The notes: generated by a model not told the origin, from the letters alone. A DNA stretch of 64,000 bases from Takakia lepidozioides (GCA_030704615.1 CM060734.1:5332001-5396000); one strand, 5' to 3'. Counted from the stretch's first letter, positions 1 through 64,000 are shown. Numbers and translations: made by a program.

Positions 1-36
1 GATTGGTGGAATGAGCCATGGACAATTGAGAGACAA

Positions 37-893
37 ATGGAGGCCGAGCTATTCAAAAGCATGGAAGAGGAGGGTGATGATGTCGATGCCATAGATTCTA
101 TTTGTCCTCTTAATGCAGACACACATATTCAAAATGAGGTCGTGGAAGATGAATTGGTGTGCGGGCCTTCGAATTCAATGGAGGATGTTTTGAGCCAACC
201 TTTGGATGATCATGCGGAAGACGTACTTATTCAAAGTGAATTGAGACATACTCTGGATGCTGTCATTGATGAGTTTGAACAAGAGAAAGATGGATCGAAA
301 GTGGTGGTTCCATTTGTCAAAGTAGAGGGGAAGACCATATTCAAAAGCACTTTGGTTAACCAACTCAAAGACAACCCTACTCTATCCAAGGATAGATTGA
401 CACGAGTAAGAAGTGCATCGTGTTGTTTTGCCGATAAAACAAACCAACTACCAGCAACAAAACCACGAGCTTCAGATTGGGTTCGGATTGTGCTGTATTT
501 TTTGTTGATGAGGAGACTGCGATCCAAACTACAAACAGGAAAGGCAGACCAGGGAAAACCTGCAGAGGAGCAACCAAAGGCACTTGGTATTTGGGCAGGG
601 TTTAAAGAATGCGGAAGAAAATCAATAAGCGGTTTATAGAATGTAGGGATTCTGTTGATTTATTGGAGCGTCCTTCTCATATGGAGATTGGGTTAGCATG
701 GTACCAAAAAATTCGAGGAGGGGTCTATACGTACGATTTGACGGATAACATGATGGTTGATTTGGATTCCATTATCGCGTTAGCATGTTTAAAGTACAAT
801 GTCAAGTCAAACACATATGTACTTGATGCAAATGACCGAAAAGTCTTTAACAACTTTATCAAAAGCAATTTTTTTTTTAAATTAATTTGTTAG
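37..893 (+). pseudogene. Frameshifted C-terminal part of an unknown, probably transposon-encoded protein
   Basis: Overlapping ORFs 37-639 and 609-893 have protein-like composition (KTIFKSTLVNQLKDNPTLSKDRLTRVR; IGLAWYQKI). An AT-rich tail follows, ending in ...GAACGCACGTG at 1134, which abuts an intron of the next gene. Confidence 0.35.
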
Positions 894-1238
894 ATTTTTT
901 TAAATGAATAAATTCGATATAATATAAAAACATACATATACATATTGGAGGGTTATTTTTAATGATGGAAAATGAGAATATATATACATAAGGGGGTACT
1001 TTTTAAAAATTGTAAATTTTTGTATATTTACAGGAGGGGGTTTTATAATCTTCAAAAAATATGTACAGAAGGGGTATAAATTATCCAAAGACCCGTATAC
1101 AGGGGGTTTTTTTATTAGGCGACGAACGCACGTGATACGCACAGTTTATAAAGAGTGCAGCCCCCGGGAAGGTTGCCGACATGTACATGAACAATTTCGA
1201 CGCTGAAATTGGCAAAAGAGAGGAAAATCGCATCATAC

Positions 1239-3828
1239 CTTGACACCCTCGTTGAATAGACCCTATATGTTGATGCAAGTCCAGATCTTCTTCAGAATGG
1301 ATGCTGCACTTTTCTTCGACCATACTTTGACATCATTCGCAGTGACGTCTCCATCGGCTGCTAGCACAACAATACAGCCGTCGTCGTCCAACATATTGGC
1401 CGCGAACCCGAATGTGTGGCTCCAGTTTCTTTCGTCGTACTTGTTCCAGCACGGGAGTGAGCCCAGTCCCACTATCTCCTGCCTATCCGGGATATTCACA
1501 AAGATCATGTCGATTGAGGCTTTCACCGCCCTGCCCCCAACTGTGCTCTTCTTGTCGTGGCTCATCACCAGAAAATACCCCATCATCTTTGTGTAGCCAC
1601 GAGTGTCCTCAATTTCATTGCCAGTGGCCTTCCTCTTCCCCTTCTCCTGGTGGGCCTCCATTGCCTTCCTCAATCTCGTTTTCTCCTGCCTTGTAGTCAG
1701 AGCACTTATGAAACTTTCATTAACACACTCCACAATTGTGGGTGTTTTGAGGGGTTCCCTGTCCGCAATGTGCACCGCACGGTAGGGTCTTCCAGGTGCA
1801 TCCTGTACAGTGCTCTCTTCGCAGCTGAATCCCCGGAGCGTTGGTCTTTGTGAATTTTCGGACGAGGTGTGGCCCCTGGGTGTTATCCTGCTAGAAATTG
1901 TCGTCGGAATCCTCGTCGTCTGGCTGAGTATGTTGCCGCTTCTTCTTCTTGGGTGTGGGGCTCTTCGTCTCTTGCCCCTGTTTGCGCGTTTTTTTCCTCT
2001 TCTCCTTGGGCTGCTCAGCTGTCTGTTTCTCCATCTGCTCCTTGGCCAATGCTGCCGTTTTGGCCGACTTTTTCAGTGCTTTCTGCTTTGCGGCCTCCTC
2101 TGCTTTCAGTTTTGCCGCGTCCTCTGGTTGGGGATCCAAATGCGCCTTGATAGCCCGAGCATTCGCTTCATTTTTCAAGTTAACCTCCGACAGGTCAACG
2201 GTCCCACTTGGGAGATCCACATACCAGGGACAGTCCACCAAATGCTCGGCATGCCACTCCCTCGTCATGGCTTCTGTGTACATCGTACCACGTCCTCTAA
2301 GTGTCATCCACGCCAGGAAGAATGGTGGAACCCTTTGAATGGCTCCGGATAGAATGAGAGCAAAATTTATGTACTTGCAATCGCGAATTCCCTATCATGG
2401 TGCCGAAATTCGAAACACGCATAGGAGCCACTTCAACAACAATCATGCTACTGCTGCATCATGCCAGTGGAAGTTCCCAATGCAGCAGGTATTTCGGCAC
2501 CGCAATACCCAATGGAGCGTGCCTCAATTCAGAGGCACGACCGGCGCAGACAAATATGGGATTCCGTGGCAGTAGATGCCCAGGATTCACAAGTTCCTGG
2601 GGATATTTCGGCGCCACAATACCAACCGCAGCAGCGCTCAGTTTGCAGGCACGGTGGACGCAACAAAGTTTGTAGGATACAGTTACAACAATTGCCCAAT
2701 ATTCACATCTTGCAGAGGGGTATTTCGGCGCCGCAATACCCACAGCAACTTGACTAAATTCACAGTTAGAACCCAAACTACAAACAGGGGGGGGGATGCA
2801 TTGGCAGCAGAGTACCTGAACAGGACTCGCATTGCTGCTTTGTCGGCCCCCTCCTTCGATGTATACGCTACGTCTTGCCTTTGCAACTTCTCTGAAAAAC
2901 AGGTTTAGGAAGCGCCCTCGCCAAGACTGCACATAGTTCTCCATTGTCTTCGATTTCGTCCAGTCGATCTGCAACTTGAAAGTGGTGGTGTTGCAATCCA
3001 ATTGCTCCTGGACGTGGGTCAGTACTTGCAGCATTGCAGGTCTTCGAAACAATCATGAATTTGAAATTGCAATGAAGTCGAACAGACACAAGAGGAGGAC
3101 ATTATACCAGATGCCACCAAGTCATGACATTCAACCAGTCGTTCATTTTGTCGTCAGTTGGCTCGATGGGAAAGTGATACAGCAGCTTTGTGTTTGTATG
3201 GCCGTTCCAGATTCGCAGCTACCTTGTCTGCATGTTTGAACATCGGTCAGAGAAAAGAACCTCAAGAGGTATCGCGAGAGAGCACAAAACAAGAACAAAC
3301 ACATGCTAACCTTCGCAGCCGAATCAACACATGACACTGCGATATGATGAAGTTTCTCCATGGACATTTCCAATTTGATGGGTCTGGAATAGTGCAGTCC
3401 TATCTCCGCCAAGAACTCGGCACCAAGGCCAGGGTCAGCGATTGCTACTTGCTTCACAAGTTTTGACCTGTACTTGGTCCGTGATTGCCTCCCTGCCTAC
3501 ACAATGTGACTCTCTATGGACGCGTCAGCCTTGCTAGGGACATCACTCTCAAAGAACTGCCTTTTGCAAAAGCCAAATCATCGCTAATGTTCGTCTGTAG
3601 TCCCATATCCAGCAGATACAATCAGGCCAGTGCTCCCAACAACAAATTGCTTACATCGAGAAAATTAAGATGAACCTCACTGCATAGAGGATTTCCACCA
3701 TGGCGTCCAGTGTGGGTCGGTACCAGGTGCGATCCGCTTTCGCCTGAGACTTTCTGTACAACTCGGGATCGAGGGATTTTTGAAAGTCCGTCAGTGGTGC
3801 TGTGCCCACTTCTTGCACTCTATAGAAG
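1239..3828 (-). pseudogene. Multi-exon pseudogene, C-terminal part, ending in an N6A/N4C DNA methyltransferase-like domain; paralog of the ParB-domain gene at 38-39.5 kb
   Basis: Exon ~3828-3681 (VQEVGTAPLTDFQKSLDPELYRKSQAKADRTWYRPTLDAMVEILYA, then GT) and exon ending 3311 (LVKQVAIADPGLGAEFLAEIGLHYSR...VDSAAK, then GT). Further exons lie at ~3050-2815 and ~2330-1239. The last contains SIDMIFVNIP...MLDDDGCIVV...KIWTCIN. Internal stops and frameshifts are present. Confidence 0.6.
2488..2740. repeat. Three copies of a 22-bp imperfect palindrome GGTATTTCGGCGCCGCAATACC, about 115 bp apart
   Basis: Copies at 2488-2509, 2602-2623 and 2719-2740, in an intron of the pseudogene above. Confidence 0.8.
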
Positions 3829-4459
3829 GGGCTATTTCATGAGCGGCACGAACACGAGCGGAAAAAAAAAAAGCATGAACAAACAATTGTGTGTCCACGA
3901 AAATAGGGTTAGGAGGCACGGAAATAGGGTCATTCGAAGCTGGAATGTGGCACCACACAACTCGTCATAGCAATGAAATGTAACATTTTTATTGCTAATT
4001 TTGTGGCAAACCACATCTATACAAGTGTCCTAACCGTCATAGCCGGAATGGGCATTATTCTCCTACACCCTCCGAGAAACTTGCCCCACCTTCCTCCTCA
4101 TCCCCCCATCCTCCGAGCTTTGAGATGCATCAATTCCACTATGCCTCTCAAAAATACCATCCTCTCCTTGGGGGACTGTCCACCTCACCTCCTGGGAATC
4201 TTCTGCCTCTTCTCCCCCACTTTCCTCAACAGAATCCAAGACAAATCTACGAGCCTGACTGGCTCTAATAGCTGCTGCCTCCTCCCTCATCTTCATTTTC
4301 TTGAGGCTTGCCTCGTCTAAAATCTGCTATACACGACTAGGTTCGAAAGACCTCCTAATGGACACCGAAGCAAGCCGGGCAACATAAGTAGGAAGGATGT
4401 AGTCCCTTTCTGGACTCGGCATGAAATCCCCCCTGACAAAAAAAGGCACGTTCCTCCTG

Positions 4460-5140
4460 CCCATAGTGGACGAGCATGGGTGGGATTTGAACCCACGGAG
4501 CTGCCCATGCTGAAGGCTTGTGGACAAGTTCCACACAAGCTTGAAGACTCCACACAAATCAGAGACAATGAGGCAGCATACAAACCTTCATCACCCACCC
4601 ATAGGGGCTCCCAAAATTCAGAGACAATGAGGCAGCATACAAACCTTCATCACCCACCCATAGGGGCTCCCAAAATTCAGAGACAATGAGGCAGCATACA
4701 AACCTTCATCTCCCACCCATAGTCGCCGAGCATGGGTGGGATTTGACCCACTAAGCTGCCTCAGCTGGCAGCCCATGCTGAAGGCTTGTGGCCAAGTTCC
4801 ACACAAGCTTGAATGCTGGGGCTAGCAAGAAGGCAAAAATTCAGACCAGCAAATACATGGCACCTACCGAAGCACGAGGCTGCAAATTGTGTGAGTGGGA
4901 ATTGAACCCAGTAGCCTGCCCCGACTGGCAGCTCACAAATGAATGTCTAACCTGGAACACATGAGATACTATCATGACACATAACACATAGCCCTCACAA
5001 GCACATAAGAAGGCAGAAATTCAGACCAGGCAGAAGAAGGCAGAACTGGGACCAGCAAATACATGGCACTTAACGAAGCACATAACCACCAATTGTGTGA
5101 GTGGGAATTGAACCCAGTAGCCTGCCCTGACTGGCAGCTC
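4460..5140. repeat. Local tandem and segmental duplications
   Basis: A ~59-bp unit AGAGACAATGAGGCAGCATACAAACCTTCAT... occurs three times from 4561. Segment ~4460-4545 recurs at ~4717-4813, and ~4838-4940 recurs at ~5018-5140. Confidence 0.8.
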
Positions 5141-5791
5141 ACACATGAACACAAGGGGGAGGAATCCCCCCTTGTGTGCACCCCCGCTTGGAGAGCGAAC
5201 TACACTACTCCTACCTACCATCTACGCTTCAGTGATTGGTTACTACGACAGGGTAGAGGGCTGCAGCATATATGAATTCAACAACACATCAGGTTGTTGG
5301 TGCAACACTCCCAACACTGTCACTGCCTATTACTTGCTGCCTGGCAGTCCACACCATGTAGAGCAAACTGAACAAACCAAAATTGGGCTGCTGCTGTTGC
5401 AGCCCGTGTGCTCATTGAGCAGCTGCAACAGAAGCACACTACAACACATGATGTGGACGCCCCTATGCTGCCCTATGCTGCTGGCCTATGCTGAACTATG
5501 GGCTGCACCAGCCAATGACTTCACAACAACAAACTAACAAGGCACTTGCTGCCACCACAAAGCCTACGCTACAACCCGGCTGGCATCACACCACTAAGCA
5601 AAAAATTCATGCAGTGGCACCCACACACACTTCTGCACCATCCACATTGAAACAAAACCATTAGATGAAATGGAAAGCAACTTCATGACTCTCTATCGCT
5701 ATCAAACTCTAATAGAACCTCTTCATAGCCAGAAAGAGCATATAGCCACTAACACCTAGGCAAATTAGAGTATTCAAGCATAAACACAGGA

Positions 5792-7661
5792 TTACAATGG
5801 CATTAGGATAGTGGTAAGAGGGTTGCCCCTCCTTCGTACCTGCTGCCACCTCTCTGCAGCAGCCAACAGCCCCCCAAAATTAGAGTCCGTTGGCCTATGA
5901 TGCCTCACAAAGCAGGCCCCCAAGCACAGAGGCAGATCCCCACACACCATACAAAAGTACCTCTGCCTAGTGCCACATGAGGCACACTTCCTTCTCCTAA
6001 GGCTTCGGAGAGAGTAATGGCAGGCTCCCGGATTGGCCACAGCAGCCCCTGTCATTACTATTGCCCTGGGACCAACCCACCCTTCCACCAACCCATTAGC
6101 CACTTGCGAATTGAAAAGCAAATGTGAACATGGTGTCCATCCCCTTGATCTCATAAATTCCAGGTAAATGATGTAGCCATTTACTAAACTCGTGTCAACC
6201 ACATGGAAGTACAGCCTGTGCCACCACTTGTGGTCACGGGTTTGTACACTGTAATAACCCCGCAATTGGTCTTGGACATCCACACCTCTCATGTGCTCTT
6301 GATAATGTTTCAGGACAGGGGAGGTAGGCACAAGACGTCTAGCCCCATTATGCCATCGTCTCACAAAGCATTCAGTATCCACAGGGCTCATAGCAGTGGA
6401 AAGAAGATGGACAGGTTTCTAATCATACCAGGCCACGGCACACATTTTCCCAGAAACGTGCATCCTCCACAGGAGCCTCCCTCTCTCACCACTTCTTCCC
6501 AATTCGAGACAACTATAGCTCACACGTTTGTTTTGACCGTGCCAGTGGCAAAGATGCCCTTGGCAACCAAGTCATGGAACAATTGAGGGCTGGAGAAATA
6601 GTTGTCCATGGCTACAATGTGCCCACGACCTTCAAAACCAGAAAGAAGTCTACTAACTACCGCATAACCCATGCCATGAGTCAAATCCACTTCATCATTC
6701 TTACCCAGATACACCTCCATCTTCTGAACATACTGGGACTTTGCATTGCACAAAGCCCAAAGTTTGATTCCCCACTTGCATGGCTTTTTAGGGAGATACT
6801 GCTGGATTTTGGCATACTTCCCTTTATATTTGACGATCATCTTGTCTACGCATAGGTTCTGCTCAGGTTTATAGTAACGAGCATACAGGGAGTTCTGGGC
6901 TTCTATTAGCCCGTCTTAGCAAGTTTGTCATAACCAGGATCCCCACTATCCATGACAACCTGGTTATTGTCAACAAGGTGTATACAACGTAGAATGGCCT
7001 CCCAACGGTTCCTACTCATTATCTTTCCAATAGAAGGGCAATAAATTCATGATTGGCTTTCCAGTAAAGACCTAGTGTTAGGAAGCTTCTTTAGACCCAT
7101 CAGAATATGAACAGCCAGCCAGGCCCTCAATTCCCTCACTGTCAATGGAAACCAAGAGCTACCCCCCTTGCGTCTTCCCCCTTGGTTCAAAGTTTGAGCA
7201 TACAGGTTTGTCATCATGCAAATTTTGCGCAAAATGAGCATGGGCCAGAACAAATTGAAGAAATCAATTGGCCTAGCACTATCGGCCAAAGGAAGTAAAC
7301 CCCCAACATCCCCTCCACTCCATATTACCTCAGGAATCTGTTCACAACTGGAATTCCACATGTCATCCTTGAACTTGTCTGCTGTTGGCTAGGTTTCCCA
7401 GTCAGGAGGCAAATCATACAAACTCCACTCGCGGGTGGGTAAGCTAGTGTCAACACAAAAATCGTCCAATTCAGGTTCATCAGCTGCTGTAGGATTGGTT
7501 CTTATCTCTTCAGCAGGGTCGAAATCAGAGTCGGATTCGGCATCCGAGTTAGAATTTTCTTCCACAACAGGAATCCCAAGCATATCTTCCCCAGAGCATG
7601 GCAAGTCATGGTCACCATCTATGTCTATAAACTCGCATAGGTTCGAACAGATAGATTGCAC
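5792..7661 (-). pseudogene. piggyBac (PGBD-like) DDD transposase, frameshifted
   Basis: ORF pieces give an acidic N-terminus, PIDFFNLFW...TNLYA, CVD(K)MI..YKG..QYLPKKPCKWGIKLW, MDNYFSS, ATGTV, MRGVDVQDQLRGYY...KWWHRLYF, and a C-terminal Cys-rich domain CASC..CMVC..LCLGACFVRHH. Confidence 0.92.
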
Positions 7662-7910
7662 ATGGCCAGATGCAAAAAAAAGATGAGGAAGAACCCGACT
7701 TCTAGCACAATATCCCAGGTTTGCTCAATGATAGTCCCGTTGCAACGCAAGACTCTAACAGTCTGGCCCAATACACCCAATTCCTTGAGTGATTGGCTAT
7801 GACGAGCCACATCACGATCTTCTACTTGGGAAGACCTGAGAGAGTAGGAATTAGGAACAGGGGAAGACAAATAATCCACAAAATGCAAATCAGGTGGGTC
7901 AGGGGGTGAA

Positions 7911-8381
7911 TTACCCATCCTTTGTGCCATTTCCTTCAGCCTCATTGAGGCTGGAAGCACCGGAAGATGCAGCAAAATCGGACCAGACCCTGTCTCTGAG
8001 GACTACATTCACCTCGCTAGAGAAACCACGAGGATCCCCTTCTTCCTTCCGCTCAACCCAGCCAAGCAATTCAGCAGCTTGTCTGCGCCACAGGTATCTG
8101 AAGTTCGCAGGCTGTGGGAAAGAGGGCCAAACCACTCGCTTGGGGCGTTTCAATGAGAGCAGGTAATCTTCATTCAAACACCCAACCAATTCCCCTACTT
8201 GCTCGTCGCTGGCACCAAGTGACTTTGCCCATGTTGCGATTACAACCGCCTCCTTGGCCAAATGTGCCGGTGCAGGGGGAGGCGCATTGAGGAGCACCAT
8301 TATAGCAGAGTCTGACAGCAGCCTTGCACAATGAAGGTCTTTGCCCCATTCTCTCACCACCAGCCAGCCTCTCTCAACCAC
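7911..8381 (-). CDS. Unknown ORF inside the piggyBac 5' region
   Basis: 156-aa open frame with globular-looking sequence (NFRYLWRRQAAELLGWVER...EVNVVLRDRVW), lying between the terminus and the transposase in the same orientation. Confidence 0.4.
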   Translation of the reverse strand: MVERGWLVVREWGKDLHCARLLSDSAIMVLLNAPPPAPAHLAKEAVVIATWAKSLGASDEQVGELVGCLNEDYLLSLKRPKRVVWPSFPQPANFRYLWRRQAAELLGWVERKEEGDPRGFSSEVNVVLRDRVWSDFAASSGASSLNEAEGNGTKDG

Positions 8382-9612
8382 CTCCAGGCAAGAAATTGCG
8401 AGTAATGAGCAGAAAACTCAATGGCATAGAAATAGTGCAATGAGACTATAGGAAGCCGCAGAGAAGACAACACCAAGGCGCAGCACATCACACAAACACA
8501 ACAGCCACCTGCAACAACACAGAACGGCCACCTGCAAACACAAGCAAGCAAACGCGAGCGAGGAAGAGAGAGAACCGCGGGAAGGCACAATGAAAACGCG
8601 GGAAGTACGCTGCCGCCGACCCCCTGCTGCTTCAACCGACAGATCTTGCCCTAAACCTAACAAACAGCCAATCAGCTTCGCATACGTCTTGCAAACGTGG
8701 AGTGCCTTCTCACCCAATTTTTTATTTTTGAATTTGGTTAAGATCTCGCACAGATACACCTGTCGGAAGCTGGCTGGAGGCCCGTTTCGGGCCGCACGGG
8801 CACTTAGGGATTAAGTCAATTGGTCTGAAGGAGAATGGGTCGGGAGTTTCAACCAGGTCAAGTAGATAGGCCCTATGTACGATTCAACCCTTTCAAGAAC
8901 ATTTATTTTCCGGTGAACCAATTGAAGTAATTTCAGGAGCTAGTGTTTTGTTTTTTTTAAAACAATTTAAGGAAAGGGGATAATAAAGAAAGAGTTACCA
9001 AAAGGTGGAAAAAATAACCACTGGCTCCTGCTCCAGGACCTTCTAGCTTCTTTCTTGTTCCACTTTCTCTTGTGTTTAGGCTCATGGCTGGTGGAGAACA
9101 ATACTCATTGTTCCTAGTTTTTCCTAGCTGTTCTCTTTTTGCAATTCTGCACGGACCATGCTCTAGGCTCCCCGCTCCTCCTCCTTTGTAGCTTGTTTAG
9201 TTGCATCTTCGGACTCTTTTCTGCTTCTTAGTTTGTTGGCTTGTAGGCTGTGGACTCGGAGGATGCACTCCTCTTCCCTTGCAGCTTAATTAGCTTAGCT
9301 TGCTTCTTCAGAGCAGGGCATGAGACAGGGGAGCCAGTAATCATTAAGGGGGTAAGCAGGGGAGCAAGAGAATGGGGAGGAACCATGGGAGCATGAAATC
9401 CTGGTGGGGAGCAAATGAGCGCCGAATTACATGAGAAGGCATGGAATATAGGGGAGCAAGGCATATGAGAGGGGAATGCAGGGGAGGGCACAGAGATAAG
9501 ACAGTGGGGGAGACGTACTTATGTGTTGTCGTCACATATACTTGCAGGGGAGACATATCCAATGTCCAAACTCTCCCTCAATCAAGTTTGCTAGGGCCTC
9601 TAGAAATACGTA

Positions 9613-10346
9613 CTTTGGATATCCTGTCCACAACACCTTGAAAAAATGAGGAGTCTGTGCTGCGAAGACCACCACCGCGCGTTCCCGTATGTTCTCTATA
9701 CACATGAATGTCTCTGCAAGCAATGCATTGGGGAATCTCCCAAGAGCAACTTCGCGCAAATATCCTTCAAGGTTGTTGGCGATTCCCGAAACTCATCCAA
9801 CCAAACTTCAGGAAAGAATCAAATCCACCATGACGGAAGTTTCCCCTCCGTCCACCTGGAACATGTCATTGAAGTGGGCTTCGACAATTCCATCGAAGGG
9901 ATCGCACATTGGAACTTCACAGTGTGCGGGTCCCCTAGGATCTGAATGACGTGCAACCTGCAATAGGAAAAGATCCCCAATTTCCGGGAGTGATGCCATC
10001 GAGTGGTGTCAAGGCAGCAACAATGCATCCTCAATGAACTATGCAGTCCCAAAAGGCAGTGAATCGGGGAGATTCTGCATCTCAAATATCATGTGGAGGT
10101 ATGAGTCATCCTTTCGCTGTGGCGCAATGTGAACGTCGGTCGGACTTGGGGACTGTGCAGCAGGTTCTTCCATTGCCAAGGCACGGGGAAGTCGGGATGT
10201 CTAGTAGCCTTCAAGTAATTGCGGATTTTGGTCAATTCCGCCTTGATTCGTCTAGAGCTTATGTCAATGTCCGCAACCGGCCCCAACGACCACACTTTTG
10301 CAGCCTTTGCAACTACATTGCATTCTTCATGAGCATTGGCGCTTGA
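9613..10346 (-). pseudogene. Decayed exons of an unidentified gene
   Basis: ORFs 9808-9999 and 9532-9759 share one frame, broken only by two TGA codons (likely from CGA). They are bounded by a TTTTCCTATTGCAG acceptor (~9958) and a GTACGT donor (~9612). ORFs 10089-10295 and 9819-10085 also share a frame. Confidence 0.4.
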
Positions 10347-10399
10347 AGTTGTGTTTCCCTACATCCAGCAGAAGCAATCGTGGTGATGAATGGAACATG

Positions 10400-10960
10400 G
10401 GAGCAGGGTGGAGGAGTAAACTGAAACAGGGGAGCGAGTAAGGGAGGATCGGACTGCTGTGGAGGAAACAGAGGGGAGCGGTTTGTACGGAGATGGAGGA
10501 GCATGGGAGCAGAGGTCAGAAGACAGGGGAGCGGAAAACAAGGGAGTACATCACAGGGGAGCAAAGCAAAATGAGACACATGATGAAGAATAGGCAAGGG
10601 GGCCACAGTACAAGGGAGCGGGTTGCGGGGGGAGGGGAGTAGAGGACAGGGGATAGCAGACAGCAGGGGAGCAAGGCACAATGAAACACAGGGGAGCACA
10701 TAACAGGGGAGCAAAACAGAAGGCGAGGGGAAGATGACGATACAGGGGAGCGGAAAATACCAGACAGCAGGGGAGCAAGGCACAATACAGGGGACCACAT
10801 AACAGGGGAGCAAAGCAGAAGATGACACATGATAAAGAACAGACAGGGGGAGCACATCACAGGGGAGAGCAGACAGCAGGGGTGCAAAGCAGAAAGAAGA
10901 CGCATGAGGAAGAAACATGCAGTGGCGAGCAATGAACAGGGGAGCGGGATTGCGAGGAGT
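10400..10960. repeat. Degenerate (A/C)AGGGGAGC(A) purine-rich minisatellite
   Basis: More than 12 AGGGGAGC-type cores at ~20-50 bp spacing; similar cores at 9320-9520. Confidence 0.75.
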
Positions 10961-11486
10961 GACAAACACAGGCACTACCAAAGATTAAGGTTTCTATGAC
11001 TGCATAGATGACTATTTTTTCAGTCATATATGCGATTATGATTATATCACTCTGTAGTGAAAAAAACGTCGTGATAGAGAGGACTGGCAAATGCAAGTCA
11101 TATCCCTCACTGCGTTCGCAGCACGTGGAGTCATGCATAAGAGAGTGATGTAGTCATAACTATATGACTTAATAACTACATTATATGACTCCATGGAGAG
11201 GCGGGTGTGTAAACTCCATGAGCCATGAGCATGAGCATGAGCATGAGCAGAAATAATATAAAAAACTCATTTTTTGGGTGGATTTTGAATTAGTTTGGAA
11301 GAAATTTGAGGATAACTGGGCTCGAATATGACAAACAACATGGGTAGACACCGCTGACTTGGAGGGAAAAGATGGAAAGTTGGGGAGAATATGGACCCGC
11401 GGTAATATAATGTTTCTATTTCCATGGAACAAACAACAAAGGAAGTTGAACGATCACTGTCCGTTTTCATAGGAAGAGAAAAAAAG

Positions 11487-11561
11487 AAAAAACCCCCTAA
11501 ATCGGCGCCGACTTACCTCCCAACCAAATTGGTAAGTCGGCGCCGATTTAGGGGGTTTTTT
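11487..11561. repeat. Perfect ~31-bp-arm hairpin within a larger nested repeat region (~11140-11850)
   Basis: AAAAAACCCCCTAAATCGGCGCCGACTTACC, 13-nt loop, then GGTAAGTCGGCGCCGATTTAGGGGGTTTTTT. Flanking CATGAGCAGAA / TTCTGCTCATG inverted pair and GTGATGTAGTCATAA direct pair. Confidence 0.85.
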
Positions 11562-12980
11562 TTTTTTTTTTCCCCCTAAAATTGGGGTAATGACACAAAT
11601 CGGCGTCGACTTACCTCCATTCCATATACTTATAATCCCGTGGGTTTAGGGGGTGTAGTTTGTAATTCCGTCTGTTTCTGTTCTGCTCATGCTCATGAGA
11701 AAGCATTCCCTTGGAGAGGCGTTAGAAGGACACATGTAGCACTCCGGATGTGATCCGTGTATATAACTACACTATATGACCTACACGTGGGAAAGAATAA
11801 TGCCACATGTAGTGATGTAGTCATAAGTATATAACTTCATGACTACATGTCTATAGGTATGTCATAAAGAGGTTTTTTGGATAATATTTTTGATTTAATA
11901 AATCAAATTATAAAATTATAAAATTTAGATTATTAATTGATTTAAATTCTTCATTATATTTTTGGGAAAATAGAATGGAAGCCACTATTGTCCTACACTA
12001 GCAACCATAAAGAGAAACAAGTTGACATGTAGAGGGGAGTACAAGCCCTATAAATCATATTACAAAATTCCAAATTGGACAAGCATCCCAACGGATGCCT
12101 CAAAGTCTACGCGGCTCTAAGGTAGACGCTCGAGATCATGCCTAAGGTGCGAACAGTTGAATCTACTGCAGTCCTTTGTCCAACAAAAAGCCCTGCTCAC
12201 ATCCTCGCGAGGCGCAACGACTCATCCCGTTCCTAACTTCCGGGGAGGATGCTGCAGCCTGTATCAAAACTCCTCATCATGCAGGGGATGTCGAAACATG
12301 TGTCTAACACCCTAAAAATTATTGCAGATTCTACCATAAGTCCGTTGATGCGCACGCAGATGTGAGGGCTACTCTAGCACATAATCTGTTTATGTCCACA
12401 TGTCTCGAACGTCGTTACATGACACTGAGAACTATCCAGTTCTTCTCCAGAGGTGCTTGTCAAGCTGCTCCGGCCGAAGCTTACGCCTCCACATGATCGC
12501 TGGCCCACAATTACTGCACCTAGCCGATTCTCTCCAACTCCATACTCATCAGTCTTTACCTCGGGCCCTATCTCTTCCCGCACCTCTTTCGTCCCTCTCA
12601 CCACAGTGCCCTCAATCTCGACCTCCAAAGAAACTGGGACCGAGCAGGACTCCCACCCAAGCAGACTCTACCCACTACCGCCCATCACGATCGGAGCTCC
12701 AGCGACATGGCACAATGGAAGCTTGCCTTGTGGGCAGTGCAGGCCTCCTCCCACGCCAGCTCTAGACCACCATGGATTCCCGTGTCCATCTTTGTGAAGC
12801 ATGCTTCACATATGTGGAGCTAGGATTCCTCCTCACCTGTTTTCTCAACCTGGATGGATGGAGGGAGGATGCTTTCTCTCCTAAGCATCCGAGAGGCTTC
12901 ACAATGCATAAGCTTAAAATCATTGGATAGAACAGCACTAGCAACAGTTTGAGAGTTTGCAGTGGGATCGGTCGGCACCC

Positions 12981-13700
12981 TCACGGACGATCTTGGTCGT
13001 TTAAATGGTCTTTCTGGGTCTTTTCTTGCTCATAACAATCAATTAGAGCAGTGAGCTGTGAGAGGTAAGGGCAGAACCTGGTGTAGTGATCTTCGGATTT
13101 GCAAACCATGCATGCCACCACCGACAACTTGGCTTCATACTTAGGGCCAGTGTTAGTCTTACCCTTGTAGCTGGCCCTAGTAGAGCTATTGGGCTTCCAG
13201 TTAACCTCTGCCTTGAAGGCTTGGAGCTGATCCTGGATTTCGTCACGGAAGGAGGACAATTCATGCACAAGGGAAGGTACCAACTCTTATGCAAGACCTT
13301 TCACCCCAAGGTTCCCATCAGTAATCATAACATCTGTCCTTTCACTGGCCGGGTGAGTGTGTTTGATAGTGGCAGGCTTGGCCAACCCAACCTTGGCAGC
13401 TTTTAGACGAAGACGTTCTTCTATTAACTCCACCATTTCATCCTCAGTAGTGTAAGTCGGTGGGGCAAAAACGGTGTGCTTTGAAGCACACCATTTCTGC
13501 AATGTCTTGAATGCCTTTGAAGATGGTGGATTCTTTGTCATCTTGTTTGCAATATGCAGCTCAGTTGTCAGTTTACAGTCCTACATATTCATTAAAGCCA
13601 TGGGCTCTTCTTTCATAATGGGGTCTAATTTCATCATACTGTACATGCATATTCCCATGGATATAGGTCCAATGGGAATAGGTACCCTTTCTTCAACCGT
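12981..13700 (-). pseudogene. gag-like fragment with CCHC zinc knuckle
   Basis: CMVCKSEDHYTRFC (CX2CX4HX4C) in ORF 12981-13283; in-frame upstream ORF 13287-13541. Confidence 0.55.
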
Positions 13701-13869
13701 CCGTCCTCTGGCATTTGCTAACGTGGCATCCGCTCACGCTGACATGGCATGAGCGCGGGCTCACGCCACATCACAATTCGTCAGCCTACACTCACGCCAC
13801 GTCAGCCCCGCGTAAGCGTCGCCGTAGCGTCGCTCCTTATGCTTACAAAAACTAACAGCATGTAAACCA

Positions 13870-15180
13870 CTATTACCTCCACCGACAGACTCGTCTTCTC
13901 TCCCCAACTAGATTGCTTCCCTATCCAAGCTAGGCAGAGAAGCAAAGAAAATGGCATATGCCATAACTAAACAAAAAGCTACTGCCAACCATAAGAAATT
14001 TATCTCCTCCTTTGGGCAGCTGCTACATGACCACCCTAAACGAGCCCACAAAGCTATCTCAACATACCTATTGATTGTCTCAAACACAGACTTGGCCACC
14101 TCCTAACCAAACCTGATGATATCAAAAATGAAATCTGGATCCAAGCATCATCCTCTGACACACCAACCGTTGTAAACTGTCTACACCCTACTCAACACCA
14201 TCCTGCCTATCTGTGTAAAGTCAAGCACTACCCATGGCACGATCTTGCTGGTTTTTCCCTTGAGAAATGAGGCTCTCCCACCGACCGTATCCAGGACTTC
14301 TTTACTAAAGATCTTTATGACTCCTGCCTAAAAGCCCTCTCCAAATCAAAAGCCCCAGGTCCTGACCTCATCCCTAATGCCATACTACAAGCACTTGACC
14401 CCCAACTTTACATCCTTATATTCAAATTCTTCCAATTGTGCTACCAACTCCATCGCATCCCCCCCTCATGGAAGCATAGCCGCACCATCCTGCTATTTAG
14501 AAAATGTGACCCCACTGACCTCAGTAATTACAGACCCATCGCCCTGGCAAATACTATCTATAAACTTTTCACTAGCACATTAACAATAATGCTCTCAAAC
14601 TATGGTGAACAACACCGAACTCTTAGTGACCCTCAAGAAGGTTTCCGCAGCACCCGTAGCAACCGCAGCACTACCCGACAAATACAATATGTATTATCCG
14701 CATTAGAAGACGCCCAACTCACTAAACATGACATCTACCTCCTCTACATCGACTCAAAAATGCCATTGGCTCCTTGGACCATGCATGGCTACTCGCCGTC
14801 ATGTCAGACCTCGGCTACCCTACTAATGCGATACAACTCATTGGCCATATTTACACTAACAGCTCTACTGAATACTCGGGCTCATTTTACGGGTCTACCC
14901 CCTCCACCCCAATACTACGCGGCACTATCCAAGGTGACACATTAAGCCCCTACTTGTAACGAAAATTTCTGCAGCCGCATATGCTGATGATCTTGCCATT
15001 ATCACACATAAACCTCAACATCTCAACCGACAGGTAGACAAATTGTCTTATTTCAATCAATGGTCGGGTATGGAGCTCAGCCTACACAAATGTGCGGTCA
15101 CAACGGCTACCCACCGTAGTAAACTTACGAAATCCACTATCACTTCCGACTGGAAGCTTCACATTCACTACCAAAACAAG
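13870..15180 (+). mobile_element. Non-LTR retrotransposon (LINE) reverse transcriptase fragment
   Basis: KAPGPD, YRPIALANTIYKLF, QEGFR, YLLYID, RGTIQGDTLSPYL, AYADDL motifs with frameshifts; cut at 15180 by an LTR insertion. Confidence 0.9.
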
Positions 15181-15423
15181 TGTCAAGTTATTTCACCACT
15201 AGTGTGAAACTAGCTAGGAAATAACTAGCTTTTACATATTGACATTTGGGATTGGCCCAAGTGTCAATCCAGGGGTCAAGGCAGATTTAGGCCCTGGAGT
15301 GGTTATCTTCACGGCAAGAGCGGAGGGGAGGATCATCTTTCTCGAGTTGAGCCTCACCGCGCCTAGCTATGGCGCCGTAGTGTGGATTCCCCATGGCGTG
15401 GGGTGCACTTGGCTTGACTTGTA
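15181..15423 (+). repeat. 5' terminal repeat (segment B) of DNMT-Gypsy element 1, now inverted relative to its body
   Basis: Starts TGTCAAG; near-identical reverse complement at 18754-18993; preceded by CAAG (15177-15180), which matches CAAG on the minus strand at 18732-18729. Confidence 0.85.
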
Positions 15424-18084
15424 TTTGAGTGATGAGATTATATATGCATGAGTTTATGCTTCAGATTTGTGAGCTCGCATGAGCTTGTGCTTGTATTCTT
15501 CTTCTTTATCACTCGAGAAAGATCAGCTCGTATCTGTGAGTGTCAAATACGAGTTAGTTGTAGCACTTGTGGTTTTTGCTTGAGGATGAGAGAAACCAGG
15601 TTGTTATGCAAGGGGCACCGTGGAGCCCTTGGTTGTTAGAAGTGGAGGCGATGTGGGTTACGAGGTGGTAGACCTTGGCATTCGATCTTCAGCTTCAGAT
15701 ATAAAAACACCATGTTGTAGGTAATTCCATAGCACCTTGATGGTTTCAGATTGTGTACGTGCATGAGCAAGCACGATTGGGAAGCGGACCAGTCAAGAGC
15801 AGGTTATATGGCTTTGGTGGCAAAGCTGAGAACTGGACTTGGGAATGCGAGCTTCATTGTGTGAATGATTGCAAGACCAAGCGAAAGGGCTGATTTGGCT
15901 TGGGGCAAATCAGTGCACTTTGTGGTTAAGTTAGCTACAACAGAACCATATGCGGCAGATTGTATTTTTGTTCCAATCATGGAAGGTACGGACTCATGAG
16001 TTTGTGTATTGTATGGGACGATTTTGAGGTATTGTCTTAATACAATATCACATGGTCTTCATTATGTTTATTTCTTTCGTGCTGATGGGATGAGTAGTAT
16101 GCTCCATGAAGTTTCAATCACATCCACAATGAGATGATCAGTGGCAGTGTGCAAGGGATTGTGTGACATGCAATGGCATAGTAAGGCCATAATAGCATCT
16201 GTTTTGTTATTCGGAGTCAAGAGAAATAGTATTGCACATGTATGAACTACAAGTTGCAGCCCCCAAGTCATTGCAATCACTACGAGTGCCTGCTTCCCAA
16301 ACCATAGTCGATCTATATGACTAGCAAAGTAGTGTATTTCAAACCTCCAGTTGCATCTGTCACTTCAACAGAAACCACTGCAAGTGGTTTCCCTAGTTGT
16401 CGACTCCACTTGCTAGTCGTGAAGGCAACCAACAGACAACTCACCGCGGCACATGGTGTAGTCTCAGGCTTGCTCGTGTCCTGCCTCCAAGAGAAACCGT
16501 GGAGTACCGAGACATAGCCACGTGGCTGTATGCCGGCGTGCAGGACCATGGGGAAGTCGCACCCCCCCGGTCAAAGTCACTGGGTCGAGGTCCAAGATTA
16601 AGTCAACGCCCCGCACGGCGACGCCACGTGGCCACACCTTAAAAATTGCCCCGCAGTCGGTGGAAAGGCTGACTGGAATGACTCCGACCACGTAATGAAC
16701 GAAGCGACTGGGCTGTCCGAATGGTCTTGGCCTTTCGGACTCGTAGTCGCCCAGTCGTTTTCTGACTGAAACGACTGGGTTTCCAATCGTTTCTTGAGTC
16801 ATTATTTCGGCGATTCCTACTAGTGTGGGCTCGCGCGGCTGGGCTCACGCCGTAGCTACGCTCTACCAGGAAGATTCCGACTCATTTCAACGAGTTCCAC
16901 GAAGAAGGTGTTAAGGTGGATATGAGTTATGCCAAGGCAAACCAATAGCTAGACATTGCAAACAATGCAGATCATGAACGCCCCACAAAAGGGTATTGGT
17001 GGGAACAAAAATGTTACCTTGTAGTGTCTGGGACATGACTTCATTGCTCAATTGTCCTTTGCTTCCCTCACAGTTGTGAATACACTTGGATGGGACAAGA
17101 TTGATATTGGCACTGGAAAACAACTTTCAAGCTCCAATTTATGAAAATCAATTCATCTTGAGAATTGTAACATGCTTAGAAAACTGTACATCTGAATGCA
17201 TCTGGCTACATTATGTCAGACTACCTAGGTCCCCAATATAGAAGCTAGGGCATTCTACTTGATTTGAACAACAAATATCTGATGTTATGAATTTGGTTTT
17301 CCAAAAAATTACATCTTCCACAACTCCTACCCTCTAACCAAGTTATTACTGGGATTGAACATTCACCAACCCCTCTGCCACAGGTACCGACAATGAACAT
17401 GTGGCAACTTGCTCCTTCATGTGTATGAATTCGCCAATTCGGGTTGATTTCCAGTAGAAACTGACAGATCTAGTAGGAACTATTTTCCCACTTCTTTTTA
17501 TTGCAAATGTCCACCATTCGCTTAACTGGTTAGTTGGTGACCACCTTTGCAGCAAGGCTGACTACGTAGGATAAAACTCCAGCACATGCTTTGTACCCAG
17601 AACAAGAGGCCACTCTAACTGCAGGGCTCTAGCTTGAAGCTTTGCTGAGAAATTTCAGCTACAATTCTTCCACATCAAGCTAACGTATGAGGCTTCATTT
17701 ATTCCCCTCAGTAGCATCAATATATAATAGATCAAATGCAGAATGACAAAATTTTCCAAGCCTAAAACATGGAAGTAATCCAAGGCAGATCTTCATAGAC
17801 CCCAACATCCAATTTGGACTCATTCATCTTTCCATACAACTGGTCCTCTTCTACTGGTCTCCACTGCCCTGCAATCGGCTTGAAGCCATTCGAAACCAAT
17901 CCCACCGCACCACTGTATTGAAAATGAAGAGGAGCGTTCAAGTGTATAGCCCACACTTTCTTGAAAATTTCAGCCAAGGGCAAATCTTACAAGCAATGTA
18001 GCCTGGGAGAAGCTTGTGAGGGCAACCCAAGAAAGAAAGGCATGTTCCCCACGGATGCTAGGTGTATTGTATGGGCTGCCATGG

Positions 18085-18434
18085 CTACCCCTTCTCGGAT
18101 GTTCCCAATCCAAGATTGCCCTCATCTTTCTATCGTCCATTTTTATCCCATCCTGCGTAATCACATGCCCTAGGAACTACACTTTTGTAACCCCAAATTC
18201 GCACTTCAAAGCTTTGGCATATCTAGAGCTTCCATTCCCGCAACTTTTGGAACACCCTTTTGAGGTGCTCCAGTTGGTTTTCTTTTGTCTTCGAACAGAC
18301 CAAGATGTCATCGACGTACTATCATGAAGTCATCTAGCCACTCTTAAAAGAGGCTGTGCAGCAGAGTGCTGAAAGTTGACGGCGCATGGGTGAGCCCAAA
18401 CGGCATCACCAATAACTCATAGGAGCCATACCTT
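18085..18434 (-). pseudogene. Ty3/Gypsy RT fragment (different family from the DNMT elements)
   Basis: YGSYELLVMPFGLTHAPSTF, degraded xDD motif, KCEFG, FLGHVITQDGIKMD. Confidence 0.8.
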
Positions 18435-18435
18435 A

Positions 18436-18732
18436 TCATGCACGTTGTTTTCTCCTCATCTGGATGATGTTTTTGTCAAGTTGTTTGATGTCTGGAAGGG
18501 GGAAGGGAGAAGGGAGCAGCATAGAAGAATATTGGACTTGTGGTTTAAATACTGATTGAATGATAGATAACTTGGGGCGAATGGATACGGGGGATTTGAG
18601 GAGAGCAAAGCTTTTATTAGCTAATTTGGAGAGTATTGTATCTTTCTGTATTTGCCAAGTGAGAGAGGGGACCAGTTGGATACCCAGGTATGTGTAGGGC
18701 TCATCCGGGCCTTTTAAGAAAGGGAAGGCTTG
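18436..18732 (-). mobile_element. LINE RT thumb fragment, continuation of the 13870-15180 LINE
   Basis: PDEPYTYLGIQL motif; joins the 15180 break across the CAAG duplication. Confidence 0.8.
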
Positions 18733-19422
18733 TGTCGTGCGCATACATATCGCTACAAGTCAAGCCAAGTGCACCCCACGCCATGGGGAATCCACACTAC
18801 GGCGCCATAGCTAGGCGCGGTGAGGCTCAACTCGAGAAAGATGAGCCTCTCGCGCTTGCCGTGTGAAGAAACCACTCCAGGCCTAAATCTGCCTTGACCC
18901 CTTGGATTGACACTTGGGCCAATCCCAAATGTCAATATGTGAAAGCTAGCTATTTCCTAGCTAGTTTCACACTAGTGGTGAAATAACTTGACAGCTGTCG
19001 TGCGCATACATATCGCTACACAACTACATCGTTGTCCAAAACCACACAACACATGTGCACACCACACACTAGTATACCACTAGTCCACCACTAGTCCAAC
19101 CACTAGGCTGCCACTAGTCAGTCGCTAGGCTAACCACTAGGCAGTCACTAGTCCACCACAATCGCCCCCCTAGCTGGTGCTTAGGTCCCTCTAAGTCCAG
19201 ATAGCCACAAGATATGATAGTGATCGTAGCCTCACTAAGTCCTCCACCATTGTCCCTACTACACTCAAACTCGATAGATCAAGAGGCCGGGTACAAGAGT
19301 TGCCCCATCGTTAGTCGCCGTCTCTACAACCTGTGAACTTGAACCTGAGATCTCGTGTATTGACTCCTATGAGCTTTGGCCTCCTATGTCTTGTTAGCTG
19401 CCTCTAGTCATGTCCATTGCCA

Positions 19423-20748
19423 CTATCCCAAGCAGTGTGGACACAACCAATCTCTATCAGGAACCTTCTCAAGAGGTGGTGTCAAACATCCCATGTGCCA
19501 ACCTCTTGAGCATCGATCACACACCAGCATGGTGGCTGTCCCTTTGGAAGACCCACAGAGCATGCACCTTAGACCTGCAGGCACCACTTGCCAAGTTTGG
19601 GTCGACTCTGCCATCGACATTGGGAAGGTGACATGGCGCACAATTACGCACATGGTCCTTCCAAGTCATGCCATCCCGACCCTCCAAGATCAGGACCCCT
19701 GAGGGCACAACCTCTCGAACCCTCAGAATAACACGCCTTGCAGTAACATCCAGGGTCGTAGGAGCAGTTTGCTGCAAATAAACAAGTCACCAGGGCTAAA
19801 CCTCCGAACCCCAGGATGATATCCTCCACCACGTATAGTGGCATACCTCAACGTATCACGGCGTTGTGCAATGGCAAGGTTCTCAAAAGCCATGGGCATG
19901 ACTTTCTTGAATAACTCTACACGCTGATCACATGCACGTACCCACACGTCCGGATCGTCAAGGTTAAGGACTTGAGCAGTGTCCCTAAGAATGGCTGCAG
20001 GCAAATCGGCTCTTGGCCAAAGAGAAGGAAATATGGTGAGAAGGAGGCAAGTGATGCTTGTTGGTTGAACCTGTAGCCCATGGCTAACCAAGGAACCTGA
20101 AGATCCCAATCTCCTAGGTGTCCCTTCTGCAAGCCATACTTGTGCAAACCCCTCTTCACCGTTTGAACATCTCTGCAAGCCATCGGCCTCAGGTTGATCC
20201 GAGAAAGTGGTGTGTGGTGGTCTATCAAGGCTTATCACACAAAGCCTGAAACTCCCCCAAGAAACTCTCTCCCTTGGTCCGTGAGTACCTTAGCGGAAGC
20301 ACCGAATCGGCTAAGCACACGATCCAACTCAATCCACTTGGAGAAGTGCTCCACCATCACCAAACAAGATCTGTGGTGGCGAATAGTCAGTGGCAACGGT
20401 CCTGCGAAGTCAAGATCCACCTGTAGCCCAATCCCATGATTGTAAAGGATGCAACTGTGGTGTAGGGGTATTGAATGAAGCACACACCCTGTCACACACC
20501 ATGCACCTAGCCACGAACCGTTGCACCTCTGTGTGCATACTACGCCACCAATACTGCCCCTGCAGTAGATTGTGAGTGCGTCGCACTCCAAAATGCCCCA
20601 ACTCCTCATGGGCATGCCGCACTAACCGTGCACGCTGTGTTGGGTGAGGCACAATCCTCACCCGAAATCCTTCACACTCGGAGCAGGTGTATCCCCTCCA
20701 CTTGAACCTCTTGGTCGTTGCAGGATCCGAACCCTCCCTTGAAGTCAC
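19423..20748 (-). pseudogene. Integrase with C-terminal PHD finger (element 1)
   Basis: HEELGHFG...CMVC, LDFAGP, LTDQG; [37 protein letters not shown] (C4HC3). Confidence 0.9.
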
Positions 20749-20999
20749 AGTGGTGTCGTGTCTCGTGCGGAGTTAGTCCAATACAGCCGAATCATCATGT
20801 ATATCTCTGGCACCACCTGGCTATCACTAGCCTCAGGGTCCTTAGACACTCCGTCTACAGTCATCCTTGTTGTAGGTCCAACCTGACCTCCCGATGCCAA
20901 GATACACAAAAATGTAGATGCGTGCCATCCCGGCACCATCTCCTCGTCAGTCTCACCATGCCACCGAGCTCCAGTATCATCCTGCTGGCTCGTGCATGG

Positions 21000-22330
21000 A
21001 TTGCGACTCAATCCATCCACATCCGATTGCCACCAACCCGGTCGATTGACACCAACCTGAAAGTTATACTCCTGGAGTATGAGTGCCCACCGTGCAAGCT
21101 TCCCCGTAAGCTTGTCTGACTCCATCAACCACTGAGTGGCTGGTGATCAGTGACAAGGGTGAAGAGATCGCCGTATAGATAGCACCTGAAGTGTACACGG
21201 CCCACACTGCAGCTAAGCACTCTCCCTCATATGAGCTATACTTAGCCTCTGCAGCGTGTTTTGAGCGGCTAGCAATAAGCTACTACGAACTCTCTTCCCT
21301 CATCATCCACCGTGTGAGCACCGCTCCAAGCCCCAGCAGCTCCAATCCGTATGCAGTGAAAGGGGACGTCCTCGGATAGGTCGTCTCAGGATAGGGCCGA
21401 TGTCAACCTCGCTTGAGCTCTTGAAAAGCTCGTTCTTGCTCAACTTCCCACTGCCAATCCTGGTCCACCTTGGTCAGCTGGTTAGAGCCTTTGCAATGGC
21501 ACTAAATCCCTTGACAAACCGTCTATAATAGTTTGTCAACCCCATGAAGCTCGAACTTGGCTCACATCCATGGGGCGTGGAATTTGTGCAATGGCCTTAA
21601 CATTAGTCTGTTGTACCCCCAATCCTCCAGGATATATCATGTGATCCAGATACTCAAATCTGGTTGTGGAAAAAACTTGCAATTCCCCGGAATGCAACTT
21701 CAATCCGTGCGCTCTCAAGTGCTACAATACAACCTGAAGGTGTCTCTTGTGATCCTCCCCCCGTAGCACTAAAGATGATGATTGATCATTATGTAGCACC
21801 GAGCAAAGTCCATCCCCACTAGAATCCTATCCATGACTCTTTGAAACTCTGCAGGCGGCGCGTTCTTATAATGGTAAGAACCGCCACTGATATAGGCAAT
21901 CCTTGACATGCTCATTGATCCCCTAGATGTCGTCTTCTGCTTGTCTGCCTCATTGATCAGCAACTGGTGATCTCCGGATCGTAAATCCAAAGTGCTAAAG
22001 ACCTTAGCATGCCCGATGGCATCAAAGATCTCCTCTGGTGTTGGCATGGCATACTTATCGGACTGGTCTGACTATTTACAGGCCGGTAATCACCGCACTA
22101 CGTCTCTCCGTCCAATTGCCATAGACATCTTCGTGGCTGGCCTCACTGTGCGTGAAGCATACTCTCCACCAGAGAGCTCTACCAAACCTGCCCTCCCAGA
22201 GATCTTGAGTCCTCATCTGAATCAAAGACCTCTCCATGTCACTATATCTATAGGGTCTCTGAAAAGATTGGGTGTCAGTGCTAATCAATATGGATCTCTT
22301 GACCCTTCAGTGCTCCCAAGTCCTTCAAAC
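21000..22330 (-). pseudogene. RT / RNase H (element 1)
   Basis: MPTPEEIFDAIGHAKVFSTLDLRSG, NAP.AEFQRVMD, SYEGECLAAV, KLTGKLARWALILQEY. Confidence 0.9.
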
Positions 22331-22799
22331 TGAAGGGGCAAAAAGCAATCCTATAAGCTTCAGGAAACGCGTATACGTCGTCTCTCTCCTCCGGTGACAA
22401 TGGGTCCAATGCAGTCTCTCAATTGTCCTCCCTAACTGTACCTTAAGTCCAATGAGCTTAGAGGTAGAGGACGCGTCCAGTGGTTGCTATGTTTTGACAA
22501 CCTCTTGAGCAGTACTACCCTACCTGATCAGTCAATGACAAGGCATCATCCTGCCACATCATCTCTCCTCGAGGACTTCCTCAACCCAAGAAGAAAAATC
22601 CCCAACCTCATCCATCACCGCCACCTTGGCTGCCAACTCCCTCTGAACCTCGAGTACCACCACGTGTACCATGGATGCTTGCACCCCGTGGTCCTCTCAT
22701 ACTCGCCTCCACTCACTGCCTGTACCGTCTCGGTAAGCAGAGAGACCATCGAGGGAAGTGTACTCCGAACGAGTTCTGCGTTGCTCAGCCATAGCCAAG

Positions 22800-23600
22800 C
22801 TGATAATCCAGGTCACGCAATTGAGATCCATTGCTTGCCCCCAACACCTGACGATTTGTGATGCCTCGAAAGAGACGGAAACGCCTCATTGCCCGCTCAC
22901 GCGTGTCAGCATTAGGCTCCACTAACTGCTTGCAACTGAGCATCCCCACCGGAGGCCAGGGTCCACTATCCGGAAAAGGCATACGATCTCTGGGAATGTT
23001 GAGCGTGTAGGTATGCTGCCTCATGTGGCTTGACATCCAGCCTGGTTGACCACTGCCAACGGCAAACGGTCATCGTGTCTCACACGCTGAAACTGCCTCC
23101 CTATGTCCAAAATGCTATCCATGTGAGGTGTGTTGGCCGCTGCATCCCATCAAATGCACGCTTGAGCAGTGCGCATGTGGCATCAAGGTAGTCTACCATA
23201 ACCGTGGACGATGAGCCCGTGACCCCACTGTAGCTGCATCTAGCAACACTGCTGACCCAAGCCACGACCGGACTTGATGCACACTGGTCATCACCCTGGC
23301 CCGAGAATCGCCCATCAGTGGCACATTTTCCAAGATGTATGCTGGAGATACAGCTTGATGAAGCTGCAAGTGGCGCAAAACCCGCACCATCTCCCAAAAC
23401 AGACCCGACCTCGAGTCTCACAATCCATTGTCATGCCCGGCTGATGAATGCCCTTGGCAGGGCCAACCTGCCATTACTAGATCAATGGAGCCAACCCACT
23501 CCAAATCCTGCGCCCCTAGCAACGAATTGTCTGCTGGCAAGGCCTGCTGATATCCACGAACTGTAGACACCGGCAACAACTCAGGGTACTGCTGCACCAA
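22800..23600 (-). pseudogene. DNMT3-like C5 methyltransferase, motif I region deleted (element 1)
   Basis: IDLVMAGWPCQGHS (motif IV), YILENV (VI), AHRPRLW (VIII), QVLG (X); in frame with the protease in ORF 23418-24227. Confidence 0.88.
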
Positions 23601-23829
23601 CCACAATGGAGTCTGAGCAACCATGGCAGGCAACTCCGCCATACCATACATGTCATCCTGTTCTCCTGGAGGTGTGTCATCATCTGAATGAGCGTTGCCC
23701 TCTAGCAACTCTTCAGGCCAAGTCACTGCAACTGTGAATGCTGCTAGTGTCGGCATCTTGCCTCGCTGGGCAACCGCAACTCCTCCTATGAACGTCACAG
23801 GGAGCTGCACACGCCGGCCCTCCCCTGAC

Positions 23830-24227
23830 TGCCATCCAGGCCTATAGGAAGCTGACTCCTCCCAAAAATCCAGGGTGAAGCCCATGGGATACAACACTGC
23901 CCCACCAACCAGGACATCGTACAAGACCGCGTCTGTCACAATGGCCTTGGCTCGCATCACCGAGCCATCTGTAGGGTGATCCGGCCGTAGTCTGATAGCC
24001 AACTCACCCCGTGTCATACCCCAAGCTTGCTCCAATCCTCCCAAAGACATCTGTATCCGGAAAGGACAAGGCTCCATATCCGCCTCCGTGAGGCCCAAGC
24101 CTGCAATAGCAGCTCTGCCCAGCATCAATGGGTGAGCTCCCAAGTCCAACAAGACCCGCAGTGGCCGGTACCTCTTGCCTGCCGGTCCACTCAAATAGAA
24201 AATGTCATCCTGGTTGTCTAATGACAA
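23830..24227 (-). pseudogene. Retroviral-type aspartic protease (element 1)
   Basis: PLRVLLD(L)GA...YDVLVG motifs. Confidence 0.75.
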
Positions 24228-24917
24228 CTCCAGGTGTCACCATGGCGCGCTCAATGGCTGGCCTAGCTGGCAGCTCCATCAACCTGGCAGCTGCAGCTTG
24301 CCATGGTGCCGCAGTGGGAGTCTTGACCCTCAAATCCGAGGATCCCTCCGGCACTACACCTCCCACTATCTCTGCAGAAGATGAAGTAACCTCCTCACTC
24401 TCACAGAGTGTAGCTGCCAGCCTGAACACCTCAGCTGGTCTTACCCCCGGCATTGCAATCATGGTAGCCAAGAACAATGGAGCCTGGCACACAGATGTGG
24501 CCGCTCGCAGTAGCACACTAGCTGTCGTAGCCTTGGAAACACTAGGTAGTGGTGCTGCCCGTGTAGCTCTCCCCAATGGCATAGTAACCTCCGCCTCGGT
24601 AACAGTCGGGCGAGAAAAGGTGCCATGGATGGCGTCGACACTGTCTCCGCCAATGTGAATGACTGAGGAAGCCTAGCTTGACGGCTTGCCTCCCCACGCT
24701 GTGGATCCAACTCCACCTCTGCACCTCGTGGCTCAGGAACTCGTGCTGCTCCTCGAGTCACGGCTTCAGCAGATTCCACCTGCACTAGTGGTAGTGTTGC
24801 TCCGCACATGAATCCTATGCCTCCCATATCTCCTCCCTCAGGAGTAGGAGGTGGACCATCCGGCCTTGGAGCCGGTACCACCTGAGCTGTAGCCATGGCA
24901 GCGAGCCTCTGCTCTAG

Positions 24918-25283
24918 CTACTGAAGCTGGTTGGTCATGTCTTGGTCAACACCCTGACCTCCACGTCCTTGGCCATGTTGAGCTTGCCCTTGGCCTACAT
25001 CTCGTGCCTGGCCACCTCGTCCTCTCTGGGCTGCCCCACCTCGCCCCCGGCCACCATTGTTCCTTTGGAACTTGCCTGGGCGCAACTCGGGATGCAAACC
25101 ATAACACTGGGCCTCTCCATGCCCGTGCTTGCCACAATGCCCACACTGCAACTGTGCAGGCTGTGCATGTGCCGGCCCTTTGCCTCCCTCTGGGCAATCC
25201 TTCTTGACATGGGGTCCTCCACATGTCCAACACACCAACTCCGCCCGTTGTTGGCCTGCAAATGAAGGGAGAGACCCTTGCAT
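24918..25283 (-). pseudogene. gag nucleocapsid with two zinc knuckles (element 1)
   Basis: CWTCGGPHVKKDC and CGHCGKHGHGEAQC, followed by an RGG-rich tract. Confidence 0.85.
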
Positions 25284-25699
25284 CTGAGGTCATCTCTGTC
25301 CTTCCCTGAGCTTCACCTGAGCCCATTTGTTGCCTTGAGCACGTTGAGGTAGTGGTTGTACGCTCACTTGTGACCTCCCCTGCCCACTTTTTTCTCATAA
25401 TAAACAATATCTCTTCCCGGAATATAAAACAACCTCAGGTGTCTCTATACTCCACATGCTCAAAACCTCTCAAGATGACATCAATCATACAAATACTGCC
25501 ACCCCCCATCCCACACCCTCTCCATCACCCTCCACTTCAAACTCAAAACTAAATCTATTATCATCTGCCCCATCTGTTCTAACTACATACCCCATCTCCC
25601 CTAGGCCCCTTTCCATATCACACACCCATGACCATCTGGCTCCCCCTACGCCCCCCTCCCCACTTCTAGTCAACCCAGATAACCTTGACCACACCACAA

Positions 25700-26047
25700 T
25701 GATACGGAAATGGTGAAAAGAGGAGAAACCACTCTATCACGTTATATAAGTCAAGCCAATGGCACCTTTGCTAAAGGACTCCACCATACAGACCTCACCC
25801 ACTCTCTATCTCAAGTACTAGAGCTATGGCGGTGAGAGAGGCCTCGGGAGGCTCGACTAGAAGAAGATGAGCCTGCCTACATCTCACGTGGAGATAACCT
25901 CCCCACGTCCCAAGTGAGGTTCGCCACCTCACTTGGCACATGGAACCAAATGAAGTCCCAATGCCAACAAAATACAAATATAAATGTATAATGTCCTAAT
26001 TAGTTAGAAATAACTATTTCTAACTAATCACAAACAAAACCATGACA
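25700..26047 (-). repeat. 3' terminal repeat (segment B) of element 2
   Basis: TGTCATGG...CCGTATCA on the minus strand; about 97% identical to 35623-35970. Confidence 0.92.
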
Positions 26048-26134
26048 GCTGTCGTGCACCTAAGCATCGTGCCACAACATACATCGCTGTCCAACCACAC
26101 TTCCTAGCATATAGTCCTAGAAAGCCACGCCACA

Positions 26135-26146
26135 ATCGCCCCCCTA
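26135..26146 (-). promoter_or_regulatory. Polypurine-tract-like AGGGGGGCGAT followed by TG
   Basis: Same motif in element 1 at 19161-19171; both are followed by TGTGG on the minus strand. Confidence 0.6.
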
Positions 26147-26391
26147 GCTGGTGATTAGGTCCCTCTAACACCGGATAGCTTGCAAGTATCCACCCCAATA
26201 AGATCATCGTTTGGTCTTCAATCGCACAAGTCCCAACTCCTGAAGTCGATAGATCAAGAGGTCGGGTGCAAACGTAGCCCCATCGTTAGTCGCCTTCATG
26301 CAATCCATGATCTTCAGTTGAGTATCCATGGCATTGAAGCCCCACTAGCTAGACCTTGGATCACTTGTCCGCCTCACCATTGTCATGCCCA

Positions 26392-27853
<1,462 letters not shown>

Positions 27854-27862
27854 GCACGTTAT

Positions 27863-29338
27863 CTACATGACCAATCGCATGGGATTGACCTGAGTTCCCA
27901 TTGCTAGAATGCACAAAAAGGCCGATGCATGCCATCCTGGCACCATCTCCTCATCCGTCTCACCATGCCACCGAGCTCCAGTATCATCATGCTCGCTCGT
28001 GCATGGATTACGACTCAATCCATCTGCATCCCGATTGACAATACCGGCTCGATGCACCACCTGGAAGTCGTACTCTTGAAGCATAAGTGCCCACCGTGCA
28101 AGCTTCCCTGTAAGCTTGTCTGACTCCATCAACCACTTCAATGGTTGGTGATCCGTGACAAGGGTGAAGAGATTGCCATAGAGGTAGCATCTGAAATGTG
28201 CCACTGCCCATACCGCAGCTAGACACTCCCCTTCATAGGAACTATACTTCGCCTCGGCATCATTGTTCGAGCGGCTAGCATATGCCACTACGAACTCTCT
28301 TCCCTCATCATCCACCTGTGTAAGCACTGCTCCAATCCCCAGCATACTCCAATCCGTATGTAGCTGGAAAGGCCGCCCCCGAATAGGCCGCCTCAGAATA
28401 GGTGCAGAAGTCAATCGAGCCTTGAGTTCCTCAAAGGCTTCCTCCTGCTCCTCCTCCCACTGCCACTCCTGACCCACCTTGGTCAACTTGGTAAGAGCCT
28501 TTGCAATGCTGCTAAATCCCTTGACAAACGTCGATAGTAGTTTTGTCAATCCCATGAAAGCACGAACTCTGCTCACATCCATGGGGCGTGGAATGCATGC
28601 AATGGCCTCCACCTTTATCTGTTGAACAACCAATCCTCCAGGGTATATCATGTGGCCCAGATACTCAATCTGATTGTGGAAGAACTTGCACTTTCCGGGG
28701 TGCAGTTTCAACCCGTGCGCTCTCAAGCGCTCAAATACCACCTGAAGGTGTCTCTCAGGCTCCTCAACCGTAGCACTAAAGACAATGATACCATCAATGT
28801 AGCACCGGGCGAAGTCTAGCCCGCGAATCCTATCCATGACCCTCTGAAACTCTGCAGGAGCATTCTTCAACCCAAACGGTAAGAACCGCCATTGGTACAA
28901 ACAATCATTCCCATGTTGGTCAATCCCCCAGAATGTCGTCTTTTGCTTGTCAGCCTCTTTGATTGGCAACTGGTGGTAACCGGATCGCAAGTCCAATGTG
29001 CTAAACACCTTTGCATGCCCAATGGCATCAAAGATCTCCTCTGGAGTTGGCATGGCATATCTATCGGACTTAGTCTGACGGTTCACATGGCGATAGTCCC
29101 CACACATCCTTCTTTCTGTCCAATTGCCATAGATATCCTTCTTAGCTCACATCACCGTTGCCGAGGCATACTCCCCGCCTGACAACTCCACCAATCCAGC
29201 TTCGAACAACTCCATAGTCCGTGACTGGATCAATGACCTCTCCATGTCACTATACCGGTAGGGCCTTCGAAAGATTGGCGTGTCACTTGCCAAATCAATA
29301 CGAATCTCTTGACCCTTCAAACTCCCCAAATCCTTCAA
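27863..29338 (-). pseudogene. Reverse transcriptase / RNase H (element 2)
   Basis: CGDYR..N, LDLRSGYHQ, LPFGLKNAP, YIDG (mutated YIDD), LHTDWS, YEGECLA, TDHQPL. Confidence 0.95.
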
Positions 29339-29550
29339 ACCGAAGGCAAAGCAATTTCTATAAGCCCTTAGAAATTGCTGGATCCTCCGTCTCTCTCCTC
29401 CGGTGACTGTAGGTCCAACATCTGGTTCCCAATTGTCCTCGGTGACTGCAACCTTGGGTACACCAGGCTTGGAGGTAGGAGACGAATCCTTTGGTTGCTA
29501 GATAGCAACCTCTTGGGCCTTGTCCGCCCAATCTGACTGTGGCGTAGCCT

Positions 29551-31032
29551 TCACTTGCTCCGCCATAGCCACCTTTGGAGAACATCCTCTGAGCAAGAAA
29601 CATTCTCAACCTCTTCAAAAACCTTGGTCACCTTGGCCTCCAACTGATCCTCAGTCCATGGCTCTCCCCACTCCTCATACTGCTGCTTGAGAGATCCAAT
29701 GACTCTCTCTTTGTGCATATCATCCCACATCTGCCATGGGTGTTTGCAACCCACGATCATATGCTCACCCCCACTCACTGCCTCAACTGTCCCGGTTGGC
29801 AGGGATGATGCACTATCCAATGGGAGTGCAGAAGTAGCCATCAATGCTTGCAATCTCCGTTGCTCAGCCATGCACAAGCCAATGACCCATGTCAAGCAAT
29901 TTAGATCCATTGCTTGACCCAACACTTGGCGGCGTGATGCCTCTGACAGAGCTGGCACCTCTGTAGTGCCGGTGGCAAATCCCATTGCCCACTCTCGCTC
30001 ATCCGCATTGGGCTCCACCAATTGTTGTAGCACACTATCCCAAATCAACCTAGGACCATTGTGTCGAAAAGCATGAGACGAGGGAAAGCTCATGAGCGTA
30101 GGCAAGGCCGCACGTGGCTGCCCCACTCGATTGACCACTGTTAGAGGTGGACGGTCATCATGTCGTACCCTTTGTGGTTGCCTTCCTTGGTCCAAAATGC
30201 TTTCAACCATGAGATTGGGTGACCGTTGAATGGAATCATATGCTCTCTTGATCAGCTCTGGTGGTGCAAGATTGGTCCACCACAATCGAGGTCGATGCGC
30301 GCCTGATCCCACCGCTGCTGCATCCAATAGCACCGCCGATCCAATCCAAGACTGCACCTGATGCACACTGGCCATAACCCTCGCCCGAGAATCCCCCATA
30401 AGAGGAACATTCTCCAAGATATAGCCTAGAGGTTGCACTTGTCTCGTCTGCAAGTCCCGCAACAGTCGCAACATCTCCCAAAACAAATGTGATCGTGCAT
30501 CATGCAAGTCATTTCCATGACTTGCGGGAGAGTGTCCTTGGCAAGGCCATCCCGCTATCACCAAGTCAATTGCACCATGCCGGCCCAAATCATCCGCCCC
30601 CAGCAAGGTAATGTCTGCTGGCAAGGCCTTTTGGTACCCTTGAATTGCTGAGAGAGACAACAACTCAGGATACCGGTGTGTGAGCAAGGCGATGTGGTGC
30701 ATATAAATACGTTGAGCTATCTCATCCTTCTCCACATACAAGTACTTGCGTACTTTAATCCCTGCTTGCAACATTCCTGCAAGCCCAGTTTTCATGCCTC
30801 CAAACAGGTCTAGCAAACAAATTCCTGAGTCAGGTTGTTGCCAGGTAATGGGCACCGTGTCCAAAGGAGCTAACTCAGGAGGTCCAGGTGATGTCACTGA
30901 ACTCCCCTCACTCATCAATGGAAAGGCCTCCTGCCATGCTTGGTGCAGACACTCGCCTGCTACTCGATGCAAATTCCCAACCGTACCCCAAAGTAGAATA
31001 TGCACAGGCACATGAGGAAGCAAATCAGCCAA
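29551..31032 (-). CDS. DNMT3-like DNA (cytosine-5) methyltransferase domain of the pol polyprotein, uninterrupted
   Basis: Motifs in canonical order: I LDLFGG, II YVEKD, IV IAGWPCQG, VI ILENV, VIII AHRPRLWWTN, X RRQVLGQAMD. Confidence 0.93.
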   Translation of the reverse strand: MADLLPHVPVHILLWGTVGNLHRVAGECLHQAWQEAFPLMSEGSSVTSPGPPELAPLDTVPITWQQPDSGICLLDLFGGMKTGLAGMLQAGIKVRKYLYVEKDEIAQRIYMHHIALLTHRYPELLSLSAIQGYQKALPADITLLGADDLGRHGAIDLVIAGWPCQGHSPASHGNDLHDARSHLFWEMLRLLRDLQTRQVQPLGYILENVPLMGDSRARVMASVHQVQSWIGSAVLLDAAAVGSGAHRPRLWWTNLAPPELIKRAYDSIQRSPNLMVESILDQGRQPQRVRHDDRPPLTVVNRVGQPRAALPTLMSFPSSHAFRHNGPRLIWDSVLQQLVEPNADEREWAMGFATGTTEVPALSEASRRQVLGQAMDLNCLTWVIGLCMAEQRRLQALMATSALPLDSASSLPTGTVEAVSGGEHMIVGCKHPWQMWDDMHKERVIGSLKQQYEEWGEPWTEDQLEAKVTKVFEEVENVSCSEDVLQRWLWRSK

Positions 31033-31493
31033 TTGTCTGTCCTCATTAGGTGATGGCCTATCATCTGCATGGCTATTGCCCTGGCTGCACCTTGCTTTGC
31101 AGCACCACCCACTGGCATTTCCCGAGCCACACCAACTCTCCCCACTGGCACTCGTGGTTCTACCTCTAACACACTTGGGCGAGCGGGTACCATCGATGGC
31201 GTAGTTGGCACTGTCTCAGCCAATGTGAAAGACTGTGGAAGCCTTATCTGTCGATTTGCTTCCCCTCTTTGTGGATCAAAATCCACATCTGCTCCTCTTG
31301 GCTCAAGAGCACGGGCTGTTGCTTGAGTGACAGCAGATGCAGAGTCCACATGCAATGGTCCTGCAAGTGCGGCTCCACACATGAAGCCCATACCAATCTG
31401 GTCTTCCCTAGGCATAGGAGGTTGTGCAGGTGGGGCTTGAACCTCAGGCCTTGGAGCTGGTGCAACATGCGTAGTGGCCATGGTAGTAAGACG

Positions 31494-33050
31494 TCACTCT
31501 AGCTGGGCAAGCTTATCCACCATGTCTTGGTCATGACCTTGATCTTGACCTTGTGCTCCCTGGTTTTGATTATGACCTCCACCGCAACCTCTGCCTCCTC
31601 TACCTCTCTGGACCACATTGCCTCGTCCTCGGCCACCATTGTTCCTTTGGAACTGGCCTGGCCGTAGCTCAGGATGCAAGTCATAACAATGGGCCTCCTC
31701 ATGCCCATACTTGCCACAATGCCCGCACTGTAGTTGTGTAGGCTGTGCCTGTGCCGGCCCTTTGCCTCTCTCTCTCCGGGCAATCTCTCTTAACATGGGG
31801 TCCTCCACAATCCCAACATGTCACACCCAACTGTTGTTGGCCTGAGAATGAAGGAAATGACCTCTGCAATTGAGATCATCTTTGTCCTTCCCTGGGCTTC
31901 ACCTAAGCCCCCTGGTTGCCTTGAGCACGTTGGGGTAGTGGTTGTTGTTGGCTAGGAGCCCCACTTCATTGTGTCTCCTTACCAAACCCCACCATGACTA
32001 CTCACTCCTCCACCATATTGAGCTCTATCCGCTCTGCCAGCAAAAACACGTTTGCTAAGGTGGGTTGGTCTACTTGTAGGAGAGTTGCATCCCGCACCCT
32101 TCTCCTCAGCTCCTTGTCCAATACCCCATACCAGAATTGGACTGCTTGAGCTTCCGTAACTCATTGGGTCACATTTATCAATCGCCTCATGCGTGTGTAA
32201 GCCTCCCTCAAACTCTCAGTAGGCCTCCGCTGGAACTCTTGCAAGTTCCACAACTTCTCTGTCCTTATTCCCTGGTAGTTTCTCCTCAACTCCTCGAAGA
32301 ACTCCACAACTGGGTTAAAGGCAGGCATGGGTGCTGGTGCTGCAGCAGGAGCTTGAGTGGATTTCCCAGCTTCATCTTTACTTGTCCCACTACTAGTGCT
32401 TGCAGTTGGGGATGTTGGTGTAGCTGCTGGTGTCGCCGTTGCTCTTGTGCCTCTAGTGATGGAGATATAGTCAGGTGACCAATATTGTCGCCACTCCTCA
32501 ATCTCCACCTCATTTCCCCGCCTAAACTCATGGTAGTCATCCATAGGCGGCCCCTCAAGGTGCTGAAACAGCCCCTTCCACGCCATAAAAGACGTAAACA
32601 GTTGTGGATTGCGCATTTGCTGCAAATCACACCAACTATCAAACTCCTATATGAAATCATTAAGCTTGATGGTGTCCACAGCTCCCGAGTACCGACATGG
32701 CTCTTTGGTAGCTCCATACATTTCCTCCATCGTATCCCACAACAATGGCACGGAAATGGCTTGTACCCTCGGCGAGAATCCTCCTAATTCTGAGTCTGAA
32801 CCTTCCTCAAAAGACACTGAAGGTGAAGGTGGCCTAAACCGCACACCTCGTCTTGTATACCCACTAGTATCGCTGGTGCTCGTACCGGCACTCTCCTCAG
32901 CAACTGGTGGCACCTCCGTGATGAAAACTCACACTCAAACCGGCTATCAACTTGTCTCTAATCCCCCTTTCCACAAGGTACCGGGTAGTGAACCTGTTGC
33001 GGCTTATGGTTTGGAATACTAGGTTCGTATTCTAAACCTGCACTTGCACC
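31494..33050 (-). pseudogene. gag (capsid plus zinc knuckles), element 2
   Basis: LQEFQRRPTESLREAYTR (major homology region), CGHCGKYGHEEAHC; frameshifted. Confidence 0.88.
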
Positions 33051-33619
33051 TGCATCCACCACAGGCACTCCTATGGTCTGCTGATCATCAACCCAGCCTC
33101 ACCATAAGAGAAACAATGATGCTCTGCTGGTCATCACCCCAACCTCACCACCGACAGCACGCTCTAGGATTGGCCGGCCACAATATTTCCGGCACAACCA
33201 CCTATAAAAGCAAGCGCCCAAACTCAAACAACAATGACTCCCACAGCTTAAATCAATCGATCTCCTTGCGGCTTCAATAAACCTGCAAGATGGCCAAGTC
33301 TCCAAACTAGCTCTGCCTCCGCTTACGGAAATTTTTTGGCCTACAAGAATGATGGAAGACTATAGAGAAGGGAAGCTAAAGCAATCTCTAAGCCCAGAAT
33401 GCTCTCATCCCATTACTCCCCCTATCTTCACACTCACTCTTGCTCAAGCAATAGATAAGACTATCCTTAAATAACCTCTCAAATAACTCTCAAGAGCCCT
33501 CAAATTATTGCCATGAACTTCTGAAATCTGCCCTCAATCAGCCCCTAACATAGACCCACCGAGGTTCAAGAAGTTCGCAAACTTGGACTCTAAACAGTCC
33601 ACCAAAAGACCCTAGGTGC

Positions 33620-34240
33620 CCGCCAATTTGTGGCCTCCAAGGTCTTCAACCAGCCCTCACAATGGCTCCACAAGCCTGCCAAGTATTGGCCTCCAATGAC
33701 CACCAACAGTCCTCCAACAACCCTTAAAGAAGCTCCTCAAATCTGCCGAGTATTGGCCTCCAATGACCTCCAACAGTCCTCCAACAGCCCTTAAGAAGCT
33801 CCTCAAATCTCCGAGTATTTGCCTCCAAGGACCTCCAACAGTCCTCCTACAACCCTTAAGAAGCTCCTCAAATCTGCCAAGTATTGGCCTCCAAGGACCT
33901 CCAATAGTCCCCCAAAGAGCTCTTAGAAACCTCCATAAGCCTGCCCAATATGGGCCTCCAAGGACCCCCAATCATCCTCCATCCAGCCCTCACAAGGCTC
34001 CACAGGCCTGCCAAACATTGGCCTCAAGGACCCCAAATAATCCTTCAAACAGCCCCAAGCAGGCTCCACAAGCCTGCAAGATATTGGCTTCAATATACCC
34101 CAAATAGTCCTCAAAGCAGGCCCCAATACCTGTAAGATATTGGCCTCAATAGACCCCAAATAGTCCTCAAAGCAGGCCCCAATCCCTGCAAGATATTGGC
34201 CTCAATAGACCCCAAATAGTCCTCAAAGCAGGCCCCATAA
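33620..34240. repeat. Minisatellite with TATTGGCCTC core (~53-63 bp units) in the element 2 leader
   Basis: About 10 recurrences of (A/G)TATTGGCCTC(C)AA...AGTCCTC. Confidence 0.85.
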
Positions 34241-34269
34241 CGCTCCAAAAATATCCATAGTCAGTCGAT

Positions 34270-34741
34270 TTTTCATCCGTCACTGACCAAAATTCATCCA
34301 AAACCGCGATTTCTCATCCGCAGGTCCGATACTTCATCCACCACGATAGTTCATCCGTCGGTGCGATATTTCATCCGCTGGCACAGTTTCATCCGTTGCC
34401 GCGATTTTTCATCCGATGGCACGATAGTTCATCCGCTCACGCAGTTTCATCCGTCGAAGTGATTTTTCATCCGATAGCGCGATAGTTCATCCGCTGATGA
34501 GATTTCATCCACTGACGCAGTTTCATCCGTCCCCGTAATTTTTCATCCGATAGCGTGATAGTTCATCTGCTGACTTGATTTCATCCGCTGGCACAGTTTC
34601 ATCCGTTGCCGTGATTTTTCATCTGATAGCGTGATAGTTCATCCGATGCCGAGATTTCATCCGTTGGCGCAGTTTCATCCATTGCAACCGATTCTCATCC
34701 AAGAGTGCCAATTTTCATCCACTGGCTCAATAGTTCATCCG
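34270..34741. repeat. Array of ~25 TTCATCC cores at 18-20 bp period with variable CpG-rich linkers
   Basis: Read directly from sequence; 3-4-unit higher-order repeats are visible. Confidence 0.9.
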
Positions 34742-34777
34742 AAGGGACAATGGTGGTGCTCCCAACTCTGGGGCAAT

Positions 34778-34888
34778 GTTCCCACGAGTTCCCAAGGAGT
34801 TCCCAAGCGTTCTCATGCGTTCCCTCGAATTCCCAAGGAGTTCACACGCGTTCCGAAGCGTTCCCACGCGTTCCCAAACTAGGGTTTT
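34778..34888. repeat. GTTCCCA 11-12 bp periodic array ending in a telo-box-like TAGGGTTTT
   Basis: About 9 GTTCC(C/G) cores. Confidence 0.75.
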
Positions 34889-35622
34889 CGCCGCTTTGCC
34901 TCTGCGATTGCTGCAACGAGCTATGGCTTCTATGGAGCAACCAGAGGTGTTGTTCTTGGTTTCTTGAGCATCAATAGACCACCAAGAGTGCCTCTAACTC
35001 CCTGAGCAAGCTATTTGCCACATAACAAACTCTCTTTCTCTATAGAACTTATTGAAATAAGCATAGAACAAGCTATTGAGCTTTCTATGGCATACCCTCT
35101 TCTAGCCATCACATGCACTCATAGTGCTTCTTTCCATGGCCATAGTGCACCTCTTAGAGCTCCTAATCCAGCACTGCACTTGCCACTTCCATAGACATGC
35201 TCTTCCCAAGCTTGGGATTGAAACCCCAACTCAAAGCATGCTCTACAAATACACTATTCTGCCCCAAAGAGAAATCAGATGTCTACCTCCACTCATAGCT
35301 CTCCTAAGCTTGAAGTTGAAGACTCCCACAAGCTGAAACCATGCTCCACACATGCACCGCTTGCTCCCTTAACACCTGAGCTCTTCTTGAACTCCTCAAA
35401 CCCTGCAACACTTGCAGAACAAGAGTTTTTTCACAAGCTCTCAAACTTTTCAATGGGCTCTCCTTGAAGACCTCTTCTTGTACATAAACACCACAAGACT
35501 TTCCTCTTGCAAACCCTGCAACACCTTGTAACTTAAGAGCTATTTACCAAGCTCTCTTCCACACACAAGTGATAACTATGCTAACACCTTGCACTCATAG
35601 ATGTAAGCAGGTCTTCTTCTAG

Positions 35623-35970
35623 TGATACGGAAATGGTGAAAAGAGGAGAAACCACTCTATCACGTTATATAAGTCAAGCCAATGGCACCTTTGCTAAAGG
35701 TCTCCACCATACGGACCTCACCCACTCTCCATTTCAAGTACTAGAGCTATGGCGGCGAGAGAGGCCTCGGGAGGCTCGACTAGAAGAAGACGAGCCTGCC
35801 TACGTCTCACGTGGAGATAACCTCCCCTCGTCCCAAGTGAGGTTCGTCACCTCACTTGGCACATGGAACCAAATGAAGTTCCAATGCCAACAAAATACAA
35901 ATATAAATGTATAATGTCCTAATTAGTTAGAAATAACTATTTCTAACTAATCACAAACAAAACCATGACA
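35623..35970 (-). repeat. 5' terminal repeat (segment B) of element 2
   Basis: Direct repeat of 25700-26047. Confidence 0.92.
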
Positions 35971-37060
35971 GCTTTAAAGCATTCGTGTATAGGGGGTATG
36001 GGGATTGTAAAGTTCTTATGAAGTGCGGAGATGCTGGCATTGTGGATGCCACCTCGTGTACCAGCAGTGATGACAGTTAACGGGCCAGTGGACCATCCGC
36101 GTTGGCGGATAGCTAGGATAAGCGGAGCATTTTTTTGACGTTTTTCTAGGGTGGAGGTGCTAGGGTAGCGGGGTCATGGTAGTATGTGAGTTCAATGAAG
36201 TGTATGGTGAGGTTGGGAGATGGGGCATTGTGTGGCGTGGTGTATATGGGTAGACCTTGTACCAGTAGGATGTCCGGGGATAGTTGGGCAGGGTAGGTGG
36301 CGCCGACAGGTGCATGGAAGTAGTCATGTTGGTACAGTGTGATCCGGAGGTCTGCCTTAGTAGGTGCCGGCATTGATAAGTGAGAACCAACGAATTTCAA
36401 GGCGTTGTAGGAGAAGTTTATGGATGTGCCAGACAACATGATTATGTCGGGCAATACGGAGACCATGGATGACGAGGTGGGAGCATTGGCTAAGGAGGTG
36501 GGGCTATGTGTCACGGACCATGTGGGTGTGGGTGCAGAGTGAACAATTCGGGGAGGGGTAGAGGCATGGCTAGAAGGTGTGTTTGCGTTGGTGGCCCATG
36601 GATTGAGCATATCTAAATTTGAGGGTTTGTCGTATTTGTGCATCAGTAGCGACTTTGGTGTGCCAGAAGTGGTCGGACAATTTATGGTGTAGTATAGTGG
36701 ATTGCGTCCATTTCTGGATGTGTCTCTTGGTATGACTGGTAGAGGCGGAAGCTTGTTTGCTAGCCTCCCAAGTAAGTACGGTTAAAAGGTTGCGGATAGG
36801 TCGGGACTCAGGGGGCTCGGGAACGGGGTATATGAGCCAGAAGGGGTGGGTGTGTGTGATGTGGATGGGGTCTGTTGTGGGATCTACGGGGGGCCGGGTG
36901 GCCCCCTGTTGGGCTAGGAGGTCGGCTGCATCGTTGCCAGAGATACCAGTATGTGAGCGGACTTTGATAAGATAAATTGGTTGGTTGGAGCCACTGATAG
37001 TGTGAAGTCCTCTGCTGGGGTTTAGTTGAAACACGAGTACCCTCCAAATGGCATATCCTA
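35971..37060 (-). mobile_element. Non-LTR retrotransposon C-terminus: RNase H, CCHC finger, restriction-like endonuclease
   Basis: IKVRSHTGISGNDAADLLA (RNase H), CSLC...DT*PHLLSQC...IARHN, SPDILLVQG...IHFIELTY (PD-D/E type). Confidence 0.82.
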
Positions 37061-38149
37061 ATGTGGGGAGTCTTATGGCCATTCTAGCTTGCTGCTTCTG
37101 CTGGCTAAATGAACATTTGTATTACATTCTCAAGAAGACAAAATTGCAGTACTTGTTGGAATTGTGACGAATGATACAAGACTATATGAGGTGCCAGCAT
37201 TGAAGGTGGCTGCTCTCCGCTTCACTGAAGGTGGCTAAACTTATATTAGCGACAACTATGGAAGGCAAAAGCTTGTGAGTGGCATGGTAAGCCCCTAACC
37301 TGTTCCTAAGCACTTAGCAATAGATCGCGTAGCCCAAAAACCACTTGAAGTATCTGTGTAGGAAGGGGCTATTAAATTTTCAACATGGCTGAAGCCAACA
37401 TCACTGGTACTTCAGCACGACAGCACCATCAAGATACCTTCCTCTCTTTTTTGTGAGAAGATGTGACCGTAGCCATTGTTCTGCTATCTCTCATTTGTTC
37501 ATATAGTGCAAGGGCAGCAGGTCACTTGCCAACATTGTTGTTTGTTATGGTGACTTTGTCAAAGCTAAAATTGTATCAAATGATGTGGGAAAGGGTGCAA
37601 CCCAACCACATCATGCTCATTTGTATTTGCAATGTATGTGTGGGCTTGGTAGTTCTGGAAAAGTAGGGAGAAAAGGTACAGAAGTCCATGGTGACATCAT
37701 GAAGCTGAAAATTGGTATATCTTAGGCATGGGTCAACGTTGAAACATAGAACAATGTGGGCTAGAGTTCTTAAGCTCACTCACAATGGTGGGACCTTAGC
37801 CTTGACGAGGTGAGCTTTCTTAAGCCTTCTCTGAGGAAAGCGTGAGGAAGGTTGGCACTGTGAAGTGAATTTGTTGGTATGTTGAGATTGGGTTTCAATC
37901 TCGAGCTTCAGCATTGAGAGGGCTCTTGTCATGGCAAGAGCAGGGCTGGAACATGAGCTAAGAGGTGCGGCAAGGCCATGGAATGTGCACCTAGGGTTTC
38001 AGAGCAGAAGAGATCTTGCACCACAAGAGGAGTGTCTTGTGGCTGGAAATGTAAGCCTTAGGGTTTCAGGAGCTTGGCAAAGGCTGTGGAGTGCTTAGTC
38101 TTGTCTTAGAGAGCATCAAGGAGCCAAGGAGCCAAGATACGTGGCTGAT

Positions 38150-38327
38150 ACCTTTTGTGTGAAGGGGTCAGCTTGTGAAGTTGCTTCCTATTGCTGATCC
38201 AACCCTTGGAGAGGGGTTTCTCCAAGAACTTAAACTGCATTGGTCACGTGTAAAGGCAGGATCAGAGGAAATGACCCAAGAGAAAATGGTGAACATTGCT
38301 ACCGCCCGGGTGGATCCTGAAGAAAAG
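38150..38327 (+). pseudogene. Inverted exon of the ParB-domain gene
   Basis: LVKLLPIADPTLGEGFLQELKLHWSR...VDPEEK then GT; matches the exon ending at 3311, including intron position. Confidence 0.7.
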
Positions 38328-38590
38328 GTGGAATGGCTACATATATGGAATGGAGACCAAACACTTCACTCTTGTGTTGCTCCCTTGCTTTCAATCCAGC
38401 CTGTCTCATTGTATCTTCAAGGCCCTCTTGACTCTTTGGCCCCTCAACAAGTTTGTAAGCTTCCCCCGCCATGCGTTGGGCCTCAACAATATCATGCTGC
38501 CAAAAGAACCAAAATAGTTCATAACATGAACCAGAGGTGAATCTTGTCTATGGATGCAAAGAATGAAACTTGGTTAAGACATGATATTAC

Positions 38591-39535
38591 CTTGCACAAA
38601 ATCTCTATCATTGCATGGACTGTCAGGTTATACCAAGTCTTTCCTGCTTTCTTGATGCATTCGTCGTATTGCTCTTTCCTCAATACATTCTTCCATTCAG
38701 AGACAGGTGTAAGGCCAATCATATTGACCTTGCAAACCAAGTGCACAAATTTGGATGTAACATGTGCCCTCTCTGTTGCCCTGCACATATAAAATATGAT
38801 CATTAGAAAGAAGATGTGTATATGTACATCCATTGAGCAAGAACATGACAACATTGAACATGAAAGTAAATGAAGAATAGAAAGGAAACTCACACATTCA
38901 CTCCATCCATGATGGACCTGAGGGAACCACGATTTTCAATGTCCGCATTGAGCACCCCTTGTCACACAGACATGTCTTGACAAGTTGGCCCCATGAACTT
39001 CATTGATATAGGGATACCATGCTTGAAGCCTATGATTCCCATCCCAGACATGAAACATCTTCCCCCGAAGATGATGCAACTTTGGGTTGGACTCAAGATA
39101 CTTCTCAAACTCATCATTGACTGTTTTCCAATGACTATCCCATGTAGAGATGATATCAGGACCTACATCTATAGTAGATCCATCAATCCCCTCAACAGAA
39201 ACATAGAACACGGTTGCTCCTGGATGGTATCTAGAATAGAAGTCTCCTCTAAGCTTTAGGATGTCGTTGGCAAGGGCGGGCCTAACAACCTGCATAGAAA
39301 TCATGCGACACAATGGAATGTCCATAACTCCATCCTCAACGAGGAGGGACCTGAAAGTTACATTCAGATCTTGTTTCTTTTCCAGAATAATTGCCTGTTT
39401 GGCATCTAGAGAAAGAGGATCACTAGATGTTGTATCTTCTTCATACTCATCTGCCCCCCAATTCCCTGCATCAATGTCATCAATAATGGTCGCAAGCGTC
39501 CCGGCCTCCACAGTTTCAGTTGTAGTAGTAATTTC
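38591..39535 (-). pseudogene. Two exons of a ParB/Srx-domain gene (39535-38894; 38780-38591)
   Basis: FHVWDGNHRLQAW ParB/Srx signature; AG/GT boundaries; one frameshift near 38960; second exon matches 3828-3681. Confidence 0.72.
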
Positions 39536-40449
39536 CTAATTCCATAGACCAAAATAGTTCAAGATGTCAGTGTATGAGAAGAGCACATGTGTGAATGTAT
39601 AATATGTAAAAAGAGCAGTTCAGTGTCATGGTTGCATGAAGAAAACAAATGAATTTGGATAGTCAACTAATTCCATGAATATCTTTGTCTTTCAAAAAGC
39701 TTACAACTTGGAACAGAATACAGGCCTGAGCATCCCGACAGACGACCTCCGACCACCTACGCCGGCGCATATGACACATATGTGCAACCAACTCAAAATT
39801 TGACAAGATTTGAGGCCCTTGACGAAATTTTTGCTCAAGGAGCTCCAAGCATATGCGCCAGTGCATACCATGGAAGGGAGGTTGTAGCCAAACATACAGG
39901 AGCACCTTGAAAGATCAAACTAGGCCTATGGAAGCATGAGGAGTTGTGGAGGTGGCAACGTAGAAGCTTTGAGATACTTGAATATTGTGATCAACCAAAA
40001 TAGGGAAGGTTCCCCAAGCGTCTGCGCCGACGGAGGTGGCAGCCTCGACACTTTGGAGCTTACGTAACACAAGGAATATACAACAAAAAACCAAGCTCCA
40101 AGCATCTCCGCCGGCGGAGATGCTTGCATGAGGTTCCTGAAACCTAGGAGCTAAGCAAAAAAAGATTGTGCTCAATAGGTATGCGCCGGCGGATATGGCA
40201 GCCCAGCCCGCTCAGAGCATCAACAACTTATGAGAATGCGGAGAAACAAAAGAGATGGAAGGGGGGGAGAACTTCCTGAAATATGTGAGCAGCCCTGCTG
40301 CACGGGTCTGCGTTGACAGAATACCTTGCTGATTTCCTCACAGCCGCCATAGCTCGGTGCAAAGAAACCTAGAGTCCAAGAGACACAAACCCTAGCTTGG
40401 CGTGGCTAAACCCCTTGGATAAATGGCTAAATTGTCATGAGTGACCATG

Positions 40450-40940
40450 GATGGGGCTGTGGCGGGCTGTGACAGGCTGTGCCCTATGGCCTGTGGGGCT
40501 GTGATAGGCTGTGGCGGGCTGTGACGGGCTGTGACAGGCTGTGAGGGGCTTTGACAGGCTGTGGTGGGCTGTGACAGGCTGTGCCCTATGGCCTGTCGGG
40601 CTGTGACGGGCTGTGACAGGCTGTGACAGGCTATGGCCTTTGGGGCTGTGACCCCTGTGACCTGTGTAGGGCTGTGACAGGCTGTGCCTGTGGCCTTTGG
40701 GGCTGTGACCCCTGTGACCTGTGTAGGGCTATGACAGGCTGTGCCTGTGGCCTTTGGGGCTGTGACCGGCTGTGACCGGCTGTGAGGGACTGTGACAGGC
40801 TGTGACCTGTGGCCTTGGGGGCTGTGACAGACTGTGAGGGGATGTGACAGGCTGTGACCTGTGGCCTGTGGCCTGTGGCCTGTGTGGGGTTGTGACGGTT
40901 GTGACCAGTGATCTGTGTGGGCCTGTGCTGGTCTGTGGTG
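40450..40940. repeat. GGCTGTG(A/G)C 10-bp-type minisatellite
   Basis: Dozens of CTGTG cores; lies upstream of the third gag copy. Confidence 0.9.
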
Positions 40941-41364
40941 GCCCGTGTTGACATGTGGACGGCCTATGCTAACTCGTGGAGGCACTGGTGGACTGCCTGA
41001 GGACTAGCATGCGGTCTTGAAGGCCAAATTTTGAAACTCGTGGAAGGCGGTTTGAGGAGTATCTTCATGATATTTCCATGGTCATGCAAGTGAGGGAAGA
41101 GAGGAGAAAAAAAGTGTTGGGATGAGGGCATGTTGGGGTTAGGCATTGCTTTAGCTTCTCTTCCTCGTAGTTTTCCACTCTCTCATTAGGCCAAGACCTT
41201 TCCGTAGGTGGAGGCAAGAGTTAGTCCGGGTTTGGGTTGGGGTGTCCTTGCAGGAGCAACACCGTGGAATTGTTTTTGGTGTGGGGGAGTTGTCGTTCTG
41301 ATTTCTTGTGTTTGGATCCCCTTCATACCAGCATGCTTGACTGTGCGCCATGTTAGTTTTGTGT

Positions 41365-42653
41365 GGGCGCTTGTTTTTATAGGTGATTGGTCCGGATTTG
41401 ATCACCAGCCAGTCCTAGAGCATGCTGTCGATGGTGAGGCTGGGGTGATGACCAGTCAGACCATCATTGTTTCTCCTGTGGTGAGGTTGGAGGTGATGAC
41501 CAGCCAACCATAGGAGTGCTTGCGGTGGATGCAGGTGCAGGTGTAGGCTATGTTAGGAACCTAGTATTCCAAACCATAAGCCGCAACAGGTTCTCTACCC
41601 GGTTACCTTGTGGAGAGGGGGTTAGGGACATGTTCATGACCGGTTGAGTGATAGTTTGTCAACACGGAGGTACCACTAGTTGCTGGGGACAGTGCCGGTT
41701 CGAGCACTAGTGATACTAGTGGGTACACGAGACGAGGTGTGCGGTTTAGGCCACCTTCACCTCCTGTGTCTTCTACGGAAGGTTCTGATTCGGATTGTGA
41801 ATCAGGAGGACTCACACCGGCGGGCAAGTTGTTTCCTTGCCATTGTTGTGGGACACATGGAGGAGATGTATGGAGCTACCAAGGGGCCACGAAGGTACTC
41901 TGGGGCGGTGGGCACCATCGAGTTGGATGATTTTATCCAAGAGTTTGATAGTTGGTGTGATTTGCAGCAAATGCGCAATCCACAACTATTTACGCCTTTT
42001 ATGGCATGGAATGGGCTATTTCAGCACCTTGAGGGGCCGCCTATGGATGATTACCATGAGTTCAGGCGGGGGCATGAGGTTGAGATCGAGGAGTGGAGGA
42101 TGTATTGGTCACCCGACTATGTCTCCATCACTAGGGGCACTAGAGCCACGAGGGCATTGGCTACACATGCCGCTGCACCGGCAGCTTCAGCAAGCAGCAG
42201 TGGGACTGGTGGTACGTAGCTACGACGACGTCCACCCAAGCCACTACCACACCAGCACTAGTACCCGTGTCTGCCTTCAACCCTGTTGTGGAGTTCTTCG
42301 AAGAGTTGAGAGGGAACTACCAAGGGGTGAGGACAGAGAAGTTGCGGAGCTTGCAAGAGTTCCAACGGAAGCCTACTGAGAGCTTGAGGGAGGCTTTCAC
42401 TCGCATGAGGCGCTTAATAAATGTAAGTCAAGGGGTTACGGAAGCTCAGGCAGTCCAATTCTGGTATGGGATATTGGACAAGGAGCTGAGGAGAAGGGTG
42501 CGGGATGCAACTCTCCTACAAGCGACCCAACCCACCTTAGCAAATGTGTTTTTGCTGGCAGAGCGGATAGAACTCAACATGGTGGAGGAACGAGTGGTCA
42601 TGGTAGGATTTGCTAAGGAGACACCACGGGGTAGTGGTGCTCCTAGCCAGTAG
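41365..42653 (+). mobile_element. Third copy of the DNMT-Gypsy family: leader plus gag, truncated
   Basis: Colinear with 33220-31980 of element 2 (MQQMRNPQLFT, EGPPMDDYHEF, LQEFQRKPTESLREAFTR). Confidence 0.9.
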
Positions 42654-43438
42654 CTCTATCTAGTGTTTGAGAATGAATTCACTAGGGGTTAGGAGCCGGT
42701 TACAGGTGGCTGTGGTGAGTTGGGTAAATCTGGTTATGTGTCTTTCTCTGAAGTAGGTGAGGATAGGCGTTTTCTGGCGGGGGTGTAAATTCTCGGTTTG
42801 GGAGAGATAAGGGCTGCTAAGCCAGGCCCGTTCAAAAAGGGCGATGGTATTAGGGTATCCAGGGAGGGGGGGATTGCTAGTTCGTGAGCGGCTCACGTGA
42901 GCGGAAAGATGCGTGAGCGGAAAGATGCTCACGTAATAGGGTGCATAGGCCTACAATTGCGGATGAGGAAGCCTCGGAAGACCTATTTCCGCGGGAATGA
43001 ATGTACATATCATGCGTACTTGGATGACTGCTGGATGAATGTTGGATGAATGATTCATGAATGGTTGAATGCGAGATGGCTGATGGATGGACATATGTTT
43101 CGCGATGCATGAACAATGGATGAGTGGATGGTTAAAGACTGGATGTATTATCGACCCATATAAAATGAATGAATGGAGTTGCAAATGTGGACGAAATGAT
43201 ATATATGGATGAAATGACTTATGGAGACAAGAACTGAAAGAGAGGCACACACCGGATAAAAATCAAACAACCCCCTCACATGCTCAGGTACTTCCCCGGA
43301 ATGAGGATATGGTAGATGTACCTGAACCATACATTCAGAAAACACAGATGCAGCAGGTGCTTGTTCACCCCCATTAAACCCCCATGTAATCAATGTCGCA
43401 CTGACGCAAGGTTGATCCCTGAACTTCCCAAAAGACTA

Positions 43439-44079
43439 GAAGACACGAAACACTAAGCAAGATGAAGATTTCTCTCCCGAAAGAGGCGATTGAAATCCAT
43501 AGCATAACCAACCTTGATTGTGTCCCATACAATTTCTCAAATCAAGGTTGCGTCAACGCAAGGTTGAATTGCATCCTGCAATTTATTTATTTATTTATTT
43601 TCCTGGAAAAATGATGCTTTCATTTCTCAAATCAAGGTTGCGTCAATGCAAGGTTGATTTGCATCCTACGATTTTTATTTTTATTTTTATTTTTATTTTT
43701 GTCATGGAAAAAAGATGCTTTCGTTTCTCAAATCAAGGTTGATTTGCATCCTGTGATTTTTTTTATTTTATATTTTTTTGGTTTTGGTGATGCAAATCAA
43801 CCTTGCGTTGATTTGAGAAATGAAATCATCCATTTTACCAAAAACAAAAACAAAAAAACAAAAAACATTTTTTTATTTTTTTTGAAGTCGCATGATGCAA
43901 ATCAACCTTGCGCTGACGCAACCTTGATGTGAGAAATGAAAGCATTTTTTTTGCACTGTTTTTTGCATTTTGTATGGGACACAATCAAGGTTACGTTAAC
44001 GCAACCTTGATTATGCTATGGATTTCAAACGCCTCTTTCGAGAGAGAAATCTTCGTCTTGCTTAGTGTTTCGTGTCTTC
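43439..44079. repeat. Foldback/MITE-like segment with long inverted arms, flanked by TA
   Basis: GAAGACACGAAACACTAAGCAAGA...TCTTGCTTAGTGTTTCGTGTCTTC; internal CAAGGTTG / CAACCTTG repeats. Confidence 0.8.
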
Positions 44080-44096
44080 TAATCATTCACGTCCAC

Positions 44097-44305
44097 TCGG
44101 AAATCAACCTCGTGTTAACACCAGGTTGATTTCAAGTTCCCGGAAATGAACCTCTTGTTAACACAAGGTTGATTTCAACTCCTCGGAAATCAACCTCGTG
44201 CTGACACAAGTTGATTTCAAGTCCTCGGAAATGAACCTCTTGTTCACACAAGGTTGATTTCAACTCCTCGGAAATGAACCTCGTGTTGACACAAGGTTGA
44301 TTTCA
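44097..44305. repeat. Five tandem ~43-bp units, each containing a 34-bp palindrome
   Basis: GAAATCAACCTCGTGTTAACACCAGGTTGATTTC and variants. Confidence 0.88.
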
Positions 44306-44998
44306 TCCATCTTTTGTCATCCTGCATTCATCCTACATTCATCCATTCCACATAGCCATTCATCCTTAAGAATTTCGCCGCACATTCATCTCAAATTTTC
44401 TTGCATGGAACTCGGCGTCTTAGGTCCCAGGCATTGTATGTTATCCTCCATTCCACTCAACATTGCCCCCACGACAATAGGTCCTGCTTTTCCCACGACT
44501 ATAAGCTTCGCTTCCCTTATGTGTTCACGCTTAAGAAATCTGCTCACGCTTAACGAAGTCTGCTCACGTTTAGTGCGCTCACGTGCTAGCTTCCCTCCCG
44601 AGACGATGAAGAGGGGCCGAAACCGGGAGCGGGGAATGGAGGCATGCTTGTGGGTGGAGAGATAGGAGGGAGTAGAGTCCATTGTATTTCGAAGCAAGAA
44701 ATTTGAGAAGTCCTCTGTAGATAAGACGGAGCCTGCTTAGGTCGTTAAGGGCTTCTTGGAGTTGTGTACCAAGAGTGTGGGCATAGGAAATGATAAGTGG
44801 GCTGGAGCCTATGCCATAGCTGTCCGTCGGGAGCTGGGTGAGGGCATTTGGGATACTGGTGGGGAGGCCACATATACGTTTGGTGAGCCTTGGCCTTGCG
44901 GTTTGGGAGATCTCAATGCTACAAAACAAAACAAAACAAAACAAAACAAACAAACAAACTACATTGCTTCATATATTGATCATGTTAATCTTATATAA

Positions 44999-45415
44999 GA
45001 ACATCTCCACGGTGAGCAGGGCCCGTCAAACGTTATATAGCCTGGTTACAGGGGTGACAGTATTTTTCACAAGGACGTTCGGTTGGCATTCCACGGTTGG
45101 GACGGTAGCAGACCCGGCACACACCCCAATCACAACTTGGTAGGAAGCGGTGTCACAATCTTGGAGCGTTGAAATGGCGATACAGAGGGCGCAATTGATG
45201 GCTAGGTTGGCTCACACGTGCAAATGTAATGTACAGTGGTTGGCGGGGTCCCTGTATGCTTGGCAAAAGTGCCGTACGGGAGACAAATTTACGGCGGGGC
45301 CTGCAGCAATTCTACCTAGCTGAGGCAACCATGGAGCAACCTGCGCGACTTTTTGGAACCCCGCCACGCCAGATTGTCGTTTTTGGGTAGGTACCGTGGC
45401 ACCGTGGAGATGCTC
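44999..45415. mobile_element. Tourist-type (PIF/Harbinger) MITE
   Basis: 16-bp TIRs GA(A/G)CATCTCCACGGTG with TAA duplication at 44996-44998 and 45416-45418. Confidence 0.88.
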
Positions 45416-46104
45416 TAAGACATTGGATTTTATGTATACCTATATAAGAACTCTATAATTATTAATAATCATCTGAAAGGCCACAAATATATATATATAT
45501 ATATATAATACACATGATTTTATTTCAACTGATTATGTAATAACTATTATTATATTAATTTAATGCAAATTTGAATTATGTATGTTTTTTATAGCCTGCA
45601 TTAATAATATGTTAAATTATTTATTCACTTATAATCATATAATGTATTTTATTCAACAAATAGTGTTAAAACTTATTTCAATGTATATACATTGATAACA
45701 TATGCCATACTATGACATATTTGGCATTGTGAAGATGTATGTGATGGCACATCTATACATCCACCTTCGGTATGGCATTGCCCATGTCAGCATGACTCAC
45801 CATTGCATGCATCACAGGGGCATGCCAGCTATGGCACATAGGCAAAATGAAATAATAAAATAATTGAGGTGCAAATGGGCCACCGGTCTCAGCAAACGGG
45901 CTTGCAGATTGGCACAGGTGCAAGTGGGACACTATACTTCGCCAGTGTCAGGTGGAAAAACGGCTGATGTGCCCGCTGTATCTAACTTGCCCCTTCATTC
46001 TATTCGAATGTGTGTGGTCTTAATATTGCAACACTGATTTTGGTTCAGAAATTTCTGAACCAAAATTTCTCAAGGAGACCGGTGCTTGCCATTAAGCAGC
46101 TAGG

Positions 46105-46428
46105 ATGGTTGGAGGAGGACCAAGGAAGGACGATGGATTGCCGGCAATAAGCAGCTCCAATATATTTGCTGCGCTCGAGAGCCGCCGCCGCAAGTCGCAC
46201 AAGAAGAAATCGGACAAAGACGGATCGGCCATTAGTAAATCAGATAAGAAGGACGACGAACCTGAGCAATTCTGGGCCGCCACGCAAGTGATTGTGAAAT
46301 CTTGGGCCGATTGTGACGATGATGATGACTACTACGCCACCACCGCACCCCCGCCGGAGGCCTGGACACCAGATCAGTCTTCTCAAGCTGCGGCCACAGC
46401 TCTCCAGGATGGAATAAGTCAAGGGGAG
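46105..46428 (+). CDS. Exon 1 of a conserved plant acidic/lysine-rich protein of unknown function (resembles the Arabidopsis AT4G32610-type family)
   Basis: MVGGG..R.D..., NIFAALE, VKSWADCDDDDDYYATTAPP; donor GAG|GTAAAG, phase 0. Confidence 0.88.
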
Positions 46429-47169
46429 GTAAAGAACTCCGTTCTTTTTCCTGTAGAGAAGTGCATATGTGAACATAACACGGTATGTATTCGTCATCCG
46501 CTTCACTGCAATTGGATCGTGCCTAGAGGACTCCAATTCTGTGGCCGCAGCACTGAAGGTAGGATGAGCGGAGGTGAGATATTAAGATTCTGCTCTCTTA
46601 AGGAGCACATTAGTACCAAAGCAGAAAACTTATTTCCTTGTTTTTTGGGACTGGGTAATATGCGTCCGGGATAACCGTGCCAATTGCCGGTGAAGTTGAT
46701 ATGACGCTTTCAGCCCATCAGCGCGGCATCGTTCGAAAGCTGTTGGCAACAGCATCTTCAATCACTCCATCTTTTAGGTTCTAGATTAGTTCCGGACTTC
46801 TGAATCTCTCCCAACATATCGTGCACACATGGTGTTAGATAAGAGTTTTTATGAGGCAGCATTGGTCGATGCCCCTCAGATGGACCGTGGCCAAGTGGTC
46901 ACGCTGCTATTTACCTAGGCCTAACTGTACAATAGACATTATCTTCCTTCCTGACCTAGGATCTGCACTAAAGCGTTTTTGCCTCATGGAGCTGGCTTTC
47001 AACTGGGCCAAGTATACATGTCTATTGAATTGAATTGCGAGATTGTATTTTCTCCAGGCAGTTCTTGTAAACCTTGCCATTGCTCAGTCCTCAAGAGGTT
47101 TTCAAACTGACATTTTGGACATATACACACAACCAAAAGATACTAATAGGAACGCTCCATTCAGGCAGA

Positions 47170-47330
47170 TATTTTGGACATGGCTAAATATAGTATCATC
47201 ACAAGTCAGTTGTACAGGTTTATGAGACTTTGCAGCTCTAAGAAGGTGTTGTCTCTCAATTTTTTGTGCCATAGAAACTGGTTTTCGATAGAGGGTATGC
47301 TTTCCATCTCCTTTTGAGGAAGTCAGAACT
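47170..47330 (+). mobile_element. Possible Penelope-like element fragment
   Basis: AKYSIITSQLYRFMRLCSS resembles the PLE RT thumb / C-terminal helix. Confidence 0.4.
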
Positions 47331-47429
47331 ACTCCAGACTCTTAAGTACATATATCCATCTCATCCTTTGCTCTGTTCAAACTGATCAATAACAGAGTTC
47401 TTCAGTGTGGAGCTTTCTTCAGGCCACTT

Positions 47430-49008
47430 GTGTTGGTCAGGTTCTCTCTCCTCTTTAACCTTATCTGGAAGACTGAAATGATCCCCTTTCGCTGGCGACA
47501 GGGGGTCATTGTCAATCTATACAAGAAGGGTGACAGAGAAGAACCAGGGAACTACCGTGGCATCACGCTCCTCAATGCTGTTGGCAAGACATTTTGCAGA
47601 GTTATAAGTACTCGTCTCGAGGTTGATCTGAATCTAGAGGTTGTTTCCACGAAGGCCAAGCTGGCTTTCGGCGAAACAGGGGCTGTGTGGATCATATCTT
47701 CACTCTAAGCCAGATTATCCAGGGAAGGAAAAAAGAAGGGAAACCCACTTATGTTTTTTTCTTGGATGTCAAAAAGGCTTATGACACAGTGTGGAGAGAT
47801 GGCATATGGCTCCGCCTCTGGTCTTGTGGGATCAAGGGAAAGATGTGGAGAGTTGTCCACAACTTGTATGCTCACACCAGAAGCTGTGTCACTGTTAATG
47901 GACAGAAGTCCAACTTCTTTGACATAGACCAAGGTGTAGCTCAAGGATGTACTCTCTCCCCTCTGCTCTTCAATGTTTTCATCAATCAACTCCTCGAGGA
48001 TGTGGAAAGTGAGGGATTTGGGTTAAGGGTGGGTGATACCACCATACCAGCCCTTATGTTTGCGGATGACTTCGCAGGCATAGGGGAGACTACAACCAAT
48101 CTCCAGGAGTTGATTGATTGCGCGAAGAGATACTTTGATCTTTGGGGGCTAGAGGCTAACGTCAGCAAATGTGCAGTGGTAGCATTCAACGACAGAGGAG
48201 AGGGAGGAAGTGATCTTAAGTGGCAGTGGGGTAGCCAAGAGATCCCGGTCCTCCCTTCCTACACTTACCTGGCCGTTGAGTTTTCCTCCAATTGTAATTG
48301 GGATGCACATATCCGGAAAGTTGTTCAAACTGGCAAGGGCAAAGTCACCTGCAACACCAGTTAATCGACTCTATATGTTGGAAACAGGACCGCCCTGTCA
48401 AACAGGCTAAGTCCTGGCAGAAGAGAGTAGAAGAGATTCTCAAGGACCTGGATCTGGATCCGCAAGTCTTGACCCTGCTGGATAAATCTGACTTAGAGGC
48501 TGGAGTGTCCAAAGCCATGTCTGTTGCCATGAAATTGTCTGATAAAAATGAAGTTAGGCAGAAAACTTCCCTGAACTTGTTTCCAGTCTGTGACATGGGG
48601 GAGGACATCTTGGATGACCTCAAGGGTCTACCCACTCTCGGCACTAGACTGAAATTTAAACTCAGGGCAGGAAGCCTACCTTTGAACAGCAAACAGAAGC
48701 AGAGAGGAAAGGGAGAGTGCAATTGCCCGTTGTGTGGGCAACCTTAAGACAGTATTCATTTTCTGATACACTGTCCGGGGTTCTCTCACCAAAGAGACGC
48801 TCTCTTCAAATCTATCAAGGGAATTGTGCCTGTACCTCTGTTTACCAACTTAAAAAGTCTCGAGGCTGAGCCAAAAGCCCAGGCCCTCCTGAGGCCTAGT
48901 TTTTGGGCAAATCACACACAGCAGATTGATGCTTGTGTGAAGGGATTTCTAGAGGATATCTGGCGCGGTGTCAATGGCCACAAGGCTATGGCAAACAACG
49001 TCTTATGA
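47430..49008 (+). mobile_element. Intronic LINE (APE-type clade-like) RT with C-terminal zinc finger, truncated
   Basis: NYRGITLL, QAGFR, FLDVKKAYD, GVAQGCTLSPLLF, FADD, YTYL, CPLC..HFLIHC. Confidence 0.92.
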
Positions 49009-50317
49009 GTACATTCTCTTGTTGCTTTGCTCGTGCCTTTGGTCTCATCTTTGAAAGTTCTTGTTCACCATAAATGTGGCTTTCTCATTATTCTTTGGTC
49101 AACCTTGAAATGTGGGTTCAGAGTTTACTAGGGTCTCCACATAGATACACCTTCTGTGAAAGGAAGGTAACCTCAGGGTATAAATTGTTAATCTTGACAA
49201 CCCGATTCTCAGGTATTGGCTTCACACAGAAGGCAGCAGAAGATTTCTTCAACCAGATTTATCTCACCATCTTAGTTAGGCCTTGGTGCGAACACACGGT
49301 ATATTGTGGATGGCAAACATCATGGAGATTTCTTTTCGGGGTTATGTATTTGTCACATAAAAGTAACAAGATTAACTTCAATCCATCGGTTGACCTTGGC
49401 GTAAATGGTGGCTGGGTGCTGGCCTAAATCAATAGAGGCAGATCCAACCTGTTTCATCTTTGTTGACTGCTAGTCAGTTCGGGTCCAGATTTCTATAATC
49501 TATTTGGCTTTACCATACATTGGGGTCCTCCTGGCCTCTTCACCTGGTTTGACAGACGTGAAGATTAGGGTTTCTCTTCCTTTGTTGTTGCAGGAGCCGC
49601 TGTTGTATGCTTAGTTGAGGTGGAGAGAATGTCACGCGAAAATAATTCTATCATCTGCTCAATTAAAATGGATAGCTGACCCGAAAACTTCTCCTATGCG
49701 TTTTTTACCCTTCCTTGGCTCTCACTTAGTTTGGTGGACTGAAGATAAGTGTTCTGTTCTTTTGTTGTTGCAGGAGGGGGTGTTGCATGCATAGTTGAGG
49801 TTGTGCATATGTCTTAAAAGTGCCTAGCCTGGTCATTTCGGCAAATCCATTGGGCCTTTTTCTGCAATAAATGGAGGCATAGTAATGCAAAAAAGTGTCT
49901 ATCATCTGGTAAACCTAATAGCTGACCTCAAAAGCTTTCCCCGCAGGTTTTTTGAACTGCTTGCCCCTTCGCTGGTGTTGGCAGACCTGGACACTACTAC
50001 TTCCTCTCATTTAACTGTTGCAGAGACGGTGTCATGTGCTTAGTGGTGGTGCAACATATGTAGTAAATTTGCCTAGACTCATGACTCTGGTGCTCCATTG
50101 GGCCATTCTCTTCAACAGATACGCAAAGTTACACCCTACAAATGTCAATCTACTGCTCTGCTACAACCTAGTATCTGGTAATGGAAACTTTTATTGTCAG
50201 GTTCAGTTGAAATCAGGACAGTGAATGATAGGGTAGAAGGAGGTATGATGTTGCTCCAATTCTGGGTTGTGTGGAGTATTTCGGTGACTCAACGTTTGTC
50301 TTTTTGGGGTATGTCAG

Positions 50318-50561
50318 GAGACTGAAGGTGACGAAGAGGGTGACGGGGAAGAAGCAGATGATGTGGTTGAGGGAGGAGCAGAGACTGAGAGTGCGGCAGG
50401 AGCAAGTACCAATGAAGCTTGTGGCAAACCCAAGATATTGTTTCCCGTGGTATCCAGGGAGCCAGAGCGACAGCTCTCAAAGAAAGAGTTGAAGAAGAAG
50501 GAGCTTGAAGAGCTGGATGCGGTTCTTGCTGAGCTTGGGTTATCTCCAAAAGAGGAAAATG
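50318..50561 (+). CDS. Exon 2 of the same gene
   Basis: CAG|GAG acceptor in frame; ERQLSKKELKKKELEELDAVLAELG; phase-1 donor G|GTAGCC. Confidence 0.85.
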
Positions 50562-52454
50562 GTAGCCTAACGCTCTCTCTATCTCTCTTGCTTCGCTGCA
50601 TGGAAGAGTTATATTTTAGGGGGATGACACTGTACAAGATCCTGACCAGATTATTTAAGGGGGAGAGTGGATAAATGCGTCCCTTGTCTCCATCTGACAT
50701 GACGATTCGTTTGATTGCGTTATTCCTTTTAGTTGGGGCTATGCTGTAGTGATCTTCAAGTGCTATGGTGTTTTTGAAGCTCCACTCGTCATTAACGCAC
50801 TTACTTTTATCTAAAACTAATGGTCTCTGGGTCCCATCTGGGTTTGACTATCCCAGCGAGTTATCTTGAGCTGTTAGGTATGCAGCTTCCTGGAATCTTG
50901 AAGCACATAGTGGCCGGAAGCACATTGTGGAAGCTTGCATGTTATTCATTGGGTATTGCAAAAGCCTCACAGAAATATGTAATGGCATATCTCAATACAG
51001 AGCTCCACTCTGCAGGAGAAAACCATGATGCCATCCTTCCAGGACTTTGTGACTGTGTGTGCTACCCTTTCGCTACTTCTCTTCACCCACCCTCCTGTGT
51101 GCATAAACCTGGCCACACAGCCCTGGCTGATCTTGCCACTGTGCTCCCCCAGCAAGTGCGTGCATACAAGGCGTTCGTTGTCTTTTTTAGAAAGAGGGAG
51201 GAAGCGGAGAAGCCCTTCATGAGCACTCACATAGAGGGAGGAGAAATCATGACAGGAATGGCAGGAGAGATGGCAGAGATTCACGTGTTTGAGCACACAC
51301 ATCATGATGGAGATAAGGTCCCAGTTAGAATAAGGACCCTCTTCTTGGCCCTTTAAAATGCACTTAGAATTCCTTTTAGCCAGAACTGAAGTCTCATTGT
51401 CCTAATTGAAAGTGGCCTGCAGAGAGATACAATTGTTTTGATGTGTACATCATGCAATCATGTGTCTGTGACGACATACATCTTTGTACTCACTATTTTG
51501 CAGGCGCATAGTTTCACCTATTCTGTCAGTGCCAGGTGTTGAGAATCAAATAATTCTTGGGGCAGGACATCAGTGCAACTCGTCATGACTCATCAGCTGT
51601 CCACAGCTAGTATATGGACATTTGTGGTTTCTGTCTGGAGAATCCCTCGTATACTTTTCTGTCTATTTTCCTATTTTGTTTTTTCCTTCTTTTCTGTTCA
51701 TTCTTTGTGTAAGTTCTGCTCCTTGCTTCAGGGTGTTTTCCTTTGCTCATTCTGTGTCCAGTTATATAATTGTCTCGTTTGCTTGCTAAAATTGTTTTGA
51801 GATATGTTTTGTACTCTTAGATTGACTCTCTAAGTTGTGAGACAGCATGCTTTTTCGCTTCTCTCCTTCGTTTCTTCTTCCATACTTTTACTTGAGGGTC
51901 TGTCCTTTCTTCTGTTGCTGTTTTCCTCTGGCTTTGTCTTACTTTAAAAGTACTTTTTTACCTTGGATGTGGCTGTCTCATATTATCTTTTGTCACCTCT
52001 CAAATGTGAGAAAGTTCTCCAGGCTCTCACATAGATCTATTTCTGTTGTTGCAATGTTTTGTGAAAGTCCTTTCTTTGTCCTGTTTGATTTATTATATCC
52101 TTCTTGAAGGATCTTTGGTTTGCCTTTGACAGAGTTGCAGATTTCTCTTCTACTGTTACGATTCAATGTCAAGTTGCAGTTGTTAGTGGCCAGATGATTT
52201 GCCTCTGATTACTGCACCTGAGAGGATCTACAGCTGATGTACTTTGCTGTCCTGCATGTTGTACGTGGTTACTCAGTTTTGGAAGGGCAAAAATGCATGG
52301 GTTGAGTTTGATTAGGTTCTGTAGTTTGTCTGATTGTCCATGTTCATTATGCCTTGCAAGGGGGATGACCATTGTCGAACTTTCGTTGCAGTGCTGGTAG
52401 TGCATTCAATTTGAGGATACCTTCACTGGAGATGTTGGTCTTGGACATGTGCAG

Positions 52455-52882
52455 GTTCTTTGCCTACTTCAGATGTGAAGAAGGAAGAGGAGAGTGTTGA
52501 TGATGGTACTGAAGAGCTCGAAAGCAAAGGAACTGGAGGTGTACTTCTATTGGCAGAAAGTAAACGCTCAAAAAGGCGGAAGGCCAAAAAGGGGAAATCC
52601 TTCAAGGGAGGCAGTGATGTGGATGTGCCAAGTACTTATGAAAATGGATCAGGGAGGAAAGTAGAGGATATTATCACAGCAGAAACTGGGGTAGGGAATG
52701 TTCCACCAGCAGACCCCAAAGAAGTGTTGAAAAGATTGGCATCCCTCAAAAAGAAGAAGTGTATGAAAGATGGAGATGCTGCGGCTAAAGCTGCAGTAGC
52801 AGAGGCCTCAGCCAGGGGTGCCAGGCTTGCTGCGGCAAAGAAGAAGGAGAAGAATCATTACAACCAACAGCCTGTCAGGTGA
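52455..52882 (+). CDS. Exon 3 of the same gene (three-exon model: 996 nt, 331 aa)
   Basis: TGCAG|GT phase-1 acceptor; ends AAAKKKEKNHYNQQPVR then stop. Confidence 0.88.
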
Positions 52883-53239
52883 ACTGCAGTGACAGTGTAT
52901 CCTATCCACAGTTTGTTCCAACCATCTAATTGTTGACAATGCCTAGCCATTTAAGCATGTTTGGGATCAACTGATTGTCCCTGGTACCTTCAAAAACTTA
53001 GTGCAGAGTTGTGAAATTTTGGAGTTGTGAATACCCAGGGAATTGGGCCTCTTTGGACGCTTGAGTGTGTGGGTTGCATTTTGCAACTTTGGAAAGTAAG
53101 CTCTTGGTGTAGGGGTGGAATCATGAAATTTTCAAATGGATGCAGTAATTAGCATTGCCCAGTTCTGGTGTGGCAAGTGGAGCTTCCGGTGTATTTTAGG
53201 TTGTGATTGTTTTCAATGTGGCATTCTGTTTTAGTTGGG

Positions 53240-53810
53240 TCTAATGCCCAAAGACTGTCCGCTGAAAATGAAGTTAGGCATAAAACTTTCTTAAACTTGT
53301 TTCCAGTCTATGACATTGGCGAGGACCTTCGGCTTAAAATCTGTAGAGCCTATTTCAGTTGCCCAGCCTCAGTATCTGAATGTGCAGAAATGCCAACGCG
53401 GTTTAAAGTTTGTCCAAAGGAGGGTCTTGATGCCCAAAGACTGTCCGCCGGAATTGAAATTAGGCATACAACTTTCCTGAACTTGATGCACTTGTGAGAG
53501 ACAGACATGAGTATCTGAATCTGCAGAAATTCCTCCTTGGTTTAGAATCTGTAGAGCCTCTTTCAGTCACCCAACCTTAGTATCTGAATGTGCAGATATC
53601 ATGCCTCCTTGGTTTAAAGTCTGACCAAACACTCGTCCGCTGAAAATTAAGTTAGGCATAAAACTTTCCTAAACTTGTTTCCAGTCTATGACATGGGCGA
53701 GGACGTTATGGATGATCGACTCAAGGGCCTACCTACCCTTGGCACTTGACTGAAATATTAACTCAGGGCAGGGAGCGTACCTTTGAACAATAAACAGATG
53801 CATAGGTGAA
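53240..53810 (+). repeat. Three tandem remnants of the LINE 3' region
   Basis: GAAGTTAGGCA.AAAACTT.C.T.AACTTGTTTCCAGTCT matches ~48545-48710 and recurs at ~53265, ~53455 and ~53645. Confidence 0.75.
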
Positions 53811-53959
53811 GAAGAGATCGCAAGGGTGTTGTGTAGAAAAACGCTAGGCTTGAATCCACTGAGGACAATGTGAGCGCCCCTACTCATGTCCAGTTTTCAG
53901 GACTTTCATCTTGATGCACTTATGCAAGAGAGACACAAGTATCTGGATCTATAGAAATG

Positions 53960-54175
53960 CCCAAATGTGGGTGCATCGAGGCTGCAAAGGGACTGTTCAA
54001 TAATATGGCTGAACGCAATGTGGAGTTGTGGAGCACGATGATCGTAGGATGTGTACAGTAAGGACGGGATGGAGGCTTTGGAGACCTTTGAGTAAATGTA
54101 GGCGCAGGAAGGGGTGTTCAGCCCAACCACATCACGTTTGTTTGCGTTTGCAATGCGTGTGCGAGCCTGGCAGCC
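53960..54175 (+). pseudogene. PLS-class pentatricopeptide repeat (PPR) fragment
   Basis: KCGCIEAAKGLFNNMAERNVELWSTMIVG...EALETFE..M..EGVQPNHITFVCVCNACASLA, with stops and frameshifts. Confidence 0.8.
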
Positions 54176-57100
54176 AACGCGATATGGTGTTGTGGAATGC
54201 TGTGGAGCTGATACATGCCAATCTGAAAATTACCTACTACTAGAATCAAAGTTAAGTCAATGTAGCCTCAAACCTTACAAAGAACAAAATTAAATATTCA
54301 GTAGAATGATGTTTAACTTGTGCATATTCATATGCATATTCACTTGTGCATATGATTTAACGCAAATAGAGCAATGAATCAATGGCTGGAAAATCAACAC
54401 TTTTTCAACTCTGATGCCAAACTTTTTCTATGAAACACCAGATTCAATATTGACACAACACAAAAATCAATCTAACAATTGACTTGAAATTGAGAATGTG
54501 TTGTAAAAGCTAAAAATGAAACATGCATTCAAAGACGCCAATGACAAGTGAAGTGCGTCTTACCTTGGTTATTCCATGTGGCATGGTTGTTGGTTCGACC
54601 CGAACACTAATTCTACACCAAATCAACGCCGGGCGTGGATGTTATTTTAACCCTATGTTGCTACAATTCAATTAATTGTGCTTGTATCGATTCAATGTCG
54701 AGCAAGCCATGTATGTATCAACACCACATCAACGCCGACTAAAAATAGTAAAAATATATATATATATCATAGTAGTGTCTGCTCAGTGAGGCCAAAACTT
54801 CGATATAGCTGCAACCGAGTCTTAGAATCACTTTGGAGACAACTGACGTCTCTTAGGGTCTATGTAGTCGGAGGACGCTGACAGAAGTTGTCTCATGGAA
54901 GGCCAAGCACCTAGGCCAAGCAACTATTCTTATACTTATTACAATAGTCTTCATCGAATCTTCAAGTTGTCCTGTGTTCTGGCTTTGGAGGATATGTAGG
55001 GTTTCTTGTTGCCTTCAGCCTGACTTTCTTCAGGATCTTTGATGTGCCAGTGTTTTGGCCCATTCTCCTACTGTACTGGATTGTGCTATTTGTGCTCACA
55101 ATGAAGCGCCAAATCAGACACGTGCTTAAATTTCGATATAGTCCTTTCTCCATTGGCAAACAGATACCTCCTTACCCCCTCACCCTAGTTGTGTAAATGG
55201 TGAGCAGCTCTGGATGGATCCCGTCTATTCATAATGTTCAGCTTTAGCTGCTTGGGAGTAATTGGAAAGGGGCAAGAGAGGAAAAATACTCATTGACAGT
55301 TTGCTCTGAAATGTTGGCTTAGGCATACCCTTGTTGCCCTTGGACTACATGCCCCTCCAAGGGTATACCAAGGCTTGGAGATGGCCGCGAGTCTCAACAA
55401 ACCAGGGCGGGTAATTGATGTATTGCTATAATGCCTGCACACAGCCGATGATACTCGAGTTACAGAATGCTAGTGCTGAATTCAGGGCTCACATGAAGAA
55501 AACATACTATGTATTGCAGCACTACTAGTGATGTAGGGTGTATGATATCATACACAGATGTGACATGTGGCTGAGCCAGGGACACTGCACTATCTGTGTG
55601 CTAGAGAGGGACTGTGGAAGAATGTGCTCATTCACATTGACCCAATGGGCAGCTTTGGAGGCCCTTCCTTTGTTTCTTTACCCTGGTTGAATAGGATGAC
55701 TCCTGGTTTAGTCATCGGGTTACCTTCCTGGGAAGTTGACAGAAACTCATTAGGTTGCACCCTCTGTTGGGAATTTATGAAGTTGGAAGTCATAGTAGTC
55801 GGCCTCTGCTCTTCAAGAACTTGTTGAAATGTCTCAAAAAAACTCTCCAATTGACTCTCTAAGAACAGGGCTGCAGTTAAGGTTGTTCAGTTTCTTTGTT
55901 TGTTTATGTGCTGTTCTCTGACAAGTCTGTTCTCTCTCCTTTGGGTCTGTTGTCAGAGTTCTCTTGCAAAGAGCTTCTCTTGCCTTGGAGATGGGAAATG
56001 CTGGAACTGGAAGCCTTAATGGGGCAACATCAGAGGTTGATGTGATGTGATGCGATGCGTGTTCCCGCTGAGAAGGCTGACCCACTATGTGGTATGTTCC
56101 TCCTCTCATATACATACGGGACGAAACTATAGACCAGCCAGGCTTCTTGCAAGCTGCTGCATTGCAAAGCAGGATTGATTCTTAACTGTTTTTAATGTAC
56201 AAGCTTTTTAACACTTGCTCCTCTTTCGTGCAAGAGATCCCCAATGCAACTTGGATTACTGAAAAGATTGACGTGTTAAGGAGTCAGTAGAGCAGTTGAC
56301 TACATGCTCTCTGCTGGATGTTCAGGCTGAGCTGCCTGAAGACCCAACTGGTACTGAAGAGCCTGATGATGAGGCGGCCAGAAATTGATTGAACTAGGCA
56401 CCTCCAACGTCAAGAGGCCAACTCCTACACCTTTTGTTGATTCTCTAAGGGTTCAGAATCCTTTCACACTACTTGACCAACTGTAGATGCATATATTGGT
56501 ACACTTTTCTTTTCAGATCGTTTTTTATCATAAGACAAGCGGTTTCGGCATTGTACTGCCAAAACAAGTTAGTTTGTTAGTTGTCTGGAAATCGTTGGTA
56601 AAGCACGTAGGAAATTAGACAGTGTCTGAGACGACCATGGAGATGAACTCTGGCGTCAAGATGACCGTAGGAAGCTGCATCGACAGCATATTAGGCTGCC
56701 AATTCGGTACCAGAAACGGCAAGTTAATCCTGTTCGAACAATACAGGACGACTGTTCCAGTCCCAGATTGCGATCTCTCTTTTCTCTCGCCTTTCAAGTC
56801 CAGTAGGAACACACGGCGAGGAGCTTGGCAATTGGTGGAAGCGACATGTATAGCGATGAAATATCGCAACAAAGCAATTGGCCGCATCAGGAAGACAGCA
56901 GGTCAGGACGACTTCAAATGGCGAAGCGTGGACTTGTTAGCGGTGCGGGACAATTGGAGGGGACTCTGGACAACCTATGACTCAGTGGCAGGGTCAAAGA
57001 CCCCAGAGCCATCACCAGGGATTTGATTTCCAAATATACCACAAAATATGTGTGTAGCGAAAATACGACGAATGGCGAGAAGTGCAACTTTTTACCACCG

Positions 57101-59749
57101 ATGGAGCTGAGAATTTACAGGCTGATACGGGGTATATAATTGTAGTTTGTCACCAAGTTTGGTGATTTATGGAGCTGATAAGCTGCGGGGCCAAATTATT
57201 GAGTCGACGGCACTCACAAGGCCTATTATTTGCATTTATACTTCTTGGATGGATGCAAAAGCTTGGAATTCGCCTTGAGGAGCTGGATGGATGAAATGAC
57301 AACTCACGCCAACTGGCCATCCAACTGGATGGATGAAAAGACAGCTTTCATTTGCCTCTAAGACTTTTCATCCATATGGAATAGTATATTATAGATCCTC
57401 CCAAGAAACAATAGTTTAATGAATATTTTCCCTTAAACTAATAGGCACAACAACAGTATAAAAGAGTGGGCAAGGATTCTCTTATTCTCATCTAGCTCAT
57501 TTGCTTAGTTTCATCTTGCTTGTTGTTGTAGTGTTTGCTAGCTTTTGGCTTGAGGAGGGGCTAGATCCTAGGGAGTGGAGCTTGAAGCTCCCTAGTTAGG
57601 TAGGATTCTTGTAAGCTAAGGCAAGTGGCCTAGCTTGTGGGCCTTTGAGCCATTTTCATTTGTGAAGGAAGAGGGCAATTTCATGTGGAGGAAAATGACT
57701 TGAGGACGAGTAGGAGGGGCTGGTATGGACTTATGGACGAGAGCCCAAGTGAAGGCCACATAGAGTACCATTATTTGAGTCGATAGAGCATCCCGAGCAC
57801 TCTCGCATAGAAAGATTGATCCCATCTTACCATTTCACCATTTGTGTATGTGATTCATTTATTTTCCAAGCAAAGCTTGAAGTTGAAAAATCTGATTTAG
57901 ATTCTTCAAAAGAGGATAGTGCATTGTGGAGTCCCATTATTTCATGTCTAGAAGTGACAAGGGGAAGACCCCCATAGTCTATTGGTAAGGGCATCAATAG
58001 AGGCTTGTATTTGAATTGTTGGAAGAAGGAATCTTTGTATTTGATTATTAATTTGAAATATAGCCAGCTCTGGCAAAGGCAGGCCAGTAGGCTGGATCTA
58101 TGATATAAGGCTACTATAAGGCCTCTATGTGCTGATTCCCCCCCCCCCACTAGCAAGCCATGGAGGCCTAGGAGAGGGTGGTTTGTATATTTTTGTCTTG
58201 GGGTTTGGGCGGGCTGATTTCGCTTGACAGCAGCTGTCCCAAAGTCGCGAGCAGCCCAGGAGGAGCCCGGGTGCTACGCCTAGAGAGTAGGGACTCGATT
58301 ACTTAAAGCGTGGAGGCAGCCGTGGCCCAGCCATGACGTACGGGCGTGGGGCCCCTGCGCTAACCTTAAGTCGTACTAAGATCAAGTACATCAGCCGCGT
58401 GGCTCAGGCATAAGGCCCTGAAGCGTGCGAGCAAGGCGCGGGTCTTTACCCGCTGGATAACCAAAAGTTGTGACGGACCGGCGGATGCTGGCGTTAACCG
58501 CAGCGGTCCACGGTTTGGACCGCTACGCGCGGATCTGCGCCCCGCCACGTGGCGGGGGCATTTTACCCAGCGGGCAATGCGTCTGCAAATTCCCTTAAAG
58601 GGGGGTATTCTTACATTTAGCTATTAAATTCAATTTATATCCCTCTAAGGGTTAGGAGCCATTATCTAAGGCGCCAGTGGTAGATTAAATCTAGGATTTT
58701 GGGAGGACGTAGCCTTGGAGGGGAGCGTTCTTAGGACTCCAAGAGGGAGCCAAGCGGCCCTGAGGGCAGTGAGCTAGAGGCGGAGACCTCGAGAGACAAG
58801 GGAGGAGAGAAAATACTCTGTCCTAAAAACTCGGCTACAGTGAGCCTTTGTGTCAAAGCCCAAGGTAGAGGATGACTTTTTCCACGGAGGGAAAGCGCAC
58901 CAACGCCTTAAAATAATGTAAGGGGGGTGAAATCTGGCTTGGACCCACCAGTGGTTATTTTATTATTTATGCATGCATGTTCTGGACTAAGAATGTAGTG
59001 GCAGGGATGAGCTCGCAGCGAGATTCATTCATCCGATAGGGCCGCGGCAGTTCCCCACGGCAGGGAACGGTTCCCGGGTGGTCCTCGGTTCTCATTGGGT
59101 TCCCATAGGGTTCTCAAGGGCATCTTTAGGCACCAAGGGTATCTTTGGATTCCCCACATGATTTCCCATAGGGGAGGCATTTTTCTGATTTTCTTAATTT
59201 CTTTTATTTTCCAGCATTTCTGATTTGCGAAATTGTTTAAATAGGATAGATGCACGTGGTGCTCGTTATAGCCTGCAGGGCGCTGATTAAACTGATTGAA
59301 CTTATTGTGTTGAGGGGCTTAGAACCACCTTATTGAATTGAGTGAACCTATTGGACGACGATAGGCATTTTGGCCACTCCGTTGCTATAACAAAGTATTT
59401 AGGCACTGGGGTAGGAAGCGTTGGCCCTTCCACTTAGAGGTGACTTGAACTCAAGCCCTCGGCGAAGGAGGGGCAGTGGGAGAGGACGATTTTCCCTCTC
59501 CTCCTAGGCTCGGCAGGTGCCTTGTGAAGGGATTAAAACATGTCCCGACTATAGGCGGCTCGGGGGCCTAGGCGGTAGGAATTAGACAATAAAACACAAA
59601 GTCTTGGAAGGTAATTACTGAATAGATTATAGGATACCGTAGGACTTAGAAACGCAAACTCGCCCTGTGAAGAGGAGTACGTGATTTCTCTTTGCCGGTA
59701 GGACTTAGATAGTGATCATAGCCACCATGTACGACCACGGACCCCCTGC

Positions 59750-62100
59750 ACATGCGGCGTTGTTTAGTGGATGATGGGAGCTCAGTCAACATCATGCCGT
59801 TCTCCACTCTATCCAAACTGGGTTTGAACATGACAGGGGAATTCCCTCTGACAATCAGGCTAGCTGACTAGCGGAAGATCCGACTCGTGGGTCACATAGC
59901 AAATGTAAAGATGAGGACAGGAGGCTACACGTATGCAGTAGACTTCCAAATCATAGACTTCCCCATTGACAAATATTCGTATGCGCTCCTATTAGGGAGG
60001 CCATGGTTGGTCCAGTCCAGGGCACGAACGGACTGGGGGGCAGGCACCATTACTTATGGGGTAAGACCTTACACTACTACTGTTGCATTTCTTTCTGGAG
60101 CACCTCACGGAGAAACAGATGAGGATGAGCTCAGCATGATTGGCTCTGAAGAGGAGTCTGCAGACTTGAGTGAGGAGGATTTGTGGTCAGAGGGAGAGCT
60201 CCTCCCCACCTCGCACGCCCACCGAGTTTTAGCAACAGCTACCGCGCCTCACAGGGAGGTTAAGCGAAGAAAGGTAGGACTAGAAGACGCAGTCAAGTCT
60301 CTAGGACCGGGATTGTATGAATGCAAGTCTGATTCAGACTGCATTGCCTGGTTGTTCGGAGAAAACCAAGGTAGGGAAGTGATGGTACACTCGGTATCAA
60401 CCGAGGCACTTCCCGAGTTCGAGTCATTGACCGAACTTTTTTCTATATCCGCCGAACAGGTTGGTCTGCAAGAACAGGAGATTCCTCAGGAGGAAAACGG
60501 CGAGATTCTGGATATGAGAATTGTAGAGGAGGTCGACCTAGAAAGGGATGTCCTGAAACCTACTTTACTTATTTGCAACAGGGATCAAACGGATCTCGAT
60601 TTGAGCCGAGGTCGTGTTTCACATCGGAACCAATGACGCAGTTGATTGACATGGCAGTTGGAGGAGAGTCACCAAAGATGGTGAAGGTGGGAGCCCACTT
60701 GACAACAGAGCAGGCCTTGGAGTATCAGGCACTGTTCAAGGAATTCCGGGACATTTTTGCATGGTCCTACACCAAATTGAAGGGAGTGCCTTCTTACATG
60801 GCAATGCATTCCATCCCCCTGATTCCAGGAGCCACCCCAAGACGACAACGCGAGAGGAGGGTGAACCCCAACTTAGCTACGCTCATTAAAGCAGAGATTG
60901 AAAAGCTGCTGGCCGCAGAATTTATTTTCCCGGTGGAAACATCAACATGGGTGTCCCAGATGGTGATCGTCTGAAAGAAGAATGGAGGCCTAAGGGTCTG
61001 TGTGGACTTCTGCCCCTTAACAAGGTAACACACAAGGATCATTTTCCCTTGCCATTCATAGATACTTTGGTGGAAGAAGTAGTAGGAAATGAGCTCTACT
61101 CCTTCATGGATGGCTTTTCAGGGTACAATCAGGTATTGATTGAACCAAAGGACGTGTTGAAAACCACCTTTACTTCACCATGGGGCACCTTTGCCTATAC
61201 ACGGATGTCCTTTGGCATGTGCAATGCACCCCTGACGTTTCAGAGGGTCATGACGTATGCCTTCTCAGACATCATGAGAAGAAATTTGGTCATATTTTTA
61301 GATGACTTTTGTTGCAATGGGGATGCAAAAGATCACGTTGAAGCATTACGGGAGTGCTTCATTCGGTGCAGGGAGAATGGGATCTCTCTCAACCCAATGA
61401 AGTGCGTGTTTGCAGTCACACATGGACTGCTACTAGGGCACATAGTGTCTAAAGATGGCGTGCCGATAGATCCAGCAAAGGTGAGCGCCATAGTTGAATT
61501 GCCCGCACCAGAGACATCATCTAAGGTGAAGGGGTTCCTTGGCCACACAGGATGGTATAGGAAATTTATGGACAAGTATGCAGCAGAGGCCTTACCTCTG
61601 ACTCGATTATTGAAGAAGAACCAGGTATTTTCCTTGGATACAGGGTGTCAGGAGTCGTTCGAGACACTCAAGCAGCGCTTGGTGTCTGCTCCCGTTTTGG
61701 CCGCTCCCGACTGGAGCAGGCCTTTCCATGTTTACGTTGATGCTTCAGCGGTGGCCATAGGCTGTGCCTTGTGCCAACCGGATGCTGATGGCCATGATCA
61801 TCCAATATCTTTTGCCAGTCGACAGCTGACATTCGCCGAAACGAGGTATAGCACCACGGAGTGGGAGACTCTGGGAATGATTTTTGCCGTAAAAAAATAT
61901 CGGCATTACCTGTTGGAGACACCTTTCATTTTTTTTGTTAATCACATGACATTGCGATACCTGATCAACAAACCCGATTTGACGGAAAGAATAGCCAGGT
62001 GGGTTATTTTGCTTCAGGATTCGACTACAAGGTAGTATACAAGCCCGGAAGGCTTAATGCTCAAGCCGATCACCTTTCCCGATTGTCGGAGGAGTGGGAA
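59750..62100 (+). pseudogene. Ty3/Gypsy pol (protease, RT, RNase H), no methyltransferase, truncated before integrase
   Basis: LVDDGSSVNIM, LLGRPW, FMDGFSGYNQ, FGMCNAP, FLDD, YVDAS, RIARW. Confidence 0.92.
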
Positions 62101-62289
62101 GATATTCATGTCATGTCAAGACATGTACAAGACCCTACTAGGGTCATTGTCAATTAAGGACATAAACAGCCCATAAACAGGGCACCATCTAACACTTCCA
62201 TTCTAGTCATGACTTCCCAATTGATTTCACCCAATCATTCATGATAAAACAGGGTGGGAGGGCGGGGTTTGTTTATGTACAGGTCATGA

Positions 62290-62990
62290 CAACAAGACAA
62301 AGCATATAAGCAAACATCTTGTGTACTGAAAAATCATATTGCTGCAGCCTGTCATACCCTTTCATCGCATCATAATTACAACAAGACATGCATTAGAGCA
62401 AAACATCTTGTGTATGTGAAGCCAACCTGCAATATTACATATTCAAGACATGCCCTTCAAGCAAACATCTTGGGTATGACAAAATAATTTGCAGCCTACC
62501 TTATCAGTATTACCCCAAGACATGCATCATGCAAGGCATCTTGGCAAGTAAGAACAACCTGCCATATTACAGATTCAAGATATGTACACACAAGCATCTT
62601 GATGGACCAGCCTGCAGTTTGGGCAAATTCCAAGCAAGCAACCAAGTAACCCTCTTGGGCATGACAAAGCATATTGCAGCCTCATTCTTTACCAATTGTA
62701 ATTACCCCAAGACATGCATCATGCAAGGCCCCTTGGGTAGTTAAGAACAGCCTGCCATAATACAGATTCAAGACATGTATACACAAGCATCTTGATGGTC
62801 CAGCCTGCAGTTTTTCAGTTTCCAAACATGCAACCAAGTAACCCTCTTGGGCATGACAAGACAGATTGCAGCCTCATTCTATACCATTCATAATTGCCCC
62901 AAGACATGCATCATGCAAGGCATCTTGGGAATCGAAGAACGGCCTGCCATATTACAGATTCAAGACATGGACACACAAACATCTTGAGTG
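62290..62990. repeat. Tandem repeat of ~191-bp period built from CAAGACATG...CATCTTG subunits
   Basis: CCCCAAGACATGCATCATGCAAGGC at ~62513, ~62705 and ~62897. Confidence 0.85.
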
Positions 62991-64000
62991 CCCGGGACCA
63001 AGCCATCTTGGCCAAAAAATAATCCATACATTGTAGGTAACTGGCCTGATGGCAATACAAGGCTAATAATCATTGGCAAAGGTCTAGTAGAGCTTACCAA
63101 CACTGTTTTCCAGGAGGCTTATGCCAGGGTTTGAAAATAAACCTCACTATGCTCCATTCCACACCAGATTCAGGTCTAAAAGAGGCCTGTCAGTGCCTTA
63201 TCAGGCTGCCATCTTAAAAAATCAGGGCCTCCTCTTCCTTAGAACCTGACAGCCACTGAGGCCTTACCCATAAAACTCGCCTCCTCTTTAAGGCCAAAAC
63301 AGTACCTAGCTTAATAATCCACAGGCACCGCTGTCAAAGATTACAAGACAAGGTAAGGTCCAGATGTTGGGCTTCAAGAGACAGGCCTGCTAGGCTGAAA
63401 TGCTCCATCAAATGTAGCAAAACATAAGTCAAAAGTAAGCATCAGCATGCCAAACCAGGTTCAGGCGGGCCGAAATCGGGGCTGCAGGCAGTAGCCAGGT
63501 CAAGACGCCATACACAATAGGCTCCCTTTGCCCACATCCATATCTGCAAGCTCAAGAGATTTCAAAGCAAGTAGGGATCCTCACCTGGTCCCATCACAAG
63601 CCCCCACAAAAACCAGCAGTTAGTGAGGATTGTGGAACCCCAGGTGAATCACAGACCCCTACACTTGTCATCGATGTCAACTAAGAACCTCAAAAGCGAG
63701 AGAGAAAGACATAAAACAAAAGGAACCCTAATCACCAAAAGCACCTTGAGCGATTGGGGAAGAGAACAGTGCGCCATCACCAGCAGCAAACCACCTCCAG
63801 CAAAGCAAAGAAGAAGTGAAGCATACAAGCACACTTGCTAGGTTTAAGAAGGGAGAGAGAGATATTTCCCCACACAAGCGCCGCTGCAAAAATTAAAAAC
63901 CAGAGGGGGGAAAGAGACGATGCGTTCACAGCATTGTCTCCCGCCTATAAGAAAAAACAAAGCGTCGCCATTGCGCATCCACAGGAGATCGCCCAACACG

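Follow-up and report, generated by a model that had tools for sequence, protein, structure and literature searches.

Background

What a retrotransposon gains from carrying an enzyme of the class that silences it has been a question since 2018. The concept of a DNMT3-bearing Gypsy element is already known from KnitGypsy-Dnmt3, until now the single example in the plant lineage, from the alga Klebsormidium nitens; its enzyme gave no methylation in yeast, a test that the authors call inconclusive (PMC5890265). In the available part of that paper, the acquisition is placed in the K. nitens lineage, and the species table has no row for Marchantia or Sphagnum. Papers after 2018 say only "streptophytes (Gypsy-DNMT3)".

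The window analyzed in the present study, that is, the whole stretch of 64,000 nucleotides from Takakia lepidozioides (GCA_030704615.1 CM060734.1:5332001-5396000), raises this question in a land plant. A preliminary description had claimed a recently active LTR retrotransposon family encoding its own DNMT3-like cytosine methyltransferase (DNMT) between protease and reverse transcriptase (RT). What is new here is the land-plant range, the probable Gag-linked expression, the structure of the element ends, and the unbroken open reading frames (ORFs) in Marchantia, which make the question testable. Our literature search, which did not extend to Repbase Reports, theses, journals behind a subscription, the main supplementary file of the 2018 paper or supplements on bioRxiv, returned no paper on DNMT-bearing Gypsy elements in land plants or chlorophytes; within the same limits, the end structure was not described beyond a figure legend in the available part of the 2018 paper (PMC5890265).

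Copies in the window

Element 2, on the minus strand, carries the DNMT with motifs I to X and has the following layout, from its 5' end.

35623..35970, minus strand: repeat A1, 348 bp, TG...CA, with 10 differences in 348 bp from A2
35780..35791, minus strand: predicted self-primer, 12 nt within A1, complementary to the primer-binding site; 1 of 5000 shuffles of A1 equals the match
35611..35622, minus strand: primer-binding site (PBS), directly adjoining A1
33030..35610, minus strand: long 5' leader with two tandem-repeat arrays (units of about 67 bp and 76 bp)
31170..32862, minus strand: gag with zinc knuckle, interrupted by stops and a frameshift
31083..31170, minus strand: deletion junction; about 295 residues of ORF1 are gone, including the protease (tblastn of P0222 skips residues 532-827)
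29881..30828, minus strand: C5 methyltransferase domain resembling DNMT3, stop-free, its motifs running from I to X in the canonical order, with two private substitutions (motif I position 5 and motif IX)
29492..29500, minus strand: stop of ORF1 in a predicted readthrough context, TAG CAA CCA
26392..29497, minus strand: ORF2 with RT, RNase H, integrase (HHCC and core) and PHD finger; two stops and a frameshift
26136..26149, minus strand: polypurine tract (PPT), directly ahead of B1
26050..26135, minus strand: repeat B1; other copies join A to the B start at the joint corresponding to 26135/35623
26043..26054, no strand assigned: palindrome CA-GC-TG where B1 meets A2; predicted attachment site of the integrase
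25700..26047, minus strand: repeat A2
25689..25699, minus strand: remnant of repeat B2, 10 of 11 nt identical to the B1 start; the remainder is lost

The other copies are as follows.

24240..25359, minus strand: element 1, gag, 3' part only; the 5' part is gone
23601..24236, minus strand: element 1, aspartic protease region, 45-51% identical to that of natural relatives
22766..23600, minus strand: element 1, DNMT without motifs I-II, with stops and frameshifts
22481..22489, minus strand: element 1, stop of ORF1 in a predicted readthrough context, TAG CAA CCA
19423..22486, minus strand: element 1, RT-RNase H-integrase-PHD, heavily broken
18733..19175, minus strand: element 1, 3' end, with PPT (19162-19175), B1 (18996-19161), GC, a shortened A2 from 18993 and the last 25 bp of B2, then CAAG
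15181..15523, plus strand: probable A1 of element 1 (15181-15511) with self-primer (15335-15346) and PBS (15512-15523), preceded by CAAG; inverted relative to the body
41113..42649, plus strand: third, truncated copy with leader end and gag only

The ORF of element 2 at 29551-31215 (minus strand) is open over 554 amino acids and contains the uninterrupted methyltransferase domain, as the preliminary description had it; the stop at 29551 comes after a frameshift, and the ORF1 stop of the family is the TAG at 29500-29498. In element 1, the ORF at 23418-24236 (minus strand) runs from the protease region into the DNMT in the same frame up to motif IV, in agreement with the claimed in-frame arrangement; the deletion at 23600/23601 took out not only motif I, as had been noticed, but motifs I and II. 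The loss of the protease from element 2 had been placed near 31035; the actual deletion lies at about 31083-31170. The third gag copy, noticed at 41.4-42.7 kb, extends over 41361-42649 (plus strand) and is 82.6% identical to element 2. The protease of element 1 obtained no score in the Pfam search, which does score the protease of the relatives L036 and P0382; it was recognized by its 45-51% identity to the corresponding region of natural relatives. All Pfam matches among the 46 ORFs scanned in the window are transposon proteins.

The two elements had been read as complementary halves of one element with the order gag, protease (PR), DNMT, RT, RNase H (RH), integrase (INT) and PHD. This order is indeed present whole in natural copies such as L036. 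However, elements 1 and 2 are only 76% identical at the DNA level in pol, with synonymous sites near saturation, and they are separate subfamilies. Both elements are dead, each with frameshifts and stops.

The inverted copy at 15181-15511 is probably the A1 of element 1 itself, since CAAG flanks both this A1 and the B2 end at 18733 and there is LINE sequence on both sides: a LINE RT reaches up to 15180, and LINE-like sequence with a YLG motif starts after 18732. The inversion is read from the window alone. For element 2, the target duplication is unreadable because B2 is cut short. Over the shared part of the A repeats, element 1 shows 4 substitutions and 9 gap columns in 246, and the A repeats of element 2 diverge by 2.9%. 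Substitutions accumulate at a rate near 1e-8 per site per year, and at such a rate the divergence points to insertion of both elements within the last few million years. The reported identity of about 97% between the terminal repeats was borne out (97.2% between 25700-26050 and 35623-35973), and it dates a recent insertion; as both copies in the window are dead, it is no proof of present activity of the family. An assembly error is not needed as the cause of the lesions, for a repeat divergence of 2.9% predicts about 100 changes over 7 kb.

A non-permuted methyltransferase domain of the DNMT3 type

The preliminary description had called the domain DNMT3-type and non-permuted, and had proposed a search with the DNA_methylase profile. 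The ORF of element 2 matches this profile (PF00145) with an E value of 1.6e-11 and 44.6 bits, against a cut-off of 22. The catalytic PC, ENV and RxR of C5 methyltransferases are all present, and the motifs follow in canonical order between 30810 and 29905: I at 30810, II at 30738, III at 30618, IV (PC) at 30552, VI (ENV) at 30417, VIII at 30297, IX at 30003 and X at 29922. Unlike in DRM, this order is not permuted; DRM2 aligns only at profile positions 47-172, at the C-terminus of DRM2. In the PDB sequence search the top 29 matches were all DNMT3A, DNMT3B or DNMT3C, both for the single protein (best E value 6e-11) and for a profile of 29 sequences. This profile gave 4e-21 for DNMT3, compared with 1e-9 for DRM, 2e-6 for HaeIII and 9e-6 for HhaI, and a far lower score for the DNMT2-type RNA enzymes. 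The AlphaFold model of the domain (pLDDT 79.6) has DNMT3A as its top Foldseek match (E value 1e-18, target TM-score 0.80), and the identity to human DNMT3A is about 22%. A search of the ESM Atlas gave generic C5-methylase clusters only. Together, sequence and fold place the domain nearer to DNMT3 than to other C5 families, and it is a non-permuted C5 methyltransferase domain of the DNMT3 type.

The cellular Physcomitrella PpDNMT3b, which methylates CG and CHH de novo (PMC6453930), and human DNMT3A likewise have a non-permuted DNMT3 catalytic domain. In contrast to these cellular enzymes, the domain described here is intronless, lies inside a polyprotein and is accompanied by neither PWWP nor ADD.

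Among 262 unique full-length domains, the catalytic Cys is conserved in 260, the Glu of ENV and the acid of motif II without exception, and the second Arg of motif VIII in all but one (261). The Pro that stands ahead of this Cys is less constant in the chlorophyte type, where only 52 of 170 domains have it. Element 2 itself has a Lys at motif I position 5, which none of 47 domains of the PR-DNMT type shares, and a Trp in motif IX; judging from these two private changes, its own copy of the DNMT is probably impaired.

The methyltransferase is a trait of the family

Neither element 1 nor element 2 is alive, and the former is without motifs I-II, as would be expected if the DNMT were a passenger, that is, a piece of a host DNMT3 captured locally or carried neutrally by the family. 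The relatives speak against such a passenger. In JGI metagenomes, 286 stretches encode a relative; 80 of them were kept, 46 with a length of at least 6 kb. In all 46 long loci the DNMT occupies the same position, with retrotransposon domains beside it in the same order, which contradicts an independent insertion confined to this locus. Clustering at 50% identity left 549 representatives with E values of 1e-30 or below. The family is a high-copy one: from one sequencing run of the same species, 87,278 contigs align to elements 1 and 2, DNMT included. The summed depths, about 1e5-8e5 on the elements and 61 on a contig of unique flank, should not be read as a copy number. Contigs of run X8, which is only presumed to be RNA, were set aside.

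In the collected proteins, the domain was found in 457 of 475: 73 are of the PR-DNMT type, 202 have the DNMT between RNase H and integrase (RH-DNMT-INT type), and 182 are too short to class. This set is enriched by the queries used and is no census. The nearest named proteins (55-67% identity) come from Marchantia polymorpha, M. paleacea, Calypogeia, Riccia and Sphagnum, so that the claimed land-plant setting, probably a bryophyte one, is supported. In M. polymorpha an 18-member cluster (90% identity) has unbroken Gag-protease-DNMT ORFs of about 1280 amino acids; the ORFs P0122, P0204, P0211 and P0212 terminate after the DNMT and have all of the tested motifs. Mp4g09160, Mp5g06330 and Mp5g06860 are natural unbroken ORFs of Marchantia. 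Closterium carries the PR-DNMT type, and the named members of the RH-DNMT-INT type are from chlorophytes. With relatives in liverworts, Sphagnum, Closterium and chlorophytes, the capture of the DNMT is likely to be old. The spread to chlorophytes, with the DNMT elsewhere in Pol, turns a capture in one lineage into an old lineage whose domain has moved. Viral contigs were rejected as a source of the relatives, as they gave only 6 weak methyltransferases of bacterial type (27-36% identity).

Trees of the element-borne domains (59 sequences for DNMT and 52 for RT, with 28 RH-type proteins sampled at random) are congruent. Elements of the PR-DNMT type are grouped in both (support 0.998 for DNMT and 0.873 for RT), and element 2 is placed as sister to copies of Marchantia, Calypogeia and Sphagnum type. 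We examined dN/dS in 15 pairs, 2 of which were saturated for the DNMT. The ratio for the DNMT is 0.11 between elements 1 and 2 (dS near saturation), 0.13 for L034/L036 (dS 0.26), and 0.12 and 0.10 for pairs with L033. Values of 0.10-0.15 were obtained in 7 of the 14 pairs in which the DNMT could be compared (elements 1 and 2, element 2 against three loci, and the pairs among L033, L034 and L036), as for the protease (0.10-0.15). Two pairs gave 0.20-0.21, and four young dead pairs (L009/L022 and the L071 pairs) gave 0.3-0.5 (0.32-0.48), as expected once copies had died.

Hence the domain, with a dN/dS of about 0.1, does not evolve neutrally; locus consistency, dN/dS and residue conservation refute the passenger reading for the family, and we consider it next to impossible overall. 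The DNMT is a family trait under purifying selection, as judged from these sequence comparisons, and no local insertion.

The DNMT closes the Gag ORF

In L036, the cleanest copy, ORF1 of 1369 amino acids (gag, protease and DNMT) ends at a stop and is followed in the same frame by ORF2 of 1047 amino acids (RT, RNase H, integrase and PHD). The stop is kept at the same DNMT/RT boundary in L033, L012 and L009. Thus, the claimed position between protease and RT is correct as to order, but DNMT and Pol do not share a single uninterrupted ORF: in this clade the DNMT closes ORF1, and one in-frame stop parts it from RT-RNase H-integrase-PHD. Among 58 sequences in which the boundary was found, 8 have a strict stop-CARYYA context and 36 a relaxed one (44 CAR-YY in total), whereas 8 have another stop and 6 have none; these last 14 belong mostly to the L071-L085 clade. 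CAR YYA after UAG is the readthrough signal of TMV (PMC2754532), and elements 1 and 2 both have TAG CAA CCA at the boundary. The strict contexts encode QP, QS or QL; with three different dipeptides encoded, it is the nucleotides that are kept. These observations suggest that Pol would be produced by UAG readthrough. Since the DNMT is the last domain of the Gag ORF and the in-frame UAG behind it has a context of TMV type, it is probably produced at Gag levels. Many of the 36 non-strict contexts come from repeated contigs of one Sphagnum-type family with an ATG after the stop, where reinitiation is possible.

The elements in the window resemble KnitGypsy-Dnmt3 in combining the Gypsy domains with a Dnmt3-related domain that is intronless, is not rearranged and has the key residues, in DIRS-like repeats (A1 and A2 flank the ORFs, and two B repeats flank A2), and in purifying selection (Ka/Ks below 0.2 in KnitGypsy-Dnmt3) (PMC5890265). 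However, the DNMT of KnitGypsy-Dnmt3 lies in the ORF of RT and RNase H, whereas here an in-frame stop stands between DNMT and RT; the available part of that account mentions neither self-priming, readthrough nor an internal attachment site, and "PHD" has 0 occurrences in it (PMC5890265). The sister elements P0382, P0389 and P0419 (Closterium) also have the DNMT in one ORF with RT and RNase H. No protein named K. nitens was among the relatives found in our protein searches. Since KnitGypsy-Dnmt3 has its DNMT in the RT ORF, the elements in the window are a variant of its kind and not a member of that family.

Split repeats, proposed self-priming and a predicted integration site

The repeats of these elements, which had been taken for a plain LTR pair, are split direct repeats of the form A...B-A-B or A...B. 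In element 2 the PPT precedes B1 and not A, B1 joins A2 through CA-GC-TG, and the B2 remnant follows A2. Ordinary LTRs were rejected because there is no PPT ahead of A2 and no tRNA-type PBS after A1. L051 has a complete A1...B1-A2-B2 flanked by AAGG/AAGG, and elements 1 and 2 have the split layout with a shortened B2; the A-to-B joint is found also in other copies of the same species. Of 25 elements that extend far enough at the 3' end, 8 have the junction palindrome with at most 2 mismatches (chance about 0.003 each), and the B1/A2 junction holds a conserved CG. Target duplications of 4 bp are exact in three of four contigs with both ends and agree in 3 of 4 bases in the fourth; for element 1 they are CAAG/CAAG. 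A DIRS or PAT element with tyrosine recombinase was rejected because of the rve integrase and the 4-bp target duplications. In the gag-PR-RT-RH-INT order, DDE integrase, PBS, PPT, TG...CA ends and target duplication of 4-5 bp, the elements agree with Ty3/gypsy; what they lack is the usual pair of identical terminal LTRs delimited by PBS and PPT.

In elements 1 and 2, the 12 nt adjoining A1 are fully complementary to a stretch within A1 itself, and in L051 this holds for 16 nt. The pairs in these three elements are three different sequences of 12-16 nt, each perfectly complementary. The folds have z values of -4.2 and -5.5. Among 22 sequences with enough leader, the match was tied to the A start in 4 (element 2, L045, L049 and L051), and L009 kept 9 nt. 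We infer that reverse transcription is self-primed. In Tf1/Tj1 and the plant Tcn1, which are Ty3/gypsy elements, the PBS is likewise complementary to the element's own 5' repeat, and Tj1 needs a stop at the end of Gag, although these elements have ordinary LTRs and chromodomains (PMC4600332, PMC6317226). In the available part of the REXdb paper, neither PHD nor methyltransferase nor Marchantia is mentioned.

With the PBS at the end of A and the PPT at the start of B, reverse transcription of the normal kind should yield a cDNA that carries B+A at both of its ends. Opening this cDNA at the B/A palindrome would produce the integrated forms as permutations of it, and the cDNA ends would be joined in the A-to-B joint. 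Split repeats, self-priming signal, PPT, internal CA-GC-TG and 4-bp duplications thus suggest that end-joined cDNA is integrated after being cleaved at an internal site. The integrase would cut the CA-GC-TG site and not the cDNA ends. A single cut of end-joined cDNA, similar to a two-LTR circle, would produce A...B-A-B, the only form that keeps the 3' A copy, and cutting of both sites, or of a one-LTR circle, would produce A...B. Sphagnum-type copies are often A...B only (12 of 14 informative B ends, from about 9 distinct insertions), and the A...B copies L029 and L039 also have 4-bp duplications. None of the 14 contigs that include an A start showed the form A-B-A...B, which a symmetric two-LTR-circle model predicts. 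Copies of the A...B form could alternatively arise later through recombination between B repeats.

Foamy-virus integrase also acts on two-LTR circle junctions, cutting a palindrome inside continuous double-stranded DNA; there, however, the palindrome is the joint of the cDNA ends, whereas here the cut site would lie within the repeat and the A-to-B joint stays in the integrated copy (PMC1180852). If this reading is correct, the ends of these elements show from nature that internal sites on end-joined cDNA are open to a DDE integrase, an idea disputed for retroviral two-LTR circles. SymbioDIRS-Dnmt3 of Symbiodinium is another retrotransposon-borne DNMT3 with split direct repeats, and its enzyme methylates CG de novo in yeast, but it is a tyrosine-recombinase element, unlike the present ones with DDE integrase, PPT and 4-bp target duplications (PMC5890265).

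What the methyltransferase may do

We think it reasonably probable that the DNMT would methylate the new cDNA of its own element in cis, inside the particle and before integration. With Pol made by UAG readthrough, the DNMT would be made and packaged at Gag levels and probably freed by the protease. It would mark CG and perhaps CH sites of the self-primed cDNA, so that the new copy would arrive methylated. The methylation of CG in yeast by the retrotransposon DNMT3s of Symbiodinium is a precedent for such methylation in cis, which for those elements has been proposed and in part demonstrated (PMC5890265). The CpG content speaks neither for nor against it, and no self-methylation footprint was found as CpG or CHG depletion: the observed/expected CpG ratio of the elements (0.37-0.55) resembles that of the window (0.50) and of neighbouring DNMT-less elements (0.33-0.73).

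The best solved matches of the PHD finger are CHD4, the first PHD of KDM5B, DPF3, KDM5A and UHRF1, and the fingers of these proteins read unmethylated H3K4. The finger would thus probably steer the cDNA to chromatin with unmethylated H3K4. It also recalls the PHD-like ADD reader of animal DNMT3 and, being carried by the integrase, is in keeping with a DNMT that enters the nucleus with the integration complex and acts not mainly on cDNA but on host chromatin, namely the insertion site, its surroundings or rival elements. The chlorophyte type, with the DNMT fused directly to the integrase (the 202 collected RH-DNMT-INT proteins), argues in the same direction, as does an output at Gag levels, which would far exceed the need of a single cDNA. 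In the present lineage, however, the stop leaves the DNMT with Gag, at a distance from the integrase to which it has moved, and we regard an action mainly on host chromatin as unlikely. A Gypsy polyprotein with a PHD finger is known in a green alga, Gypsy-7a_cRei of Chlamydomonas, but no DNMT is among the domains listed for it in the available part of its description (PMC9940879).

The missing CpG footprint, the position at the end of Gag, which suits a structural role, and the inconclusive yeast test, in which the Klebsormidium domain gave no methylation, would also agree with a domain kept for another job, either the methylation of RNA in the particle or, as a protein of the particle, the binding and holding of the cDNA ends; the authors of 2018 raised RNA methylation for LINE-borne DNMTs (PMC5890265). 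Against this, the full catalytic set for DNA C5 methylation, including the Glu of ENV and both Arg of motif VIII, is nearly invariant in the 262 domains, and the DNMT2-type RNA enzymes score far below DNMT3. Such a job likewise seems to us improbable, and methylation of the cDNA in cis is the reading that we prefer.

As a broader and rather doubtful proposal, an ancient Gypsy clade spread over the green plants would package a DNMT3 at Gag levels, prime its own reverse transcription, and integrate from end-joined cDNA opened by the DDE integrase at the internal palindrome. The DNMT would mark the extrachromosomal DNA and may also shield the intact B1/A2 attachment site, in a manner like restriction-modification. 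In bryophytes, de novo DNA methylation would then have a source on mobile elements that has been overlooked.

The unbroken ORFs of M. polymorpha bring the question into a model plant with methylomes and mutants. The available part of a paper on the methylome of Marchantia gives the number of DNA methyltransferase genes as five and leaves DNMT3 unmentioned (PMC5784723). Elements with such ends would escape LTR finders and pass for host methyltransferase genes.

Insertion site and neighbouring transposons

Element 1, one of the two dead Ty3/gypsy copies with a DNMT3-like domain, was inserted into the reverse transcriptase (RT) region of a LINE, of which three pieces remain, and a roughly 7-kb inversion then likely turned the body of the element around. 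Element 2 is likewise bordered by LINE sequence on its 5' side. The 5' leaders of element 2 and of the truncated element 3 carry tandem arrays with different repeat units. One of the other transposon remnants, a Gypsy RT-RNase H without DNMT, served as the outgroup.

Transposon sequences and leader arrays in the window
5792-6418, -, piggyBac-like remnant (DDE_Tnp_1_7 match)
14271-15180, +, piece of the LINE hit by element 1
17970-18460, -, Gypsy RT fragment
18436-18732, -, piece of the same LINE
25360-25690, +, piece of the same LINE
33598-34730, tandem arrays, leader of element 2
36146-37121, -, LINE 3' end flanking element 2 (RNase H match, PF00075, E 3.5e-4)
40435-40950, tandem array, leader of element 3
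47380-48747, +, LINE RT
59872-62035, +, Gypsy RT-RNase H without DNMT (outgroup)

Related elements in algae and bryophytes

The type with DNMT after the protease is present in Closterium (Zygnematophyceae; proteins P0419, P0373, P0420, P0444 and P0394). In P0419 a single ORF holds both DNMT and RT, as in the Klebsormidium element in the passages of PMC5890265 that describe it. Chlorophyte elements form a large sister group (about 200 collected proteins, P0163, P0281, P0310, P0313, P0322 and P0400 among them) with DNMT between RNase H and integrase; the hosts are Haematococcus, Chromochloris, Monoraphidium, Hariotina and Scenedesmus. Many of these DNMTs have Glu, not Pro, before the catalytic Cys, and the domain is frequently undetected by Pfam.

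In the public Marchantia and Sphagnum gene models P0127, P0140, P0153, P0162 and P0167, apparent splicing over the ORF1 stop joins DNMT to RT or integrase. These are likely annotation artefacts, which give the elements the appearance of host genes.

Among the metagenomic loci, L039 and L040 are a miniature derivative without coding sequence, in which a partial A repeat is followed by the primer-binding site and directly by B. A single A repeat (L014:1676-2014), followed by neither primer-binding site nor B, is an insertion in a different copy, upstream of that copy's protease.
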